Shown here piece by piece: positions 1 to 64,000 of a stretch of 64,000 bases of DNA. The notes under the pieces were generated by a model. The model ran no database searches. It saw only the letters and a program-made list of their open reading frames with translations, and was not told the DNA's origin. Made by a program: the position numbers and the translations under genes. Source of the DNA: a virus (taxonomy: Duplodnaviria > Caudoviricetes); the IMG/VR virus record IMGVR_UViG_3300032290_001460, positions 42,309 through 106,308 of that record. One strand, 5' to 3'. How positions within the stretch are numbered: position 1 is the stretch's first letter; each line of letters begins with the position of its first letter.

Positions 1-189
1 AATAACGAAACTCAACGTTTAATTTCTGAAGCCATATATAATTCCTATGGGATACGGGACGAAGAACAGCGTGCTAGTGGTGTTAGGTCTAACCTAAATT
101 CTATTTTTACCGAAATTTTGGCTAAAAGACGACCAGATATGGCTATCAATGAGGCTCGTCGGGCGTGGAATTTCCCGCGCCCTCTATAG
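1..189 (+). CDS. 3' end of upstream gene, probably portal protein or MuF-like head morphogenesis protein (partial)
   Basis: Frame 1 is open from base 1 to TAG at 187-189 (NNETQRLISEAIYNS...RRPDMAINEARRAWNFPRPL). The pattern resembles the MuF/SPP1 gp7 helical segment (N.T...I / R...IA..E..RA.N). It lies directly upstream of the prohead protease. Confidence 0.5.
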   Translation, partial: NNETQRLISEAIYNSYGIRDEEQRASGVRSNLNSIFTEILAKRRPDMAINEARRAWNFPRPL

Positions 190-297
190 TTGCAGTAAAC
201 TCCCCCTATTTAGTTTACTGAAACTACATAAACACTAATAAACTTGCGTTCATCAGGATAAATAGAGACTATTATTACTCTAGATGATTGGAGTATC

Positions 298-3200
298 ATG
301 AGCCAAGGAACATTTGAAGACATCCATTTTAAGGCGATGAATGGCCAATTCAATATAGATGAGGCACAAGGAATCGTTGAATGTTTCGTTGCCGCCGTAG
401 GTAACAAAGACTCCGTGGGTGACATCGTCGCATCGGGGGCATTTACAGAAAGTCTCAAGCGCCGCAAACCGCGCGTTGTATGGGGACACAACTGGAACGA
501 CCCCATCGGTAAGGTTCTAGAAATTTACGAAGTACCAGCACACGACCCGCGTCTCCCAGGAAAAATGAAGCAAGCAGGAGTGGGCGGGCTCTATGCGAAG
601 GTTCAATTCAACCTTGCAACAGAAAAAGGTCGCGAAGCATTTGCTAGCGTCGCTTTCTTTGGTGGAGACCAAGAATGGTCTATCGGCTATAAGACTCTCC
701 AAGCAAACTTTGACTCCGCCATGCAAGCAAACGTTTTGCGTGAAGTTGAACTGTACGAAGTGAGTCCAGTTCTTCATGGTGCAAATCAACTGACAGCCAC
801 AATTTCCGTCAAGAGCGACGAAGGTGAAAAGTGCCACAGTCCTGCTATGGGCGCTGGAATGCCAATGATGCCAGCAGTAATGCGTGCTTTTAAACCAGGG
901 ATTCCAGAAGGTGGCCCATCGCGCATTTCGGCAAGAATTGGCTACGACGTTTCTAGTCCTCGTGAAGATATTTTTGCAGAAGGCGAAGCACGCGAACTTA
1001 ATCGCGAAGAAATTTATAGACTTGAAGAAGAACTGATGTCACGTTCTAATAATCGTCTCAAGATTATCTCCGCAACTGAAAATATGGTCACATTCCATCG
1101 GATGCTCCCCAATGGTTCATCAACGGCTTACCGTCTCCCATACCACTACGATACGGCTGTTAGACAATACATGTTTGGCAAACCAGAGAAGATGGGACAA
1201 GGTCCTAGCCAGCCTCAACCACAAACAGTCGTTCCTATGCAGATGCCCAGTATGCCAATGTCTGTCAAGCCGAATGCCGTCAGCCCATATGCCATGGTTA
1301 ACGGTGGATACGATGGCGAAAAATCCGTTGAAGAAAGACTCCATGAAGTTATTGCTGGCTTAAAGTTGCCGCTCTTCGACGATGAAGTAGCAGAAAAATC
1401 TCAACAAGATAAAATTGAGGAAGTAGTGAATCTTCTTCAATCCTATATTGAAGAGAAGAGCGAACCCATGCGTGTCATTATGAAATGTGAACCGCATCAA
1501 GCGTTCCGTGTTAAGGAACTACTCGACCCGGTAATTGAGTATCACGGACTTCAGGCAGAAGTCAGTGAAAAGGGCGTCCATCTTTCAGGGACATTCAATG
1601 ATGAAACACTCGATGCACTATATGCGTCAGAGAAAAGTATTCAACGGATGTTCATGAAAGAGGGTGGTTGGGGAAAAGATAACGGCCCTACGGGGCCGAC
1701 CTTCGAAGTTGAAGTAAAAGCCCTCGGAGGCCGAGTTGGCCAAAGAATCGGTGGAGGCCTGAGTGCTGCACCACCAGGGATGGTTTGGGTTGACGTAACC
1801 GGAGCCATAGATGGCGATAGCGATGGAATAGTTTTTGAGGGTACGCCTATGCAGCGTCCCATTATTCCTCGTGCGATGATTCCCAAGGTGCAGGCGTCTA
1901 TACTTCAACAGACTTCCCTCCCCCGCGCTATGGAAATGGAGCGAAATAGGGTTCCTAAACCATCTGTTTCGCAAGAAGATTCCAAACCACGTTTAAATCA
2001 GGTTCCTAAAAAGAATGAATCAGATTCAGTGGTGCCTTCTAAGCCTATTCCAAAAATAGACGACACTATTCCAACACCCAGTAAGGCTCCTAAAAAAACT
2101 CAGGGGCGCAAATCAAGAAAAAGCCCTCCTACTAATCCGAATATATACGACCCGTGGGTTTATAGAAATTCAGGAACCGAGCGCATTCTTGGTAACGAAT
2201 TCAGCATCATTACGCCACTAGATGAAATTATTAACTCTGTTAGTTCTAGAAGTAAAAAATTGACTCCTAAAGAAATTATTGACAATTATGCTTATTTCCT
2301 TAATTATAGAGGCCTAGACACTCAACAAGTTTTTAAAATTTTTGAAAACCATGGTTATGTTAATACTGAAAAAGTCAACCAAACCATATCTGATGAGTTG
2401 AAATTTGCGATAGATGACATTATTGCGGCAGGCGGAAGAATTGTTTTTGCACAAAATAATCTTCTAATTAATTTGGGTGGCAATAAATTAATAATTGATT
2501 TATTAGATAAAGATAGTTATAGTAATGTTAGACAGCAGTTAAGTATGCCCTTGAAGCAATTGTATGTAAAAGAAAGAAAGACAGTAACAAATATTTCGGA
2601 CTTGTCTCCTAGGTATAATTATCTTAAGCCAGAATTGAAAAAATTAAAAGAAAAGTATGGCGATTATTTTGTTATACGCGCCCTGGATGCCGGCCATTAT
2701 TCTGCTGTTCTTTTTGACCCCATCTCTGGTGACCCCCTAAAAACTTATCAATTTAGTGGTAGTCCACGAAGTACTTCTAACCTTTTAAAAAACCTTTCTT
2801 CAGAATTTACAAATGCAGCCGTAGTTAGAAGATTTGAATCAGCAAAAATATGGAAGCCAGCGCGCGAAGTCATTGATAAAGTACCGTTGAGACCAGCAAA
2901 TGAAGGGGAAACCCCAAAATTCGGTCCGCTGAGTGGTACTTCTAAGTTGGTTCAGATTTTTTCTGAACTAGGTTTTTCGCCAGACAGTAAAGAATATCCT
3001 AATGCTCTCGTTGAATTAGAAATACATGATATTGGTGACGGAAAATTTGGTGTATATGGTGTAATCGTAGATGAAGATGGCATAGAACACCTCGTGAGCC
3101 AGGAGCAGGATGGTCTTGCAGATTCATTAGATTTTCTTCGTGCACTAGGTTCAGAATATTCTCAGTCGCAATTATCAGAAATGAGAAGTGCTCATCTAAG

Positions 3201-6200
3201 ACGAATGGGGGTCGTTGGTCAATTGGGCGATACTTCTGGGTTGAGTCAAGAAGTTGAAGAAATGAGGGCTGCTCGTGATGAACGAACTTACAATCAGTGG
3301 TTCGTTGATGATGGTAGTCGTTCGCAAAGAACACCTACCCTAATTTATAATACTGCCGCAAAATCTATAAGAGATATTTTTGATGATGAAAAAACATGGG
3401 ACCCATTCTTTGAAGACCTAAAAGATGTTTTGGGTCATTCTCAAAAACAATCGCAACGCCTACTCGACCTCTACGATGACCCGAACGCTACAGAAGAGGC
3501 TATAACTAATCTTGAGGAATCAATTAGGGAATTAGATGAGCAAATTGCCGCCGTTATTGATTACGCAAAATTTTTAAATGGAGAAAATCGTCGCGCTCGT
3601 CTCAAAAGACTAAAGAATCCTCTTATTAACAAAATGATTGACGAACGTACTGGGGGCGAGTATTCGGATTTTACTGATGCTGAAATTGAAAGACTTAGAA
3701 ACAATCTGACTTTTTCCGAAAATGATATAAGCGATATCTTTGGCGTTGAGGGAAGCGATAAGGCTAGAAATTTCGTTGAATCAATGCAGGATGTTTTAGA
3801 TGATGCGGAATGGTATGACGGCATACTGAGCAGTCCTATAGAGGACGAGAATAACCCTGATTATTTGGAAAATCCATCTCAAGAACTTTACGATGATGCT
3901 ATTAGAAGTTTGAGCATGGAAATTGATTTCATAAAAGATGCTAGAAAGCGTAATCATCAACAAAGACTGGCTATTTCGGATGGTAGCAATTTATCCGATG
4001 GCACCAGTCGCTCGCAGCGTTCCTTCATTAATGGACGTGGAGTGGGCGAAACTAGGCAGATTTTCCCCAATGAAGACAAACAGGGAACTAGTAAAAAAAT
4101 TAAGTACGCTCGTTATGATGGGCGCAAAGAAGAACTGCTGGTTGAATATTCCTCTGGTGAAACCATCACCTATGGTGGAGTAACCGACAGGATGGTTTCT
4201 GCAGTTGAGAAATCACTAGATGATATTGATGGCGGGATTGACGGGATAAAAGCAGAAGCACGCTATTCTATTAAACCAGATGGACAAATAGAAGGCAGGG
4301 CGGTTAGTGTAGCAACGCTAGTGCAGAGAGATATTGAACGTCTCGAACAATACGATGTTATTACTGCAAAAGATAAGTTATGGATGCAATTAGCAGCAAA
4401 TGCCATATTGTCAAATTTTGAAGAACCGCCCGAATATGAACTATTATCCTTGTCTGACCAATTGGCTAATGTGGCAAATAAACTTGCTCGCGAATATGAA
4501 GAAAATTCTGCAGCCCTAAACCTTTTAGAAATTAAAAGTTCTATTGACGACAGAGTAGGCAATGGGCTTGGCGGAACTCGCGGTACACGCATGTATCGTC
4601 CACTGAAGGATGAAACAACATTAGATTTAACCAATGACGAAATTGGTGAATTAAGAGACGAAATTCAATCAATTCTAAACAAACATGGAGACAGAATTAC
4701 TTTTGCTCCTTTTGCAGAATTTGACAAAGCGTTAAAGGACGCTCAAGATTCAAACAAAAATAATGTAACAATTAAAAATAATTTACATTCAGCATTAACC
4801 GTTGCTTACGATGAACTTTACTGGATGGCTTCACACAGTCAAGCAGAGAAAAGATGGCTCAACCCCATTGGGGAAACACTACTCAATATTGCTGCAGCAT
4901 CCGGAAGATTCACCTCCCCACGCCTCAGTGCCAATAGGGGAGACTTCAAGGGCGTCCCATTCAATAATGGCGCACCATCAAGAATGACCCCCGAAGCACG
5001 AACTACCCTCATAGATTGGGCAAACGGAGACGGATTAGGGTTCTATGTTCTAAAAGACATACGTGATTCTTATCGACTCAGGAATGGAAATCTCACCTCG
5101 CGACAGTGGAACACTCTTGCGAACATGTACAGGCGCTTTGGTCCTGGTGGCAGTGACAGAAAAGACTCAAGTAGTAGAAGTAAAAAAGATACAGAAATCT
5201 ACTATGCCATTGTCCCTTCGGACGTCCCGGACCAAATTGACGATGAGGAAGAAGAAAAACCAAAACCCAAGAAGCCAGTAGGAAAACCTGCTTCAGAGTT
5301 ACTGCCAGGCGACTTTGATTCAATGACTGCAAAAGAAAAAATTGATGTCATGTTTCAAATTGGACGTGCAACAAAAGATAATCCCGATGGCATCGCCCCA
5401 GAAGATTGGGACAGACTAATTTATCCCCTAGACAAGGAACTTGATGTAGAAGAAGCAGTACAGAACCAAGCAGAATTCATGGCTGCACAAGAAGCCGCTG
5501 CAATGAGAGGCGAAGTACTAACAGAAGAACAGTTCTACGAAAACAAATCACGTCAAGCGGAATTACACGACAGAAGAACAATACAGCGTGCATTAAGTGA
5601 ATACGACGCTGGACGACCCGAGTTATTGCAAAAACTTGGCCTACGTAGAGAAAACTTTATTATTAAAGCAGATAGAGAATACAAGGCCCCCACTAAGCCA
5701 AAGCCGTTAGGTAAATGGGCTACAGATTTCTCCATGAAGATACGTTCTCAAATAGAAAAAGCAATTGCCAATGGGCTTGCCGGAGAAGAACATCTTGACC
5801 CATGGCTATCCATGGAAGAACTTATTAATGACAACGATGGTCTCCTTGATGAAGAAACTATCCAAAACATTATCCCTGTCCTAGAAGAATATGTCAGTGC
5901 TTATGATGGGGCAGAATTTGGACATCGTTCAGAAGGTAATAGTTATAAACAAGCCAACGACATGATTGAGGAGTTGGAAAATACTCTTTCAATTCTTCTT
6001 GACCCAACAATAATCGAAGACGATTCCGATGATAGCGGAGATGACAAGAAAGACAGCGACGCTGCCTCAGAAGTTCCAGATACAACTCAGGGAGTTTCTC
6101 TATCCATAGAGGGCGATAGTGGTTCAAAAAGCCGTCGCTCATCATCTATGGCAAGTACTACGGGCAGACAAGACGCTGTTGATTCCGGAAGTAACCAAAT

Positions 6201-9200
6201 AAATTCCGAAGATAGTAGCAGGAGTATCCGAGAAGTAATCAAATTAGAAGATTTACTTGAAATAGATAAGCGCGAACAATCCGAAGATATGGGAGAACCA
6301 TTCGTTGAGTTATCAAAGGCCCTCGAAAATTGGTTAAATAATCATATTTCAGATATGGGCGGATGGGACAAAAGTCACGAAACTCGACTACGTAGGCAGG
6401 TAGAAGATTTAATTTTGAATTTACGTGGCTTGCGAGACAAGTGGCAGTCCATGGGGACTGCTAAACGAAGCGGAATATTGAGACGCATGAAGATGGTTGA
6501 TGGCTACGAACCGCACCCTCTAACTAAAATGTCACTTGAAGATATCATTAGTAAATCAGAATTACGTATTCACGATGACGGAACTCTGTCTTTCAAATTG
6601 CCTCCCAACCCAATATTGCGGCAACTCATACCAGGCAACAGAAATTATCAAGATGTAGAGTTGCCCACTGCTGAAACTGTTAGTGAAATTTTTGATAATC
6701 TCACAAATGATTGGCGCAGATTAGATGAATTATTCAATTCAATATATGAAGTTTTTGATGAAGATGAAGACGGGCGACGTGGAGCGCGCCTAAGGAAATA
6801 CCCTGTCGGCGGGGAAAAACTGCCGCACCACTCCTTGTATCTTGGCAAGTACGCTGAACCCCCGACAGAAGCACCATCTCCGGAAGGGGCGCTCCAATAC
6901 CACTACAACGACATTTCTGCTCGTATTCTTCAGTATTACATTATCCCTGAATTAGCAAAAATTAAACGCAATGAAAATCCAAAAATTGGAGAAATCTCCA
7001 ACGATAACGACCATTTTATTCATGGATATTTACAGTTATTTACAGACCCGCATGCCTGGCAGGAGATGAGTGCTGTGTTGTCTGAAAACTTCCGTGTATC
7101 GCCCGGCACCATATTGCATGACTTATTGGGGCACTACGCCCTTGGTAATACTTTTGATAGACACGGAGAATATGGAAATATTCTTTCAACAATTCAACTT
7201 GCTCGCGATAAGAAGTTCTGGCAGAAGTTGCGCGAGATACCAGAACTTTCTGACCTATCCGAAGAGGACAGGGACCTCTACATGCGCGGCTTGCTCGTTG
7301 ATGTGGCCGCAAGATGGTTTAATCGTGTCGGTACAGACTCCCCGGATGACGAGAGGAGATTGAAGAAGAAAATAGCGTTCTACGATGGACCTATTGATGA
7401 ACTTCTTGACAAAATCGACCCGCCTAACGAACAATCGTCAAGTTCTAGTCGTTCTACACGAAGAATCCCATTAATCGATGTCGATGATAAACAACTTTCT
7501 GAGTTAGGTAAAGAATCTATTGATGGTATTGCAATAAGAGAAGAATTTATTAGACCATCTTCTCGTGACGAATTAGAACAATTTGTTTCACGAAGAAAAC
7601 CGATAGGTTCGGACCTGCCTGTTGATTTACGCACTGGCGAACCTCGCCGCATGTCTCATGAGACAGACAGAGAGTGGAATGCTAGAAGAAATAATTTTTA
7701 TAGAAACAACCCATGGTTTGACCGGCCCCCTATTGATGCTTCTGAAGATTCCCCTAAAATTGATAGAAATAACGAATTTGGTGATGGAGAATTAATTAAA
7801 CCCTCATATAAATTTAATTTTAAATGGAACCAGTATCAAGATTATACTGATGAGGAATTAATAGATAAACTTAAATCAGACAAAAAACCTTCCAATACTT
7901 TGGTGCATGAATTGTCTTTACGTGGATATGAAGTTAGAAAAAAAAGAGAATATGATTTAGGTGATTTTAGTGGTAGGGAAGGATATGACTACACATACTT
8001 CTTTGCTAAGCCAATGGATGAAATAACCCAAGAGCATCTTGATAGAAGAAAATCTAAATACAATCCAGTTGATGAAACACAAAAAATAGATGAGCCGTCA
8101 ACCAGCATAATTCCTACATTGGAAGAAGACGTTGTTGATGAACAGGATTTTGTTGAGCCAGAAGAATTCCCATTAAAGCCGAAACAGCCCAGGGTTCCTC
8201 GTCCTCGACCCGGTACCAACACCGTGAATATTGGTGGCAATAATTCGGGAATCATAAATCTCGGCAACAATGTGACAATTGATACTGGCGACATAAATGT
8301 TTCTAATCAGGGCAGTAAGATTACTATTATTAATGGGAACAAGGTTACTGTTGATGCCAATACGGATGTATTGAGTATGCCATTGAAAAAAGTTGATGAA
8401 GAACTTGCTAGCATACAGAAAGATTTAGCGGAACTTAAAGAAAGAAGAGTAAAGGGCAGTATTTCTGATGCTGATTATGCTCAGCGACGCGTAGATTTGG
8501 CTAATAGGAAAGTTGCTCTCAAATTAAAGAAACATTCCGTCCCTGATGGTGATGCAACCAAGGGCACACCCAATGTTTCCTATATTGGCAACAGTTCAAG
8601 GTCAACCAGAAATATTGATTATTATCGTAGGGAATTTAATCTTTCTCCAGAAGATTTGGAATTCATCAAATATACCAATGCCCCAGATTTATTTTTGCGT
8701 GAAGAATTTGGGATAGACGATACAGCCATAGCAGACATTCGTTCTTATGTGCCGCCGTTGGATGTCATCAAGGAAATAGATTCTTTAACCGATGATGATG
8801 TTAGATTCCTTGAATCTTACGATGGTATTGTTTCACAAATTACTGAAGAATTTAATTCTTTTGTAACTCGGACGATGGCCGAACGTCTTCAGGCTATTCA
8901 ATACATAGGAAATTCTAATCTCCCTGAATTGGAAAAACAAGAAAACATAAAAGAAATTGATGATGCATTTAATGAATTATTAAAAGTTAACAGTGAAATA
9001 CATTTCGATAGGCTGAATGATGCCGTACTATATACGGCACCTTTAAATTATCGCGGTTTTGGTTGGAGGATGACCCCAGAAAGAATTTCTTCACTTGGCT
9101 TACCTGAAGGCTATGAAAACAAATTAAAGTTCAATCAGGCTACTCGCATTTGGGAAATGATGAATGGACTGGGCTTTGACTGGGACGAAATCGAAGATTT

Positions 9201-12200
9201 CACTGGTTTGACTTTTGATGAATTGAAACCCCTATTCCCACATGTCCGAATTATCGGGATGATACGCGAACAGGAGAAAAACTCTTTAAATAATCCTCCT
9301 GAAGATGGTTCTTCTTCTCGTTCAATGAGGCCCGAACGTCGTCAGATAGTCCCAATATCTGGGAATTATACGAGACAAGGTAATTTACATAGAAAGTTAG
9401 ATGGACTTCTAACACCCGGCAGTAGTGATTATCGCAAAGATGATTTAAGTGATGAGGAAATATCTGCCATAAAGAAGTTTAGTTACTCCCAAACAGTAAG
9501 GTACGACTACGACTATGACCCGTTGTCGTTAATGACCTACGAAGAATTAGACACATTATCAAATCTCATAAGTGCAGACAGAGCAAAGTCTTTAAACGTT
9601 GAATTCGATAAAGATTTTCGAAAATTAATCGAACAAGAATTCGACATACGAGACATACGAAATGACCCCTTCAAGTATCGAGGTGGTGGCAACGAAAGAA
9701 AATTAAAGAGAGAATTCGTATCTGCAGAAGAATTCTTAGGCCCAGGCATGGACGGATATGCAATTAATAGAGGGATGCATGGTGGATGGCTGTATCCGGA
9801 TGGACGCATATATCCGCTACAACAAGATTCCCACGGTACTGAGTTTGTTTATCGTGATGCTTTTGAAGATGGTTTAATTCGGATTATTTTCTCTCAAAAA
9901 AGTCAAAGGCGAGATTCATCTATGGATTTGGAAATAGCAGACGCTCGACCAACTCCAGAGCAGTATGAGACTTTACAGAAACTTATGGATGCTGGAGAAC
10001 CTAGTGAAATACGTTTTGCTGCTGGTAAAAAAAGTGAGGAGTATGATGCGTCTTATACTTCTCGACCCACTTATCAGTATGAGAATGTTTTACGTGGCAA
10101 AGATACTAAAAAATTAAAAGAATCTTTGACGCAAGAAGTTTCATGGAAGCAAGAAGAGTCTACTAGTGATGACAGTTCTTCTTCTCTCTCAAAAAAGGGA
10201 ACATATCGACCTCTTCTTGGTCATACGTTCGAAGGTTATGGTCAAGCGGAAAAGAAGTTGTCATACAGTTTAGAAAAATTAAGTAAACAAAATGGTGCTG
10301 CCAAAAAATTAAACGATGAAGAAAAAAATGTAATTGAAAAATATTTTCAAATCAAAAATGCAGATGCAGAGCCATTGAGATTACTCTCAGATGATGAAAT
10401 AAAAACTTTACTTAATTTAATTAGTGAAGAAAAACTGACAGTGAGAAATGCCGACCTATCTGCAGAACTGTTGGGTGTTTATAGAAAAGATGCAGAATAT
10501 TTACTTATACGAGAATTAGATATTCGTTCCAACCCTCAAAAATATAAGTTTGGTGGAAATGAAAGAAAACTAAAAAACAGATTTCTTTCAGCAAAACAAC
10601 TAGTCGACCCTGAAACAATGGGTGTTTGGGAGACTCCATCATTACGGGCAGCATGGCTTTATCCAGATGGAAGGCTTTATCACGTAACTGATGGACATAC
10701 AAAAGAACATACCTACAACGACGCTTTTGGAGATGGTCTTATTAGGTTGAATGTAAGTTTGGCCAAGGAAAAAGATGACAGAGGTCCAGCCACCGCTCCA
10801 TTTTTGGCTATACATGCAGCCGACATAGCCCCTACTGCTGAGCAAATGAAAATATTAGAGGAACTTATTGATGTAGCCAAGCCGAAAGAAATCTTCTATC
10901 AGGCTGGAGTGAGTAGCAAAATACATAATCCGAACGAAGTTATTCCTGACGACTCCGACTTTGGCATCTATGTAGAAGGTGAACGAAGTGGAACTATAAA
11001 ATCTGGCGACCTGAAGAAAAGGCTGAAGCAAGAATTGGATGCAGTTGGCTGGGCGAAATTGCCAGACAACGACTCTTCTTCTCGTTCCAAGAAAGATACA
11101 GATTCTGATTTATCTGACGAAGAATTTAAAATCATCGACGATTTTGTTAATGCTGATATCGACAACATTGAGCCAGTTGAAGAAGAACCTACGGACGGCC
11201 GAACGCGTCGGGCTCGTGCAAAAAAAAGAGAAGAATTCTTAAGAGATGCTGTTACTCAAATCATCAAACTTTCAGAAAATGCGGAAAAATTTAAACGTGG
11301 GCCAGATGCTGGTGAAGTCTCTGGAGGTCTTTTGGAAAAGGTGGCACAGATGTTCGCCGCAGGAGACTATAGCATCATAGATAAATATGAAAAAATAGTC
11401 AAAGAAAAAGGCGCAGGAACAAGCCCGGGTGAATTTTTTGCTAACTCATATTATAAATATGAATCACTTGGCGCCGAACAAAGATTAGAACGCCAAAAAG
11501 GTGGAAACAAGCAAAAGGGCAAGTTTGTTGAAAATATAGAAGCATTAGAAGCAAAAATAACTGATGGGGAAAGTAGTTTTGTTTTGCCAGAATTGTCTAT
11601 AGAAGATGATTTGAGCGTCGGTGAAATTGATGAAGACGTCGCTAAGAAAATTGCGTTTTATGATAAATTTGAAGAATATTTACCCTTACATGCAGAAATT
11701 ATGGGATATATCGGGTCTGGGATGACTGCATCTAAAATTAGCAAGCAAACAGGAGTTCCTATAAAGATAGTTAATGCGATGAAAAGCAATATGGCTTTTA
11801 TTGCAGAACAATTGGGCGATATTGAAAATTGGCCCCTGGATTCACTGGACGAAGATTATCGGGATATAGCGAAACTTTTGCCAGGTGACGATATGTCGTT
11901 AAATTTGGATATTGCCAAACGTCTTCAAAAAGCAAAAACATTTTTTGAAACTATCGAATTTGATAGAGATACTGGAGAAATAAGTTTCGAGCAAACATCA
12001 ATTGCTCAAAGACAAATTAAACTTGAAAAAAATAATGATATTATATTGTCATTTTTTGAGGACGGGAAGCCTGCTCCGACCATAGAGGAAATTGCCAAAG
12101 CCCTTGGCGTTACGTTCGATTCCGCCAGAGGGCTAATTGTTAGATTGCGGAAAACTACTGGTAGAAAACTGAAAACTGGGAAGAAGGAAGAAAATAGCAA

Positions 12201-13563
12201 AAAAATAGATGATGATATTTTATCTTTATTTAAAGATGCTGAAAATCCACCGACTAAGAATGAACTGACGAAATTGACAGGACTATCACAGGATGCAGTA
12301 TATATCCGATTAATTAAATTGCGTGAAAATACTGGTCGAGAATTAAGCCTCGCAACAGATGACGAAAGAATAAATAATACAATTCTGTCTTTCTTTAAAG
12401 ATGGCGGAAAATCGCCAGATATGAAGAAAATAATGGAAGTAACAGGCCTGCCATATAAAGCGATACATAAAAGACTAGTAAGGTTGCGTAAGAAAACTGG
12501 ACGTGAACTAAAACTGGAAGGGCAGCGAACGAGCGTAATAGGAGATATTGGTGAGACTATTTTATCGTTTTTCGAGGATGGTAAAATTCCGCCAACTCGC
12601 GAACAACTAGCAGATGCAACGGGTTTGCAATTAGATTCGATAAGTCAAAAGTTATCTAAATTACGAGAAATAACTGGGCGGGATTTGCCAGTTCGTATAA
12701 ATCGAACAATTGAGCCGAAAAGTGCAGAAATAAACAATACAATTTTATCTTTATTTAAAGATGATGAAAAAAATCCTACTAGTGCTGAAATTATTGAAGC
12801 GACAGGGTTGACGCGTTCAATGTTGGGGAAAAGATTGGAATATTTGCGTAAAAGAACTGGGCGTGAATTAAAACTAAGAAAAAAAGAAAATAAAGAAAAA
12901 AAACCTAAATTGGTTGTTGAACGCAAACCTAAATTGGTTGTTGAACGCAAACCTGGAGATACGTCCAAAGAAGAAAAAAAGACTCCAGACGAATTGGTCT
13001 TATCTTTATTCAAAGATAGTAAAACGCCCCCAACCATGCAGGAAATAGTAAGAGAATTAGGAGTGTCGTATCCGGCTGCGAAAGAACGGCTTAAGAGATT
13101 ACGCCAAAAAACCGGCATGGCATTGTCAATTACTCCCGTGCCGGCGATGCCAATATTAAATGATGCCATAAATCAACAACTTTTATCTTTGTTTGAAAAT
13201 AATAAAAATATAACTACTGAACAAATTGCGAAAGCAACAGGGTTGTCTGTTTCTGCAATAAAGGGCAGATTGGTTCGTTTACGAAAAGAAACAGGAAAAG
13301 AGTTATCTATTAGTAGAGACCTGCCACCAAGCCTTAGAGATGATATTAGTAAGACTATTTTATCATTTTTTGAAGAAGGTAAAAGTGCACCAACCCGACA
13401 GCAACTAGTGGACGCAACGGGATTCTCCGCAGATGGAGTAACTAGACGCTTACAAAAATTGCGTAAAGGAACTGGGATGGACCTACAACTCGCCGGAACC
13501 AAAACCCCCGAAGGTCGAACCACAATGCCGAAGTTAGAAATTATTCCACCAAAAGAAAAATAA
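298..13563 (+). CDS. Giant 4421-aa protein: N-terminal HK97-family prohead protease fused to a multi-domain cargo region (KTSC-like domain, HDxxGH domain, duplicated WLYPDG domain, C-terminal HTH array)
   Basis: Residues ~20-170 carry caudoviral prohead protease motifs (GNKDSVGDIVASGAF, WGHNWNDPIGK, EWSIGY, LREVELYEVSPVLHGAN). GGAG precedes the ATG. The 13.3-kb ORF is uninterrupted. Confidence 0.9.
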   Translation: MSQGTFEDIHFKAMNGQFNIDEAQGIVECFVAAVGNKDSVGDIVASGAFTESLKRRKPRVVWGHNWNDPIGKVLEIYEVPAHDPRLPGKMKQAGVGGLYAKVQFNLATEKGREAFASVAFFGGDQEWSIGYKTLQANFDSAMQANVLREVELYEVSPVLHGANQLTATISVKSDEGEKCHSPAMGAGMPMMPAVMRAFKPGIPEGGPSRISARIGYDVSSPREDIFAEGEARELNREEIYRLEEELMSRSNNRLKIISATENMVTFHRMLPNGSSTAYRLPYHYDTAVRQYMFGKPEKMGQGPSQPQPQTVVPMQMPSMPMSVKPNAVSPYAMVNGGYDGEKSVEERLHEVIAGLKLPLFDDEVAEKSQQDKIEEVVNLLQSYIEEKSEPMRVIMKCEPHQAFRVKELLDPVIEYHGLQAEVSEKGVHLSGTFNDETLDALYASEKSIQRMFMKEGGWGKDNGPTGPTFEVEVKALGGRVGQRIGGGLSAAPPGMVWVDVTGAIDGDSDGIVFEGTPMQRPIIPRAMIPKVQASILQQTSLPRAMEMERNRVPKPSVSQEDSKPRLNQVPKKNESDSVVPSKPIPKIDDTIPTPSKAPKKTQGRKSRKSPPTNPNIYDPWVYRNSGTERILGNEFSIITPLDEIINSVSSRSKKLTPKEIIDNYAYFLNYRGLDTQQVFKIFENHGYVNTEKVNQTISDELKFAIDDIIAAGGRIVFAQNNLLINLGGNKLIIDLLDKDSYSNVRQQLSMPLKQLYVKERKTVTNISDLSPRYNYLKPELKKLKEKYGDYFVIRALDAGHYSAVLFDPISGDPLKTYQFSGSPRSTSNLLKNLSSEFTNAAVVRRFESAKIWKPAREVIDKVPLRPANEGETPKFGPLSGTSKLVQIFSELGFSPDSKEYPNALVELEIHDIGDGKFGVYGVIVDEDGIEHLVSQEQDGLADSLDFLRALGSEYSQSQLSEMRSAHLRRMGVVGQLGDTSGLSQEVEEMRAARDERTYNQWFVDDGSRSQRTPTLIYNTAAKSIRDIFDDEKTWDPFFEDLKDVLGHSQKQSQRLLDLYDDPNATEEAITNLEESIRELDEQIAAVIDYAKFLNGENRRARLKRLKNPLINKMIDERTGGEYSDFTDAEIERLRNNLTFSENDISDIFGVEGSDKARNFVESMQDVLDDAEWYDGILSSPIEDENNPDYLENPSQELYDDAIRSLSMEIDFIKDARKRNHQQRLAISDGSNLSDGTSRSQRSFINGRGVGETRQIFPNEDKQGTSKKIKYARYDGRKEELLVEYSSGETITYGGVTDRMVSAVEKSLDDIDGGIDGIKAEARYSIKPDGQIEGRAVSVATLVQRDIERLEQYDVITAKDKLWMQLAANAILSNFEEPPEYELLSLSDQLANVANKLAREYEENSAALNLLEIKSSIDDRVGNGLGGTRGTRMYRPLKDETTLDLTNDEIGELRDEIQSILNKHGDRITFAPFAEFDKALKDAQDSNKNNVTIKNNLHSALTVAYDELYWMASHSQAEKRWLNPIGETLLNIAAASGRFTSPRLSANRGDFKGVPFNNGAPSRMTPEARTTLIDWANGDGLGFYVLKDIRDSYRLRNGNLTSRQWNTLANMYRRFGPGGSDRKDSSSRSKKDTEIYYAIVPSDVPDQIDDEEEEKPKPKKPVGKPASELLPGDFDSMTAKEKIDVMFQIGRATKDNPDGIAPEDWDRLIYPLDKELDVEEAVQNQAEFMAAQEAAAMRGEVLTEEQFYENKSRQAELHDRRTIQRALSEYDAGRPELLQKLGLRRENFIIKADREYKAPTKPKPLGKWATDFSMKIRSQIEKAIANGLAGEEHLDPWLSMEELINDNDGLLDEETIQNIIPVLEEYVSAYDGAEFGHRSEGNSYKQANDMIEELENTLSILLDPTIIEDDSDDSGDDKKDSDAASEVPDTTQGVSLSIEGDSGSKSRRSSSMASTTGRQDAVDSGSNQINSEDSSRSIREVIKLEDLLEIDKREQSEDMGEPFVELSKALENWLNNHISDMGGWDKSHETRLRRQVEDLILNLRGLRDKWQSMGTAKRSGILRRMKMVDGYEPHPLTKMSLEDIISKSELRIHDDGTLSFKLPPNPILRQLIPGNRNYQDVELPTAETVSEIFDNLTNDWRRLDELFNSIYEVFDEDEDGRRGARLRKYPVGGEKLPHHSLYLGKYAEPPTEAPSPEGALQYHYNDISARILQYYIIPELAKIKRNENPKIGEISNDNDHFIHGYLQLFTDPHAWQEMSAVLSENFRVSPGTILHDLLGHYALGNTFDRHGEYGNILSTIQLARDKKFWQKLREIPELSDLSEEDRDLYMRGLLVDVAARWFNRVGTDSPDDERRLKKKIAFYDGPIDELLDKIDPPNEQSSSSSRSTRRIPLIDVDDKQLSELGKESIDGIAIREEFIRPSSRDELEQFVSRRKPIGSDLPVDLRTGEPRRMSHETDREWNARRNNFYRNNPWFDRPPIDASEDSPKIDRNNEFGDGELIKPSYKFNFKWNQYQDYTDEELIDKLKSDKKPSNTLVHELSLRGYEVRKKREYDLGDFSGREGYDYTYFFAKPMDEITQEHLDRRKSKYNPVDETQKIDEPSTSIIPTLEEDVVDEQDFVEPEEFPLKPKQPRVPRPRPGTNTVNIGGNNSGIINLGNNVTIDTGDINVSNQGSKITIINGNKVTVDANTDVLSMPLKKVDEELASIQKDLAELKERRVKGSISDADYAQRRVDLANRKVALKLKKHSVPDGDATKGTPNVSYIGNSSRSTRNIDYYRREFNLSPEDLEFIKYTNAPDLFLREEFGIDDTAIADIRSYVPPLDVIKEIDSLTDDDVRFLESYDGIVSQITEEFNSFVTRTMAERLQAIQYIGNSNLPELEKQENIKEIDDAFNELLKVNSEIHFDRLNDAVLYTAPLNYRGFGWRMTPERISSLGLPEGYENKLKFNQATRIWEMMNGLGFDWDEIEDFTGLTFDELKPLFPHVRIIGMIREQEKNSLNNPPEDGSSSRSMRPERRQIVPISGNYTRQGNLHRKLDGLLTPGSSDYRKDDLSDEEISAIKKFSYSQTVRYDYDYDPLSLMTYEELDTLSNLISADRAKSLNVEFDKDFRKLIEQEFDIRDIRNDPFKYRGGGNERKLKREFVSAEEFLGPGMDGYAINRGMHGGWLYPDGRIYPLQQDSHGTEFVYRDAFEDGLIRIIFSQKSQRRDSSMDLEIADARPTPEQYETLQKLMDAGEPSEIRFAAGKKSEEYDASYTSRPTYQYENVLRGKDTKKLKESLTQEVSWKQEESTSDDSSSSLSKKGTYRPLLGHTFEGYGQAEKKLSYSLEKLSKQNGAAKKLNDEEKNVIEKYFQIKNADAEPLRLLSDDEIKTLLNLISEEKLTVRNADLSAELLGVYRKDAEYLLIRELDIRSNPQKYKFGGNERKLKNRFLSAKQLVDPETMGVWETPSLRAAWLYPDGRLYHVTDGHTKEHTYNDAFGDGLIRLNVSLAKEKDDRGPATAPFLAIHAADIAPTAEQMKILEELIDVAKPKEIFYQAGVSSKIHNPNEVIPDDSDFGIYVEGERSGTIKSGDLKKRLKQELDAVGWAKLPDNDSSSRSKKDTDSDLSDEEFKIIDDFVNADIDNIEPVEEEPTDGRTRRARAKKREEFLRDAVTQIIKLSENAEKFKRGPDAGEVSGGLLEKVAQMFAAGDYSIIDKYEKIVKEKGAGTSPGEFFANSYYKYESLGAEQRLERQKGGNKQKGKFVENIEALEAKITDGESSFVLPELSIEDDLSVGEIDEDVAKKIAFYDKFEEYLPLHAEIMGYIGSGMTASKISKQTGVPIKIVNAMKSNMAFIAEQLGDIENWPLDSLDEDYRDIAKLLPGDDMSLNLDIAKRLQKAKTFFETIEFDRDTGEISFEQTSIAQRQIKLEKNNDIILSFFEDGKPAPTIEEIAKALGVTFDSARGLIVRLRKTTGRKLKTGKKEENSKKIDDDILSLFKDAENPPTKNELTKLTGLSQDAVYIRLIKLRENTGRELSLATDDERINNTILSFFKDGGKSPDMKKIMEVTGLPYKAIHKRLVRLRKKTGRELKLEGQRTSVIGDIGETILSFFEDGKIPPTREQLADATGLQLDSISQKLSKLREITGRDLPVRINRTIEPKSAEINNTILSLFKDDEKNPTSAEIIEATGLTRSMLGKRLEYLRKRTGRELKLRKKENKEKKPKLVVERKPKLVVERKPGDTSKEEKKTPDELVLSLFKDSKTPPTMQEIVRELGVSYPAAKERLKRLRQKTGMALSITPVPAMPILNDAINQQLLSLFENNKNITTEQIAKATGLSVSAIKGRLVRLRKETGKELSISRDLPPSLRDDISKTILSFFEEGKSAPTRQQLVDATGFSADGVTRRLQKLRKGTGMDLQLAGTKTPEGRTTMPKLEIIPPKEK
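12043..13488 (+). repeat. Eight tandem ~55-aa helix-turn-helix repeats at the C-terminus of the giant protease fusion
   Basis: The consensus ILS[FL]F[EK]Dx3-4PTxx[EQ][IL]xxxTG[LV]x7RLxxLRxxTGx[ED]L is readable eight times. Confidence 0.85.
12901..12948 (+). repeat. Exact 24-bp tandem duplication (KPKLVVER x2)
   Basis: aaacctaaattggttgttgaacgc at 12901-12924 and 12925-12948. Confidence 0.95.
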
Positions 13564-13571
13564 TATAAAAG

Positions 13572-13600
13572 GTGACTTTATCTTACTATTTTAAAGTCAC
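13572..13600 (+). terminator. Inverted repeat just after the giant protease gene; possible terminator or RNA-processing hairpin
   Basis: gtgacttta (13572-13580) pairs with taaagtcac (13592-13600). There is no clear U-tract. Confidence 0.35.
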
Positions 13601-13752
13601 AACAAGCCCCCGTAACCTACTTACGTCAAAGATTTTCCCTCAAAACAAATTTAGATTGCATAAACTATACATGTTTCAGTATTTATTCAAATTGATAGGC
13701 ACTCTCAGGGTATACTATGAGAAAGAATGATTTTATAATTAAATAGATACTT

Positions 13753-13821
13753 CTACTTCCTAGCCAATATACAGGCTAAGATACTGGAAGTAGGCACTAG
13801 CCACGCTGGGTGCGCATCCAG
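13753..13821 (+). promoter_or_regulatory. Structured 5' leader of the scaffold-like gene
   Basis: A ctacttcc/ggaagtag stem with an inner tagcc/ggcta stem (13753-13793), then the hairpin ctgggt-gcgc-atccag (13806-13821). AAGGAG precedes the ATG at 13850. Confidence 0.45.
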
Positions 13822-13849
13822 TACAAAGCATTACAAGGAGTCTCGAACT

Positions 13850-15646
13850 ATGAATTACGACGAAAAAGCCGTAGTGAAAATTGATGCCGAAGGTGGCGTC
13901 GTCAAATGTGCCAAAGGTGCAACAGGAAGCGACTGCGGCTACAAGGCAGGCGCAAAAGTTTGTGGAAAATGCGGAGCAATGGCCGTTGAAATCAAAATGG
14001 TTCCCGTCGATGCCATGGACGAAGACATGGAAGACGACGAGGAGATTACTCCTGAAGAACAGAAAATGTTGATGCGTCGTCGCAAGGCTATGCAAATGGG
14101 CATGGGCGATATGGCCGAAGAAGAAGATGTCATGGACGACGACGAGGAGATGACCCCCGAAGAACAGAAAATGGCCATGGACTACGAAAAAATGATGCTC
14201 AAGCGCAAGGGCATGGGCAAATATACGGAAGACGAAGAAGTCTTAGAAGTGCCCGAAGAAGACGAGATGATGGACGAAGAAGCCGTCACCCCAACAGCAA
14301 AAACTTATGGAATGAATCGCTTTAGAAAAGGCATGCCTGGGGTTTCGGCCATGGATGAAGATATGGCCGAAGAAGAAGATGTCATGGACGACGACGAGGA
14401 AATGACCCCCGAAGAACAAAAAATGGCTATGGCCTACGAAAAAATGATGCGTATGCGCAAGGGTATGGGCGAATACGTGGAAGACGAAGAAGAAATGCTT
14501 AGCCCTGCCAAGGGGATGGGCATGACGAAGCCAGGCATGAAGTTCAAGAATCCAATGGCTAAGCCAGGAATGGCCGGAATGCTTTCGGACGAAGAAGATG
14601 ACATGGACATCGAAGAAGAACTCCCATTGGACGATGCCGAAATGCCAATGGCAATGCCCAAAAAGAAGAACTACATGGGGGCAGAACCCAGCGCAGTATC
14701 TCCAGACATGGAAGCAATGCGCATGGCACGACTTAGAAAACTCGGTACCAAGTCTGCTGACATCGGTGCCAACGGATACTTGTGTGCTATCGAACGCAAA
14801 GTCTACCCCGGCGCCAACTCGGTATGTGACGACTGCCCAGGTGGATGCGTCTCAGAAAAAGGAATGCCTGGCCTCCTCCACATCGAAGGCCTTGCAGAAC
14901 AAATGTTCAAGGGCGACGTTATCGACTCTGGCTACTCGCAAGAAGCCGACATGTTCGTCGTTGATGTCCAGGTAAAGTCTGGTCATGTCAACGAAGTTTT
15001 TGTTGACGGCACAACCGGAGAAGTCCTAGGATTCCATCGCCTTGACGATTCAGTGTTCGAACAGAAGTCACTCGTCAGCGACATCGAAATCATTGACTTC
15101 AACGAAGCGGCAGATATTGCTGTCAAGTCAATCCCCGGTACAGTAGTCGCCGTAGAACCAGCAATCTTTGAAGGTTTTGACTCATACCAAGTCGAAATCG
15201 ATGGTCTTGACGGAAAATCTTACGATGCTTTCGTTTCGCTTGATGGCGAAGTTTTGGGCTACGACCAGTGGGACAATGACGACACAGCAGAGATTGAGGC
15301 TGAAGCCGCAGAAATTGCTTTGAAGCGCGCATTCGGTGACGAGAAGCGTCAAGAAATGGCTGAAGAAGGCACAGCAATGCCTGACGGCTCATTCCCCATT
15401 GCCAGCGAAGAAGACCTTCGTAACGCAATCATGGCTCATGGTAGAGCGAAGGATGTTGAGGCAGCAAAGCGTCATATCATGAAGCAGGCTGCAGCAATGG
15501 GTAAGGAAGACATGATTCCAGCAGAGTGGGTCGCCGGACAGAAGAATCTTTCAATTGAAGATGATTTGAACGGCACTGACGAGTTCTTGAAGACTTTGGT
15601 TGAGTTTGAATTAATGTCTGCAGAAGTTTCCGACAACGAACTGTGA
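13850..15646 (+). CDS. Putative scaffold or head-assembly protein: Met/Asp/Glu-rich low-complexity region, Cys clusters, two PepSY-like domains, C-terminal DUF6582-like domain
   Basis: It follows the protease gene, has a strong RBS, and has C/G-ending codon bias like the capsid gene. PepSY-like motif: FNEAADIAVKSIPGTVVAVE...YQVEI...VSLDGEVLG. C-terminal motif: AMPDGSFPIASEEDLRNAIMAHGRAKD...IPAEW. Confidence 0.65.
   Translation: MNYDEKAVVKIDAEGGVVKCAKGATGSDCGYKAGAKVCGKCGAMAVEIKMVPVDAMDEDMEDDEEITPEEQKMLMRRRKAMQMGMGDMAEEEDVMDDDEEMTPEEQKMAMDYEKMMLKRKGMGKYTEDEEVLEVPEEDEMMDEEAVTPTAKTYGMNRFRKGMPGVSAMDEDMAEEEDVMDDDEEMTPEEQKMAMAYEKMMRMRKGMGEYVEDEEEMLSPAKGMGMTKPGMKFKNPMAKPGMAGMLSDEEDDMDIEEELPLDDAEMPMAMPKKKNYMGAEPSAVSPDMEAMRMARLRKLGTKSADIGANGYLCAIERKVYPGANSVCDDCPGGCVSEKGMPGLLHIEGLAEQMFKGDVIDSGYSQEADMFVVDVQVKSGHVNEVFVDGTTGEVLGFHRLDDSVFEQKSLVSDIEIIDFNEAADIAVKSIPGTVVAVEPAIFEGFDSYQVEIDGLDGKSYDAFVSLDGEVLGYDQWDNDDTAEIEAEAAEIALKRAFGDEKRQEMAEEGTAMPDGSFPIASEEDLRNAIMAHGRAKDVEAAKRHIMKQAAAMGKEDMIPAEWVAGQKNLSIEDDLNGTDEFLKTLVEFELMSAEVSDNEL
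14108..14470 (+). repeat. Near-identical ~111-bp direct repeats inside the scaffold-like gene
   Basis: 14108-14218 and 14360-14470 both encode DMAEEEDVMDDDEEMTPEEQKMAMxYEKMMxxRKGMG. Confidence 0.9.
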
Positions 15647-15666
15647 TTCATAGTTCTATTTAGGGA

Positions 15667-18600
15667 TTGGAGCCCGGTATGACGGGTAGGAGTATCCCTC
15701 GCCGATATTCAAAAATAAATCAGAACACGAAGACTACTTCGCGTATTGAAAAGTCTGCTGTCCATTTTCGTTCTTTGCAGGAATTTTCGGCTACTAAACC
15801 TTTCATGGACCCAACTATTTCTGTCAAGGTTCTTGGCGATGGTCTGAAATCTTCTGGGTCCGGCGATGGCAAGGAACGTACTAGTGGGCCTGATGGCGAC
15901 GAATATGATGGTCCTGTAATTAAACTTGACTGGAATCCTCGTGCGAAGAGGAAACCTGGTCAGATTTTGAAACTGCATGCTTCTTATAGGGAGTTGACTT
16001 CCAAAGAGGGAGCGAAGTGGGGTTGGGTGGACCCTCCTAAGGAAGTTAGTGCTGAAGATAGTGCAAGATTTTTACAGCAAGCAATTGAATGGAAGAAAAA
16101 ACAACCAAAAGCAGTTTTAAAATTATATAAAAATACTTCTCATGGCACGCATGAATTGGAGCCAGTTAAAGAAATTAATATTAAGACTTTGGCTGAGTCT
16201 TTCAATTTTGAAAACTCACAAGATTTTTATTCAGGAAATTTTCATAATGCTCTTTCAGAAATCCCTCTCGAATTTAAACAATTAGGGCAAACTATCGGAC
16301 AAATTTTGCCTGGTCAACGAATTGACTTGGCTCGTGCTGTTAGTCGGGGATTAATAGTAGACGCAAACGGTAAATTCAGGTGTCCTTCAGGGACTCCAAA
16401 TGCCAACCAATTCACTGACTTGGACATGTCTAACTGCTCAACGTTTAGTCCAAAGAAAATTGCTGGAAGATTAGACAGGGCTATTAGTCGGTTTGAGGCT
16501 TGGAAGGAAGAGGGCCTAAGACTAGCGGACGAACGAGACATGATTGACTCTATTAACCCGCGTTTCCAAAGAGCCAAAAAAAATTATACGACCCTTGACC
16601 GTAATAGGGAAATTGAAGAACGTTCTCAAGACATTATTAAAACTATTTTAAATATGCCAGAACTTCGCCAGTTCTTGTTGGATAATGGCTTTGACCCAAG
16701 TGATGACACTACCGTAAATAATGCTGATTTATTTGCATATATCATGCTGTACGATAAGACGTTTGAAAGTCAACCCGATGCATTAGACCGCCAATTATCA
16801 AGAATTGAAGGACTGTTTGGAGATGCTTTGGTTTGGGAACCAGTTCTTGATAGCCAAGGTAACCCCGTTATGGATAGCCAAGGTAACCCCGTTATGAAGG
16901 CACGACCTTTTAAATATGATAGGAATAAAAACTTTAAAGAAAATATGGCGGACTATCGTGAAGCCGTAGGGAATACAATACTTTCGATAATTGGTGACCA
17001 GAGACTTACTTCAGGTAAAAGTTTGAGCGATGCTCTAAAAAATTATAAAAACCCCACTCATCCTTTGCATTCCCAGTATCTCGAAGCAAAAGTGATTTTG
17101 GATAATTTTATGTTGACGCACGAGATGGTGCAACGTGGAACATTGATGACGTATGCTCAACATTCCGTAGAAAACCCTGAACAATTCGGGATAATAACCA
17201 AATTTGAAGCGTTTATGCCGGAGCACGTTACACCTGGGGCTCCAGTCGACGACGAAACCATTGCAGCATTCTGGGCCATTGAGGGTGAGATGGCCTCTGG
17301 GGCTGGCATGGGTTACCAGACTGCAAAAATTATGCGCTCCAATACTTTTCAAATGATGTTCTCCCCCTTTATAGATATGCGTGCTCTTGCTCAAATTACG
17401 GAGCCAACTCCAGAAAATCCTTATGGATTGACAGCAAAACTAGATTTTCAGTCACAGGGGAACGTTGAACTTTCTCTTCAAGAGAAAATGCAACTTTGGA
17501 GTCAAATGCTCAACCAGATTCAAGATGCTGACACTTTTGCCAGAATGCTTCGACAACAAGCGCGAACAGATGAAGAAAAGATGTTCGTACAATTACAAGA
17601 ACAAGTTAAGCAAAGACAAGAGCAACTAGGTCGAATTTTTGTTGGTGCTGAATTACAAAATGAACTACGCAATATAGCCAAAAGAATGGGCATTAGCGAG
17701 GATGCTGCTTCTAGGATGTGGTATCAATTCTCCAAAGCATCAAATATGTTTGCCAACGACTTGTCTGCTTCAAGAATAACAGAACTAAATGGTGGAATGA
17801 GTTTCAATCTTGCCCTTCAGGCCAAAGCGCGACATGTCGCATGGCACGAAATAGGACATTCACTGCAATATTATTCGGCTGGTAAAAGAATTCAAGAATT
17901 TGTTGACGCCGAAGGGGGCTTTCCTTTATTCAGAGACGGAAAATTAATTAGAGAATTAGGGCCGGATACAACGCAATGGACTAACGACGACTGGCGAATG
18001 GCTGTCAATAGTTTAGTACTAGACGCCCCACAACTTATTACTCAATGGCCTCCTGATGGTGTTGGTAAATTTGAAGAAAAAATGCTCCATCTTCTTTCTG
18101 GAGCATATTATCAAAATGAAATAAAAGACTTTTGGAAAAATCCTTCTAGCGTGAGTCCCAAATTGGCCGTTGCTTTAACGGAAGCGCACGTTGAACTCTA
18201 TGCTCTCAAAAAAATGGGCGTCATAGAAGGTGATGATATAGATACTACTTTAGAGTATTTTGAAAATATTATTCCATCACGGGGGTATAGGTCTCCTCCC
18301 GCCCCCATATCACCGAACCCTCCACCGCAACCACCTGCTCCTCCAGGTCCTCCTGCTCCTCCAGGTCCTCCAGGCCCTCCAGGTCCTCCAGGCCCTCCAG
18401 GCCCTCCAACACCACCAACACCACCAACACCACCAACACCACCAGGTGGTGGTCGCACCGTGACTATTGGTGGCGATAATACTGGAATCGTCAATCTTGG
18501 CGATAATGTAACAATTGAGACCGGCGACACATTTGTTGTCGGCGACATTATCATTGATGGCAAAAAAATTGACCCAGATAACATTACTATCAACATTAAT

Positions 18601-21600
18601 GTGACATATGTTTATCCTTCAGGTGGCGGGGAAGAGCCAGACAAGCCGAAAATTGATATTGAAGTTGTAGATACGGATGGTCAACCACCAGTTCCTGAAG
18701 ATTTATGGCCTCGTATTGCGAGTCATATATCAGAAGACCAAGCAACGCAATGGGAACATGCACCTCGCGCCAAAACTAGAGTTGGACGAGATAGGTCTCG
18801 TATTAAAGACTGGACTGATGAGGTTTTTGGTTTAACTTCAGAAGACAAAGAAGTTGGTGGTGCTGGAGACGAGACAGGGGATGCTTTTGGTCAGACAAAA
18901 GCATATTCAGAGATGACGCCAGAACAACTAGATGCTCGTTTTGAAAAAATTAAATCTGAGACAGACAAACTATTGGAACGCTCCAAGACTGAGCCGTTGT
19001 CGGAAAATGAACAAGCAAAACTGTGGCTTGGGTTAAAGAGTCTACGTTACCTTTTGCACGTAAATCGTGAACGTTCCCATATGACGGACGAAAAACGTGC
19101 CAAGGCTGAAGAGCGTGGATACAAGACTAAGCCAGGAAAATACATGTCAAAGGCTGATGGGACATACCCACCAAGCAGAGTGTCTAAGTGGAAGTATCGT
19201 ACTGCCCTTGAACGCCATGCTGCGGCTGGTGGTGTAGAGATTTCTGAACTTGACGAAGATGAGTTAGTTCACTGGCTTCGCGAGATTGGGGCTCATGCTG
19301 GTTCTAATTTTGATGGTCGTCCTGGTTTTGATGCTTCTAGTTCACCTTATGAAAAAGGTAAGTTGCGTGAAAAAGCAAACTTTATAACTTCCGCTGATGC
19401 GGAAGCCGATGTTGATGACGCGACTACTCCTTCTGCCGCTACCGTCGCCCCATCAACTACAGGAACCCCAGACGTTGACGCTCCTGATTCTGCTACGCCT
19501 TCTGCCAGTAGTCCTAGTAAGAAACCTAGAAAGCCAAAAGTTACTGGAAAAACAAGCCCTAAGGAATGGGGTAAAAAAGAACGTGATTTCATTCTTGAAT
19601 GGCAGGCTGGAAGTGTTGGCGAATTCTTGGGAGGTGACGAGCCAATCAATGAACGTGAATCTTTTGGCATCCTCTTGGGTGCGTTTAATGAAGAAGGTAT
19701 GAGTTCGCTAATACGTCGTTCGTACGAGGCAAGAAAGAAATATATAGAAGGTACCGATAAGCGCCCAAGTAAACCTAGCCCAAATGAAACTTCTCCTTAT
19801 ATAGATGAAGAAATTACTGAAGTTATTGCTCCCATGTTAAGACTTTTGGACGAAACACAAATTTCGGAAGACATTGAAATTCATTATGTTATTCCTAGTG
19901 AGTTGGGGGCAGACGTTGGTACTGGGGAAATAATGGAAGTCGGCAGTTTGACTAGAGGAAAAATTATTGATGCAGAATCCTCTGTTGACATGGGTAGCAG
20001 TGAACTATCTGCTTCTACTCGTGTGAAGATAATTGTTCCTGCTGGTTCCCGTGGAATGCCTGACAAGAACTCTCATAACGGTGATATTGATGACATTATT
20101 CTTCCACCCGGAAGTTTTGTTATCGTTGACGTAGACAGTGATGGAACAATCACTGCGATACCTCATTATCAGAAAAGTGCCCCAGAAGTTCTAGAAGCGA
20201 TGCTTGATGACTTGCGTGAACTCCCTGCTCCAGAAAACGAGTTAGAACGTTTAGAACGTGAACGTATCGCTATAGCGATTAATGATGCCAGAGCAGCAAA
20301 ACCAGCAGGCGGAAGAATTAGTAATCGCGATGGTGCGGGCATACCTGGTGCTCCGGACGAGTCGCAAGTTCCTGATGATTTTGCTGAAAGTTCACGTTCA
20401 CAACGCGGTGTTAGTAAAACTGCAATTCAGCAAAATAGAATGAAGTCAAGAAATATTGACGCCTTGAATTCACAAAAAAAATCAGGAAGTCAACCATTCG
20501 CGCAAAACGAGAGTTTTGTCTCTTTGTCAACCATTAGTCCCGAGTATGAAAAAATAGGGATGTATATAAGCCCTGTCGAGGTCCAATCCAGACAAAAGCA
20601 AATTGATTCTGCTGTAGCAAATATTACAGAATATAGTTCTCAACTCAAGAAATTAATCGAAAATCCAGATGCCGACTTTCTTGAACTAAAAGATTCAGTC
20701 CCTCCTGATGTTTTTGAATTTGTTTCAAAAGCAACACCAGAAGAATTGAATAATATTGTATCTAGCACTTTATTTGATTTCCATAAAGGTTTTGATGACC
20801 GGGTGCACGTCCCTATTCAGGTTTCTGGTTTTGATGACGTAATGAAATTTGGTCGAGTTCGTCCAATAACTGAAATCAACCCAGACAGTAATGTTTCTCG
20901 TATGCGTTCTGCACGCGAGTTAAGCATTGGCATATCCCCAATAGCAGAATCGCGAGCGAGAACAGTTGATGGATATTTGCGCCATACTTCACACCAGGAT
21001 GCAATTCAACAACACTTAGACTCTTTGCCTCCTTCTGCAGTGAAAAGAAATATTAACAACTTTTTAGATACAGAAGAATTTTCTCCATTTGGAGATATTC
21101 GCAAAGGCGACGCCTCTATAGATTTAGTACTATTCCCAGAAGTATCTCGTCGCTCTGGATATGTTCGAGGCGACTTTATGCGCTCAGGCAACATCCCGAC
21201 ACCTATCCTCTCCGAATCTATGGATGATGTCAGTGCCGCACATATGTCATTGTCTGATTTGGGGCCATCCGATAGAAATGCCAAGTTGAAACAAATTTTT
21301 GATGTTGTTGATAGCAATCTGACTGGCAAGAATAGTAAATTATTTTCTAGTTCTAGTAGTAGAGGTAAATTACAGAGCGATAAGTTTGATGCAGTTGTTC
21401 CTAATGGCGTCGACTTTGATGAAGTTTCAGAAATCAAAATACCTAATCGTATTCTTGATACAAGTAAATTTACTTTGTCTATTGACGAAATAGGTGGGGT
21501 TGACATGTTGAAGGAGAACGGTTTTTCTCCAAAAGATAGAGAACTCTTATTAGCGAAGATTAATTCTGGTGAGATTAAATTAAATAATGCAAAATGGCTT

Positions 21601-24600
21601 GTAGAACACCGTGCGGCAAAAGAATGGCAGGACGGTTTCCGTCAACGATTCGGAAGTACTACGGCATTAACGTTCACAAACCCTGATGGTGTTGATGTAT
21701 TGGACAGGGAATCATTTAGTAATTATCCCGGAATCCAAAACAGTGAAAATATTGAACAAGTTTTACAAAAGCGTATTGCTGCAGAAATAGCAATGAATGC
21801 TCAAAAGTTATTGAAGGATGCTCGCACCAATAAAGAAGTACCTAAAAAAATAAATCGTTACGTAAGTCCTAATTCCGGAATGCCTGACTCAAGTCGCTCA
21901 ATGCGTCCCATAGGTTCTGACCTTCCGTTTGATTTACGTACTGGTGAGCCTCGCCGTATGTTTGATGAAACTGACGCACAGTGGAATGCTCGTCAAGTTC
22001 CAAAAATTGATTTTGATAAGTTTAAGTTCCCTGAATTAGAAGAAGATAAACCGAAGAAAAATCCATTGGATGGATATCTCAAAGATTATAATATTCCTTT
22101 GGATGCAATGGAAGGCGAAACTTGGAAAGAGTATGCTAAGAGAACTGGAACTAAAATTCCAAAAGGTGAAGACCCTAACTACGTTTTAGTCGAACCTCCC
22201 TTAAGAGGTGCTTCACTCGGTGATGTTTCAGGCAGTAGGTCACAACGTTCGACACCCCCAACTAGGACGGTATTGAAGGAGCGTACCAGGAAGGGCGCTG
22301 GAATAGCAGGGCGACTACTCACCTCTAAGAGAGCAAAGAAGTTACTTGAACGTATGGGCGTATCTGAAGAAGATGCAGAGGCAACGCAGTTTATTGGCGA
22401 ATTGGCTTCAGGTTTTGCTGTAGGTGGACCTGGTGGATTGGCAGCACTATTTGGACGTAGAGTTGGGCGAGATGTTGCCGATGTTGGTCTACGTGAAGCA
22501 GTTAAGCGAGGATGGTTGTCGCCAGACCAGGCTCAACGTATAGAGAAGCAATTATTGGATAGGGTAGCACCCGAAGGCTTGCCAGATAGATTGTCTGATG
22601 CAATTGAAAAAGGTGCGCAAGTAGCCACAAGCGATGCTGCTCGTGAAAAAGCACGAGATATCGCTGATGCGGCCAAAGAATTTGTTAGTGAAAATGAACG
22701 ACTCCAGAAAGTCAAGGACCGCCTAGGTGAATTGGGTGGTTCTTTGCGTGAAAGAATTGGCATTGGAAATTCTAGTAGCAGGTCCCAACGTTCAAGTCGA
22801 ACAGTACCACCAGAGAGTCCTAGGGTCCAAGTTGGAACAAGACCCGGAGCCGCACCAAAGAGTTCAAGAGTACTGAACGTCGTGGAACAACGTTCCAGAT
22901 ATTTGGAAGCAGAAAACAATAGACTTGCTAAAGAAAAACGTGATGCCTTAAAAAATCGTCCAGAAGGTGTTTCTAATGAAGACTGGAAGAAATATAAAGA
23001 ATATGTAAACTCACTTGAAAATTCTTTTGGTTTTGGTGGAAACGACAATTTTGCATTTGTTGAATCATATGACGCATGGGCGGAACGACGTGACATGCTT
23101 GAGACTGATGAAGAATGGAATGCTCGCTCGCAGAGAAATCAAGCAAGAAAAGCATCTATATCCGCCCCAGATGCGGCAGACACCACAGATACTCCAGATG
23201 CAGTAGATACTCCAGATGCAGATACGCCAAAAAAACCAAGAAAACCAAGAACGCCAAGAACTCCGATACAGCCAGCCTCCGGTAGTCGCGATGTGACTGT
23301 TAGTGGCGACAATGAAGGAATTATCAATTTGGGTGACGACGTGACAGTCAATAGTTCCCCGCGTATAAAGTTTGGGAAACGAGAGAAAATTGGCGATAAT
23401 CAAAAACCACAACCTGACTCGCCTCCCTCGACTCCCGACTCACCTCCCTCGACTCCTAAAGATGGCTACGTATCAATATATAACATAAAAACCGACGACT
23501 TCATAAGTGAAGCAGTGGATGTTGTTGAATACAATGCTGAGACTCGTGAACTACGTGTTATTTTCGCTGGTCAAGAAGATTATTACCATTTTATTGATGT
23601 GGATGAAAAAGAATTAAATGATTTTAATGGCGAATTTGAATCCATTGGTAGCAAAATTGACAGAATCAAGCGGAGCAATAATCGTTCCGTAAGGACGCCG
23701 GATGGTTCGGTAATTAGTTGGAACGGCAAAGAATGGTCATACAAAGAGCGTTCTTCGTCTTCGGGGGCTCCTAATAAGCCCAAGGTTCCATTCGAAGCAG
23801 ATATAGGCGATGAGTCGGGGACACTTAGAGATTTTTCGAGAAAACCCTCCACAGGTGCTGGGCCTTTTGCCGATAGTGGTTCTGGGCCAGAAATTTTTTC
23901 TGGACCAATAACCAAGAGGGTAAAAGGTAAAGAAGTATCAAATGCACGGCAGGAAATGTACAAAGCACGCAATGCTGTTTTCTCCCCATATGGGCAACCC
24001 GATGAGGGTACCCCAGAATATGCAAATTATTTTATAAAACATTTTAATACTTTGAATAGCAATCTTGAAGTTTTATATGAACATATTTTGGATATTGAAG
24101 ATACTCGTGACGAAAATGGCAAGTTGACTCCGAGCCAACAAAGCAAGTTGAAGACAATTAAAAAAGATGTTGCATATTACGAAAGTGCACGTGGACTTGC
24201 TCTCAGGAAATTGAAAGATAAAATTTCTTCTGAAGATTATGATGGTCTAGAAAAGAGCGTTACTACTAGGGCAACAAACTCTGCTGCAGATAAAGAATTT
24301 GGTAATCCAGTATCCAAAACAAAATTAGTTAAATATGGTGACTTGAAGCCACTTCTCGCATCTTTGGATGATGAACTTCTCCCCACTACACCTCCAGATG
24401 ATTTTGACCCAAATTCTACTAACCCTGGCCAGAGAGACGCGAGTTGGCAAAGAATAAGGCTTGAACATGCCAGAAAGCATGAATTAGTGAAAGTTGATGG
24501 AAAACTTGACGCTAGACATTTAAGTAATGGAGAGTTAGGTTCGGGGTACGAGTCCCTGCATGCTCAGCAAGCAATCGTTGACATGAAGGACGGGGAGTCA

Positions 24601-25755
24601 ATCCTTGTACAGAACTTGCCCGTAGGTGACGAGAACCATAGTCCTTATGGAATTGTAACTAAACACAATGGTCGGGCCATTTATTCAGATTTGTCAGAAG
24701 AAGATTTCAAAACACTTGATTCTAAGACTATTTCCACTGACAATCTACCCGATAGTGTAACTACTTACATCAAGGCAATAGATACTCTGAAACAACAAGT
24801 TTCTGGAACGCGTCTTAAAAATATTGACTTTACAGCAGTATACATATTGGACAGAGACGCAACTAAGGACATAAATGGTAAAACATATAATATTGGCGGC
24901 TTCGTAATCGGTTTTAGCCCAGCAGCACCAGAATCGGAAGGCACCTTAACTCTCAATGGTTTAGACATGCCTAGCCATAGGTCGTTGGTGCGCCATGAAT
25001 GGGGGCATCGAGTCAGTCAAATGCTTCAGGAAGATGCTGCAGTTAGTATAGGCAGTGATGATGTCATGGAATCACGAAAAGAAAATATACGAACTTTTTC
25101 TAAAACTCCGACATATTCCGTTCACGACTTAAAGATTTCCGATACTAATGACTGGAAAGATGCTATTGAGTCAGATAAGCAAACTTCATCTCAGTTTGAA
25201 TTAGCGAAACATGGGCATACTAAAGAAATTCAGGGTGGATTGGATGGTGTAACAGAGTATGGCACGACCAATCGTGAAGAAGATTTGGCTGAAGCAATAG
25301 CAATATATATGGAAGCAAGAGCACGACCTACTGGTGATTGGAGAATTGGAACGACTGCTGATGGGCGACATATTTCATATGGGGAGATGTTCCCTGCAAG
25401 ATTTAAGTTACTTAATGAAATATTTGATGGCAAGCCAGAAGATACTGCGGAAGTAAATGCTCCAGATTTATCTGGCCGTCCAATCATTACTCTAGATAGT
25501 CCACCTCAGTCGACGGGACGCCCCACTATCCCAGTTTCTCCTACGGCGGGTCGCCCCAATATCCCGAGTCCTAGTACTAGGCCAATTATTAAGTTGACTA
25601 ATGCTTCTTCGTTGAATAGTACTTCTTCTGTGCGAGATATTTTAAAGGCCTTAGATAACAATATGTCTGCCGAGGATATCGCCGAGGCTACTGGAATGTC
25701 GCTTAATTTCATTTTGGATATAATTGAAAAAAGAAATAACAGACTAGGAGTATAG
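15667..25755 (+). CDS. Giant 3362-aa multi-domain head-associated protein (two HExxH zincin domains, Pro-rich linker, degenerate ADP-ribosyltransferase-like domain, KTSC-like domain, C-terminal HTH)
   Basis: HEIGH at 17845. HEWGH at 24994 followed by VTEYGTTNREEDLAE. RVKIIVPAGSRG...DIDDIILPPG at ~20020-20110. SEAVDVVEYNAETRELRVIF at ~23506. The true start may be the ATG at 15679. Confidence 0.8.
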   Translation: MEPGMTGRSIPRRYSKINQNTKTTSRIEKSAVHFRSLQEFSATKPFMDPTISVKVLGDGLKSSGSGDGKERTSGPDGDEYDGPVIKLDWNPRAKRKPGQILKLHASYRELTSKEGAKWGWVDPPKEVSAEDSARFLQQAIEWKKKQPKAVLKLYKNTSHGTHELEPVKEINIKTLAESFNFENSQDFYSGNFHNALSEIPLEFKQLGQTIGQILPGQRIDLARAVSRGLIVDANGKFRCPSGTPNANQFTDLDMSNCSTFSPKKIAGRLDRAISRFEAWKEEGLRLADERDMIDSINPRFQRAKKNYTTLDRNREIEERSQDIIKTILNMPELRQFLLDNGFDPSDDTTVNNADLFAYIMLYDKTFESQPDALDRQLSRIEGLFGDALVWEPVLDSQGNPVMDSQGNPVMKARPFKYDRNKNFKENMADYREAVGNTILSIIGDQRLTSGKSLSDALKNYKNPTHPLHSQYLEAKVILDNFMLTHEMVQRGTLMTYAQHSVENPEQFGIITKFEAFMPEHVTPGAPVDDETIAAFWAIEGEMASGAGMGYQTAKIMRSNTFQMMFSPFIDMRALAQITEPTPENPYGLTAKLDFQSQGNVELSLQEKMQLWSQMLNQIQDADTFARMLRQQARTDEEKMFVQLQEQVKQRQEQLGRIFVGAELQNELRNIAKRMGISEDAASRMWYQFSKASNMFANDLSASRITELNGGMSFNLALQAKARHVAWHEIGHSLQYYSAGKRIQEFVDAEGGFPLFRDGKLIRELGPDTTQWTNDDWRMAVNSLVLDAPQLITQWPPDGVGKFEEKMLHLLSGAYYQNEIKDFWKNPSSVSPKLAVALTEAHVELYALKKMGVIEGDDIDTTLEYFENIIPSRGYRSPPAPISPNPPPQPPAPPGPPAPPGPPGPPGPPGPPGPPTPPTPPTPPTPPGGGRTVTIGGDNTGIVNLGDNVTIETGDTFVVGDIIIDGKKIDPDNITININVTYVYPSGGGEEPDKPKIDIEVVDTDGQPPVPEDLWPRIASHISEDQATQWEHAPRAKTRVGRDRSRIKDWTDEVFGLTSEDKEVGGAGDETGDAFGQTKAYSEMTPEQLDARFEKIKSETDKLLERSKTEPLSENEQAKLWLGLKSLRYLLHVNRERSHMTDEKRAKAEERGYKTKPGKYMSKADGTYPPSRVSKWKYRTALERHAAAGGVEISELDEDELVHWLREIGAHAGSNFDGRPGFDASSSPYEKGKLREKANFITSADAEADVDDATTPSAATVAPSTTGTPDVDAPDSATPSASSPSKKPRKPKVTGKTSPKEWGKKERDFILEWQAGSVGEFLGGDEPINERESFGILLGAFNEEGMSSLIRRSYEARKKYIEGTDKRPSKPSPNETSPYIDEEITEVIAPMLRLLDETQISEDIEIHYVIPSELGADVGTGEIMEVGSLTRGKIIDAESSVDMGSSELSASTRVKIIVPAGSRGMPDKNSHNGDIDDIILPPGSFVIVDVDSDGTITAIPHYQKSAPEVLEAMLDDLRELPAPENELERLERERIAIAINDARAAKPAGGRISNRDGAGIPGAPDESQVPDDFAESSRSQRGVSKTAIQQNRMKSRNIDALNSQKKSGSQPFAQNESFVSLSTISPEYEKIGMYISPVEVQSRQKQIDSAVANITEYSSQLKKLIENPDADFLELKDSVPPDVFEFVSKATPEELNNIVSSTLFDFHKGFDDRVHVPIQVSGFDDVMKFGRVRPITEINPDSNVSRMRSARELSIGISPIAESRARTVDGYLRHTSHQDAIQQHLDSLPPSAVKRNINNFLDTEEFSPFGDIRKGDASIDLVLFPEVSRRSGYVRGDFMRSGNIPTPILSESMDDVSAAHMSLSDLGPSDRNAKLKQIFDVVDSNLTGKNSKLFSSSSSRGKLQSDKFDAVVPNGVDFDEVSEIKIPNRILDTSKFTLSIDEIGGVDMLKENGFSPKDRELLLAKINSGEIKLNNAKWLVEHRAAKEWQDGFRQRFGSTTALTFTNPDGVDVLDRESFSNYPGIQNSENIEQVLQKRIAAEIAMNAQKLLKDARTNKEVPKKINRYVSPNSGMPDSSRSMRPIGSDLPFDLRTGEPRRMFDETDAQWNARQVPKIDFDKFKFPELEEDKPKKNPLDGYLKDYNIPLDAMEGETWKEYAKRTGTKIPKGEDPNYVLVEPPLRGASLGDVSGSRSQRSTPPTRTVLKERTRKGAGIAGRLLTSKRAKKLLERMGVSEEDAEATQFIGELASGFAVGGPGGLAALFGRRVGRDVADVGLREAVKRGWLSPDQAQRIEKQLLDRVAPEGLPDRLSDAIEKGAQVATSDAAREKARDIADAAKEFVSENERLQKVKDRLGELGGSLRERIGIGNSSSRSQRSSRTVPPESPRVQVGTRPGAAPKSSRVLNVVEQRSRYLEAENNRLAKEKRDALKNRPEGVSNEDWKKYKEYVNSLENSFGFGGNDNFAFVESYDAWAERRDMLETDEEWNARSQRNQARKASISAPDAADTTDTPDAVDTPDADTPKKPRKPRTPRTPIQPASGSRDVTVSGDNEGIINLGDDVTVNSSPRIKFGKREKIGDNQKPQPDSPPSTPDSPPSTPKDGYVSIYNIKTDDFISEAVDVVEYNAETRELRVIFAGQEDYYHFIDVDEKELNDFNGEFESIGSKIDRIKRSNNRSVRTPDGSVISWNGKEWSYKERSSSSGAPNKPKVPFEADIGDESGTLRDFSRKPSTGAGPFADSGSGPEIFSGPITKRVKGKEVSNARQEMYKARNAVFSPYGQPDEGTPEYANYFIKHFNTLNSNLEVLYEHILDIEDTRDENGKLTPSQQSKLKTIKKDVAYYESARGLALRKLKDKISSEDYDGLEKSVTTRATNSAADKEFGNPVSKTKLVKYGDLKPLLASLDDELLPTTPPDDFDPNSTNPGQRDASWQRIRLEHARKHELVKVDGKLDARHLSNGELGSGYESLHAQQAIVDMKDGESILVQNLPVGDENHSPYGIVTKHNGRAIYSDLSEEDFKTLDSKTISTDNLPDSVTTYIKAIDTLKQQVSGTRLKNIDFTAVYILDRDATKDINGKTYNIGGFVIGFSPAAPESEGTLTLNGLDMPSHRSLVRHEWGHRVSQMLQEDAAVSIGSDDVMESRKENIRTFSKTPTYSVHDLKISDTNDWKDAIESDKQTSSQFELAKHGHTKEIQGGLDGVTEYGTTNREEDLAEAIAIYMEARARPTGDWRIGTTADGRHISYGEMFPARFKLLNEIFDGKPEDTAEVNAPDLSGRPIITLDSPPQSTGRPTIPVSPTAGRPNIPSPSTRPIIKLTNASSLNSTSSVRDILKALDNNMSAEDIAEATGMSLNFILDIIEKRNNRLGV
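16849..16896 (+). repeat. Exact 24-bp tandem duplication (DSQGNPVM x2)
   Basis: gatagccaaggtaaccccgttatg at 16849-16872 and 16873-16896. Confidence 0.95.
18331..18444 (+). repeat. 9-bp-period coding repeat giving a (PPA/PPG)n(PPT)n linker
   Basis: cctccaggt/cctccaggc and ccaccaaca units. Confidence 0.9.
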
Positions 25756-25758
25756 AGG

Positions 25759-26283
25759 ATGAAACCCAGGGCTATTTTGGTTGGTGAAGATGAGGGGCGT
25801 AAATTATATTATTTCCTTGACCCTATTGGTTCGGGTAAAAGCGATGGCGCAATTATAAATGATGATAATAAACCAGAAATGATAGATTTCTTCACCTACA
25901 TCGCCACCCACCCGTACATTAAAGAATATAAATTCACCGACTTTCACAAATTCCTCTGGGAAAACCCAAGTCAAGAAGACGAAAAAAAATGGGTAAGAAC
26001 ATTCATAAATAAAACCCAAAGTGTAGATGGTGACCTGTTAAATGGTGTCAAAATAGAAACAGACCTTGACCCAGGAATTCGCTCAAAACACTACTTTGAA
26101 AATCGAGGAATCGACTTCAAAGCATTGCGTGCCTCCAATGCGCTGGAGAATATGGATGGTTCGGTACTTGCTAGACAAATACCGTACAATCTGCGGACGG
26201 TAGGTTCAAAAATATTTAAAGAAAAAACTTTAGAATCAAAGAAAAACAGAAAGTTCAAGTTGGATGGAACACAAAATGGATGA
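25759..26283 (+). CDS. Hypothetical protein (174 aa)
   Basis: ORF tightly coupled to its neighbours, with GGAG upstream. No motif recognised. Confidence 0.7.
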   Translation: MKPRAILVGEDEGRKLYYFLDPIGSGKSDGAIINDDNKPEMIDFFTYIATHPYIKEYKFTDFHKFLWENPSQEDEKKWVRTFINKTQSVDGDLLNGVKIETDLDPGIRSKHYFENRGIDFKALRASNALENMDGSVLARQIPYNLRTVGSKIFKEKTLESKKNRKFKLDGTQNG

Positions 26284-26941
26284 GTTTGAAATGGACGAAT
26301 TTGAAGTGAAGGCTCCACAAGACGCCATCTTGGATTTACCACAAGAAAAATTTACAGGCGATGTACTCAAGGGCCGTGGACCCCGGCGAGGCAATCTGGA
26401 ACGTCTCCTTCGCTACTGGCGTCCCATTATGCGCAAACCAGGCGGCTTTAGGCGATGCAAAGTCATCCTGGCAGACCATCCAGAACTGTATCCATTAAAT
26501 AATATTTGCGCATGGCTACACCATGAAACTACAGGCTTATGGCCCAATGAGGGGTGTCATCACCCTGGAATGAAGAATTGTAAACGTAAACTGAAGAAAG
26601 TTTTCAATGGTTCTAAGTGGAATGACAAGGAATGGGATTCCATGATGAATCGTCGGTTCAAGCCACAAGGTAAGTCGTTGCCATTTGATGATGAGATGTT
26701 CTTTTCTGATTCTTGGCATACAAAGACGGCCATTATTGTTATCCCTGGCGAAAATCATGTCGTGACACTCGATGACATGGCTCATGCAATGAGAGTTCTG
26801 AAAGATTTTTGTGAGATGGAATCAGATTTTGTTGAATTTTTGCGAAACAACGACAACTGGGACATGTTAGGAGAAGACGGTATGGGGAACATGATGAAGT
26901 CACTCGTACCGCTGGACGAGGATTGCGGTTGCGATAAATGA
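26264..26941 (+). CDS. Hypothetical head-associated protein with a Cys/His/Trp domain
   Basis: GNLERLLRYW...PGGFRRC...ICAWLHHETTGLWPNEG resembles small domains of phage head-module proteins. The start may be the ATG at 26276. Confidence 0.65.
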   Translation: MEHKMDEFEMDEFEVKAPQDAILDLPQEKFTGDVLKGRGPRRGNLERLLRYWRPIMRKPGGFRRCKVILADHPELYPLNNICAWLHHETTGLWPNEGCHHPGMKNCKRKLKKVFNGSKWNDKEWDSMMNRRFKPQGKSLPFDDEMFFSDSWHTKTAIIVIPGENHVVTLDDMAHAMRVLKDFCEMESDFVEFLRNNDNWDMLGEDGMGNMMKSLVPLDEDCGCDK

Positions 26942-28959
26942 TTATTTACGATATTCAGAAACCATCCAAATGTTGCGAGCAATTAATGATGCACGTTAAG
27001 CGTCATGTTGTTTCTGACCGTCAACCATCCCAGAGTAGTGTCATCCTAAGTAAAAGTGCATTGACTCCAGAGATAACAACGTATAAAGCGATGAGTCACG
27101 CCTATGGGGTTAGACATCTATACAACGTCAAGCGTGTTGGTTTATTAGGCTCAAATACCGCTATTGGTCAGATGGCACAATCTATTGGTTCATACGCCCT
27201 ACCAGGTGATATTTCCCCCATAAGAAGCCCTATTCGTTCTGCTGCTTTTTCGGCACTAACTCCGGGTATGCCAGGGATTCCTGGAGGTCGACCACGCAAG
27301 AGTAATCGTGTAGCACGATGCCCTGAGGGTTACCAATATGGTGGACGTTTTGCTAATAATGAACTTTCAAACTGTGGCGCACAATTATTCGACCTACCTA
27401 GTCCACTAGGTTTGGCTATTGGTGCTTTGCGTCGTATAGCACGCGCTGCGAATGCCCTAACTCCACCCACGCTCGTTGGCTCCCCTGTCACTCCAGGGCA
27501 ATACACTGACATCCTGGATTCACGTAGGCCACAAATACCGCGAGTTAGCAATCTTAATGCTCCAGCAAAGTTGCAAGCAATTACGAAACTTGTAGCAGAT
27601 ATGGGTGCTCCGGACATTAATGCGACACGCCTCGTTCGACGCGACGGCTTTGTTCTCCAACCTGTTGTCTCTGCTCGCGTTTTGCGTTCAATCCCAGATA
27701 ACAGAGACATGGAAGATGCCGCCTATCTAATGACTGCAGGGGACCTTCCATCATTGGGTGGAGAAGAATTGGGCCTGCTCTCAAATACTGGTGTTACTCG
27801 TTTGACATACGTTCTTCCCGGTGGCTCTACGTTGAGCCTAGAGAAGGTGCGTCCACTAACTATTGGTGAGCGTCGCAAACTTGGTCGCACAGTCAATGCT
27901 GCTAGCACTATAGATAATACCGAGAACCCTATTGCGCGTCTACAAAAAGTAGTTTCTGAAACTGGAGATGGTATTAAATATACCGAAAGTTTCAAAAATG
28001 TAGATAACCCCCACCAGGTTGTGCCTGGACGTAATGGTAAAAATACTGAGAAGTGGGTTAAGGAACTATTTGGCAAGCCATCTAAGGTATCTAAGGCTCC
28101 AGAACGTCCTTCCGCTTCAAATGCTGCAATAGGAACAAAAATTACTTCCGTTGACGAAGCAGTTTCACATATCAACTCTGGTGGTTCACTGGCCGATATT
28201 CCGCCTTCGTTGTTGGCTGAAGCGTTGAAGCAGGTCGATTTGTTTAAGAAGATACAGGCCCGCAATGGTTTGAATAGGGTTTACGGGCCAGATAATCATT
28301 CTTATTGGATGAAGGATTCTGCAGGTAATTTCGAGGCAATCAATGCTGTATTCCAGTCTGACATGCAACAACATCTTGGCCTTGAATCACCAGACGTATT
28401 CCCTGTGGGTACTGGCGATAAGCGTAGTTATCTATATCAGACATCAAATGTTGTTTATCCCGGAGTTTCTCCAGATAAGGAGAAAACTGTTAATGATGTC
28501 AACGAAAAAGATATGGCTAAACTTTTTGTGTCGGACTTTGTTTCCGCTAATACGAATAGGTCTCCAGCGTCCATTGACGTAGTGTCATCCGCCGAGGAGT
28601 ATAAGCCCGTGTCGAACGTATTCGAAACTGAGTTAACACCTCTTGCGGAAATTAAAGTACGTGAGCAAACCAAGAAAGTCATTGACGGATTCAAGGCTGC
28701 TCAGGGTGATGGCATATATGGCGATTACTACAAGAAATTGAAGGCATCTCAGCGCCGTTTATTTTTGCGTGAAATACAGAAAATGCTTGAACGCGCACGT
28801 TTATTCAACTTCACCAACTATAGGAGCCGTTTGACTTCAGGTGGAGAGTTGACTGCTGGAGAAAAAGCACATATTGATATTGTTCAAAAAATACAAAAAA
28901 ATAGATTAGAGATTTTGTCATCTACTATTGAAAACCTAAACGAAATCCTTGGTGGATAA
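26938..28959 (+). CDS. 673-aa protein with an RCPxG...F...SNC motif and a degenerate HipA/PI3K-like kinase fold at the C-terminus
   Basis: ATGA overlap with the previous gene. Motifs: RCPEGYQYGGRFANNELSNC and YWMK...HLGLESPDV...SDFVSANTNRSPASI. Confidence 0.65.
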   Translation: MIIYDIQKPSKCCEQLMMHVKRHVVSDRQPSQSSVILSKSALTPEITTYKAMSHAYGVRHLYNVKRVGLLGSNTAIGQMAQSIGSYALPGDISPIRSPIRSAAFSALTPGMPGIPGGRPRKSNRVARCPEGYQYGGRFANNELSNCGAQLFDLPSPLGLAIGALRRIARAANALTPPTLVGSPVTPGQYTDILDSRRPQIPRVSNLNAPAKLQAITKLVADMGAPDINATRLVRRDGFVLQPVVSARVLRSIPDNRDMEDAAYLMTAGDLPSLGGEELGLLSNTGVTRLTYVLPGGSTLSLEKVRPLTIGERRKLGRTVNAASTIDNTENPIARLQKVVSETGDGIKYTESFKNVDNPHQVVPGRNGKNTEKWVKELFGKPSKVSKAPERPSASNAAIGTKITSVDEAVSHINSGGSLADIPPSLLAEALKQVDLFKKIQARNGLNRVYGPDNHSYWMKDSAGNFEAINAVFQSDMQQHLGLESPDVFPVGTGDKRSYLYQTSNVVYPGVSPDKEKTVNDVNEKDMAKLFVSDFVSANTNRSPASIDVVSSAEEYKPVSNVFETELTPLAEIKVREQTKKVIDGFKAAQGDGIYGDYYKKLKASQRRLFLREIQKMLERARLFNFTNYRSRLTSGGELTAGEKAHIDIVQKIQKNRLEILSSTIENLNEILGG

Positions 28960-28961
28960 TA

Positions 28962-30581
28962 ATGAAACACTTTGCGCTTATCAAAAATTTTGAGACAAAC
29001 GATGTCTTCGCTATGGTCACCAAGCAAGACGACACCTTGTCCTTTCATGGGTACACCCCAGCAGGAGAACAATGGGCTAGATGGGCGTCATCAAATCAGG
29101 AAAAAGCATTAGAGGACGGACTTCCTCCAGAAGTATATTTTGGCAAGTTTCAGCCAATGGCCGACAACACTGAAGAAAATGTTGCAAATACAAAGTTTTT
29201 AGCAAAATCAATAGTCAACGAACATGAATCAATTAATCCCCCTGGACGTTCAGCAGAAATTAGAGTTTACGATATCGATTCACGTAAATCTATAATCGAC
29301 TACAAGGCTGTCGCTTTTAGAGCAGACACAAAATCACTTGAAGTAATGGCTTTTTCTAGAAAAAATTATCTAGCATTTGACCCTCACACTGCCTTATTCA
29401 AGTCTGCACCCCTGATGGAATCATCTCCAATACATGAAATTATTGTTGATAAATGGAAAGAATTGCCAATACGTACTTTTGGTAAAGAAATATTTGAACA
29501 AAAAATGCTTATTATCAAAAATCGGCGTGAAGTCAATAAAGAAAATTTGATTGACATTCAAGAAAAAGGCATTGGTCGAGGCCTTAGATTTATTGGTGGA
29601 AGATTTGACCCTAACGCTTTTGACGGTGACATGGATGGGCTCATCCAAGAAGGGACCGCTTTCCAACGTCCTGCACCTTTACGTAAGCCAGTATCAAACA
29701 TGTCTTCGTCAATGGGTAAAAACTTTGCTCGTCAAGGAATTATGAAAAGACGAGGTGTAGATACCTCGATTTCAAGAGAAACAGGGAAAGTTGACAAGTC
29801 CCCCGTTGGTGGTGGTCGTTTCCGTAAGGCGGGCGCAGAGATGGCTGCGTCTAGTAGTAGAAGTTCTCGTTCTGTAAAGATAGGTAAGCAATATAAGGGA
29901 ATACCCGGCATTGATAGAGCATCTGATTCAGATGGGCAGATATGGGAGTCGTTGAGTGCTGATGAGAAGACGACGATAGCCGCACGTGCTGCGAAACTTG
30001 AACAACGACGTTTCAATCAACTGACCGGGATGACTCCTGGCGGTAGGCCTCAGCCTTTTCATAGGAAGTATGTTGCGCGTCAAAATTTTGAACGTAATAG
30101 AGGTGGCGAATTAGATGGTCTTAATGGTTCTCTTGTAGAGCAAATGCAAACTTGGGTTGAAGATTACGTAAATAACGACAGTATTCCTTTGAAGGCTAGA
30201 CTTGAAGTATTGCGTACTTATGATGATATGCTTGCTCTATATAATATGAGAACCATGAAACAAGATAAGCCTTATGAATTTTTGGAGCACCTACATCCTG
30301 CTGCTCGTGCATCATTGTTTAATGATGAAAAGAATGATGATGGCAAAGTTACTAGTGTTTCACCTAAGGCGAAAGTTTCTACCGTAGAATCTACAGCCTT
30401 TGGGCGTGCTGGTGGGTATGAAAAGAAATCTCCTGTTGCTAAGAAGCCTTCAGGTGCCCGCAGCGAAGTTGGAGACAATAGAGAAAAGCCTGCAAAGGTT
30501 GACTCCTCATTGCGCAAGTTTATTAATCGAGTTATGAATCCTTCACCAGACAAGGCTGCAAAACCTAAGAAAAATAATTAA
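28962..30581 (+). CDS. 539-aa protein carrying the shared DxDxDG tag and one SSRS linker
   Basis: EKGIG...FDPNAFDGDMDGLIQEGTAFQRP at 29562-29672. SSSRSSR at 29850. Confidence 0.75.
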   Translation: MKHFALIKNFETNDVFAMVTKQDDTLSFHGYTPAGEQWARWASSNQEKALEDGLPPEVYFGKFQPMADNTEENVANTKFLAKSIVNEHESINPPGRSAEIRVYDIDSRKSIIDYKAVAFRADTKSLEVMAFSRKNYLAFDPHTALFKSAPLMESSPIHEIIVDKWKELPIRTFGKEIFEQKMLIIKNRREVNKENLIDIQEKGIGRGLRFIGGRFDPNAFDGDMDGLIQEGTAFQRPAPLRKPVSNMSSSMGKNFARQGIMKRRGVDTSISRETGKVDKSPVGGGRFRKAGAEMAASSSRSSRSVKIGKQYKGIPGIDRASDSDGQIWESLSADEKTTIAARAAKLEQRRFNQLTGMTPGGRPQPFHRKYVARQNFERNRGGELDGLNGSLVEQMQTWVEDYVNNDSIPLKARLEVLRTYDDMLALYNMRTMKQDKPYEFLEHLHPAARASLFNDEKNDDGKVTSVSPKAKVSTVESTAFGRAGGYEKKSPVAKKPSGARSEVGDNREKPAKVDSSLRKFINRVMNPSPDKAAKPKKNN

Positions 30582-30584
30582 CTC

Positions 30585-33500
30585 ATGAATCCAAAATCAT
30601 CGGCAACAATTGCAAAGATGAGAGCATTGCGCCAAGCGAAAGAACTTGGTTGCTCTGGGGCCCATCAGACAGAGGATGGTATTTGGCGTCCCTGTGCTAG
30701 TGCCGATGAATTAATTAAATTTGGCAAAATCAACGAGCAGGGTGATGACTCTAAGATTAGGGGTCGCTCTTCTCGTGGTGTAAATAAGATTCGTAGACAA
30801 TGGGAAACTCCCAAAAGACGAGAATATGTTGCTGTTGACACCATCAGTAATGCTGATTTGGCTAATAGTATTTCGTTTAAAGCAGATTGGTACGCCCCAA
30901 GCGATAATGACGTCGACGTATTCACAGACATTTCTTCAGCACAAAAACGTTCACGTCAACTTGGGTGCATAGGAGTCAGTAGAAGAGTTTCAAAGACAGG
31001 CAAAACTGTCTGGATGCCATGCACAAACATGACTGACTATTCACGCGTTGCAGGAACTACGGCCCTCGGTCGTCGCCATCTTAGAGAACAAGCCAAACGC
31101 ACAATTCTGGATGTAGTAGAACAATCCAAGAAACCTTTAAAGAATAGAAAAAAGTCTCTACTTTCAGAGATGAGCATCAACCCTAATGTCACCTTAGTTA
31201 AGGCTTTGGGTCCAAAAGTTGGCAATATTGGTCGACCATCTGGACCGGTTGCAGTTGACATCTCCGGAACGATTGACGCTGATATGGACGGTATTGTTTT
31301 CGAGGGTACGCCAAAAGCAAGACCAATTATACCGAGAGTCAATACCCCCGACATCCAAAACTTAGACAATGTCTCGCAACAAGTTACTCCTGATGTTCTT
31401 TCTCCTGAGGAACCTCAAGATACTGAAAAAAAGTTGCGTAGAAATCAAAGAGCCGCTGGTCTAGTAGCCAAAATTCGTACTAGTAGGTTAAATAAATTGA
31501 CACCTACTAACGATATGTATCGTAATTCAAACATATCAAAAATGATTAATGACTCCTTCCCATCCACGGAAGCGGAGTTGATGGAATCTCTGAAGTCAAA
31601 TCCATATTCGCGTAAAAATTGGGAAAAAATACACGCTTCTATTGTTAAAGCAAAACCAGACTGGGAAGAAACAGCAAAAATTAAAGATTTCCTGTTAGAT
31701 ATGGCTGGTGAATCCGGGGATAATGGCGGCCTTCAGAAACTTATTCGTATGCATGGTTTGCCAACTGTCGTTGCAACAAAGAATCAACCTAGACATAACC
31801 TTTTCCAACGCAAGTTTTGGGAATATACAACTGGGGCGTATCACAGTGATGGTTATATTGCGTTTAATGCTGGAGCGTTTGGGCGAAAGGGCTCATCATG
31901 GTGGATGGGCTATGACTCGATGTCTGATGCTGACTTGAAACATGATTTGCGTCATGAATTGGCGCATGCATTTCAGTTTATGGCCATAGCCCAGAATCAG
32001 CAGGCTAAAGATAATTTTGCTAATTCATTTGTTGACGACTTCATGACAACTTTAGAGAAGCCGGAAGATACGTCAAATAGACGAAGAACAAAACTTTCAA
32101 TGGACTTGTCGTGGGGGGAACCTGAGGAAATAGTAGATGCCCAAAAAATATCTGAATATGCCACTACTTCGCGAATTGAGTATTTTGCCGAAAGTCTTGC
32201 AACTGCACTAAGTGGGGATAGAAAAGAAATGTCCAAAATTAGTGGACAAACGATTTCTCATATGGCGGAATCCTTGGGCTTGTCAATGCCGGAGATGCTC
32301 GACATCATCGGCAGAAATAATGAAGGAGATTTTAATAATATAAATATTCTTTCACGTTCACGTTCTCAGAGAATCAATAAAATTGATAAGCCTTTAGTGG
32401 AATTTGCTAATAATAATCCCCAACTTCTCGACGAAATACCAATGCGCATCAGGAAAAATATGTCCCCCGAGGCTGTTGCTGCTGGTAGGGAATTACGCAT
32501 TGACGGACGTCGTGCATATTCTGTCGAGAGAACAGCAAATGGCACCGTGGTCGGTTCTGGCGGAATGGCTGTAACTAGAAAAATTATTGGCAATGTAGAT
32601 AATGATTTTAAAAATAAGCCTGATAAGAAATTGTACATGGTTGCAGGAACCAGTGGTTCTGGTAAGTCAACGCTAATTGAACGTGGATTGATTCCCGATA
32701 TGCCTACAGAAAAGATGGCAGCCCATTTAGATATTGACAGATTCAAGCAGGGCTTATCTGGGTACAATAATGGTGAAGGTGCAGTCAGAGTCCATCCAGC
32801 AGCACGGGCAGCCCTACAGAAGACTATTGATGCTTCTGCGGTAAAGGGAATTGATGTAGTGCTCCAAGGATACGGTAATGATTCTTCACAATTGCGCCGA
32901 GCAAAATCTATGGGGTACGAGACTATAGGACACTTTGTTCATACTCCCAAGTCGGTTGCTAGTAAGCGTGTGGAAGATAGAGAAAAATCAGGCGGACCAC
33001 AGATTGGTAGTGAATTAAGCCAAATTTTGTCTGATGAGTTACCTTCTATTGTTTCGCAACAGATACAACGTGGTTTATATGACGAATTTTATTTGTGGGA
33101 TAACAAAAAATCTTATGACGCCTTGGACCCTAATGCCAAATCGATTAAACCAGAGTTAATTGCCTATCGTAAAAATGATGGCTCCTATGCGATAGAAAAC
33201 GAATTTTTGTTCAATAAGTTTTTTGGTAATGAATCTAAAAATATTAAACAATATTGGGAAATGAATAATAATCAGGATGATGTTGACGAGATTTCCGAGC
33301 CAAGTATTAATTCATATTCAGAAAATAATGGTCGAATAGAATACAAGAAATTTACTGGGTTTAATTCATCTAATGCCATAAAAGATGATGATGTAAAAGA
33401 TTCTGATATATCTAATTATGTTTTCGACAATCAGGTGTTCTCGGATAAAATAAATATGGCATCCAAGAATGCTAACCATTCATCATTTTCTTTCACAAAA

Positions 33501-36500
33501 CTGAAAGAATCAAAATTTAATGCATCTAAATTGTTTGGTGCTAAATTTAATAGCGCAGATTTACGTGATGCTGATTTTAATTCATTAAATGACAAGCAGA
33601 TAACTGACTTGAGATATGCAGATTTTTCTAATGCTATTTTAACTAACGCCAATATGCGAGGAGCACTTCTTCAGGGGACGCATTTCGCTCATGCAGATTT
33701 AAGGAATGTGGACTTCCGTTCAGCAAATCTCCTTAATAGTAATTTGGATGGGGCAAACCTTGCTGGTGCAAACTTGAGTAACGCAAAAGTTCTTAAATCG
33801 CAATTAACTAATTCTAGGTGGAATGGTTCAACAATATTCCCAGATGGTTTCGTTCCACCAGAAATGACCCCCATCCGTCTAGACGAGCCATCGCCACGTC
33901 GACTTCCAGGGATATTTGATAGTGGGACAGACGACGCAGATAAACTCCGCCCATACGTAAAGAGTGGATTTGTTGGAATGAACGGCGCAGACAATGCCGA
34001 CATTTCGATACCTGGAAGAGACTTGAGTTACGCCACAATTATGTCAAGTAATTTTGACAATAGTAATCTTGAAGGTTCCAATTTGTTTGAGTCAGACATA
34101 GTTGAGTCATCGATGGTGAATGTTTTACTATCAAATTCAGATATGCGTAGTTCACGTCTTGACAATGTTGACTTTAGCAATTCCAGAATGAATGGTTCCA
34201 ATTTAGATGGAGCAACGATTTCGAATAATACTAGTTTCAATGGGACAAAATTGCGTAATTCGCGTTTGACGAATATGACTTTCGAAAATGAACCAGATTT
34301 CAGTGGGGCAGATTTGCGTAATGCAAATTTATCAAATACTGATTTGTCATCGATACTGACAGATGAATTGACAAATTTAGATGGTGCGCTGTTCTCTTCG
34401 TCAAAACATTATCCAAAAATCTACAAAGGTCAACCTACAGTCCTCATGCCATTTGCAGATACAACCAATTCTTATAATAGTGACATTCTGGATACTGATA
34501 GTCCCATTTTTCAAGGTCTTGACAGCACGAAATTATTGGAATTTGTAGAAAAAAATCTTTATAGCAAAAACCAGAAATCCACCTATAGGGGCCTCTCTGT
34601 CGATGACTGGAAGCAACACCTAGATAGCGTTGATTCGCATATTATTGACAATAATGATGCCATTGCACATTTGGGTAACAGGAACGATGCTGTCTCCAAA
34701 GACGTTGAATCGTTAAAGAACTTCCGCTTGCCAGATGGTTCATCAATCGATGTCTTGGCTTACACAGCCCATAACTCGCCCAATAAATTCATAGCAGACG
34801 TCAATGAACGACGAGACAAAAATCCTGATGCTTTTAAAAATCCCAACCCAGAACTTCTCTGGGAAAGAGCAATGTCAGTTCGGGAACAAGAGAAGCGTTT
34901 GCTTCAACAAAATACAGAACTTCAGGAACGCAAGAAAGAACTTAATCGCTTATTGAACTTAAGTAAGACAATTGATGCGCTCTATGTTAACAACATATAT
35001 AAGAATAATGATAAACCCATTGAAGACCCATCAGCAAATTTAATAGAACTAAATGTGTCGGTACAAAATGTTGAAACATTAACAAATTTCAGCCCCCGTG
35101 CTGCTCGTAAAATCAACAGGGCCGTCAATAAACTCGTAGACAACGACTTCGTTGTTAGTTCTAGGTCCAAGCGCGATACGAAGAAGAGTTTTGCTCCTAA
35201 GAAGACAAGTAAAGAAAAACTTGATTCGATGTACCAGGCAATGACTGATGCGTTAATAGCATCTCTAGAAGATGCAAAAGACGGTAATTGGGAGCGCCCT
35301 TGGAAACTGAACGGGATGCCCAGAAACGCCATAACAGGAAAACCATATGCTGGAGGAAACAGCGTAATTTTGGCTCTTGTCGAAAATGGTAAGGGTTACG
35401 AAATGCCAGTATGGATGACTTTCAAGCAGGCGAAAGCACTTGGCGGTACCGTTCGTGCTGGAGAAAAGGGGACCGAATGTGTTTATTGGGCTCGTAGAGA
35501 ATCAACAAAAGTTGGAACTGATGGGGATGAAGAAAAATCAAGTTTCTTAGTCGCAAATTTCTTTCATGTATTCAATATTGCGCAGACCGATGGGATTGAC
35601 CCGGAACGTTTCAAGATTGAAGAATTGTCACCAGAGCAACGATTAGAGGCATTAGATAAGATTGTTTCCGAATTAGCACCATCATTAGTTGAAGGAACTG
35701 GCGATAAGAATCGTGCCTATTATTCTCCTTCTACCGATGGCATTAATATGCCCCCGTTTGGTTACTTCAAAGACCCATTGTCTTATTATCAGACACTTAT
35801 GCACGAGTTGGTGCACTGGACTGGACATACGAGTCGCTTGGACCGTCCAAACATGAACCAGCATGGAACCCCAGAATACGCCTATGAGGAACTTGTTGCC
35901 GAAATTGGTTCAGTGTTCTTGATGGGTATTCTAGGTTTAGAGCCGGAGCCACAAGAGGGCCATTCAATCTATATTGCTGGATGGCTAACGAAGTTAAAGA
36001 ATGACCCGGATATGGTTCGTAAAGCATCTGCAGAAGCGCAAAAGGCAGTCAACTTACTTTTGGGCAAGTCTCCAACTTTGCAAGCAGAGTATGACCGCGG
36101 ATTCCCAGATGTTGACGAGACTCTTGATGCTGGTGAAAAAGTTATTGATGATTCACTACAAGTCGTTGAAGATGTTGTGGACAGCGTAACGTCCGTGGGA
36201 GATAGTTCCAGGTCCAAGAGACTTCCGTCGCCAGGAGAGGCCCCTCTCGAATCTATTGCAGCAATAATAGAAACAAGAGACAACTGGTTGGTCGATTTCT
36301 CAAACTCTCGTTGGCTATCAGCATTTGGCTCCCCTATTGTGGAGCAAAGCGAAAATCATCCTCACGTTCCAGTAGTTCGTTTCCCCCGTATTCCGATACT
36401 TGATAAATCTACAGGATTATCTGATGAAGATTTTGCATTAATTGATTCCGTTGAATACTTAACTAAGGAACAAAAAGATGCTCTCAGGGATTTCGGCGAA

Positions 36501-38807
36501 CAAGAAAGACTGCGCCGTTCCAAACTGACTACGGGGTGGAAGGTTAACCCACAATCTCTCAACGACCGTGGGCCCTCATTTATGAGGCTTGAGAAAAAAT
36601 TAGAATTAGTAAATAGTGATGGCGAAACTTTATTTACTTCAAAGAAAATTAAATTACAAAAAAAGAATTCATTCAACAATCAAGAAGTGGAATATATTTT
36701 TGTTCCTAGAACTTTTTTTTCACTCTATGATGGCGATGATTTGTCTCAAGCAATTTTTGTATTAAATGCCGAACTATCTAAATTTGATATTAGCAATATA
36801 AGCATAGATGATTTATTTGATTTTCCTGATACAGAAAATGGTCAATGGATTCGTGAACAATTAAATAAATTCATCGAATACCGCAAGAATTCAGACAGAT
36901 TCCTTGAACAAATAAACGGTGGATTTAAAACACTTTCCGAAGAAGCAAAAAAGACTGCTTCTAGTATTGAAGAAATAGATACTTCCGAAATCGAGGATAT
37001 TGATGTATTGGATGGCGTATTCACCCATACCAAAGATAGAATTCAGGCTATCAAAACAGGACAAATAGGAGCCATAGACCAAATAGGTGGAGTTGAACAT
37101 GAATTTGGCCATATCGCTCTTGGTTTGGGTTTCGATAGACATGGTGACTTTGCATCACAATATGCCGCCCATCTCATGCATGGAGGCCAGCCGTACATAG
37201 GTATAGTAGTCAACGCAATTAACTCCATACAGGCTGGAGGTTTTGCTCGCGACGAAAACGGTAATAATGATGGTACTTTCGTTATCCCACTGTGGTCGGA
37301 TGTACCAGAATCCATGTGGGGCTGGCCAGATGGTTCGTCGTCTCGTTCGACTAGGGGTAGTCGTGGCGCTCCTTCATTTGCCAAGAACCTCAAGAATGAA
37401 GAAGATATTCCCGATACTGGTGTTGCCCCATTAACAAAAGATGGATATCTGGATGTTCCTCAGCCTATTGAAGTTGGAAATAAAGCGGAACTCCCAAATG
37501 GTGAAACAATGGTTCTTGATTCCCCTGAAGCATCTATAAATTTTGTTTCTCAAGGTGGCTCACTTTCCCAAGTACCAGACACACATTTAGCACAAGCAAT
37601 AAAAGATAATGCTAGTCAAAATCCGCAAGATGGAAAACGTTTTAATGTTTTGGGTTCAGGTGGAGGCGTACATGGCATGCTCCGTCTGGAAGATACCACC
37701 AATGGCGGAATGATTGGTTTTAAATACTCTAATGGTCTTGGTGGGTATGGTGAACTCCTTGAAGATGGACCACGCAATGAAGTTATTTCAGAAATTGTTG
37801 CTGAAATATTTGGTTTTCCCGCCATGCCAATGAGACTGGTTCGTCGAGACGCTAAAGATTTTGCTCCAGGTGAACCTACATTCTCCCTTATTACTAATTT
37901 GGCCCATAATTCTTATACTGGCCAACTAACACCAGGCGGCGCAAATTATGCTGACCGTAAAAGTTCGTTTTCTAATTCAATTTTCTGGGGAGAGCAAGTC
38001 GCGTCGCTAGAGCAACGTCTTAGGATGCTCTTACTAGATTCTGTAATAGCAAATGAAGATAGACATAGAATGAATATGCTAGTTTCTACTGATGATAATG
38101 GAAATTCATCATTGATACCCATTGACCATTCTTGGGGCCTTGAGAGGCGTCTTCCAGGGCATCCTTCAAAAAAGGGTGTAAATTTTCTTGAAGAAGTATT
38201 CTTGTACGAAAGAGGAACTTCAAGCAGAAGAGATTTTCCATTTAATGATGTTTTTCTTACGATTGATAGTGAAGAAAAATATTCTGAATTTATTAAAATT
38301 ATTGAAGAAATACAAAAAGAAGTTAGTTCTGCAGATATTCAAGATGCGACAAATCGCATGAAAAAGGTTAATGAAATAGTCAATACTACTGAGAATGTTG
38401 ATTTTGCAGATAATCTTACTTGGAGTTTGTCCGACCTTAGGGATAGGTTGGATAGATTCTTAGGGGCTGATGCTGAGGAAATTGCTGGCCGTATTTTACC
38501 TAAAGAAATTATTGGACATAATGCTGCGATTAATAAAGCACTTTCGCTGGATAGAATGCTGACACAAGAAGAGTTAATTGAAATTGCAGAAAAATATAAG
38601 TCGGATGCAAGATTGTTGAAACTAGCCGTACTGGCCTTTTTGGAAAGTATCGAAATGATTGAACCTCCAAAAAATTATTCGGTACGCCCATCCGTTGACC
38701 GTCATAGGTCGTCATATCAAGATGCAATGGAATTTTACTTAAGAGATAAAGATGCTTATGAGGCATTCATTAAAAAAATTCCGCCCGACCAGAGACTGGA
38801 TTCATAG
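30585..38807 (+). CDS. Giant 2740-aa polyvalent protein: zincin, zeta-toxin-like P-loop kinase, pentapeptide repeats, ArdC-like antirestriction module, HEFGH domain, HipA/PI3K-like kinase
   Basis: HELAH at 31953. GTSGSGKST at 32646. A[DN]Lxx repeats at ~33480-34400. WERPW/PRNAITGKPYAGGN/HELVHWTGH/YAYEELVAEIGS at ~35220-36070. HEFGH at 37098. DSVIANEDRHRMN...LIPIDHS at ~38040-38130. Confidence 0.88.
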   Translation: MNPKSSATIAKMRALRQAKELGCSGAHQTEDGIWRPCASADELIKFGKINEQGDDSKIRGRSSRGVNKIRRQWETPKRREYVAVDTISNADLANSISFKADWYAPSDNDVDVFTDISSAQKRSRQLGCIGVSRRVSKTGKTVWMPCTNMTDYSRVAGTTALGRRHLREQAKRTILDVVEQSKKPLKNRKKSLLSEMSINPNVTLVKALGPKVGNIGRPSGPVAVDISGTIDADMDGIVFEGTPKARPIIPRVNTPDIQNLDNVSQQVTPDVLSPEEPQDTEKKLRRNQRAAGLVAKIRTSRLNKLTPTNDMYRNSNISKMINDSFPSTEAELMESLKSNPYSRKNWEKIHASIVKAKPDWEETAKIKDFLLDMAGESGDNGGLQKLIRMHGLPTVVATKNQPRHNLFQRKFWEYTTGAYHSDGYIAFNAGAFGRKGSSWWMGYDSMSDADLKHDLRHELAHAFQFMAIAQNQQAKDNFANSFVDDFMTTLEKPEDTSNRRRTKLSMDLSWGEPEEIVDAQKISEYATTSRIEYFAESLATALSGDRKEMSKISGQTISHMAESLGLSMPEMLDIIGRNNEGDFNNINILSRSRSQRINKIDKPLVEFANNNPQLLDEIPMRIRKNMSPEAVAAGRELRIDGRRAYSVERTANGTVVGSGGMAVTRKIIGNVDNDFKNKPDKKLYMVAGTSGSGKSTLIERGLIPDMPTEKMAAHLDIDRFKQGLSGYNNGEGAVRVHPAARAALQKTIDASAVKGIDVVLQGYGNDSSQLRRAKSMGYETIGHFVHTPKSVASKRVEDREKSGGPQIGSELSQILSDELPSIVSQQIQRGLYDEFYLWDNKKSYDALDPNAKSIKPELIAYRKNDGSYAIENEFLFNKFFGNESKNIKQYWEMNNNQDDVDEISEPSINSYSENNGRIEYKKFTGFNSSNAIKDDDVKDSDISNYVFDNQVFSDKINMASKNANHSSFSFTKLKESKFNASKLFGAKFNSADLRDADFNSLNDKQITDLRYADFSNAILTNANMRGALLQGTHFAHADLRNVDFRSANLLNSNLDGANLAGANLSNAKVLKSQLTNSRWNGSTIFPDGFVPPEMTPIRLDEPSPRRLPGIFDSGTDDADKLRPYVKSGFVGMNGADNADISIPGRDLSYATIMSSNFDNSNLEGSNLFESDIVESSMVNVLLSNSDMRSSRLDNVDFSNSRMNGSNLDGATISNNTSFNGTKLRNSRLTNMTFENEPDFSGADLRNANLSNTDLSSILTDELTNLDGALFSSSKHYPKIYKGQPTVLMPFADTTNSYNSDILDTDSPIFQGLDSTKLLEFVEKNLYSKNQKSTYRGLSVDDWKQHLDSVDSHIIDNNDAIAHLGNRNDAVSKDVESLKNFRLPDGSSIDVLAYTAHNSPNKFIADVNERRDKNPDAFKNPNPELLWERAMSVREQEKRLLQQNTELQERKKELNRLLNLSKTIDALYVNNIYKNNDKPIEDPSANLIELNVSVQNVETLTNFSPRAARKINRAVNKLVDNDFVVSSRSKRDTKKSFAPKKTSKEKLDSMYQAMTDALIASLEDAKDGNWERPWKLNGMPRNAITGKPYAGGNSVILALVENGKGYEMPVWMTFKQAKALGGTVRAGEKGTECVYWARRESTKVGTDGDEEKSSFLVANFFHVFNIAQTDGIDPERFKIEELSPEQRLEALDKIVSELAPSLVEGTGDKNRAYYSPSTDGINMPPFGYFKDPLSYYQTLMHELVHWTGHTSRLDRPNMNQHGTPEYAYEELVAEIGSVFLMGILGLEPEPQEGHSIYIAGWLTKLKNDPDMVRKASAEAQKAVNLLLGKSPTLQAEYDRGFPDVDETLDAGEKVIDDSLQVVEDVVDSVTSVGDSSRSKRLPSPGEAPLESIAAIIETRDNWLVDFSNSRWLSAFGSPIVEQSENHPHVPVVRFPRIPILDKSTGLSDEDFALIDSVEYLTKEQKDALRDFGEQERLRRSKLTTGWKVNPQSLNDRGPSFMRLEKKLELVNSDGETLFTSKKIKLQKKNSFNNQEVEYIFVPRTFFSLYDGDDLSQAIFVLNAELSKFDISNISIDDLFDFPDTENGQWIREQLNKFIEYRKNSDRFLEQINGGFKTLSEEAKKTASSIEEIDTSEIEDIDVLDGVFTHTKDRIQAIKTGQIGAIDQIGGVEHEFGHIALGLGFDRHGDFASQYAAHLMHGGQPYIGIVVNAINSIQAGGFARDENGNNDGTFVIPLWSDVPESMWGWPDGSSSRSTRGSRGAPSFAKNLKNEEDIPDTGVAPLTKDGYLDVPQPIEVGNKAELPNGETMVLDSPEASINFVSQGGSLSQVPDTHLAQAIKDNASQNPQDGKRFNVLGSGGGVHGMLRLEDTTNGGMIGFKYSNGLGGYGELLEDGPRNEVISEIVAEIFGFPAMPMRLVRRDAKDFAPGEPTFSLITNLAHNSYTGQLTPGGANYADRKSSFSNSIFWGEQVASLEQRLRMLLLDSVIANEDRHRMNMLVSTDDNGNSSLIPIDHSWGLERRLPGHPSKKGVNFLEEVFLYERGTSSRRDFPFNDVFLTIDSEEKYSEFIKIIEEIQKEVSSADIQDATNRMKKVNEIVNTTENVDFADNLTWSLSDLRDRLDRFLGADAEEIAGRILPKEIIGHNAAINKALSLDRMLTQEELIEIAEKYKSDARLLKLAVLAFLESIEMIEPPKNYSVRPSVDRHRSSYQDAMEFYLRDKDAYEAFIKKIPPDQRLDS

Positions 38808-39062
38808 ATGAGATACATATATTTGACATCAGATAAGTTAATGGATACACCAGAGTCCGTGGTAACTATTGATGGTGATGAAGTGAAAGTTTATTCTGCA
38901 TCTTTGGATTTTAAGAAGATTCTTGAGGATGTCATTCAGGGCAGTTCTGGTCAAAAACTTGAAGATAAATTCAGTCGCATGTCATACTATTCTACTGAAT
39001 TCGGTGATATGAATTCTGAGATGGAAGCGGTTATCAAAAAATTAGAAAGAACTGAAAAGTAA
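38808..39062 (+). CDS. Small hypothetical protein (84 aa); candidate inhibitor or partner of the upstream effector
   Basis: The ATG abuts the TAG of the polyvalent gene. Confidence 0.65.
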   Translation: MRYIYLTSDKLMDTPESVVTIDGDEVKVYSASLDFKKILEDVIQGSSGQKLEDKFSRMSYYSTEFGDMNSEMEAVIKKLERTEK

Positions 39063-39098
39063 CAATAATTTTACTTATTGCCAAGGAGGAGGTGTGTT

Positions 39099-40688
39099 AT
39101 GAAATACGAATATAGTTCTACTAAAAATAAACTATGGTTAAAGACTTTGCCAAGAAAAGTTAGATTACTAATGCCTACAATAGGTAAGAAATCTCTTGGT
39201 GGTTCTATTGGAAGGGCTGGAGAACCTTTTGACCCCAATGCGTTTGATGGTGATATGGATGCCTTGGTCCAAGAAGGAACCCCATGGGAGCGCCCAGCAA
39301 CACCATCTGTTCCTAGGGGTGCTCGCAATATCGTGAAGCCTTCTATTATGCCGATTGAACTAGAAGGAGTGCGTTCTGTTCAGACCCCTAGTAGTTCACG
39401 TTCAGCGCGAGGCCCCTTGAACTTACCCGACCCATTGCCGCCCCCATTAGAGAATGATGCCGTCGTTGATGAGTCTGGATTTGATTTCGTTGATTCCCTT
39501 CATGCAATTGTTGAAAGGAGCCCTAAGAAACTTGGGTTAAGAAGTCAAGAGTTACAGACGTTGAAGAAGATAAAAGATAGAGACTCAGATACAGAACTAT
39601 GGGAAGTTTCTGATTTTCTTGACAATGAGACTATTCGTTCTGAATTGAAAAAACATATCTCCGAACGCATTGGGAGTAAGTTTGCTGAGAGAGCACGCGA
39701 AGATGACGACTTTTTACAAAGTTTGCTCTTGAGTTCAATTGCCCCTACTCATGGCTTATGGTCGGATATTACTGAAGCCCTTAAAGGCGATGACATTGAG
39801 GAAAAGAGACAGAAGTTACAAAAACTTATGTCTGGCACTATGGATAAAGTTACTCCAAGTCAGAAAAGTTTTATTAAAGAGTCTATTGAGTGGCTATCTG
39901 ATAGAAGTAAGAAGAAATCTGAATCATTTGATAAAAAAATTGATGTTTTGGCAATTAATAAGGCTAGTGAATATATTAACGAGTGGGCTAATAGTTCTAA
40001 TAATTCTCCTCGCTCAATGGCTTTACAGCGCATGGCCATTCAGGAATTCGGCTTGGAAGATGGAAGTTACTATCCAGAAGATTTGTTACCTCTTTCTGGG
40101 CAGAGTCTTAACGCTCAATCTATGAAACAAAGAACAGACGAAGAAGTGGACATGAATGGGATGCTTCAACGCGAATTCCTGCGCATACAGTATGAAGAAA
40201 CTCAGAGAATGCTCAAAGAACTCAATGTTCAGTCATTGTCTGTTGCAAGAGGTATGACAGTTGGCGAGAATAGTCAACTCATAAAAGATATGAATTCCAC
40301 CAATCCTGATTGGAAAGAAAATAATGTTGGGGTAGAGAAACCTCTTACATTACGTCCGCTTTCTTCGTGGGCTACAAAATCATGGGAGGCTATGAAATTT
40401 GCGTCCCCCCTGGAAGAGGGTAACGAAAATGTTCTTGCAGTAGCAAACGTACCCGCAGAGCAAGTCTTATCCCTCTCAACAACAGGGATTGGATGTTTGC
40501 CTGAGTGGGAAGCAGTTTTAGTGGCGGCGCCGGTGAATGCCAGAATATTCAATATGCCAGAGAATATTGATGATGTTGAGAATGCGGAAGAATGGTTAAT
40601 GGACCCAGCGTCATACGAAGAAAATTCTGACTTTGACTTAGATTCACTCTACGACGACGATGACGATGACTTTGACTACGAAGACTAA
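39099..40688 (+). CDS. DxDxDG-tagged protein with a C-terminal ADP-ribosyltransferase-like domain
   Basis: AGGAGGAGG precedes the ATG at 39099 (ORF track starts at 39078). Tag: KSLGG...FDPNAFDGDMDALVQEGTPWERP. R-S-E type motifs: VARGM, LSSWAT, PEWEAVLV. Confidence 0.72.
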   Translation: MKYEYSSTKNKLWLKTLPRKVRLLMPTIGKKSLGGSIGRAGEPFDPNAFDGDMDALVQEGTPWERPATPSVPRGARNIVKPSIMPIELEGVRSVQTPSSSRSARGPLNLPDPLPPPLENDAVVDESGFDFVDSLHAIVERSPKKLGLRSQELQTLKKIKDRDSDTELWEVSDFLDNETIRSELKKHISERIGSKFAERAREDDDFLQSLLLSSIAPTHGLWSDITEALKGDDIEEKRQKLQKLMSGTMDKVTPSQKSFIKESIEWLSDRSKKKSESFDKKIDVLAINKASEYINEWANSSNNSPRSMALQRMAIQEFGLEDGSYYPEDLLPLSGQSLNAQSMKQRTDEEVDMNGMLQREFLRIQYEETQRMLKELNVQSLSVARGMTVGENSQLIKDMNSTNPDWKENNVGVEKPLTLRPLSSWATKSWEAMKFASPLEEGNENVLAVANVPAEQVLSLSTTGIGCLPEWEAVLVAAPVNARIFNMPENIDDVENAEEWLMDPASYEENSDFDLDSLYDDDDDDFDYED

Positions 40689-40697
40689 GGTAAACAA

Positions 40698-40919
40698 ATG
40701 AGTAAAAACAATAAACCGATATTCGTCAATGAGAATACTTTAACCAACAGGCAATTTGACTTAGATGCAAGCAATCTTGAAGAGTTGGCAAGACTTATTG
40801 GGGTAGCGAAAGATAGCCCTGAATTTGACGAGTATTTAACTGAGGCAAATAAACTATCTTGGGTAGAAACCGCCCCTAAAGATATTCGGGATGCCATTAG
40901 GGCACGCGAAGTAAAGTAA
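40698..40919 (+). CDS. Small hypothetical protein (73 aa); candidate inhibitor or partner
   Basis: AAGGT precedes the ATG. The ORF fills the gap between two tagged effector genes. Confidence 0.65.
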   Translation: MSKNNKPIFVNENTLTNRQFDLDASNLEELARLIGVAKDSPEFDEYLTEANKLSWVETAPKDIRDAIRAREVK

Positions 40920-40928
40920 AATACTACA

Positions 40929-43865
40929 ATGCGCCCCCGTATACGTTCCACGAGATTCTATCTTCCTTCAACGAAAGCCCTAGGCGGCTCTATTGGTCGT
41001 CTCAATGAACCTTTTGACCCAGATGCCCTCGATGGGGATGAGGATGGCATAGTTCAGGATGGTACTCCTTGGGAGCGCCCGGGAATACCTGGAACGCCTA
41101 GTATCTCTGGTGGCAAGATGAGGGATGGGTCAAAAAGAGAGATTACTGCGTCCTCTGATATTGACAACACTGAGGAAATCGCCACGCCCAATGATTCCTC
41201 GGAACAAGTCCCAGTCTCGGATATTACCTTAGAAGATATCGTTGATGAACTTTTAGAAATTCTAACTCCCGAATTCTTAGAAGAAATAAATAAATTTGGG
41301 GAAGAATTTATGTTTGGCTCTGGTCGCAATGTTAGAAAAACAGTTCAAAACGTTGATGAGTGGCGCGAGATACAGGATGCCGAGTTAGTTACCGTTGACG
41401 TGTTCGAACCAGGGGAAGGACCGGGGGAAACTAAATACCCCATTCCAAAAGGGAAATACACCATAGGCTCACCTTCGATGATGAAGGCAGAAGAGCGAAT
41501 TAGGGATGTTGGGATGAGGGTCGTCCAAGGATTGATGAATTTTCTTTCTGGTTCTAGGGAGAATAGAAAAAAAATGCTCGAAGAGGCAAGGGGCCGTCTT
41601 GAAGAGTACAGAGAGACTCAAAGAGAAGTTACTGAAAAACTTGGGCTTGTTACCTGGGCTAGAAAATGGGAAATGCGTTATGCTGATGAAGATTCAAAAG
41701 AAAGGGGTAATTTTGCGAGACAACTTTATGACACGGCTAAAGAATTATTTGGTAATCATCCAGACTTGAGCCCGGATGCTGATTTTAATGAAATTGCAAT
41801 GACTAGGTCTGAAGATGTGAACTATATTGTCAATAAATATCTTTTAAATTTACTTCAGTCAGATGTTTTCAAGGCCATCGATGAAGAAGATGGGGAAGAA
41901 AGTAATATTTTTGTTAATCAGATAAATAGGCTGAAAAAAAATATTAAAGAATATGAAAAATCTTCTCGTGAAATACCGGGAGTAATTAAAGAGGACTTAG
42001 TGAGATTGCAACAATCACTTGATGAATCGATGGCTGTTAGGAAGAAGTTGATTAACCAATTAAATGATGTTGCCACTAAGCCCATTGACCCAATATACGA
42101 TGATGAAATCATTATAGAAGATTTGACTACTGAAAGTGGAAAAGAATTTTCTAGAATAATCAATGAAGAACTATTGCCTATTTCAAGAAAAATACTTCTA
42201 CAGTATCGAGATATAGAAGTAAAACTAGATGAAGAAAAAATGGATGATGTCAAACGTCAAACCGGCATGAGCCATATTGACGCTAGGGATTTAGGGGAAA
42301 TTATTAATTCCGGTGGCGCCGTAATTCCATCTAAAGTAAATTCGCGAGCAGTTACTGCAAATGAAATTATGGATGAAATTAGCCTTTTGCAAAACGCCAA
42401 AATTTCTGAAGTGATAAAAGATATTGAAGAAAGAATAGTAGAAACTGAACGTCCAGCACTGCTTCGTAAAATATTTCCTACAGGATATTGGAAGTATGAT
42501 TCAAAAACTAAAAAACCTGTCAGAAATGCGCGAAGAGAAGATGGCTCTCTAATTTTCGCCACTCCATTGACCGTGCTGTTTGCGGGCAAATCTGGCAATG
42601 GCGTGATAAAAGAAACTTTTCAAAAAGCATTAAAATCTTTTGAAATATCCAGCAAGGATATTGATGCTTATTTAAATTCATATCATGTATCAGATGAGAG
42701 TCGCGATAATGCTATGTCTCTTTTGGGGCGACGTACTGAAATAATTGACGAGATGCAAACAATTTTACGTGATGTTTTTGAAGATTTGGAAAAAAATTAT
42801 CCTGACTTAGCAGAGCAATATATGATGGGTGGCTTAAATGCCCTGAAAGAGATTGCTCGCAAGGTGCCAGAAAGTAGCACTAGTCAAAAATGGAATGACT
42901 ATATGCAAAAAATGGTAGAACTAAATAAGGAATTACAAAAAATTTTATCTGATTTAATAGATGTGCTTTCTCCTGAAGAAAAAGATAAATTAAAAAAATT
43001 GCGGGAAGATTTAGAGCAGGCAAAAGTTAAAAAAGGTGATTATATTCTAGAAAAAATTTCATCATTATCAGCAGAAATTGATGAATTATTGGCTGATAAG
43101 CCACTGACATTTTCTCAAGAATTTAAAAAATCTTTAATTAACATATTAGAAGAAATGGGCATATCTCCTTCAAAAGATTCTTTATTGGACGTAAGTAAGC
43201 CAACAATAGGTGATGGCTCCATGAAGACGACTGAAGCAAATGTTGAAAAATTTAAACAACATATTAGTGAAATTGTTCCCGAACCAATTATTCAGTTATT
43301 AAATCTTTTTCTAAAAAATAATCCTCATACGGTTCGTGCATTAACTGTCGATGAAGTCGGTGATAGGGCTGGCCATTGGAAGAAGGGTTCTCGGCAGATA
43401 GCAACAAATTTTGAGCAAAAAGTAAACTTGCATGAATTTATGCACATGATGTCAACTTATTTTCCGTTTGCATCAATGGCTGAGCAAGCGTTTCTCTATA
43501 ACCGCGGCTTAAGGGGCGAGAAAGGTTCTTCCGTAGAAGAGAGAATGGTTGATTTAGACTTTGAAGATGCCGTCTACTGGCAATACTCGGCGACTCTTGG
43601 TATACGACAGCCAGCACCCGGAGTTCGCGATTATAGGAGTAGTGACTATTATATAGAAGATGAATTTGATAAGAGATATACTGGGCGAATCTATCCTAGA
43701 GATGAACCAGAAGATTTTGCTACAGAGGTTCTCAGCACTGGAATCGAAGTTTTAGCAGACACCTATACCGGTACGGACTTTCCTGACTACGAACATCTTG
43801 CTTTAGTGATAGGTGTCCTAATAACTGCTGGTATCATGTCTAGGGATGGAATAGCAAAAATATGA
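40929..43865 (+). CDS. 978-aa DxDxDG-tagged protein with a helical/coiled-coil body and a C-terminal zincin-like metallopeptidase domain
   Basis: Tag: KALGG...FDPDALDGDEDGIVQDGTPWERP. HEFMH at 43431, followed by YTGRIY...TEVLSTGIE...DYEHLALVIG. Confidence 0.78.
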   Translation: MRPRIRSTRFYLPSTKALGGSIGRLNEPFDPDALDGDEDGIVQDGTPWERPGIPGTPSISGGKMRDGSKREITASSDIDNTEEIATPNDSSEQVPVSDITLEDIVDELLEILTPEFLEEINKFGEEFMFGSGRNVRKTVQNVDEWREIQDAELVTVDVFEPGEGPGETKYPIPKGKYTIGSPSMMKAEERIRDVGMRVVQGLMNFLSGSRENRKKMLEEARGRLEEYRETQREVTEKLGLVTWARKWEMRYADEDSKERGNFARQLYDTAKELFGNHPDLSPDADFNEIAMTRSEDVNYIVNKYLLNLLQSDVFKAIDEEDGEESNIFVNQINRLKKNIKEYEKSSREIPGVIKEDLVRLQQSLDESMAVRKKLINQLNDVATKPIDPIYDDEIIIEDLTTESGKEFSRIINEELLPISRKILLQYRDIEVKLDEEKMDDVKRQTGMSHIDARDLGEIINSGGAVIPSKVNSRAVTANEIMDEISLLQNAKISEVIKDIEERIVETERPALLRKIFPTGYWKYDSKTKKPVRNARREDGSLIFATPLTVLFAGKSGNGVIKETFQKALKSFEISSKDIDAYLNSYHVSDESRDNAMSLLGRRTEIIDEMQTILRDVFEDLEKNYPDLAEQYMMGGLNALKEIARKVPESSTSQKWNDYMQKMVELNKELQKILSDLIDVLSPEEKDKLKKLREDLEQAKVKKGDYILEKISSLSAEIDELLADKPLTFSQEFKKSLINILEEMGISPSKDSLLDVSKPTIGDGSMKTTEANVEKFKQHISEIVPEPIIQLLNLFLKNNPHTVRALTVDEVGDRAGHWKKGSRQIATNFEQKVNLHEFMHMMSTYFPFASMAEQAFLYNRGLRGEKGSSVEERMVDLDFEDAVYWQYSATLGIRQPAPGVRDYRSSDYYIEDEFDKRYTGRIYPRDEPEDFATEVLSTGIEVLADTYTGTDFPDYEHLALVIGVLITAGIMSRDGIAKI

Positions 43866-46800
43866 ACATGAACTGGACTTTCACAATAGGGGATAAAGAC
43901 TATTCCGCCACTTATGACAATGCTTCTTTTGTTACGGATTCTCCACTCGTTGAATACTACGTGAACAAATTAATCGATGACAGAACTGTCGTCGAAATAG
44001 GCGATGTAGGCCCAATGGCTACCGCATCCTTTGAAACCGATGCTCACGCATGGGGAACAATAACGCACGCTATCAGGAAACTAGCCAACATAGGCTCAGG
44101 CAAATATCCATTCTCACCATTAAACGGCGAAGACGAAATAGTTAAACCTGATGATAAAGAACCAAAAACCAAGTCACTAGGACCATCCCTTGGTGGCGTC
44201 AACGAACCATTTGACCCTAATGCTTTCGATGGCGACAACGACGGCATGGTGCAAGACAGCACTCAATGGGAAAGACCTGCACTACCAGGTCAAATTCCAA
44301 CAGTAGTGTCGCAAGAAGTTGCTCGGCCTGTGAGTTTAACCTTCACTGGGCCAGACCCACGAATTTTATATCCAGACATGGTAGGCAAAACTGGCTCTGC
44401 TAGATATGGGAATTCCCCATCTATACGCATAGAGCATCCTCTATCTCCAGGCAATGACATTGCTTTTGTTTCCGTTAGAGACTTAATGAAACTCCCTGGG
44501 AATATGCCAAATGATGATGGGGAGATTATTTTTGAAGAACGCGTTGAAAAATTGAGACAAGAACTTCTATCGAATGGATTCCGAAGCCCGATTGATATTG
44601 CGTACGACCCGACAACGGGCAGAGCATACGTATCAGAAGGCAACCATAGGCTTCATGCGGCATTTGCTGCAGGATATTCCTATATTCCTACAACTATTTT
44701 TCCTATGCGAATTAATGAGAATCGTCCGGCTTTAATCATTACAAAAGATTTAGATAAATGGCCGTGGAGAGAAACCGCAGATGGCGTTTACTACAATAAA
44801 AATCATATGAGGGAAAGATACTTGGAGCGAGAAGATGCTTGGCCCCCATTCGCCCCATCGGAACAAGATAAGAAACATATACCAAACATGAGAATTCACC
44901 CGTTGTGGGTTCTTCCTCAAGGAAGTATTGCAGGAGAAATTAGCGATAACGGTGTTTGGGGTCCATTGCAGCCAAATGCAATAGAGCCATTGACGGACAC
45001 TTCGCGTTCCAAGCGCGAATTCAGTTTCTTCCCTTCCCTAGGAAAAAAGAATAGGGTAAATAAGAAGGCCTTAAGCCAAGTCGGTCCTTATCCCGTTGTT
45101 GGTGATGTTGACTATCCTTCTACGACGCATAGGTTTAAAGTACATGGTTATGAAACATTATGGGCAGTACCCGAAGTTGGTGGACTCAACCCTGGAGAAA
45201 TGCTACTTATCAGAGATTATTCAGATGAAATAAAAAATTTTCATCACATTGAAGGAATATCTGATGGATTAGTCCGTATGACAAAAAGTGGACAAGTATT
45301 ATTCACAATTTTGTCACCCGAAGAATCTGTTGAATTACGTGAAAGTATCAGCACGGGGAAGCCTCTATCCGCATCCATAGAACAGCGCATATCAGACAGG
45401 TTTGTAAAAATACCTGGTGAAGATGGAACCATTGATGATGCTATTGATTTTATGTACTCGATACTTCCATCAAATATAACTAAACCTAAACAGATTTCTT
45501 TGTTTGAACAAGAGGTTATAGACGAATTCACTTATCCGGATGGGCAAAAAACAATAGTTACAGTGGATGCACATGCTAGTCACACTCAAAAATCAATGAC
45601 TTTTTGGAACGGCCATACACCTACTGAATCACTTGAAACAATGCGAACGTTCTTTCATGAACATGGCCATATGATTGACCCAATACCACCTATGTATTAC
45701 ATGGTTCATCCAACTGCTACGCAGATGCTGGGCGACTCTCCCGAAAAGCCAATGTATTTCAGCGATTCAATAGCATGGGGGGCTGCAGTGGAGCGTGATA
45801 GCCAGGTCGCTCATAGTATGATTTTAAAAAATGCATTAATTCATCCTGAAACAAGAACACGCATGAGTTTTATTTCTGGCAAGAAGGCTGTTAGTTTATA
45901 TGGCACAACTGATGTTCGGGAGGATTTTTCTGAAGCATTGGCAATGTATTTGATAGATAAATTCTATGGCAGTTTTGTTATAAATGAAGAATTGGGCACA
46001 AACGTCAGATTTGCTCAACTGTTTCCAAATAGGGCACAATTTTTTGATGACGTTATAGGAACATTGTATAGTTTTGATGAGCCTCTTGAAAATTTAGTTA
46101 AAGCGATAACTACGGGTGATTTCAATGCTATTAATAGTTCACGCTCTAGTCGTATAGTTCCTTCTAAATCAACTTTAATACCTGATGGAATATTCGATGT
46201 CGAAGAGCCACGATTTGGAAGCGTTCAAAAATTAGTAAGATATACCATGGACAACCCAGAGATAAATGTTTTTCTTTTCAAAAATGCCGCGTTAAGTCCA
46301 AGTAGTTCACAAAAAACTGAGTTTGGTATTGCCGTAAAACATTTAGTCCCAAACAATTTACTTAGTCGCGATGGACACTTTATATCGGTTGATATTTCCG
46401 AAAGTGAATTTGAAGAGTTATCAACGAGCATGGTTCTTGGTAATGGAATCCCACAGGAAATATCTAATAGAATTAATTCAAAATTAGATATTATTCGTAA
46501 TCAGATGCAAAAATTGCATGCAGTTTTACCGGATGGCGCTGTTTCAAAAATGAGTTTCATACATGCAAGTGAAAAAAGTCTATTCTTGCCATGGGTGGAT
46601 GTAGACGGCCAGGCTGTTACGCAAATTTCTAACGGCCTTGGCCAAGAACCACGCAATTTTATTGCAATTTATAGTTTAAATAGACATACCGAAAGTCATT
46701 TAAGCGATGTATTAGCGCACGAACTCGGGCATATCCTTGATAGAGATGGTGGGCGAAACTATAAAAAATCATTTGTTAATGAATCTAATAGATGGCTAAA

Positions 46801-49339
46801 AGCAAGAGCAAGTGATAAAAAAACTTTTGAAACATTTAGACAATTACTTGATGACGAAATACTTGTTCCAATTTCTAGAGATTCTGCCGTCCCAAATATA
46901 CGTAAAGGGAAAAAAGGAATAACAGAATATGGCGGCACAAGTGATAGTGAAGATTTTGCTGAAACAATAAAATTGTATATATCAGACTTGCGGAATAGTG
47001 GTTTATTCAGAAATAAAGATACTAATGAAATGGTCCGTTTTTCGGATATGTTCCCTAATCTTCATGGAATGCTTAAAGAATTTTTATCAACATACGAAAC
47101 TAATACAACCGATAAGGAAGTTATAGAAACAGTAAGCGACAGTTCTTTCTCACGGCGTTCTAGTGGGTTTTCTAACGGGACGTGGAAAATCGAAGGAAAT
47201 GTCGTGCAGGAAATTAGTAAATGGCCCGATAAAAATACACCTCAGGGTAAAAAAATCCTTGATAGTGCCGAATTCAAAACACAGGTGGCATTGCTGGATG
47301 CAATGAATATTTGGCGAGGTAGTTTTAGTGACAGTAGAATGTTGGCTCGTATTCTTGGTGGTCTCAAGCCTCCAGAGGGAACTCAATACGTCGACGACAG
47401 GTTTATGAATATAGCACGAGTGCTTGATGGTGCTCTTGAAAATGCTCCCACTATTTCTGGTCAAGTTACTATCGCCGGAAAATCCATACCACTCCCCCTG
47501 TATCGTTCGATGCGATTAACGCCAGATGTTTTCGATAGCATAAATTTTGGTGTTGGCAGCGAATTGAATTTTAGGGCTGCTTCAGCAGCATTTAGGGCCG
47601 ATGTTGCGGCACAGTACAACATTGATGAATTAACCAATTTAGGTATTCGTGGAGGAATGCCTAAGAAAATCATTGTTCAGTTGCCCAGTGATACCAAGGG
47701 GCTAGTTTTTGATGATAGAAAAACTATCGTTGCGGACCAATTTAATGAACGCCCAGTAGAAGCAATCATTCGTGGAAACTTTAGGGTCGCTTCAGTCAAA
47801 ACAATAACTATGCGCGACCCAATAACACGCAAGGATATTGAACAAGAAATTCATGTTATGGAACATATTGAACCGCCGACAAGTTCTCGTTCCACTAGAC
47901 GTAAATATCACACAACGAATACACGACTAGACATCGGCGACTTTATTGTTTCACCTCGTAAGTCTGGCAAGGAGAATGAAAGTTCTAGTCAGATAGATTT
48001 CAATGATTCTTCAGTGGTTTACGCATCTCCCAATTTTGCTGATGTGACTAGAGGAATCGAAGATTTTGCTAGTTCTGGCAGATATAAAGATAGTAACGGG
48101 CCTCTCTATATGTATCAAATTGAGGACACATCTCCAGCGAGCCTTAGTAGCGACACGTTCCCCCGTAATGAACTATCAATGACGTCATCTAGGGTGGAAC
48201 GAGGCAAGGTCACTGGCATTTATAAGGTTTCCGATGATGGCGATGCTTTCATGTTTTCTGGTGGCTCGCGTTCAAGACGTAAGGGCGCAGGAGTACCAGC
48301 ATCCAAGCCTAAAGATACACGCAGAGCAATAAGAGGCAAAATTGTTTCTGGTCGTCAGGGAATTGACGAAGATGGACTTACTCCAGAATTCATTCAAGCC
48401 ATGGAGTCAAAAATGGAAGAGATGGGTCTTTCTAGGGAAATGTTTCAAAAGACTCTTGATGATTTTTTAAAAACTTTAACTAGAACTAATATCGATATTG
48501 GTAAAAGATGGTACCCATTCGTTAATCGTCGAATGAGAGATATGGTCGAAGATTTAAATAATAGATATGGTACTTCTATAACTTTCGAGCAGGGCGCCGC
48601 CGTAATGGCAGCGTTATCTCCTTTGAGGGAAGTGAATGAAAATATCAAGGCGGCAAAATTAATTTTAAGAACTTTTGCTGCTGATGAAGATTTTGAGATA
48701 ACAGAAGAATTATTAAGTAAGTTAAAAATTTCAAAAAAAGAAGTTGAGATTTTCCTTGCTCGTGCTGGCGATGGAAAAATTAGACCTTCTGAATTTAACG
48801 ATGACGAAATAGAAATACTCATAGGTTTGAATCTTGGTTTTCTTAAAGCCGGAAGTGTTGATGGTCTTGCGAATATTAAAAAATCAATTTTTATTTTGAG
48901 AGATAAAAATTCAATAGATGATGTGCTTAAAGGGCCCAAAGTCCGTTCTTTTTATTCTAATATCGTAGACCCAAATGGAACTAGAGTGACGATTGATACA
49001 TGGATGTATAAAATGATGGTTCCTCCAGATGTAAAAATATTATATAAAGGGCAAGAATTAACACTTGCCGAACATTTGAACATAAAGGGACCCGACGGCA
49101 AGAAAGTAAATAACGTTCAAGCGATGTTCCAAGCAACGCCACAAAGCAAAAAATTGGGTGGACAAATTGGTTTATACCCCATATTTGCTGAATTGATAAG
49201 AAATGCAGCAATAAAATATAATATTCCTCCCTCTGCTCTTCAGGCAGCACTTTGGGAAAGGTTCAGGATGCAACTTTCTAATTATCAGCCAACTGATTGG
49301 GATGAAGTTGCTGGACTTTTTGATTTGGATGTAGAATAA
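43862..49339 (+). CDS. 1825-aa polyvalent protein: ParB/Srx-like domain, two lethal-factor-like zincins, ADP-ribosyltransferase-like domain, Arr-like domain, C-terminal glycosylase-like helical domain
   Basis: Tag at 44171-44280. VSEGNHRLHAA at ~44630. HEHGH at 45656 and HELGH at 46718. LYRSM...PVEAIIRG at ~47500-47775. YHTTNTRLDIGD...VVYASP at ~47905. AALSP/GPKVRSFYSNI/VTIDTW/LQAALW at 48600-49256. Confidence 0.85.
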   Translation: MNMNWTFTIGDKDYSATYDNASFVTDSPLVEYYVNKLIDDRTVVEIGDVGPMATASFETDAHAWGTITHAIRKLANIGSGKYPFSPLNGEDEIVKPDDKEPKTKSLGPSLGGVNEPFDPNAFDGDNDGMVQDSTQWERPALPGQIPTVVSQEVARPVSLTFTGPDPRILYPDMVGKTGSARYGNSPSIRIEHPLSPGNDIAFVSVRDLMKLPGNMPNDDGEIIFEERVEKLRQELLSNGFRSPIDIAYDPTTGRAYVSEGNHRLHAAFAAGYSYIPTTIFPMRINENRPALIITKDLDKWPWRETADGVYYNKNHMRERYLEREDAWPPFAPSEQDKKHIPNMRIHPLWVLPQGSIAGEISDNGVWGPLQPNAIEPLTDTSRSKREFSFFPSLGKKNRVNKKALSQVGPYPVVGDVDYPSTTHRFKVHGYETLWAVPEVGGLNPGEMLLIRDYSDEIKNFHHIEGISDGLVRMTKSGQVLFTILSPEESVELRESISTGKPLSASIEQRISDRFVKIPGEDGTIDDAIDFMYSILPSNITKPKQISLFEQEVIDEFTYPDGQKTIVTVDAHASHTQKSMTFWNGHTPTESLETMRTFFHEHGHMIDPIPPMYYMVHPTATQMLGDSPEKPMYFSDSIAWGAAVERDSQVAHSMILKNALIHPETRTRMSFISGKKAVSLYGTTDVREDFSEALAMYLIDKFYGSFVINEELGTNVRFAQLFPNRAQFFDDVIGTLYSFDEPLENLVKAITTGDFNAINSSRSSRIVPSKSTLIPDGIFDVEEPRFGSVQKLVRYTMDNPEINVFLFKNAALSPSSSQKTEFGIAVKHLVPNNLLSRDGHFISVDISESEFEELSTSMVLGNGIPQEISNRINSKLDIIRNQMQKLHAVLPDGAVSKMSFIHASEKSLFLPWVDVDGQAVTQISNGLGQEPRNFIAIYSLNRHTESHLSDVLAHELGHILDRDGGRNYKKSFVNESNRWLKARASDKKTFETFRQLLDDEILVPISRDSAVPNIRKGKKGITEYGGTSDSEDFAETIKLYISDLRNSGLFRNKDTNEMVRFSDMFPNLHGMLKEFLSTYETNTTDKEVIETVSDSSFSRRSSGFSNGTWKIEGNVVQEISKWPDKNTPQGKKILDSAEFKTQVALLDAMNIWRGSFSDSRMLARILGGLKPPEGTQYVDDRFMNIARVLDGALENAPTISGQVTIAGKSIPLPLYRSMRLTPDVFDSINFGVGSELNFRAASAAFRADVAAQYNIDELTNLGIRGGMPKKIIVQLPSDTKGLVFDDRKTIVADQFNERPVEAIIRGNFRVASVKTITMRDPITRKDIEQEIHVMEHIEPPTSSRSTRRKYHTTNTRLDIGDFIVSPRKSGKENESSSQIDFNDSSVVYASPNFADVTRGIEDFASSGRYKDSNGPLYMYQIEDTSPASLSSDTFPRNELSMTSSRVERGKVTGIYKVSDDGDAFMFSGGSRSRRKGAGVPASKPKDTRRAIRGKIVSGRQGIDEDGLTPEFIQAMESKMEEMGLSREMFQKTLDDFLKTLTRTNIDIGKRWYPFVNRRMRDMVEDLNNRYGTSITFEQGAAVMAALSPLREVNENIKAAKLILRTFAADEDFEITEELLSKLKISKKEVEIFLARAGDGKIRPSEFNDDEIEILIGLNLGFLKAGSVDGLANIKKSIFILRDKNSIDDVLKGPKVRSFYSNIVDPNGTRVTIDTWMYKMMVPPDVKILYKGQELTLAEHLNIKGPDGKKVNNVQAMFQATPQSKKLGGQIGLYPIFAELIRNAAIKYNIPPSALQAALWERFRMQLSNYQPTDWDEVAGLFDLDVE

Positions 49340-49343
49340 TATA

Positions 49344-49523
49344 ATGATTATGAGAAAAATAACAAAAACCAATTCAAATGCAGAAACTCCCGCAGAATTG
49401 AATATTGTTGGCGGTTTGACTGATGATGAGTTGTCGAAAAAGTATGGCTTTAATCAGGAGAGGTCGCGCAGTATTGCTGAGGCTCTTGGTATTCCATACG
49501 ACAACGAGGAGTCTGGATTTTGA
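49344..49523 (+). CDS. Small hypothetical protein (59 aa), not in the ORF track
   Basis: Translated by hand: MIMRKITKTNSNAETPAELNIVGGLTDDELSKKYGFNQERSRSIAEALGIPYDNEESGF. TGATG overlap with the next ORF. Confidence 0.55.
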   Translation: MIMRKITKTNSNAETPAELNIVGGLTDDELSKKYGFNQERSRSIAEALGIPYDNEESGF

Positions 49524-49690
49524 TGAGTAAGGGCAAAAGAGAATCTAAGGGTGTTAAAAAGTTAGATAAGTCAAAATTGCTTAAACTGGCAAATGATGAT
49601 TATCACAACGCCTTTGGCCCAGATGGTTCTATGACGAATTTGAAGAACGAAATTGAAAGAAGTAGTAATGAGACAGATACCAAATCCTAA
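49523..49690 (+). CDS. Small hypothetical protein (55 aa), not in the ORF track
   Basis: MSKGKRESKGVKKLDKSKLLKLANDDYHNAFGPDGS...; translationally coupled, with GAGGAG upstream. Confidence 0.45.
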   Translation: MSKGKRESKGVKKLDKSKLLKLANDDYHNAFGPDGSMTNLKNEIERSSNETDTKS

Positions 49691-49844
49691 AAATGGCAGA
49701 TATACAGGTGACCAGAGGATTACTGCTGCAGAATATGCCTTGTCAACTATGGCTAGTAGCATCGAAGAAGAAACTTTAGTTTCCAAGGCTGTCAACAGAA
49801 TGCGAAATATTGTTTTAAAATTTAAGAGTAGTCAAAAAAAATAA
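49668..49844 (+). CDS. Small hypothetical protein
   Basis: ORF track gives 49653-49844. ATG at 49668 (MRQIPNPKNG...). Confidence 0.45.
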   Translation: MRQIPNPKNGRYTGDQRITAAEYALSTMASSIEEETLVSKAVNRMRNIVLKFKSSQKK

Positions 49845-49873
49845 ACTCAACACATTATTAGATGAGGTAATTT

Positions 49874-50224
49874 ATGAATGAGAAAGTCACCCCAGCACAA
49901 AGACTGATGGCAGGAGAGGTCAACCTCGTTATCTCTCCATCAAACGAGTCATTTAAAACACTCAACCCACAGGAAAGAAAATTTGCTGAAGCACTAATTT
50001 CCATCACTCAAGAATATGGAAAATTTGATGAAGACGGCGAAGGCGTATGGGCAGGATACTCCCCGCCATCAAAAAATGATGTCAAAGACATTGGTGTCAA
50101 ATGCGCAAACTGCGTCATGTGGGAAGGCGGCACAACATGCAAAATTATTGCCCTCCCAGTAGAAGCAGAAGCAAAATGCCGTTTGGCTGTAATCCCTGAT
50201 GGGGTTGTGCAAAAAAGCAAATGA
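49874..50224 (+). CDS. Small Cys-rich protein with HiPIP-like cysteine spacing
   Basis: GAGGT RBS. CANCVMWEGGTTCKII...AKCRL provides four Cys. Confidence 0.65.
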   Translation: MNEKVTPAQRLMAGEVNLVISPSNESFKTLNPQERKFAEALISITQEYGKFDEDGEGVWAGYSPPSKNDVKDIGVKCANCVMWEGGTTCKIIALPVEAEAKCRLAVIPDGVVQKSK

Positions 50225-51282
50225 CAGAAAACCTTCCCAATAGATTGCTACCGCGCAAACCAAAACTCAAACGAACAGGCATGATTGTTCCTGCTCGTGA
50301 CGTTACCTATGGAGAAACGCCCGATTGGATACAAAAGGCAACGAAGGATTTTTTGGATAATATCCCCAAAAAGAAATCTCTTTCTAACTTAAATTACACA
50401 AAACCAGAACTCAGAAATAATTTGAAAAAAAGAATTATGAACGGCTCTGATGGCGGTAGGCCCGGTCAATGGTCTGCCAGAAAAGCGCAACTACTCGCTC
50501 TTGCCTATCGCAAGGCGGGAGGCGGATATAGGGGTAAGCCTTCAAAGAGTCAACGTTCTCTAAGTAAGTGGACTAAAGAGAGATGGACTACTATTGATGG
50601 GAAACCCGCTTATCGTAAGGGCAAAATGAGCAGATATCTTCCCGCTAAAGCGTGGACTAGATTAACTGCCGCTCAACGTAAGGCTACCGTTGCTAAGAAA
50701 CTAGAGGGCAGTAAGCGTGGCGAGCAGTTTGTTGCGAATACTCGCAGGGCTGCTTCTGCTTCTGCTTCCGCTCGCAAGACTGGTCAGCCTTCACATTACG
50801 TTGTTAAGCAGTTGGATATCAAGAAAGATAAATCACCCAGTAACTCATCTGAAGGTAATATCGATGTTTCTTCTCGTAAGACTATTAAATTATCGAATGG
50901 TGAAGTAGAGTTATTTAAACCTATGGCTTTCCGGAATGCTGGAAAAGTTATCGTTGTCCCCACAATTACTGAGGGCGGCAAACTACTGACTGAGAGTGGA
51001 GCAATTAACAAATACTTCGAAACTGGAATGCACCTAGGCATATTTGACGATATGTCAGAAGCAAAAGTTCGTATTGAACAACTAGAAAAAGAACGTTTCA
51101 AAGACACTCCAAAAGAAAATACGGCAAAGAAAAAAGAAGATAAATACGATAGGCGTAAACACCGCCGGTCGCTGGCCGTCAACCCAGCAACAATAAAGCC
51201 TGTCATCGACCCCAAAGCAAATGAAAACCAGCCTAAAAATGGAGTAATGAAACGCTCAGATTTTCTTGCTCAATTTGAATAA
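50221..51282 (+). CDS. Basic protein with a DUF5872-like N-terminal domain and a C-terminal domain shared with 53301-57608
   Basis: NYTKPELR...GGRPGQWSARKAQLLA.AY.KAGGGY...SLSKWTKERW...RYLPAKAW. C-terminal motif VPTI...YFETGMHLGIF. Confidence 0.7.
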   Translation: MTENLPNRLLPRKPKLKRTGMIVPARDVTYGETPDWIQKATKDFLDNIPKKKSLSNLNYTKPELRNNLKKRIMNGSDGGRPGQWSARKAQLLALAYRKAGGGYRGKPSKSQRSLSKWTKERWTTIDGKPAYRKGKMSRYLPAKAWTRLTAAQRKATVAKKLEGSKRGEQFVANTRRAASASASARKTGQPSHYVVKQLDIKKDKSPSNSSEGNIDVSSRKTIKLSNGEVELFKPMAFRNAGKVIVVPTITEGGKLLTESGAINKYFETGMHLGIFDDMSEAKVRIEQLEKERFKDTPKENTAKKKEDKYDRRKHRRSLAVNPATIKPVIDPKANENQPKNGVMKRSDFLAQFE

Positions 51283-51339
51283 TTGGCATCATTGCGAATC
51301 TTGCTCTGATAAGTTTCATACTCTACAAAAGGAACGAAA

Positions 51340-51516
51340 ATGGCCAAAAATAAAAAACCCAATTACAAGATTATTAGTCAAGTCACCACGGATATCGATG
51401 GCAACGTTGTGCCCAAAGACAGTCCTGATGCCCACCATATTGAAGCAGAATTAGAGTATGAAGATGGCCGCATTGAGCGCATCTACGGCACCGTCGTAAA
51501 AGACGAAAAAGAGTAA
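51340..51516 (+). CDS. Small acidic protein (58 aa), paralog of 57662-57841 and 57850-58038; not in the ORF track
   Basis: AAGGA RBS. MAKNKKPNYKIISQVTTDIDGNVVPKDSPDAHHIEAELEYEDGRIERIYGTVVKDEKE. Confidence 0.7.
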   Translation: MAKNKKPNYKIISQVTTDIDGNVVPKDSPDAHHIEAELEYEDGRIERIYGTVVKDEKE

Positions 51517-51590
51517 TATTGTACTAAATCTGACAATTTAGAGTACTTAAAATAAAAAAGTACCATAAAAGTGTATTTCTTGCATTGAGC

Positions 51591-51675
51591 AGGGTTTACG
51601 TGATGTATTTTAGTATCTAGGGCTGGGTGCTTACCTAAGCCACAAGCAAAAAAATACATCCACTCCAACCCTAGA
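51591..51675 (+). promoter_or_regulatory. Structured 5' leader of the major capsid gene
   Basis: Nested inverted repeats: agggtt/aaccct; gatgtatttt (51602-51611)/aaaatacatc (51651-51660); inner ggctgggt-gctt-acct-a-agcc. AGAGGT RBS before 51692. Confidence 0.5.
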
Positions 51676-51691
51676 AACCAAGAGGTTTAAC

Positions 51692-53011
51692 ATGTCAGAA
51701 GACACTTCACGTCTGAACGAACTGCAAAGCGCACTCCGTTCAAAGATGTCCGATAATAAGGCCATCGCAGACTCATTCAAGATTCAAGACGGCACCGTCG
51801 TTGTATCAACCGACCAAAAGACAGCGTTTGACAAGAACATGCGCGACATCAAGGAAATCAAGAGTCTCATCGAGGGCCTTGAATCATTCCGCGAAGTCGA
51901 TGCATGGAGTAATCAGGCTTCAGGTCAGTCAGTTGGCGCATCGGCTGCTGCTAGCGCCGCTGGTGCTTCGGCACAGCGCACCCAATTCAAGTCAATCGGT
52001 GATGAGTTCGTCGGTTCGGCTGAATTCAAGTCACTTAACGGTGGCCGCAACGGCGCAAACATGCCTACCCCATTCACGACCAATGCAGTTCTCACCGGCT
52101 CATACAGCCAGAAGGACCTGTACTCAGGATTGCCGACCGGAAACCCCGGTACCTTCGGCAACATCCAGCGTGACCCGATTGTTATTCCTCCAATGCGCAC
52201 CAAGCGTGTTCGTGACTTGTTCCCCGTTCGTACAACGAACGCTCAAGTTATCGAATACTTCCGCATGACGGGATTCACCAACAACGCTGCAGCAGTTGCA
52301 CAGCGCAACAATGACAACACCAACTTCGGCATCAAGCCGCAGTCGTCCTTCACCTTTGTGGGCGAGCAGGCTCCGGTCCGCACCATCGCTCACTGGGAAG
52401 CCGCACACCGTAACGTTCTCGCTGACGAACCGCAATTGCGTTCAATCATCGACAACGAATTGATGTACGGTCTCCGTTTGCAAGAAGATGCACAGATTCT
52501 TGCTGGTGACGGTACTGGCGAAAACCTTCAGGGTGTTCTCACCACAACGGGTATCCAGACATACGACTGGTCGGACGGCGCACATTTGCCTGTCGCAGAT
52601 ACTAAGGTCGACGCAATTCGTCGTGCCGCAACCCTGTCGTTCTTGGCTTACTACGAGCCAACCGGCGTGGTTCTCCACCCGAATGACTGGGAAGACATGG
52701 AACTCGCTAAGGACGACAATGGCCAGTACCTCGTTGCTGTGTCGGTCGCCCTTGGTGGAGAGCCCAAGTTGTGGCGTATCCCTGTCGTCGAAACCCCAGC
52801 AATGACAGAAGGCACCGCTCTTGTCGGTGCATTCGGTACCGGAGCACAGTTGTACGACCGTGAGCAGGCCAGCATTAGAATCAGCGAACAGCACAGCGAC
52901 TTCTTCGTCCGTAACGCCATTGTGATTCTTGCCGAACAGCGTTTGGCTCTTGCTGTCAAGCGTCCGGAAGCATTCGTCAAGGTCAACTTCGACGCAGCAC
53001 CAACAGCCTGA
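51692..53011 (+). CDS. Major capsid protein, HK97 fold, with an N-terminal coiled-coil delta-like domain
   Basis: Motifs VRDLFP, VRTIAHW, LRSIIDNELMYGLRLQEDAQILAGDGTGENLQG, VVLHPNDW...KDDNGQYL and FVRNAIVILAEQRLALAVKRPEAFV. Strong codon bias. Confidence 0.97.
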   Translation: MSEDTSRLNELQSALRSKMSDNKAIADSFKIQDGTVVVSTDQKTAFDKNMRDIKEIKSLIEGLESFREVDAWSNQASGQSVGASAAASAAGASAQRTQFKSIGDEFVGSAEFKSLNGGRNGANMPTPFTTNAVLTGSYSQKDLYSGLPTGNPGTFGNIQRDPIVIPPMRTKRVRDLFPVRTTNAQVIEYFRMTGFTNNAAAVAQRNNDNTNFGIKPQSSFTFVGEQAPVRTIAHWEAAHRNVLADEPQLRSIIDNELMYGLRLQEDAQILAGDGTGENLQGVLTTTGIQTYDWSDGAHLPVADTKVDAIRRAATLSFLAYYEPTGVVLHPNDWEDMELAKDDNGQYLVAVSVALGGEPKLWRIPVVETPAMTEGTALVGAFGTGAQLYDREQASIRISEQHSDFFVRNAIVILAEQRLALAVKRPEAFVKVNFDAAPTA

Positions 53012-53044
53012 TAACTAACTCGTAAGAGGAAGAAGTAGTGGCTC

Positions 53045-53095
53045 GGCCCCTCGGAAGACGGTTCTCATGCCGTCAACTGAGGGGCCTTGTCATTT
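53045..53095 (+). terminator. Probable intrinsic terminator after the capsid gene
   Basis: A ggcccctc/gaggggcc stem with an inner gacgg/ccgtc stem, followed by ttgtcattt. Confidence 0.65.
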
Positions 53096-53127
53096 AGTAA
53101 ACATTTAGTATTTTAAGATTTGAGACT

Positions 53128-53304
53128 ATGGGACGCCATACATTTAAAGACGATGATAATGATTTCGATTGGGAAGAAATCGAAAAAGTTACAAAAAATT
53201 ACAAGGGCTCTGCAGACGATTTGGAAGACATACTCATTGATGAGGCTTACCAAAAACGTAAGAAGAAAAAGAAGCCAGGGCGCTTCACCGACGAAGAAGG
53301 TTGA
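53128..53304 (+). CDS. Small hypothetical protein (58 aa), not in the ORF track
   Basis: MGRHTFKDDDNDFDWEEIEKVTKNYKGSADDLEDILIDEAYQKRKKKKKPGRFTDEEG. The stop overlaps the next start. Confidence 0.6.
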   Translation: MGRHTFKDDDNDFDWEEIEKVTKNYKGSADDLEDILIDEAYQKRKKKKKPGRFTDEEG

Positions 53305-56300
53305 CCGTGAAGTTTGATTCAATAGATAAAATTCAGGTTGTTGAAACTGAAGGTAAGGCTGCCCCAGTTTGTCCACCAGCAACACAGGATATTGGATTAA
53401 ATATTAAAAATCGCCAGAACGCGATTGACACCGCTGGTTATGGCCCCCTAAATCCTGCCGAACCGAACGATGAGTTCTGGGAGAAAAAAGGTGACCGCTG
53501 GAGTGTCTCCATTGAAGAGGCTAAAAAGCAGGTTTGTGGCAACTGTATTCTTTTTGTTCGCTCTCCACGCATTTTAGACTGCATTGAGGGCGCCCTGGGT
53601 AATGAAGCCGGCAATACGGCAATGGATATTGTTGAAGCAGGCGAAATCGGGTACTGTGAAGCGTTCGACTTCAAGTGTCACTCTGCGCGTACTTGTGATG
53701 CATGGGTTGTTGGTGGTCCGACTGTCACCGATGGAAAAGCCAATGATGAGGACGAGGAAGACAAAGAAGAGACTAAAGACGTTTTCGGGTCTATGCCGAG
53801 TGGTAATCCCGGAACATTTGGTTCAGTGGAACGAGATGGAACCGTAGGTAAGCCGCCGTTTCGTGATGACAATGAAAAGAAAGCATATTCTTTCATCGAC
53901 TCCATGGATGATGATGAATTGGAAAAGACGTTCCCTATTGATGACGAGATAGCCGTTGAAGAAGTTAAGGGGATGTTCGGGGTTTCGACAGGTTTCATAT
54001 TAGGAACCCTGAATGAGCGACGCAAGAACAAGAAAAAGAAAAAGTTAGAGGAATTAGAAGGAAAAGAAAATTCCTTGTCTTTGCTAGAAATGAAGGAAGC
54101 AGAATTCAATAGTTATATTGACTCATTGGATGATGATGAATTTGACATCATGTTCCCTGACGATTCTGACGAAACAATTAATGATGCAAAATGGCTATTT
54201 GATACCGCTGGTGGTTTTATACGGAGGGGCATTACCGGTCGTCGCAAGAAAATAAGAAAGACAGATGAGCAGTTCTCTATCAAGGGTGCAGGTAATCGTG
54301 AATCAAGCGACTCCAAAGGTGGTCTATGTTGGGACGGTTACAAGCAAGTCGGTATGAAGAAGGGCAAGAACGGTCGAATGGTTCCTAATTGTGTTCCAAT
54401 TTCGCCAGAAGAGAAATCGGCAAGCAAGCCCGTTCTTCGTGACCCCAAGGGTGGTCTTACTGCTGCTGGCCGCAAGTATTTTAAGAATAAAGAAGGCGCC
54501 GACCTTAAGCCCGGAGTCAAGGGACCCGCTGATACTCCTGACAAAATGCGCCGTAAGGGTTCTTTTCTTGTGCGCTTCTTCACCACTCTTTCTGGCCCCC
54601 TAAAAGATGAGAATGGGCGGCCTACGCGTCTTGCTCTTTCTGCTGCGGCGTGGGGAGAGCCTGTCCCACAGACTGCAGTTGCCGCCAAGAAACTTGCTGC
54701 CAAGGGTCAACGACTTCTTGAGAGATATCGTAAATTGCAGGATAAGCAAAAGAAAAAAGAATACGATAATTCTATTATTGAAGAAAAATCTCTTACAGTT
54801 GATGAAATTGATTCAAAAAATTTCATTACTCCTAGTTTCAGAAATGCGGGATATAGAGAAGCAATCAATGGGGCTAAACCGATTGTAGAAAAAACTGCAA
54901 AAATATATGTCAAAATTGATAATTCTGATGATGTTTCTAAAGTTATTAATACAAAGGTCGATGGGGCAGGCGAGCCCGAAAACAAAAAAAAAATAGTTGA
55001 GTTAGAGTTTCTTTCCGTTAAGGAACTTGGTGCAACGATTTCTTCTAACGGGAAAAAACCTTCGACAACACAAAAGCCGGCCAAGTCCAACACTCGCACC
55101 ATTGGTGGAGGTTCATCATCTAGCGGCGGCTCGTCTGGTGAAAGGTATGACCCGAAAGCAGTAGACCGCGATGGCGATGGAAGCGTTCAAGAAGGAACTG
55201 ATTTCATGCGACCCGCACAGTCCCCTAAAAAAGATGAGGGGAACAAAACGAAGCCAAGAAGAACTGCCGACAACTTGGAACGAGCAATGGAATCTGTCAA
55301 CTGGGAAGACTTCAGTAAATTAGTTGCATCAGAAGCAAGAAAATTAAAACCAGGTCAAGCGACCAATTGGAATGCCGGCATTCTGCCGAATGGCATCATT
55401 GATACTGACGGTAGATTTATTCCAGCGCCAATTGAACCTGGGAACATTGATTTATCAAACAGAGAGCCGATACGTCTAGATGATGGTTCCATGGCTACTG
55501 TACGTAGTATTTCCGGAGTTGTTGATGGTAAAGAAGTATTAATACCTACAATAGGACCTAATGGTGAAAACTGGAATCCCGATACTGAAGAAGGAAGAAA
55601 TGCTGCTTGGAATGAGTATTTTGAAACAGGAAAAAATTTAGGAACGTTTAATAACGCCGAAGAGGCTAATGTTTTTGCGGAATGGCTGCATCGACAAGAA
55701 GAGTCAAGAGTTAAAGATAAGCCAACCCCGACGCCTACCACTCCTACTCCCAAGCCTCCTGTGCCCACACCTCCAACCCCACCCGCACCTACAGTGCCGC
55801 CGACGCCTACTCCTAAGCCCACTACTCCCACGCCTGGTCCAACGCCACCGACAGCACCGCCTGTCCCTGGTCCAACGCCACCGACAGCACCGCCTGTTAA
55901 GCCTGCACCAAAACCTCCCGTAGGACCCAAAGAACGTGGAGAAGGCGCTACGCCCAAGCCGCAGGCTCCTTCAGATACGCCTACTGAAGGACGGGGTGGG
56001 CCCTCAAAGCCTGACAAGCCGAGCGTTCTACTTCCACCCGTTTCTAGTCCTCCCCCAACAACGCAGCCGGGAATTCAGTTTAACCCACCCACAACAACCA
56101 CTCCACCCACAACAACCACTCCACCAGCGACTACAACGCCGCCTACGACTACACCAGCAAAACCAGTTACACCCGTTGGTCCAAAGGAAAGAGGAGAAGG
56201 TGACATTCCTCCACGTCTTGGGCCTGCACCAGTTGGCCCCACAACAACTGCCCCACCAAAAGTAGGACCAGCCACCCCTCCAATTAATCCACCCACAACA

Positions 56301-57608
56301 ACAAAACCTCCCACTACAACTAAGCCACCGACTACAACTCCACCGACTACAACTAAGCCACCGACTACTCCAATTCCTAAAGAGAGCACGGTAGATGTTG
56401 ACGCTATTAACGAGTATGTACGTTCGCGTATTGATGCCGCCAAAGAATCTGCAGACAAAGCAAAAGAAAAAAATGATGAGCGGAGACGAGAACAGGGTGC
56501 CAGGCGAGCAGGCATGTACGAAGAAGCAAAACGCCGACGTAGTGGCAGTGATGGCGAATCTACTAATTCAAACAACGATAATGAGACAGATATCGGCGAG
56601 CCATTATTCCCTCCAGAAACTACTCCAACTCCACCAACAGAAGGAGCGGGGGATACTGATAGCCAATTCGTACGTGGCTCTTATGACGTTGATAGTGATT
56701 TCTTGAATCAGAACTCATGGAATTTATGGAAGAACCCTGAATTTGATTCTTTAAAGGAAGGGCAATCAATGCTCCTTACTGATATCCCTGATGCGCGGGG
56801 AGTAGGAGATATGGAATTTGCTATTGCAGTAAAAATTAACGACACAATAGTCTTGCAAGAATTAGATAAGAAGTCATATTCAAAAATTGAGAATGACAGC
56901 AAAGATAAAATTAGTGACGCGACATTTAAATCATCAGAAACATACAAGATAATGGCAGAGGCAGCAAGTGGTTTTGATATGATAAAGGCCACTTTCCCAG
57001 ATGTTGAAAAAGTATTGGAACAGATAACAATTTCTAACGACCCTGCATTGGATGATGCGGAGCGAAATGATGGTTTTATAACTTGGGGTTCAGCGTTAAG
57101 TCCAGGAAATACCTATACTTTGTATCCGGCTGGAGTAAGAGGTACTTCTGCCTCGGGAGCGTTAGAGAGAACTGTTGCTCACGAGATTGCCCACCTCTAT
57201 CAGAATAACAGTATCTATTCATTTGACCGAGATTTGTCAATGAGTTGGGAAGAAGTCCAATCACGAGATGCTGAGATATCACGAAAATTTGCTGATGAAA
57301 ATGGATTCAGAATATACGATATTCCACAAGGGGAATATCATGCCCCCGATATAGGAAGTATTGGAATAACTGATTACGGCGATACGATGATTGAAGAAGA
57401 CTGGGCTGAATCGTTCATGTATTACTGTATTTCAAAACAGGAAGGCGGAATAGGGACTGATGATAACGGCAATGTAGTTACATTCGAAGACCTATATCCC
57501 AATAGAGCCAAGATGATTAATGAGTGGATGGATACATGGAAAAAAGATAATGAAAGTCCAGGTGTAGATGCAATTACAGATGCACTCACAGATGCATTTA
57601 CATTATAA
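53301..57608 (+). CDS. 1435-aa multi-domain head-associated protein: Cys-rich N-terminal domain, CWDGY motif, DUF6321-like domain, DxDxDG tag, Pro/Thr linker, C-terminal lethal-factor-like zincin
   Basis: Motifs CPPATQD...CGNC...GYCEAFDFKCHSARTCDAW, CWDGYKQVGMK...VPNCVP and DPKGGLTAAGRKYF...RRKGSFLVRF. YDPKAVDRDGDGSVQEGTDFMRP at 55146. HEIAH at 57180 followed by ITDYGDTMIEEDWAES. Confidence 0.82.
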   Translation: MTVKFDSIDKIQVVETEGKAAPVCPPATQDIGLNIKNRQNAIDTAGYGPLNPAEPNDEFWEKKGDRWSVSIEEAKKQVCGNCILFVRSPRILDCIEGALGNEAGNTAMDIVEAGEIGYCEAFDFKCHSARTCDAWVVGGPTVTDGKANDEDEEDKEETKDVFGSMPSGNPGTFGSVERDGTVGKPPFRDDNEKKAYSFIDSMDDDELEKTFPIDDEIAVEEVKGMFGVSTGFILGTLNERRKNKKKKKLEELEGKENSLSLLEMKEAEFNSYIDSLDDDEFDIMFPDDSDETINDAKWLFDTAGGFIRRGITGRRKKIRKTDEQFSIKGAGNRESSDSKGGLCWDGYKQVGMKKGKNGRMVPNCVPISPEEKSASKPVLRDPKGGLTAAGRKYFKNKEGADLKPGVKGPADTPDKMRRKGSFLVRFFTTLSGPLKDENGRPTRLALSAAAWGEPVPQTAVAAKKLAAKGQRLLERYRKLQDKQKKKEYDNSIIEEKSLTVDEIDSKNFITPSFRNAGYREAINGAKPIVEKTAKIYVKIDNSDDVSKVINTKVDGAGEPENKKKIVELEFLSVKELGATISSNGKKPSTTQKPAKSNTRTIGGGSSSSGGSSGERYDPKAVDRDGDGSVQEGTDFMRPAQSPKKDEGNKTKPRRTADNLERAMESVNWEDFSKLVASEARKLKPGQATNWNAGILPNGIIDTDGRFIPAPIEPGNIDLSNREPIRLDDGSMATVRSISGVVDGKEVLIPTIGPNGENWNPDTEEGRNAAWNEYFETGKNLGTFNNAEEANVFAEWLHRQEESRVKDKPTPTPTTPTPKPPVPTPPTPPAPTVPPTPTPKPTTPTPGPTPPTAPPVPGPTPPTAPPVKPAPKPPVGPKERGEGATPKPQAPSDTPTEGRGGPSKPDKPSVLLPPVSSPPPTTQPGIQFNPPTTTTPPTTTTPPATTTPPTTTPAKPVTPVGPKERGEGDIPPRLGPAPVGPTTTAPPKVGPATPPINPPTTTKPPTTTKPPTTTPPTTTKPPTTPIPKESTVDVDAINEYVRSRIDAAKESADKAKEKNDERRREQGARRAGMYEEAKRRRSGSDGESTNSNNDNETDIGEPLFPPETTPTPPTEGAGDTDSQFVRGSYDVDSDFLNQNSWNLWKNPEFDSLKEGQSMLLTDIPDARGVGDMEFAIAVKINDTIVLQELDKKSYSKIENDSKDKISDATFKSSETYKIMAEAASGFDMIKATFPDVEKVLEQITISNDPALDDAERNDGFITWGSALSPGNTYTLYPAGVRGTSASGALERTVAHEIAHLYQNNSIYSFDRDLSMSWEEVQSRDAEISRKFADENGFRIYDIPQGEYHAPDIGSIGITDYGDTMIEEDWAESFMYYCISKQEGGIGTDDNGNVVTFEDLYPNRAKMINEWMDTWKKDNESPGVDAITDALTDAFTL
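55720..56378 (+). repeat. Pro/Thr-rich low-complexity coding repeats
   Basis: PTPTTPTPKPP, PGPTPPTAPPV x2, PPTTTT and PPTTTK units, PVGPKERGEG x2. Confidence 0.85.
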
Positions 57609-57661
57609 GACCCACACCCCAATAGGGTCGCGATGATTAACGAGTGAATGGAAAGACAATA

Positions 57662-57841
57662 ATGGCTGAGAAAAAAGAAAAACTTATTTATGGAATATAC
57701 TTTGATGCACGAGGAAACGAAGTAACTGCTGATGACCCGAATGCTGTTTCTGGTGAAGAACTTGTGAAACTTCCTAGTGGTGAGAATCTTCGTAGGTATC
57801 TGACTAAACCACAAAATAATAAACGAGTGGATGGAAAGTAA
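57662..57841 (+). CDS. Small protein, paralog family with 51340-51516 and 57850-58038
   Basis: MAEKKEKLIYGIYFDARGNEVTADDPNAVSGEELVKLPSGENLRRYL (ORF track starts at the GTG at 57644). Confidence 0.68.
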   Translation: MAEKKEKLIYGIYFDARGNEVTADDPNAVSGEELVKLPSGENLRRYLTKPQNNKRVDGK

Positions 57842-57849
57842 GAACTGAT

Positions 57850-58038
57850 ATGAATTCGAGAGACAATACCGGAATTAATAAACAAAAACCTAAAGTAATT
57901 TTTGAAGCATACTTTGATAGCGACGGCGATGAAGTAACTGAAAAAGACGATTACATCAGAGGTGAACGACACGTAGATTTTGGTGATGGAAAAATTGCCA
58001 GAATGTACTTAGGACCAAAGGAAAAGACGGATGATTAA
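57850..58038 (+). CDS. Small protein, paralog family with 51340-51516 and 57662-57841
   Basis: IFEAYFDSDGDEVTEKDDYIRGERHVDFGDGKIARMYLG. Confidence 0.68.
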   Translation: MNSRDNTGINKQKPKVIFEAYFDSDGDEVTEKDDYIRGERHVDFGDGKIARMYLGPKEKTDD

Positions 58039-58435
58039 CCCATACTGGTACACAGGAAAAGTTCTTAACGTTATTGATGGTGACACCGTTGACTTAATGG
58101 TTGACCTTGGATTCAGCGTCCACCATAAAATTAGAGTCAGACTATACGGTATCAATACCCCGGAGTCACGCACCAAGGATGCCACCGAGAAGGCAATGGG
58201 ACTAAAGGCTAAGGAATTCACAAAAGATTGGTTCCATAACCACGAAAGTGTTTTCATCAAAACCATCGTTGATAAAAACGAAAAGTACGGTCGTGTACTC
58301 GCAGAACTCTACTCATCGGGCGATATTGATGCCCCAACAACGGCATGTCTCAATAAAGACATCGTCAGCGCAGGATACGCACGCGAATACTTTGGTGTTG
58401 GCGATAAAACATGGACTGAATTCAAAACTAAATAA
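58031..58435 (+). CDS. Thermonuclease (staphylococcal nuclease-like) family protein
   Basis: VIDGDTVD...RVRLYGINTPESR...KYGRVLA. Confidence 0.92.
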   Translation: MINPYWYTGKVLNVIDGDTVDLMVDLGFSVHHKIRVRLYGINTPESRTKDATEKAMGLKAKEFTKDWFHNHESVFIKTIVDKNEKYGRVLAELYSSGDIDAPTTACLNKDIVSAGYAREYFGVGDKTWTEFKTK

Positions 58436-58477
58436 AAGTTTGAGTTAACCGAGACTTACTTACTGGAGGAAAATAAA

Positions 58478-59185
58478 ATGGCAGCACAAAAAGGTATCGG
58501 AGTTGTTTTTCATTGCTCAGACTGTGACCCCTATGAAGTACGGTCTTACGGTTGGGGTGGTGAATGGCCAGGTTCGGACTGTGGCTATCACGCACTTACC
58601 GAAAACGCCAGAAAGTACATCCACGCTCATCCTGAAGAGAACCACACGTTTGAAGACATGGTTGCCATGGAGGTGGGAGACGAAGTACTACCAGTACTCA
58701 TTGATTTGGGAAACAAAATAGAATCAGGCTATGAAATAGTAAAAGATGGCGTAATCGATGCCTACCATTGGGTGGACGAAAACGGTTGCAACATAGCAGT
58801 GACTGCAGCAATCTCGGCTGGGGTTGTTGCCTATTTTACGCCAGCACAACCCGCAGGTGCAGCAACATCAACCACTCTATCAATTATGGCACAGCCGCTT
58901 CTTTATGTTGCAGATATGGCAACCAAGGCCGTGGCAGTAGCGGCAATGAGCGAAATCATAACGGAAGGATTTTTACTAATACCATTCGTCAGTGAGAGCA
59001 TTGACCACACGCTATTAAAAAACATAATCTCAAACTGTTTAGCCAAAAGTTTAGATTCAGCAGCATTGTGGGCAACGCCAGCGGGTGTTGGTATTGCAAT
59101 CGGAGCAGCAGTTGCACCTGTTATCGCAGATTTGATATGCAAAAAAACTTGTCCTGAAGGATTTACTAAAGCGTTTAATGCGTAA
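58478..59185 (+). CDS. Hypothetical protein with a hydrophobic Ala-rich C-terminal half
   Basis: GGAGGA RBS. Cys/His-containing N-terminus and several hydrophobic stretches. Confidence 0.7.
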   Translation: MAAQKGIGVVFHCSDCDPYEVRSYGWGGEWPGSDCGYHALTENARKYIHAHPEENHTFEDMVAMEVGDEVLPVLIDLGNKIESGYEIVKDGVIDAYHWVDENGCNIAVTAAISAGVVAYFTPAQPAGAATSTTLSIMAQPLLYVADMATKAVAVAAMSEIITEGFLLIPFVSESIDHTLLKNIISNCLAKSLDSAALWATPAGVGIAIGAAVAPVIADLICKKTCPEGFTKAFNA

Positions 59186-59206
59186 TGCAGAATACGGAGC
59201 CTGTAA

Positions 59207-59452
59207 ATGAAAGTTTGGATTGACCAAGATTTATGTACCGGAGATGGTTTATGCGCGGAGATAGCCCCAGATGTATTCGTAATGATGTCGGATGGTCTTG
59301 CCTATGTGCAAGAGAGCGGAAAGATTTATGCGGCAGCAGCGGGCAATTTAGAGGGTTCCGCTGGCCTGGCTTCTTTCTCAGACGACAGAATAGATGATGT
59401 TGTTGAGGCTGCCGACGATTGTCCTGGGGAATGCATTTTTATAGAACCCTAG
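59207..59452 (+). CDS. Single-cluster ferredoxin
   Basis: MKVWIDQDLCTGDGLCAEIAPDVF...AADDCPGECI (CxxDxxC...CP). Confidence 0.92.
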   Translation: MKVWIDQDLCTGDGLCAEIAPDVFVMMSDGLAYVQESGKIYAAAAGNLEGSAGLASFSDDRIDDVVEAADDCPGECIFIEP

Positions 59453-59492
59453 TTATTCTTGTATTGCGTTGATAATTCAGAAATAAGCCGCT

Positions 59493-59726
59493 ATGTTGGT
59501 CACCATGACCAGCAGAGACACCCACGACATCCTCGCTTACGAACAAGAACAACAAAACAGCGGAATCAACATTCAAATCAACACCCTTATTGATGCGATG
59601 ATTGATGCAGAGAAATGCTTGTTTCATAACAGCGACGCAAACCTTATGACAAACTCCCTTGATAACCCCATCGTCGCAAGTGCAGTCCCATTCATCTGGC
59701 GTGGATGCCATCCCATTACGTCATAA
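59493..59726 (+). CDS. Hypothetical protein (77 aa)
   Basis: Last + strand ORF before the convergent block. The start may be 59505. Confidence 0.5.
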   Translation: MLVTMTSRDTHDILAYEQEQQNSGINIQINTLIDAMIDAEKCLFHNSDANLMTNSLDNPIVASAVPFIWRGCHPITS

Positions 59727-59757
59727 CATACTGCTCAATAAGATTTTCTATAGAGCC

Positions 59758-60240
59758 TTAGTCATTGGTCGTTTTATATTTATTTCTTCTGCGTATATTA
59801 ATTTTATTTCTATTGTTTTTATGATACTCATTACTTGCTTTATTAGAACAATATTTGCACACCCTATGTCCACTGCTCCTATGATAAGTATTTTCAATGG
59901 AGTATTCGCGTGAACATGTTCCACAATGTGTTTTTACTTGATTTCGATGTCTTTTTTTCCCAATCATGTCATCGACATTTCCTTGATTATCAGAAACAAA
60001 TAAATGACTTGGATTTACACATGATGGATTATCGCATGAATGGCAAACAAAAATATCACTGAATATTTCCCCATTAAGTAATGACCATGAGATACGAGAT
60101 GCCGTGACTGTCTTACCATTTAATTTAAAATTACCGTATCCACGAGAATTTTTTCCAGCAATCCATTCCCAGCATTCACTTTCTGTTTTTTTATCTACTT
60201 TTGCCCAAAATCTTTTTAGTTGTTCATCTGTAAGTTTCAT
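59758..60240 (-). CDS. HNH homing endonuclease-like protein
   Basis: RFWAKV...CWEW...GYGNF...VCHSCDNPSCVNPSHLF...N, plus a C-terminal THC...RVCKYC zinc finger. Confidence 0.9.
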   Translation of the reverse strand: MKLTDEQLKRFWAKVDKKTESECWEWIAGKNSRGYGNFKLNGKTVTASRISWSLLNGEIFSDIFVCHSCDNPSCVNPSHLFVSDNQGNVDDMIGKKRHRNQVKTHCGTCSREYSIENTYHRSSGHRVCKYCSNKASNEYHKNNRNKINIRRRNKYKTTND

Positions 60241-60731
60241 TTGATTTCTTTAGTGTCCGTGTGGAAACTTTCTGTTGTGTGAATTTTAATTTTTTTAAAA
60301 ATTCTACGTTTTCTTTCAGCATCACGTTTGCAAGACCTACAAACACGAGTAATCCCGCGGCCTTTTCGATCCCGAAGAAATGTATTTTCTTGATTAAACT
60401 CATGCCCATTTTTACAATGTGTTTTTGACTGTTCAAAATGACGCATTTCACGAACGGATTGCTTCATATTGTCACTGCTTGTTCCGGCGTAAAGGTGATT
60501 TGGGTTTATGCAGGGAGGGTTATTGCAGGTGTGGCAAATCATGAGTCCGTCAGGGATTTCACCTTTGTGCATGATGTAACTGATTCTGTGTGTTGATTTG
60601 GCAATTTTATTCACACCGAACTGCCCGTAACCTCTAGTGCTTATCGCTCCGGTCCATTCCCAGCATCCATTGTCCGTTTCTTTATTTACTTTTGCCCAAA
60701 AGCGTTTTAATTGTTCTTCTGCAAGTTCCAT
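60237..60731 (-). CDS. HNH homing endonuclease-like protein
   Basis: RFWAKV...CWEW...GYGQF...HRISY...ICHTCNNPPCINPNHL...THCKNGHEF...CRSC. Start chosen to match the adjacent paralog (ORF track starts at 60779). Confidence 0.9.
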   Translation of the reverse strand: MELAEEQLKRFWAKVNKETDNGCWEWTGAISTRGYGQFGVNKIAKSTHRISYIMHKGEIPDGLMICHTCNNPPCINPNHLYAGTSSDNMKQSVREMRHFEQSKTHCKNGHEFNQENTFLRDRKGRGITRVCRSCKRDAERKRRIFKKIKIHTTESFHTDTKEIK

Positions 60732-60760
60732 GTTTCCCTTTATGGTGTTTTTGTAAAATG

Positions 60761-61267
60761 CTATTTGTGTGCGCTCCAACGAACATCATTATTGATTGTG
60801 TTTACTATGACGTTTTTGAAATTGTTTCTTTCTAGAGTCCATCGCATATCGCGGGCACCGATATTTGCATAGTATTCCCAATCACGAATTGGGTTTTCGT
60901 CAATTGCCGAGTGAGGGAATCTGCCTTCGCCTGCAGCGGTGCCAATAAAAATTCCGCCTGGTTTCAGGTTTTTGTAAGTCATTTCTACGATTCTTCGCCA
61001 CTCTTGAGCATGTTCAAAAACTTCGCAGCAAACAACTATGTCTACTGGTTCTGGGGCTAACCAATATGCGGAATCTGCTATTAGGTCAACTCCAGGACCT
61101 GTTTGCATATCAACACCACAATAGTTTTTGGCATCAGCAAAAATTATTCTGATAGTGCCGTTAATGTTGAGGCTGCCAATTTCGATAACTTCATAGTTGT
61201 CGTTTGGGTGAATTTCTCTCCATTTTCTGAATGAACTTTCTACCCATTCAAACACTTCAGCGTGCAT
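60761..61267 (-). CDS. Class I SAM-dependent methyltransferase
   Basis: VIEIGSLNINGT...GVDMQTGPGVD...DIVVCCEVFEH...LKPGG. Confidence 0.85.
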   Translation of the reverse strand: MHAEVFEWVESSFRKWREIHPNDNYEVIEIGSLNINGTIRIIFADAKNYCGVDMQTGPGVDLIADSAYWLAPEPVDIVVCCEVFEHAQEWRRIVEMTYKNLKPGGIFIGTAAGEGRFPHSAIDENPIRDWEYYANIGARDMRWTLERNNFKNVIVNTINNDVRWSAHK

Positions 61268-63023
61268 TGTTCTCTCCCCATTTCATGATGAAACGTTTTT
61301 TGTCTTCTTCAACAATATTTTCAAAGTCTACTGGCTTATTCGTCTTTATGGTCATACTATCAGCATGGACGCAGTGTGTTTTATGTGAAATAACAGTTTT
61401 GTATGGCGTATTATGATTCACCCAATTAACTAAATCGTCGTCGCCGTACCACCATTTGTACCCTTCATCGAACGACCATGCTTTGACGAGTTCTGAACGT
61501 AGAACCATAGCGAAACCAGCCATGCCACCAGTGCCGTCATATCGTGATCGGCAGGTATCAAAAACTTGCTTATCGTCGTTCATCTTGATATCTGTGTAGT
61601 TTGGGCAGACAAGACCAATTGCTTCGTTTCTATCTAGTGTCTCGCAAAGCGAACTAATGCAAGATTCATCTAGTCGCACATCGTCGTTCAAGAATGCTAT
61701 ATGGTTCTTTCTACCAACAGTATTCATACCTAAATTCCATAAATACTGGATTCCTTTGCCTTCTTCAGCAGTAATGAATTGAATAGATTTATTGATTTCT
61801 AAGTCGTATGGCAATTCTGGAAGATTGTCAAATACGTGAGGTCCATCGGCAACTACGCATATTTTGTCAACTTTTTTATCGATGCATAAATCTTGTAATA
61901 AAGCAATAAGCCCTTCAAAATTACTTTTTGTTGGTATAACAACATTGACGCAAGTTTTTGCGCTCTCATACCAGTATTGATTATCTAGAAGACGTTCATC
62001 TTCGGGATGAAAACTCAGCGCTTCTAAACCATGTTTGATTGCTTCGTCGTAAAAACCTAGATAATAAGCACTAAGCGCGGCTAGGTCATGCGGAAAATAT
62101 CCCCATGATTTTGCTTCAGTAAGATATAAAGACTCTCGCGCAGTAATTGCTAGGGCTCGCTTTGCAGCCCAATAGCATCCTAGCCACTGGCGATTATTAA
62201 GGTAATGTTGCGCTAAATCAAGGGCTGGTTCACGACCTTCTGGATATTCGCCACATGCACGCAGAAGCCAAAATTCCGTTTTATGTGGATGCATTCTTGC
62301 AAGGAATCGCATTGAATAAGCACGTTCTGCATTCCATTTAGAATCTTCCATTACTAAATGTCGTTCAAATAGTTTTGTTGCTTCTTCGTATCTGTTGTTA
62401 AAAAACAGTTCTCGTGCCGTGTAGTAGGTTTGCCGACCATTTTCTGGATCGTCTTCTATGTCTTGCAGTAATAGGGGGAGGTAGGAACTTCGTGATTTAG
62501 ATTGGTCTGGGAAATGATGTATTTGAAATTCGTTAGTGAAGTGGTGGCGTTCTTCCCCACTTGTTTGTACGTTGACTTCGTGACATGCGCCTTTCCATCT
62601 GAACATTTGGCGTCTAACTATTTTGTCTCCATGATAAACCAGGCCCGGGCTTCCGTCTTCTAGCCAATTCCAGGTATATGAGTAACGTACTCGTGTTGCC
62701 CAATCTGGTGAATTTTTTAATGCTTGAATCCAGCCACCTACTAGTTGTTCATCTAAATCTAGGTTGATTATCCATGCATCAACATCTGGTAGTGAATCAA
62801 GTAAATGATTTCGTGCGTTAGCGAAATGCCATGGATTGAACGTTTGTTCAAATACGGTAATGCCACATTCTTTGGCTATTGAAACAGTGTTATCCGTTGA
62901 GCCAGTATCGAGAAGGAATATGCCGTCTGCACCCTTGGCACTTTCTGCCCAAGTTTTAACATACTTTTCTTCATTCTTGGCAATAGATGCAACAAAAATT
63001 GGTTTACTCATATCGCTCATCAT
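61257..63023 (-). CDS. Glycosyltransferase family 2 protein with a TPR region and a second GT2-like domain
   Basis: IAKNEE...LDTGSTD...FANARN...LDLDE...WKGACHE, then TPR-like helices, then VVIPT...FLNDD...WWYGDDD. Confidence 0.88.
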   Translation of the reverse strand: MMSDMSKPIFVASIAKNEEKYVKTWAESAKGADGIFLLDTGSTDNTVSIAKECGITVFEQTFNPWHFANARNHLLDSLPDVDAWIINLDLDEQLVGGWIQALKNSPDWATRVRYSYTWNWLEDGSPGLVYHGDKIVRRQMFRWKGACHEVNVQTSGEERHHFTNEFQIHHFPDQSKSRSSYLPLLLQDIEDDPENGRQTYYTARELFFNNRYEEATKLFERHLVMEDSKWNAERAYSMRFLARMHPHKTEFWLLRACGEYPEGREPALDLAQHYLNNRQWLGCYWAAKRALAITARESLYLTEAKSWGYFPHDLAALSAYYLGFYDEAIKHGLEALSFHPEDERLLDNQYWYESAKTCVNVVIPTKSNFEGLIALLQDLCIDKKVDKICVVADGPHVFDNLPELPYDLEINKSIQFITAEEGKGIQYLWNLGMNTVGRKNHIAFLNDDVRLDESCISSLCETLDRNEAIGLVCPNYTDIKMNDDKQVFDTCRSRYDGTGGMAGFAMVLRSELVKAWSFDEGYKWWYGDDDLVNWVNHNTPYKTVISHKTHCVHADSMTIKTNKPVDFENIVEEDKKRFIMKWGENNAR

Positions 63024-63050
63024 AATATAAATATCTAAACAAGTTTTCTT

Positions 63051-63539
63051 TTATGGCAAATCTATTTTTAAATGTTCTTTATTGAGTAGGCGAGTTGTTT
63101 CTGGAGCATAATGTGCTGGTTCTGCTAATTCCCATGCTTTGTCGTAATCTAACCATCCCCAGATATCAACATTAATAAATTCTGGTACTTCGGGTTGGGC
63201 GGCAAAAAGAACTAAACCTTTTCCTAATTGGTGTTTCCGCACTGCGACAGTGTTTCCTTTGCGTACACGCCGTACTTCAATGTTTCTGCCGACATCGGGA
63301 ACATTTCGATATTTATTATGTTCTTCTTTTGACCATACATGCCCACTCCAAAAACGATTAGTTGCTTTTGCTACGGCGAGTTCACAAATAGCAGATGCGA
63401 CTGTTGCCGTTCTATCGTCTTCCATTAATTCTTTTTTATAATGTGGAGCATCTTGTTTTCCCCAATTTGCTGCAAATCTTGCTATGCCAACATTGCACGC
63501 ATGCACGTATTCCCATGGTTCAAGAGTGATAATGGTCAT
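63051..63539 (-). CDS. Hypothetical phage protein
   Basis: ATG at 63539 (MTIITLEPWEY...). The ELAVAK...PDVG..IEVR pattern could be a PD-(D/E)xK-like fold. ORF track extends to 63632. Confidence 0.65.
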   Translation of the reverse strand: MTIITLEPWEYVHACNVGIARFAANWGKQDAPHYKKELMEDDRTATVASAICELAVAKATNRFWSGHVWSKEEHNKYRNVPDVGRNIEVRRVRKGNTVAVRKHQLGKGLVLFAAQPEVPEFINVDIWGWLDYDKAWELAEPAHYAPETTRLLNKEHLKIDLP

Positions 63540-63594
63540 ATATAAATTCCGTTTCGTAACGTGATGGCAATGTGAGTTCAAGTATAATTGAAAG

Positions 63595-64000
63595 ATGTTA
63601 GAAAAGCACCTAAAATCATCTAGTGAACGCAAGTTTTCTGGCGTTTACACAGATTCTGATATCGCGGTGTTGATGAACTATGGGCGCGTGAGTAGTAACA
63701 GGTATAAAAATAGACAAATAATGCATGACCCAATGTTTTTGAATGCGATGCGTATGCTCATTGACCACGAACGGCCTTCATATGTAATGGAATTCGGCAC
63801 TTTTGATGGTGGCCTATCTGAGTACATGAGCGATACTGCTAAAAATATTAATCATGACATGAATATCATTTCGTACGACATCGATTTTTTGAGAAATGTT
63901 ATTCAGGAACCAATTAGTGATGTTGAGTTGGTTCAACTTGATATTTTTGACATCAAAAATTATTTAACAGTTAATCACGAAATGATCGCAAATCTTGAGG
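63595..64000 (+). CDS. CmcI (cephalosporin hydroxylase)-like methyltransferase, truncated by the window end
   Basis: Translated by hand: ...YKNRQIMHDP...LIDHERPSYVMEFGTFDGGLSEYM...IISYDID...; open to the end of the window. Confidence 0.7.
   Translation, partial: MLEKHLKSSSERKFSGVYTDSDIAVLMNYGRVSSNRYKNRQIMHDPMFLNAMRMLIDHERPSYVMEFGTFDGGLSEYMSDTAKNINHDMNIISYDIDFLRNVIQEPISDVELVQLDIFDIKNYLTVNHEMIANLE

Follow-up and report, generated by a model that had tools for sequence, protein, structure and literature searches.

The window analysed here is a stretch of 64,000 nucleotides from an IMG/VR virus, taken from a record of 106 kb. Between a putative portal gene and an HK97 capsid gene, it includes a run of giant ORFs on the + strand. 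The first of these ORFs (4421 aa) begins with an S78 protease domain. One of the others, P0001 (hereafter the polyprotein), has a start that is overlapped by 4 nt by the stop of the 978-aa ORF located upstream. The features that define the locus are the following:

361..819, + strand: N-terminal S78 prohead serine protease domain of the 4421-aa ORF (Pfam PF04586, E 2.7e-10)
43862..49339, + strand: whole ORF P0001, six-module polyprotein (ATG start, 1825 aa, stop-free frame)
49344..49523, + strand: small conserved gene of 59 aa, directly 3' of P0001, 45% identical to its positional counterpart in L123
51692..53011, + strand: HK97-type major capsid protein of 439 aa (Pfam PF05065, E 1e-45)

The polyprotein has seven full-length relatives (75-92% identity) and the synteny around it is preserved in L123. 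The 59-aa gene may belong to the polyprotein system. In the neighboring 2740-aa ORF there are modules resembling Zeta toxin and PI3/4 kinase. Further zincins are encoded by this ORF and by a 1435-aa ORF, the latter having a paralogue of the second zincin module of the polyprotein.

The original prediction described the polyprotein as a tag followed by six enzyme-like domains separated by a single type of linker. All the motifs that it quoted (the tag, EGNHR, five linkers and the C-terminal motifs), together with two HExxH, are located in the 1825-aa ORF, which is organized as follows, always on the + strand:

43862..44170, +: leader, aa 1-103, closing with T-K immediately ahead of S-L-G
44171..44278, +: address tag, aa 104-139, K-S-L-G-P-S-L-G...EPFDPNAFDGDNDGMVQDSTQWERPA
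44459..44731, +: putative ParB/Srx-like core, about aa 200-290, with an invariant E-G-N-H-R (aa 259-263)
44999..45016, +: spacer 1, TSRSKR, aa 380-385 (motif scan and alignment of relatives, as for all spacers)
45017..46135, +: zincin module 1, aa 386-758, with HEHGH (aa 599-603) and EDFSE (aa 687-691)
46136..46153, +: spacer 2, SSRSSR, aa 759-764
46154..47140, +: zincin module 2, aa 765-1093, with HELGH (aa 953-957) and EDFAE (aa 1030-1034)
47141..47158, +: spacer 3, variant SSFSRR, aa 1094-1099
47159..47881, +: ART-like module, aa 1100-1340 (language-model features; motifs by eye)
47882..47899, +: spacer 4, SSRSTR, aa 1341-1346
47900..48262, +: Arr-like small ART module, aa 1347-1467 (hhalign, Atlas)
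48263..48280, +: spacer 5, GSRSRR, aa 1468-1473
48368..49297, +: DUF7178 core with a predicted Ogg2-like HhH-GPD fold, aa 1503-1812 (Pfam PF23802, AF2, VIA)
48938-48940, +: K1693, family-invariant
48995-48997, +: D1712, family-invariant

Since about 100 residues come before it, the tag of the polyprotein is internal and not N-terminal. The leader has no family match in Pfam and PHROG profile searches, and one relative (P0008) lacks it, beginning about 15 aa upstream of the tag. The tag is common to unrelated cargo proteins: the same one is found in the 978-, 536-, 539- and 1435-aa ORFs and a variant in the 4421- and 2740-aa ORFs. Furthermore, 232 IMG/VR stretches match the tag patterns, and ORFs of more than 1000 aa from other IMG/VR contigs carry the tag at their N-terminus. 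The closest relatives of the DUF7178 module are single-module proteins from other phages that also have the same address tag at their N-termini. The tag or its DGDGDG variant lies within the first 70 residues in 9 of the 14 best DUF7178 matches, the nearest relatives being about 400-1000 aa long.

The five S-[R/F]-S-x-R spacers of the polyprotein start at aa 381, 760, 1095, 1342 and 1469, and all sit in stretches rich in disorder-promoting residues. Strict SRSxR is present in four copies, versus 0.05 in shuffled sequences (maximum of 2 in 5000). The head module as a whole, with its 16 ORFs totalling 18,649 aa, has 20 copies for 0.45 expected (maximum of 5 in 2000). These copies are confined to tag-bearing head-module ORFs, and none was detected in ORFs of at least 120 aa from the remaining 42 kb of the 106-kb record. 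The motif is carried, for instance, by the 536- and 539-aa proteins, each of which has one downstream segment. Their Ser residues are encoded by all six possible codons and their Arg residues by five, drawn from both codon families, so that selection bears on the peptide and not on a DNA repeat. All five sites are retained in the eight sequences compared (the polyprotein and its seven relatives), and only one of the 21 spacer copies departs from the fixed S, R, S and R. Site 3 is SSRSQR in five of the eight sequences and SSFSRR, in which the first Arg is lost, in the three others, including the polyprotein. DUF7178-bearing multi-domain proteins of other lineages are devoid of SRSxR, and the spacer is therefore a local invention.

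The major capsid protein (439 aa) contains zero S-[RF]-S-x-R. Its maturation point, read by eye, is likely to be F-K/S-I-G-D-E-F, and this putative site looks like the prefix K-[SA]-[LI]-G found in the tags rather than like the spacer. Since this protein is the one certain substrate of an HK97-type prohead protease, the spacers may have a different reader or may stay uncut. The S78 domain of the 4421-aa ORF is one candidate reader of the spacers.

Modules start or end near the spacers at four of the five junctions, and the polyprotein is modular at these junctions. The zincin paralogue modules end 23-31 aa upstream of their spacers. The alignment with Arr starts 2 residues past spacer 4 and stops about 27 aa short of spacer 5. 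In the AF2 model of the DUF7178 domain, spacer 5 is followed by 28 disordered residues and then by a region folded at pLDDT >90; alignments of homologues start 13-37 residues past this spacer. A 1200-aa AF2 model aimed at all boundaries was unusable (pLDDT 30.6). The paralogy of modules 2 and 3, the alignment of module 5, right from its beginning, with entire stand-alone Arr proteins and the folded module 6 support the proposed layout, the six segments behaving as modules of their own.

The identities originally proposed for the domains are supported to uneven degrees. Pfam confirms the family of the last module (DUF7178), whereas the ParB hits of the first one stay below threshold and the ART assignment of the fourth one comes from language-model features. 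The core of module 1 gives PHROG ParB-like matches at E 0.002 and 0.006. Pfam ParB_N (PF02195) is found below threshold in six of eight relatives (best E 0.0017), and P0008 has a precomputed PF02195 match. These sub-threshold hits suggest that module 1 may be ParB/Srx-like. The two zincin modules are collinear tandem paralogues (23% identity over 246 aa, E 1e-12) whose HExxH and downstream EDFxE motifs are aligned and invariant in the eight sequences. The second one matches Pfam Peptidase_Mx1 at E 5e-4 (19.9 bits vs a cut-off of 25.6 bits), and this family is matched in all eight relatives (best E 8e-6). It also matches M48 (E 0.02) and a PHROG metalloprotease (E 0.0017). The first one is tied to zincins solely via its paralogy to the second.

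The fourth module shows, by eye, the motifs W-R-G (R1152), F-M-N-I-A (aa 1181-1185) and G-S-E-L-N-F (E1234). Their spacing of 29 and 53 residues is that of the PF03496 family, S-T-S being replaced by N-I-A. This module has no Pfam match, and hhalign against eight real PF03496 domains reached no significance (E 0.13). Its Atlas features reach 0.96 (177/256 shared) and 13 of 30 matches belong to ADPrib_exo_Tox clusters, language-model features that suggest an R-S-E-type ART. The fifth module aligns by hhalign with six real Arr-ms proteins (E 5e-4, probability 32%, 80 columns, 29% identity), the aligned blocks being Y-H-x-T..L.I-G-D, v-Y-x-S, Y-x-Y-x-v-E-x-T-x-P and F-P-x-N. Eleven of 30 Atlas matches are Arr-ms clusters at about 0.90, and Pfam PF12120 gives no match at E up to 1. 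The tail of this module before spacer 5 resembles, by eye only, the C-terminal strand of Arr. In size the module corresponds to a whole Arr protein (PF12120), with which it has four blocks of conserved residues in common, among them the His of Y-H-G-T. However, it is embedded in a phage polyprotein, and rifampin is unlikely to be its target.

The sixth module belongs to DUF7178 (Pfam PF23802, E 4e-17): the whole protein scores 63.4 bits and the isolated domain 70.4 bits, against a cut-off of 27 bits. This family has 420 cluster representatives in 1.8 billion proteins and is rare in cells (1/401 Pseudomonadota genomes and 0/14 control genomes). Among relatives, DUF7178 is fused to MuF, RNase_T, HipA/PI3K-like kinase, NUDIX (one member) and GNAT domains. 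Its structural matches in BFVD belong to proteins whose names are 'ART-PolyVal' or 'large polyvalent protein associated'. The rarity in cells, the fusions and these names speak for DUF7178 being a cargo domain.

The C-terminal domain does contain AALSP, KVRSFYSNI, VTIDTW and LQAALW, from which an HhH-GPD glycosylase had been guessed and a fold search advised. The fold part of this guess is supported by a structure search with an AF2 model of the domain (pLDDT 91), whereas the profile comparisons did not bear it out. In a wide VIA search, the top 24 rows were all HhH-GPD enzymes (best Z 11.1). The same was true of the top 47 rows in a second look (best Z 11.3, 187 aa, rmsd 3.7; next Z 4.1), and unrelated rows start at Z about 4. 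The best matches are Tm1821 and MjOgg (Z 11.1-11.3). The DNA-bound Ogg2 3knt_D aligns over 184 of 206 residues, i.e. about 90% of the target, at Z 11.1. The top eight Foldseek matches are HhH-GPD proteins too, but weak ones (E 0.04-0.5). By contrast, none of the 77 DUF7178 members is matched by Pfam PF00730 (HhH-GPD), even with E allowed up to 1, nor is anything in the virus record. We describe the C-terminal module, at the fold level, as a predicted HhH-GPD domain for which Ogg2 is the best type.

K1693 and D1712 are invariant in the 77 DUF7178 sequences, 19 residues apart (18 in endonuclease III). According to DSSP of the model, K1693 is at the start of helix 218-228 and D1712 precedes helix 239-245 (domain numbering). 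In the hhalign alignments that came out best, they face K120 and D138 of E. coli Nth at non-significant values (E 0.08 and 0.04), a pairing that was not reproduced with a mixed Nth+MutY profile. Furthermore, the family consensus V-T-I-D-T-H parallels I-A-V-D-T-H of Nth, and the HhH hairpin is shortened (L-K-G-P-K vs L-P-G-V-G-x-K). The Lys-Asp pair being placed as in endonuclease III, the modelled module would most likely act on host DNA as a bifunctional N-glycosylase/AP lyase.

On balance, we consider that P0001 is probably a polyvalent cargo protein of the HK97-type phage head, which would be loaded, cut at its spacers and delivered; we infer its packaging, cleavage and delivery as well as its activities. 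The tag (aa 104-139) would bring the polyprotein into the prohead. An endopeptidase would recognize the five S-R-S-x-R spacers, freeing up to six modules in the capsid or after ejection, and the freed pieces would enter the host together with the DNA. These would be a ParB/Srx-like nuclease or NTPase, two zincin peptidases, an R-S-E-type ART, an Arr-like ART and an Ogg2-like HhH-GPD enzyme.

The polyprotein could also be packaged and delivered uncut, the spacers being conserved inter-domain connectors, such as Ser phosphorylation sites for kinase-like modules of the neighboring polyproteins or Arg/Ser patches binding packaged DNA. Some polyvalent proteins (N4 vRNAP, ArdC, TraC1) are indeed transferred full length (PMC5512222). 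The absence of SRSxR from the capsid protein, the candidate kinases for the spacer Ser among the modules of the 2740-aa neighbor (Zeta-toxin-like, PI3/4-kinase-like) and the Arg to Phe change tolerated at site 3 in three of the eight sequences point in the same direction. However, holding four residues constant in 20 of 21 copies while the codons vary freely is a far tighter constraint than a flexible connector requires, and SRSxR is also present in the 536- and 539-aa proteins that have a single downstream segment. Moreover, a 200-kDa multi-domain chain would need to unfold for tail passage, and we regard uncut delivery as unlikely. In place of the S78 prohead protease, the cargo zincins might do the cutting, or a host protease acting once the cargo is ejected. 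The spacers have an R-x-x-R-type character, and such sites fit many basic-specific endopeptidases. Two zincin modules with invariant HExxH and EDFxE are carried by the polyprotein itself, others by the 2740- and 1435-aa ORFs, and the capsid protein, once again, is devoid of SRSxR. Iyer et al. also predicted autoprocessing of polyvalent proteins by metallopeptidase domains (PMC5512222). Nevertheless, the established precedent is that of prohead proteases with a short motif common to all head substrates (T4 gp21, phiKZ/SPN3US gp245; PMC5694885, PMC10052503). Here, the S78 protease is itself fused to a spacer-punctuated chain, and a basic P1 followed by Ser (R/S in S-R-S) would match K/S of the putative capsid site. 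Cleavage by zincins or by a host protease is thus rather improbable in our view.

As for the sixth module, it may not be a DNA glycosylase but an enzyme using the HhH-GPD scaffold on nucleosides or nucleotides like Qng1/DUF2419, a hydrolase of queuine salvage, an enzyme transferring groups to modified bases like gp46 of phage PaMx11, or a mere DNA binder. Qng1 provides the second- and fourth-best VIA matches, with the longest alignments (Z 8.9 and 8.0, 219-220 residues), and PaMx11 gp46 is found at Z 4.4. The shortened L-K-G-P-K hairpin, the NUDIX fusion of one member and the two NAD-using modules of the polyprotein are also in line with such functions. However, the best matches, one of them bound to DNA (3knt_D), are Ogg2 glycosylase/lyases aligned over about 90% of the target. 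The invariant Lys and Asp share spacing and secondary-structure elements with the nucleophile and catalytic Asp of endonuclease III, and the consensus parallel with Nth (V-T-I-D-T-H, I-A-V-D-T-H) also speaks for a glycosylase. We therefore hold a non-glycosylase function to be doubtful and keep an Ogg2-like glycosylase/lyase as the preferred reading for this cargo module.

We also propose, tentatively, a two-part peptide code for HK97-type capsids. One DxDxDG tag per chain would load the proteins, and S-R-S-x-R would let one protease free any number of concatenated enzymes, including an injected Ogg2-like DUF7178 glycosylase/lyase of a hitherto uncharacterised family attacking host DNA. With such a code, single-module genes of the 'tag + enzyme' type, which relatives possess, could thus fuse into operon-like polyproteins. 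If the spacers are real cutting sites, the polyprotein is a compact test object for the loading and release of several enzymes from a single chain by phages, with one tag, five identical sites and six products of predictable size. It would also supply polyvalent proteins, a class that is purely computational to date, with a defined processing code, and offer a portable tag-plus-linker system to load foreign proteins into HK97-type shells. Moreover, the Ogg2-like fold and the Lys-Asp pair provide DUF7178, a widespread phage domain, with a biochemical hypothesis, that of an injected DNA glycosylase/lyase.

With the Ogg2 enzymes (Tm1821, 3n0u; M. jannaschii Ogg, 3knt/3fhf; S. solfataricus Ogg, 3fhg), the modelled DUF7178 domain shares a two-lobed helical fold (Z 10.3-11.3, 183-187 of about 207 residues). 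With both these enzymes and endonuclease III, it would share a Lys opening the second hairpin helix and an Asp about 19 residues further that caps the next helix. It differs from them by its low identity (about 12-14%), about 100 extra residues and its shortened hairpin, and by being found in phages and mobile elements and not in housekeeping repair.

The prohead proteases of T4 and phiKZ are T4-type enzymes (S77) that cleave after Glu, whereas the protease here is of the S78 type and the spacer motif is basic. Their capsid proteins carry the cleavage motif and their cargos are mostly single proteins; here, the capsid protein lacks SRSxR and the cargo is a chain of six enzymes. The T4 internal proteins (IPs), which have a capsid-targeting sequence and are processed by gp21, and the phiKZ/SPN3US inner-body and ejection proteins (gp175/gp245; PMC5694885, PMC10052503, PMC9026906) nevertheless resemble the proposed system by their N-proximal targeting peptide, repeated short cleavage motif and DNA-coupled ejection. 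MuF polymorphic toxins (Jamet et al. 2017, PMC5576092) likewise attach a variable C-terminal effector to a carrier associated with the head, and one DUF7178 relative (P0015) has a sub-threshold N-terminal Mu-F match (25.8 bits vs a cut-off of 29.6). However, the polyprotein has no MuF domain and carries six effectors instead of one, the role of carrier being presumably played by the DxDxDG tag.

The closest likeness is with the polyvalent proteins, whose concept and predicted processing were described by Iyer, Burroughs, Anand, de Souza and Aravind in 2017 (PMC5512222). These proteins, from phages and conjugative elements, have 2-15 unrelated domains per polypeptide and a head/packaging neighborhood. 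The polyprotein has six modules of at least five kinds and is encoded, in this IMG/VR virus, downstream of the S78-protease-fused ORF and upstream of the HK97 capsid gene. In both cases, many unrelated effectors are gathered in one chain encoded among head and packaging genes, the repertoire includes zincin-, ART- and ParB/Srx-like domains, and the products are predicted to be packaged, processed and injected. However, the assemblin-like protease is C-terminal in the polyvalent proteins of that paper, whereas here the protease is N-terminal in a neighboring polyprotein. The main text of PMC5512222 contains neither the word 'linker' nor the name of any glycosylase or HhH-GPD domain. P0001, whose modules are split by one fixed pentapeptide behind one shared tag, can hence be viewed as a variant of the Iyer-Aravind polyvalent proteins.

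The polyprotein P0001 is encoded within an unbroken series of + strand ORFs that includes giants of 4421, 3362, 2740 and 1825 aa, the last being P0001 itself. The window covers the 3'-terminal 64 kb of an IMG/VR virus record of 106 kb, whose completeness is 71% (CheckV). The features close to the polyprotein gene are the following:

43862-49339, + strand: frame of P0001, open over 1825 codons
49344-49523, + strand: slightly acidic 59-aa ORF, starting 5 nt past the polyprotein stop
51692-53011: HK97-type major capsid gene, downstream of the giant ORFs

Furthermore, an S78 prohead serine protease domain begins the first giant ORF (Pfam) and a 695-aa ORF located immediately upstream of the window likely encodes the portal. 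Therefore, the setting of P0001 is a phage head module enlarged by about 50 kb of giant genes. The 59-aa gene is conserved (45% identity) in a relative whose polyprotein shares 76% identity with P0001, and its product could act as a partner of the last module or inhibit it. Within the DUF7178 part of P0001, no nested + strand ORF reaches 35 aa. Two further small ORFs follow the 59-aa gene before 49874. Two HNH endonucleases are encoded in an opposite-strand block (59758-63632, - strand), along with a methyltransferase fragment and a family-2 glycosyltransferase that contains TPR repeats.

Searches of isolate phages gave no match, either with the P0001 gene (blastn) or with its tag, ParB-like, ART-like and DUF7178 parts (tblastn). 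The nearest cultured phages by capsid protein are the Gordonia phage ChisanaKitsune and its kin (47-48% identity), and no tag was found in their examined head-region proteins. In these phages (7882-25507 of the ChisanaKitsune record, L152), the region from the portal gene to the protease and capsid genes includes separate untagged genes for an RNA ligase, a VIP2-like ART and a 969-aa 'HNH endonuclease'. The same head-cargo region may exist there in a simpler state.

All the motifs listed in the original prediction were found in the P0001 sequence and in the listed order; the anatomy that it proposed omitted about 100 residues that precede the tag. The spacers are enriched beyond chance. P0001 contains five S-[R/F]-S-x-R copies versus 0.05 strict copies expected from shuffles. 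The 16 head-module ORFs contain 20 strict copies versus 0.45 expected (maximum of five in 2000 shuffles), and no SRSxR occurs in the ORFs (120 aa or more) of the remaining 42 kb of the record. The consensus of 21 copies is [D/S]-S-S-R-S-x-R, preceded by acidic or neutral residues and followed by basic residues or Pro. These copies use all six Ser codons and Arg codons of both families. Since codons vary from one copy to another, the conserved unit of the spacer is a peptide, and an origin as a DNA-level repeat or recombination site is excluded.

All five spacers are kept in seven full-length relatives (75-92% identity); these are so close that their alignment with P0001 displays no conservation dips at the spacers. 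Site 3 (47141-47158) reads SSFSRR in the window and in two of these relatives (P0002 and P0008) and SSRSQR in the five others. Being common to three sequences, SSFSRR is a variant that lost the first Arg. If this Arg is required for cutting, zincin 2 would not be separated from the ART module in this phage. Another feature common to P0002 and P0008 is an Arr module that starts with Q-I-F-H-T, which suggests recombination between lineages. Beyond the full-length relatives, 34 multi-domain relatives are devoid of the spacer, which rules it out as a general trait of DUF7178 polyproteins. A separate viral contig (IMGVR_UViG_3300021093_002702, L159:3-10931, - strand) encodes an ORF of more than 3643 aa in which the same tag starts at about aa 60; SRSxR is present twice (aa 115 and 1050, versus 0.26 expected), and F-D-P-D-E comes directly after the second copy. 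Therefore, the spacer may be older than this clade, at low density.

The claim that separate modules lie between the linkers was borne out at junctions 2 to 5; for junction 1, the support comes from disorder maxima only, a kind of support that all five junctions have, since each spacer lies at a local peak in disorder-promoting residues. Segment 2 (aa 386-758) is a collinear paralogue of segment 3 (aa 765-1093); over 246 residues, the two are 23% identical (E 1e-12), with the HExxH motif and a Y-G-x-T...E-D-F-x-E block aligned. Both paralogue alignments stop 23-31 residues short of the next spacer; what was duplicated is thus the unit between spacers. Segment 5 (127 aa) can be aligned with six real Arr proteins from bacterial genomes (E 5e-4, 29% identity, 80 columns), with four conserved blocks in order. 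This alignment begins at K-Y-H-T-T, two residues past spacer 4. In stand-alone Arr proteins, the Y-H-G-T block is found 8-30 residues from their own N-terminus, and therefore spacer 4 sits at the expected start point of a free protein. For the C-terminal segment, the AF2 model reaches a pLDDT of 91 from residue 29 onward, after a disordered basic stretch, and homologues start aligning 13-37 residues past spacer 5. An AF2 model of aa 280-1479, which spans all five junctions, was unusable (alignment of eight close relatives, mean pLDDT 30.6), and a word-index search for homologues of aa 1101-1474 among shorter proteins gave no match.

The evidence for the identity of modules 1 to 5 varies. The ParB/Srx-like module, in which E-G-N-H-R is invariant, has sub-threshold matches to Pfam ParB_N in six of the eight relatives and weak matches to PHROG ParB. 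The zincin motifs HEHGH and HELGH are invariant, and Peptidase_Mx1 matches all eight relatives (best E 8e-6), being below the cut-off in P0001 itself. The ART assignment of module 4 is that of the protein-language-model atlas only (score 0.96), in which 13 of the 30 nearest clusters are ADPrib_exo_Tox; profile comparison with eight real ART domains was not significant. W-R-G, F-M-N-I-A and S-E-L-N-F are spaced, as judged by eye, like the R, S-T-S and E motifs of ADPrib_exo_Tox, with a degenerate S-T-S. For the Arr-like part, tblastn against plasmids gave chance-level matches only.

The C-terminus of P0001 corresponds to Pfam DUF7178 (E 4e-17), and an exhaustive HMMER search with this domain retrieved 420 cluster representatives. 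Among the 77 stand-alone members aligned, whose consensus includes G-x-K-V-R-S-F-Y-N-N-I...V-T-I-D-T-H-M, the columns K219, D238, Q320 and W324 are invariant (K1693, D1712, Q1794 and W1798 of P0001). No member has a Pfam HhH-GPD match, and PDB sequence searches with P0001, with an eight-sequence profile and with a 77-sequence DUF7178 profile gave nothing meaningful. The last motifs had been compared to the catalytic Asp region of HhH-GPD glycosylases; structure upholds the fold, and the K/D pair aligns with that of Nth, though not significantly. The AF2 model obtained from the 77-member alignment (pLDDT 91, pTM 0.88) gave weak Foldseek scores against PDB (E 0.04-0.5), with the top eight matches all being HhH-GPD glycosylases. 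An independent search of 48,161 representative chains placed Tm1821 Ogg first (Z 11.1, 188 aa, rmsd 3.8). The next 23 rows all belong to the HhH-GPD superfamily, including AGOG, MagIII, Mag1, EndoIII, OGG1, MutY, NTHL1, ROS1, AlkA, MBD4 and the Qng1 queuine-salvage hydrolase; phage PaMx11 gp46 comes next at Z 4.4 and unrelated folds start from Z ~4.3. In a second look at structures, all 47 top rows were again from this superfamily before a fall to Z 4.1, and Ogg2 enzymes were best (3n0u, Z 11.3; DNA-bound 3knt, 11.1; 3fhf, 10.6; 3fhg, 10.3), covering about 90% of the target. Helical proteins attain such Z values by chance with this tool, but a truly shared fold is favoured by the homogeneity of the list and by the gap that follows it. 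These searches demonstrate that the domain, as modelled, has an HhH-GPD fold.

The Schiff-base nucleophile of endonuclease III is K120 and its catalytic Asp is D138; both residues were confirmed in the real E. coli nth gene. The best hhalign alignments, obtained with Nth alone and with a profile of Nth relatives (E 0.08 and 0.04), pair K219 with K120, D238 with D138 and V-T-I-D-T-H with I-A-V-D-T-H. A mixed Nth and MutY profile gave a different, non-significant alignment. According to DSSP, K219 of the model is at the start of helix 218-228, past a short hairpin that follows helix 208-214, and D238 is directly ahead of helix 239-245; this predicted placement is the HhH, loop and Asp arrangement. 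Catalytic equivalence of the two pairs is likely, and DUF7178 is a predicted DNA glycosylase-like enzyme.

DUF7178 is not a housekeeping repair enzyme, since it is rare in cells, fused to effector domains and found in polyvalent-type proteins. Among 401 sampled Pseudomonadota genomes, one contained it; it was not detected in the 14 control genomes, all of which have PF00730. The lone match (L130, G128:C12:265210-268698) lies within an open frame of 3606 aa, which presumably encodes a polyvalent protein belonging to a prophage or conjugative element. The fusion partners of DUF7178 include RNase_T, a HipA/PI3K-like kinase, NUDIX and GNAT, with Mu-F below the Pfam cut-off, and the BFVD proteins that contain it bear the names 'ART-PolyVal' and 'large polyvalent protein associated'.

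The tag is present in nine of the 14 best DUF7178 matches (nearest relatives, E below 1e-30). Some of them have, in their first 40 residues, the same tag, E-P-[FY]-x-x-D-A-x-D-x-D-x-D-G-x-V-Q-E-G-T-x-W-E-R-P, and others a variant, A-L-G-x-P-I-G...D-G-D-G-D-G-K-C...P-C-P-P-G, which in the relative P0014 is immediately ahead of an internal DUF7178 domain. In another phage, a 399-aa gene made of the variant tag and DUF7178 (P0009) comes right after an ORF of at least 1657 aa (L131:1-6170), with a 4-nt overlap. Hence, the DUF7178 module is there a separate gene behind a giant gene. This contig is actinophage-like, with WhiB and ThyX genes. Back-translated tag patterns hit 232 places in IMG/VR, and the exact degenerate DNA pattern was found in ten contigs, each time near the start of a large ORF; a word-index search with the tag alone (aa 100-145) gave no candidates. 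Being carried by unrelated cargo, N-proximal and once per chain, the tag has the profile of an address signal. From gene position only, we infer that this address is the capsid.

The 100-residue leader of P0001 (window 43862-44170) is missing from the relative P0008 (1728 aa), whose sequence starts 15 residues ahead of the tag. The start of P0008, M-R-H-R-I-H-S-T-R-F-Y-L-P-S-T-K-A-L-G-G, is nearly identical to the N-terminus of the neighbouring 978-aa ORF (window 40929-41000), and therefore leaders appear to be exchanged between cargo genes. K-[SA]-[LI]-G-x-x-[IL]-G precedes every tag, in P0001 (44165-44182, K-S-L-G-P-S) and in the ORFs 39078-40688, 40929-43865 and 30585-38807. The capsid protein has F-K-S-I-G-D-E-F (gene ~51980-52010) at the end of its coiled-coil N-terminal part. 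Its probable maturation point, ...T-Q-F-K/S-I-G-D-E-F, which we take to be equivalent to HK97 K103/S104, is similar to the K-[SA]-[LI]-G found ahead of the tags. S78 may actually cut at this motif and thereby remove the leaders. Alternatively, the motif may be a peptide that binds inside the capsid, given its likeness to encapsulin cargo peptides of the L-x-I-G-S-L type.

In the proposed mechanism, the tag would load the P0001 chain into the prohead, an endopeptidase would cut it at the spacers and the six pieces would exit with the DNA. Overall, we consider putative cleavage at the spacers slightly more probable than its absence. The weak point is which protease would act and whether cutting occurs at all; the capsid protein contains no SRSxR. 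S78 could accept, in the capsid and spacer contexts alike, a basic residue with Ser after it. Alternatively, S78 could trim the leaders only, the spacers being read by the zincin modules or by a host enzyme; processing by metallopeptidase modules was proposed by Iyer et al. (PMC5512222). It is also possible that the spacers are uncut.

The prohead proteases of T4 and phiKZ/SPN3US belong to another clan, and their acidic cargo motif is also carried by the capsid protein, whereas the capsid protein of the P0001 phage is devoid of SRSxR. Prohead-protease motifs in head cargo are known from T4 and phiKZ/SPN3US (PMC5694885, PMC10052503). The main text of the polyvalent-protein paper does not contain the word 'linker' and has a single mention of the prohead; neither a glycosylase nor an HhH-GPD module is named in it (PMC5512222). 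P0001 displays the testable properties by which polyvalent proteins are recognized in that paper.

Follow-up and report, generated by a model that had tools for sequence, protein, structure and literature searches.

In the present study, we found that p1435, a non-capsid protein of a tailed phage, carries a copy of the predicted capsid maturation site and of the start of the mature capsid chain, and that this copy, as judged from its substitution pattern, is kept by selection. The copy is homologous to the capsid N-arm, lies at a module border and recurs on several carriers, and the same phage encodes an HK97-type protease. As the copy also heads several unrelated non-capsid proteins in related phages, it is probably a tag for capsid-subunit-like handling in the assembling head. 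A copy of the capsid N-terminus of this type, of which gp61.1 of T4 is another case, is an unpublished class.

The window, that is, the whole stretch of DNA analysed (64,000 nt), corresponds to positions 42,309 to 106,308 of IMG/VR record IMGVR_UViG_3300032290_001460 (Caudoviricetes). The host of the capsid-arm copy is an uncultured lake phage. The features discussed below are collected in Table 1.

Table 1. Features of the window (positions are those of the window)
Feature	Position	Strand	Family match
Major capsid protein gene, 439 aa, HK97 type, with N-terminal delta (scaffold) domain	51692..53011	+	PF05065, phrog_10
Capsid Lys141/Asp142 (predicted maturation cut) and first ~28 N-arm residues, original of the copy	52112..52198	+	
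p1435, 1435-aa multi-module head-region protein, TTG start	53301..57608	+	
p1435 Cys-rich domain, residues 24-146	53370..53738	+	
p1435 variable acidic linker, last residues E-E-T, then Lys159	53739..53774	+	
p1435 N-arm-like cassette, Lys159/Asp160 to Lys194, then junction-like E-K-K/A	53775..53882	+	
p1435 helical repeats, two, 'DD..FP / KW.FD', residues 190-330	53868..54290	+	
p1435 DUF6321 domain, residues 380-451	54438..54653	+	PF19846, E 3e-28
p1435 K-E-L-G followed by DxDxDG-type tag, common to other giant head-module proteins	55020..55223	+	
p1435 C-terminal HExxH zincin-like motif region (weak)	57180..57416	+	No Pfam match
S78 (HK97 gp4-like) prohead protease domain, residues 22-174 of the 4421-aa ORF (298-13563)	361..819	+	

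The capsid junction and its copy

The capsid ORF encodes an HK97-type major capsid protein (PF05065 at E 1e-45; also phrog_10), and phmmer aligned it with the HK97 gp5 structures (1ohg/3qpr) at E ~1e-55. The HK97 cross-link triad (K169, N356, and E363) aligns with K215, N408, and E415 of the capsid, all of which are invariant in 44 relatives. The first-pass annotation had placed the capsid segment after the delta domain and, probably, at the start of the N-arm. This placement was supported: when the gp5 alignment was extended without gaps, HK97 K103/S104 fell at residues 142/143, within one residue of Lys141/Asp142, and neither K141 nor D142 varied among 44 aligned capsids or 85 distinct N-arm segments. 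The maturation cut is thus predicted at Lys141/Asp142. A gapped alignment moves the HK97 cut site upstream in the capsid, and K100/S-I-G and K113/S-L-N resemble HK97 K/S-L-G more closely. The AF2 model of the capsid protein, with a mean pLDDT of only 46.7, has helices at residues 2-27, 40-75, and 102-113.

The peptides read by the first-pass annotation at 52112-52174 (capsid) and 53775-53837 (ORF 53301) agree exactly with the translations. Capsid residues 141-169 resemble p1435 residues 159-188 at the protein level only. The sole significant local match in BLASTP was between capsid residues 143-169 and p1435 residues 161-188 (14 of 28 identical, E 6e-6). The Smith-Waterman score of the capsid against p1435 was 90, a value reached by none of 1000 shuffles (43.8 +/- 5.7); a Gumbel fit to the shuffled scores gave p 1.7e-5. 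A profile built solely from the 85 distinct capsid N-arm segments found p1435 at 33 bits (i-E 3.6e-8), and no further non-capsid ORF was matched by it in the 106-kb genome and 85 loci. The genome contains exactly two copies of the segment; the profile search ruled out a second weak copy elsewhere in it or in the flanks of relatives, as did searches of whole records in which a positive control was included.

The difference in codons that had been pointed out earlier was also confirmed: 12 of 21 residues are identical, and only 3 codons are identical as compared with 3.9 expected under independent codon draw. Between the capsid segment and the p1435 copy, dN is 0.35 and dS is saturated. As residual codon identity is absent, a recent duplication was rejected as the origin of the copy. 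Within its first 21 residues, the copy retains 9 of 12 capsid-invariant positions and has two conservative changes.

Five pairs of capsid and cargo copy were compared in all, the pairing for P0003/P0004 being indirect. In the window clade, the cargo has G-N-P-S-N where the linked capsids have G-N-P-G-T, and this difference of S-N versus G-T was found in two linked pairs. G-N-P is common to capsid and cargo only in this clade, and S-P-M-R is shared in genome G006. The capsids of G006 and G007 have an N-arm insertion of 10-14 residues that is missing from their cargo copies, and the uncopied insertion, on these alignments, argues against a strict structural replica.

An HK97-type protease is encoded by the phage, as the earlier reading had supposed. 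The S78 domain matches PF04586 (E 2.7e-10; 41.1 bits against a curated cutoff of 21) and HK97 gp4 (BLASTP, E 3e-10), and its His and Ser align with H65 and S114 of gp4, which are presumably catalytic. The domain stands at the N-terminus of a 4421-aa protein, which belongs to the same head module as p1435, and is the candidate reader of the Lys/Asp site.

Architecture and distribution of the carriers

The p1435 homologues P0003 and P0004 begin at the same position as the TTG start. The Cys-rich domain, which gave no Pfam or PHROGs match, is labelled 'HiPIP' in phage DSL-LC01, and many relatives encode it as a small gene of its own. In P0004, the upstream domain is swapped, with the breakpoint immediately before E-E-T-K. 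Module borders in the p1435 family read E-E/T/G-K followed by S/A, with Lys at P1 as in HK97, and standalone Cys-rich proteins terminate where the fused versions bear this motif. As the junction lysines are present also in relatives that lack the peptide, the peptide is not required merely to make a cut site. The cassette is predicted by AF2 to be coil (pLDDT about 30) and appears disordered in the p1435 model, which is of low confidence as a whole (pLDDT 53.7).

The first-pass annotation had named absence of the segment from homologues of ORF 53301 as grounds for dropping its idea, and the outcome was divided: most homologues lack the segment, but the nearest clade and the standalone homologues have it. 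The peptide was absent from the p1435 homologues in 80 IMG/VR relatives and also from P0005-7 and P0161; with most relatives lacking it, the peptide is dispensable for the p1435 family. The more distant standalone homologues, found in other phages of the group, are proteins of ~390-440 aa that begin M-x-x-N-R-K/D, and they bear the peptide at the extreme N-terminus, at residue 7 behind a six-residue leader. Their module order is the peptide, a charged/basic stretch, a helical repeat, and DUF6321, and residues 159-510 of p1435 are collinear with them. Because the same module exists standalone, p1435 is a fusion in which a formerly N-terminal tag has come to lie inside the chain, directly behind a Lys junction.

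The peptide was also found on at least two unrelated carriers, and the architectures that bear it number at least four. The similarity begins exactly at the same Lys in every carrier, the junctions being E-T-K/D, N-R-K/D, D-R-K/D, S-Q-K/D, D-G-K/D, and E-G-K/D. Among the proteins p673, P0179, P0180, and P0186, no Pfam or PHROGs match was obtained; p673 gave an Atlas match to ADP-ribosyltransferase clusters (0.82), which is a lead only. No relative of the P0179 locus was found in a related-locus search. A tblastn search of GenBank phages with the cargo peptide gave no match, and DNA patterns back-translated from the cargo copy had no match in IMG/VR and only stop-containing chance matches in JGI metagenomes.

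Possible roles of the cassette

We give about an even chance to the reading that the segment is a capsid self-mimicry cassette for head targeting and processing, engaged in the prohead like the capsid delta/N-arm junction. The cassette would consist of the Lys/Asp bond and about 20-28 residues that copy this junction, and it would head a mobile module with the order seen in the standalone proteins. In the window phage, this module has been fused behind the Cys-rich domain, leaving the tag internal, right after the junction lysine. In the assembling prohead, the partners of the capsid junction would engage the cassette: the S78 prohead protease, which would cut Lys159/Asp160, and/or the under-capsomer site into which the N-arm fits. 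This would bring the module in and have it processed alongside the capsid, and the product would be a fragment with a capsid-like N-terminus or, if the next junction were cut too, a free peptide of ~35 residues. We infer the cleavage, loading, and binding of the cassette from comparisons of sequences. Weighing against this reading are the HK97-like K100 and K113 sites and the gapped alignment, the junction lysines of relatives without the peptide, the many relatives that lack it, the loose agreement of cargo copies with their own capsids, and the other candidate tag on p1435.

A purely docking peptide is the best of the alternatives, although we regard it as rather unlikely. The peptide would fill the capsid N-arm groove, for example at empty sites near the portal vertex or under capsomers, and tether the module to the inner face of the shell; the cut would be optional, and the protease would have no specific part. 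The retained capsid-invariant positions are far more than a protease usually reads, the junction lysines are already present without the peptide, and P-I-V-I-P-P-M-R is nearly unchanged in the P0182 copy. N-arm residues ~119-129 of HK97 come to occupy the site vacated by the scaffold (PMC10275583), and DarA of P1 binds the inner capsid surface (PMC12810830). However, with an N-arm provided by each capsid subunit, few sites would be free, and the copies in G006 and G007 ignore the insertion in the N-arms of their own capsids. Docking alone would also leave the Lys before Asp without a role, although it is strictly conserved even after a six-residue leader.

Somewhat less probable still is a ligand outside capsid assembly, such as packaged DNA or a chaperone, to which both the capsid N-arm and the carriers, through the peptide and its basic tail, must bind, or else a free copy serving as a decoy to a capsid-sensing host defence. 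A Lys/Arg-rich run follows the peptide in most carriers, with R-T-K-R-V-R as the capsid counterpart, and one carrier gene sits among DNA methyltransferase genes, distant from the head genes. The tail of the window copy, however, is acidic and not basic, the peptide has no known ligand, and the exact cut-site register of the match would be left unexplained. That illegitimate recombination copied a piece of a capsid gene into a tolerant linker, where it now drifts as a functionless relic, is very improbable: the two genes adjoin, the peptide lies in a disordered linker, and most homologues manage without it, but the capsid-invariant residues are preserved despite saturated synonymous sites, column identity within the clade is 0.94 in the peptide beside 0.50 in the preceding linker, and the peptide begins at the same Lys on all of its architectures.

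If the preferred reading is true, a tag that imitates the capsid maturation junction would solve the problem of head loading in a simple and evolvable way. How proteins are chosen for loading into the head and for delivery into the host has been worked out in only a few model phages, T4 and P1 among them; the tag would account for the loading and cutting of the very large effector polyproteins made by uncultured phages, and it would provide a portable peptide with which foreign proteins could be loaded into HK97-type shells. A broader proposal, which we hold to be doubtful, is that copies of the capsid mature start, free or cargo-borne, are a general device in tailed phages of unrelated lineages (the HK97-type group; T4 gene 61.1). 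The peptide cut out between the junction lysines (Asp160-Lys194) might then bind N-arm sites, for example those unfilled near the portal vertex, and so place cargo where it would exit first, or adjust the maturation of the shell. N-arm copies would in that case be a new class of head-assembly ligand that acts by self-mimicry.

Comparison with known head proteins

The closest known junction is that of HK97 gp5, cut at K103/S104 by the gp4 protease (MEROPS S78). The window capsid is a close relative of gp5 and the protease is gp4-like, Lys is at P1, and the copied stretch is the start of a flexible N-arm containing the cut site; in HK97 Prohead I, the stretch 105-130 is flexible and contains the cut site (PMC10275583). 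In HK97, however, the junction sequence occurs in the capsid only, and a whole-genome search found no second copy, whereas in the window phage the protease heads a 4421-aa protein and non-capsid proteins bear copies of the junction. Gordonia phage ChisanaKitsune likewise has no second copy.

N-terminal capsid targeting sequences are present in head-internal proteins of T4 (IPIII, Alt) and P1 (DarB residues 1-30) (PMC9024508). Like the cassette, these are short, portable N-terminal peptides on otherwise unrelated head proteins, followed by a candidate protease site. The standalone homologues share the N-terminal position (residue 7), while the peptide is internal in p1435 (159-188). The sequences are unrelated, and the known tags do not resemble the capsid protein of their own phage. 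In the cassette, unlike in the T4 and P1 tags, the conserved part follows the putative cut and would be retained, not removed.

In phage 80alpha, the capsid protein (CP), the scaffold protein (SP), and L27 share a conserved sequence at a common Prp cut site, and in the scaffold protein this sequence is required for assembly even without cleavage (PMC5744158). One conserved sequence at the cut site is thus found in both capsid and non-capsid head proteins, as in our case, but in 80alpha a cysteine protease of the host does the cutting, what is shared precedes the cut, and the substrates are scaffold and not cargo. DarA of P1, an internal defence-related head protein, is trimmed by the prohead protease of the capsid, and the cut sites of DarA and the capsid protein are next to each other on the inner face of the shell (PMC12810830). 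Together with the 80alpha proteins and the T4 and P1 targeting sequences, DarA is a precedent for shared processing of capsid and cargo, although no mimicry of the capsid N-arm sequence is reported for it.

A similar arrangement was found in T4, where gp61.1 (54 aa, hypothetical) copies gp23 residues 57-93 (E 6e-9). As in the carriers described above, the capsid maturation site and the ~30 residues that begin the mature protein are copied at the protein level; a basic tail comes next, as in most of the carriers. The capsid family and the protease (gp23/gp21) differ and the sequences are unrelated, so that gp61.1 is an analogue and not a homologue. We found no published function for gp61.1; because T4 has this analogous, unstudied small gene, a model system is available in which to test the idea.

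p1435 also resembles the polyvalent proteins of Iyer et al. (2017; PMC5512222) in that it is large, multi-modular, and encoded among head genes. It adjoins proteins with MPTase-PolyVal, ArdC-N, and zeta-toxin domains, and processing into parts is expected; autoprocessing by resident metallopeptidases was proposed in that study (PMC5512222). No capsid-like tag was described there, unlike in the p1435-type cassette. The neighbouring p2740 has the true polyvalent-protein domains PF18818, PF08401, and PF06414, and the domains of p1435 (Cys-rich, DUF6321, a shared ~90-aa domain, and HExxH) include none of the hallmark polyvalent Pfam families. Besides the cassette, p1435 bears another candidate tag, K-E-L-G with the DxDxDG-type motif, and its C-terminal HExxH domain is related to two domains of an 1825-aa protein.

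A capsid segment inside the neighbouring protein

The protein encoded directly downstream of the capsid gene (1435 amino acid residues; p1435) contains a copy of an N-terminal segment of the major capsid protein. The first-pass annotation had read this segment from both genes, and its readings agreed exactly with our translations; the observation is confirmed. BLASTP between the 439-residue capsid protein and p1435 gave a sole significant local match (capsid residues 143-169 to p1435 residues 161-188, 14 of 28 positions identical, E = 6e-6). The optimal local score was 90 against a mean of 43.8 (s.d. 5.7) for shuffled sequences, and none of 1000 shuffles reached 90 (Gumbel p = 1.7e-5). A profile made solely of capsid sequences (85 distinct segments of the N-arm, the region following the predicted maturation cut) detected p1435 with 33 bits and, across the 106-kb genome and 85 fetched loci, picked up no further non-capsid ORF.

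As had also been claimed, the codons differ and the similarity is held at the protein level. Among 21 aligned codons, 12 specify the same residue and 3 are identical, compared with 3.9 expected by chance; dN was 0.35 and dS was saturated. As codon identity was thus not above chance, recent duplication was ruled out as the source of the copy.

Positions of the features in the window
Feature	Position	Strand	Evidence or remark
S78 prohead protease domain	residues 22-174 of 4421-aa ORF 298-13563		PF04586, 41 bits vs cutoff 21
Conserved head-module protein, 673 aa	26938-28959		
116-aa protein, upstream of capsid gene	49874-50224		four Cys as C-x-x-C ... C ... C; no family match
353-aa protein, gene preceding capsid gene	50221-51282		
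HK97-type major capsid protein	51692-53011	+	PF05065 E 1e-45; phmmer E about 1e-55 to HK97 gp5 structures
Capsid segment	52112-52174		
p1435	53301-57608	+	
Copy in p1435	53775-53837		
Domain shared with 353-aa protein	55440-55720		about 90 residues, G-N-I-D start, about 40% identity
Pro/Thr-rich low-complexity linker in p1435	55700-56450		about 250 residues, between middle and HExxH domain

Distribution of the peptide and its module

The comparison covered 80 IMG/VR contigs whose capsids are 71-85% identical to the window capsid; in these, Cys-rich-domain and DUF6321 homologues are usually located downstream of the capsid gene. Conservation of the peptide in homologues of p1435, on which the earlier reading had been made to depend, was found in only part of them: the peptide was absent from these homologues in all 80 contigs, and present in the nearest clade (protein P0003 and the 13-member cluster P0004) and in standalone homologues. 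The two contigs with the most similar architectures, L010 and L011, have a gap of about 32 residues at the peptide position, where the Cys-rich domain meets the first repeat. When five long relatives were searched over their whole records, only the capsid copy was recovered; the positive control, the window's own genome, gave both copies. In the nearest clade, column identity was 0.94 (almost invariant) for the peptide versus 0.50 for the preceding linker. P0004 has undergone module exchange: its Cys-rich N-terminal domain is of the L010 type, not the window type (53301-53774), and the sequences are near-identical from E-E-T-K onward. The breakpoint falls in the acidic linker, immediately ahead of E-E-T-K. 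In the variant P0158, the C-terminal end of the peptide is closer to the capsid sequence.

A profile search over 1.84 billion representative proteins recovered capsids and also non-capsid carriers. P0182 and P0183 start with M-x-x-N-R-K|D (the bar marks a predicted cut); next come the peptide, a run rich in Lys and Arg, in most cases E-E-K|S, then the repeat seen in p1435, and DUF6321. P0179, a homologue of the 673-residue window protein, holds the peptide at residues 102-124 of an N-terminal extension, and two small proteins (P0180 and P0186) have it near the C-terminus, before an Arg-rich tail. The 673-residue protein shows weak Atlas similarity to ADP-ribosyltransferase-domain clusters (0.82, a lead only). 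A DNA pattern for the N-R-K-D start revealed seven distinct standalone variants in IMG/VR. The distance to the capsid gene is 15 kb for one of them, which belongs to a complete genome of 150.9 kb, and 8.5 kb for another. The related phage G007 (L177/L181) has two DUF6321 proteins: the copy is missing from the one encoded immediately behind the capsid gene and heads the other, which lies 8.5 kb away. At L092:3243-10761, a standalone copy-headed protein lies outside the head genes, flanked by a C5 cytosine methyltransferase gene on one side and a pair of N6/N4 methyltransferase genes on the other.

In all carriers the capsid resemblance starts exactly at the Lys. Residues 159 to about 510 of p1435 are collinear with a standalone protein of this kind (peptide part, E = 6e-7; repeat, E = 7e-26; DUF6321, E = 3e-52). 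This collinearity rules out random insertion and indicates that the peptide is the N-terminal head of a module, made internal in p1435 by fusion. The capsid-arm copy turns up repeatedly in one group of uncultured phages from fresh water, which are related to phages of actinobacteria.

Predicted cuts and candidate processing machinery

Lys141-Asp142 of the capsid protein, where the original segment starts, was invariant in all relatives examined and is retained in Gordonia phage capsids at 47% identity. The alignment with HK97 is robust from window residue 158/159 (gp5 119/120), and its ungapped extension places the HK97 cut K103|S104 at 142|143, one residue off Lys141|Asp142. The equivalence of the two cuts is likely but not proven, because in a gapped MAFFT alignment the K-D...F-G stretch becomes an insertion. 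Prohead I of HK97 is disordered over residues 105-130, with the cut site in this unstructured region; once the scaffold has been removed, residues ~119-129 come to rest in its former position (PMC10275583). Two more Lys-Ser bonds in the delta (scaffold) domain of the window capsid, K100|S-I-G and K113|S-L-N, resemble HK97 K|S-L-G and may be extra cuts or the true mature end. Since the counterparts of the HK97 cross-link triad (K215, N408, and E415) are invariant in 44 relatives, the capsid probably cross-links covalently, chain-mail style.

In the Cys-rich/DUF6321 family (53301-54800 and homologues L003, L010, L011, L063, L069, L078, P0006, P0007, and P0161), E-E/T/G-K followed by Ser or Ala recurs at module borders, namely on either side of the Cys-rich domain and on either side of DUF6321. 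Cys-rich proteins that stand alone terminate where the fused ones have this motif. In the window clade, the Cys-rich domain is followed by E-E-T-K|D and then, 35 residues on, by the next motif resembling a junction, E-K-K|A. The border motifs support Lys as P1, like HK97, and may form a cleavage code of their own, different from the S-R-S-x-[RK] linkers found in the giant proteins nearby (on recount, 0 in p1435 and 1-9 each in six neighbouring proteins). Such patterns also show that a cut site by itself does not require the peptide. Nearly all DUF6321 domains have K-[SAG]-[AG] 6-10 residues ahead of an L-R-D-P core. The 116-residue protein is possibly a second small Cys-rich domain akin to the p1435 head.

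The S78 domain matched HK97 gp4 (BLASTP E = 3e-10), and His and Ser are conserved in this alignment. A neighbouring 2740-residue protein has MPTase-PolyVal, ArdC-N, pentapeptide, and zeta-toxin domains, hallmarks of polyvalent proteins, which are predicted to be packaged and processed (Iyer et al., PMC5512222). The DxDxDG tag shared by the giant proteins, preceded by K-x-[LI]-G, was located on recount at residues ~616-641 of p1435. The domain common to p1435 and the 353-residue protein also occurs in some relatives, and the Pro/Thr-rich linker holds two repeats of P-V-G-P-K-E-R-G-E-G.

Possible role and known systems

The best-supported reading is a putative head-targeting and processing cassette that imitates the capsid delta/N-arm junction. 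Its partners would be the S78 protease and/or the site that receives the N-arm, so that the module would be recruited and cut along with the capsid. A function beyond a bare cut site is likely on three grounds: the Lys is conserved, standalone forms have the peptide at the N-terminus, and it is portable among unrelated proteins. Conservation over a long stretch downstream of the predicted cut suggests a role for the retained peptide after the cut. Two findings weigh against the copy being a strict structural replica: two phages have a 10-14-residue insertion in the capsid N-arm that is missing from their copies, and two putatively linked capsid/cargo pairs have S-N in the cargo versus G-T in the capsid. 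The AF2 model gave the peptide as coil with pLDDT of about 30, and the AF2 capsid model was too poor for use. The proposal that the minor protein mimics the N-arm for docking on the lattice or recognition by the protease is partly supported.

Tagging and processing of head proteins by a capsid N-arm copy would be a new form of a known strategy; analogues exist elsewhere. Among the closest known systems, HK97 gp4/gp5 maturation works without an N-arm copy (a search for a second copy in HK97 found none). The N-terminal sequences that target T4 and P1 proteins to the capsid (PMC9024508), the motif common to capsid, scaffold, and L27 at the Prp cut in 80alpha (PMC5744158), and P1 DarA, cut beside the capsid protein's own site (PMC12810830), are likewise not capsid N-arm copies. 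T4 gp61.1, for whose function we found no paper, matches gp23 residues 57-93 (E = 6e-9).
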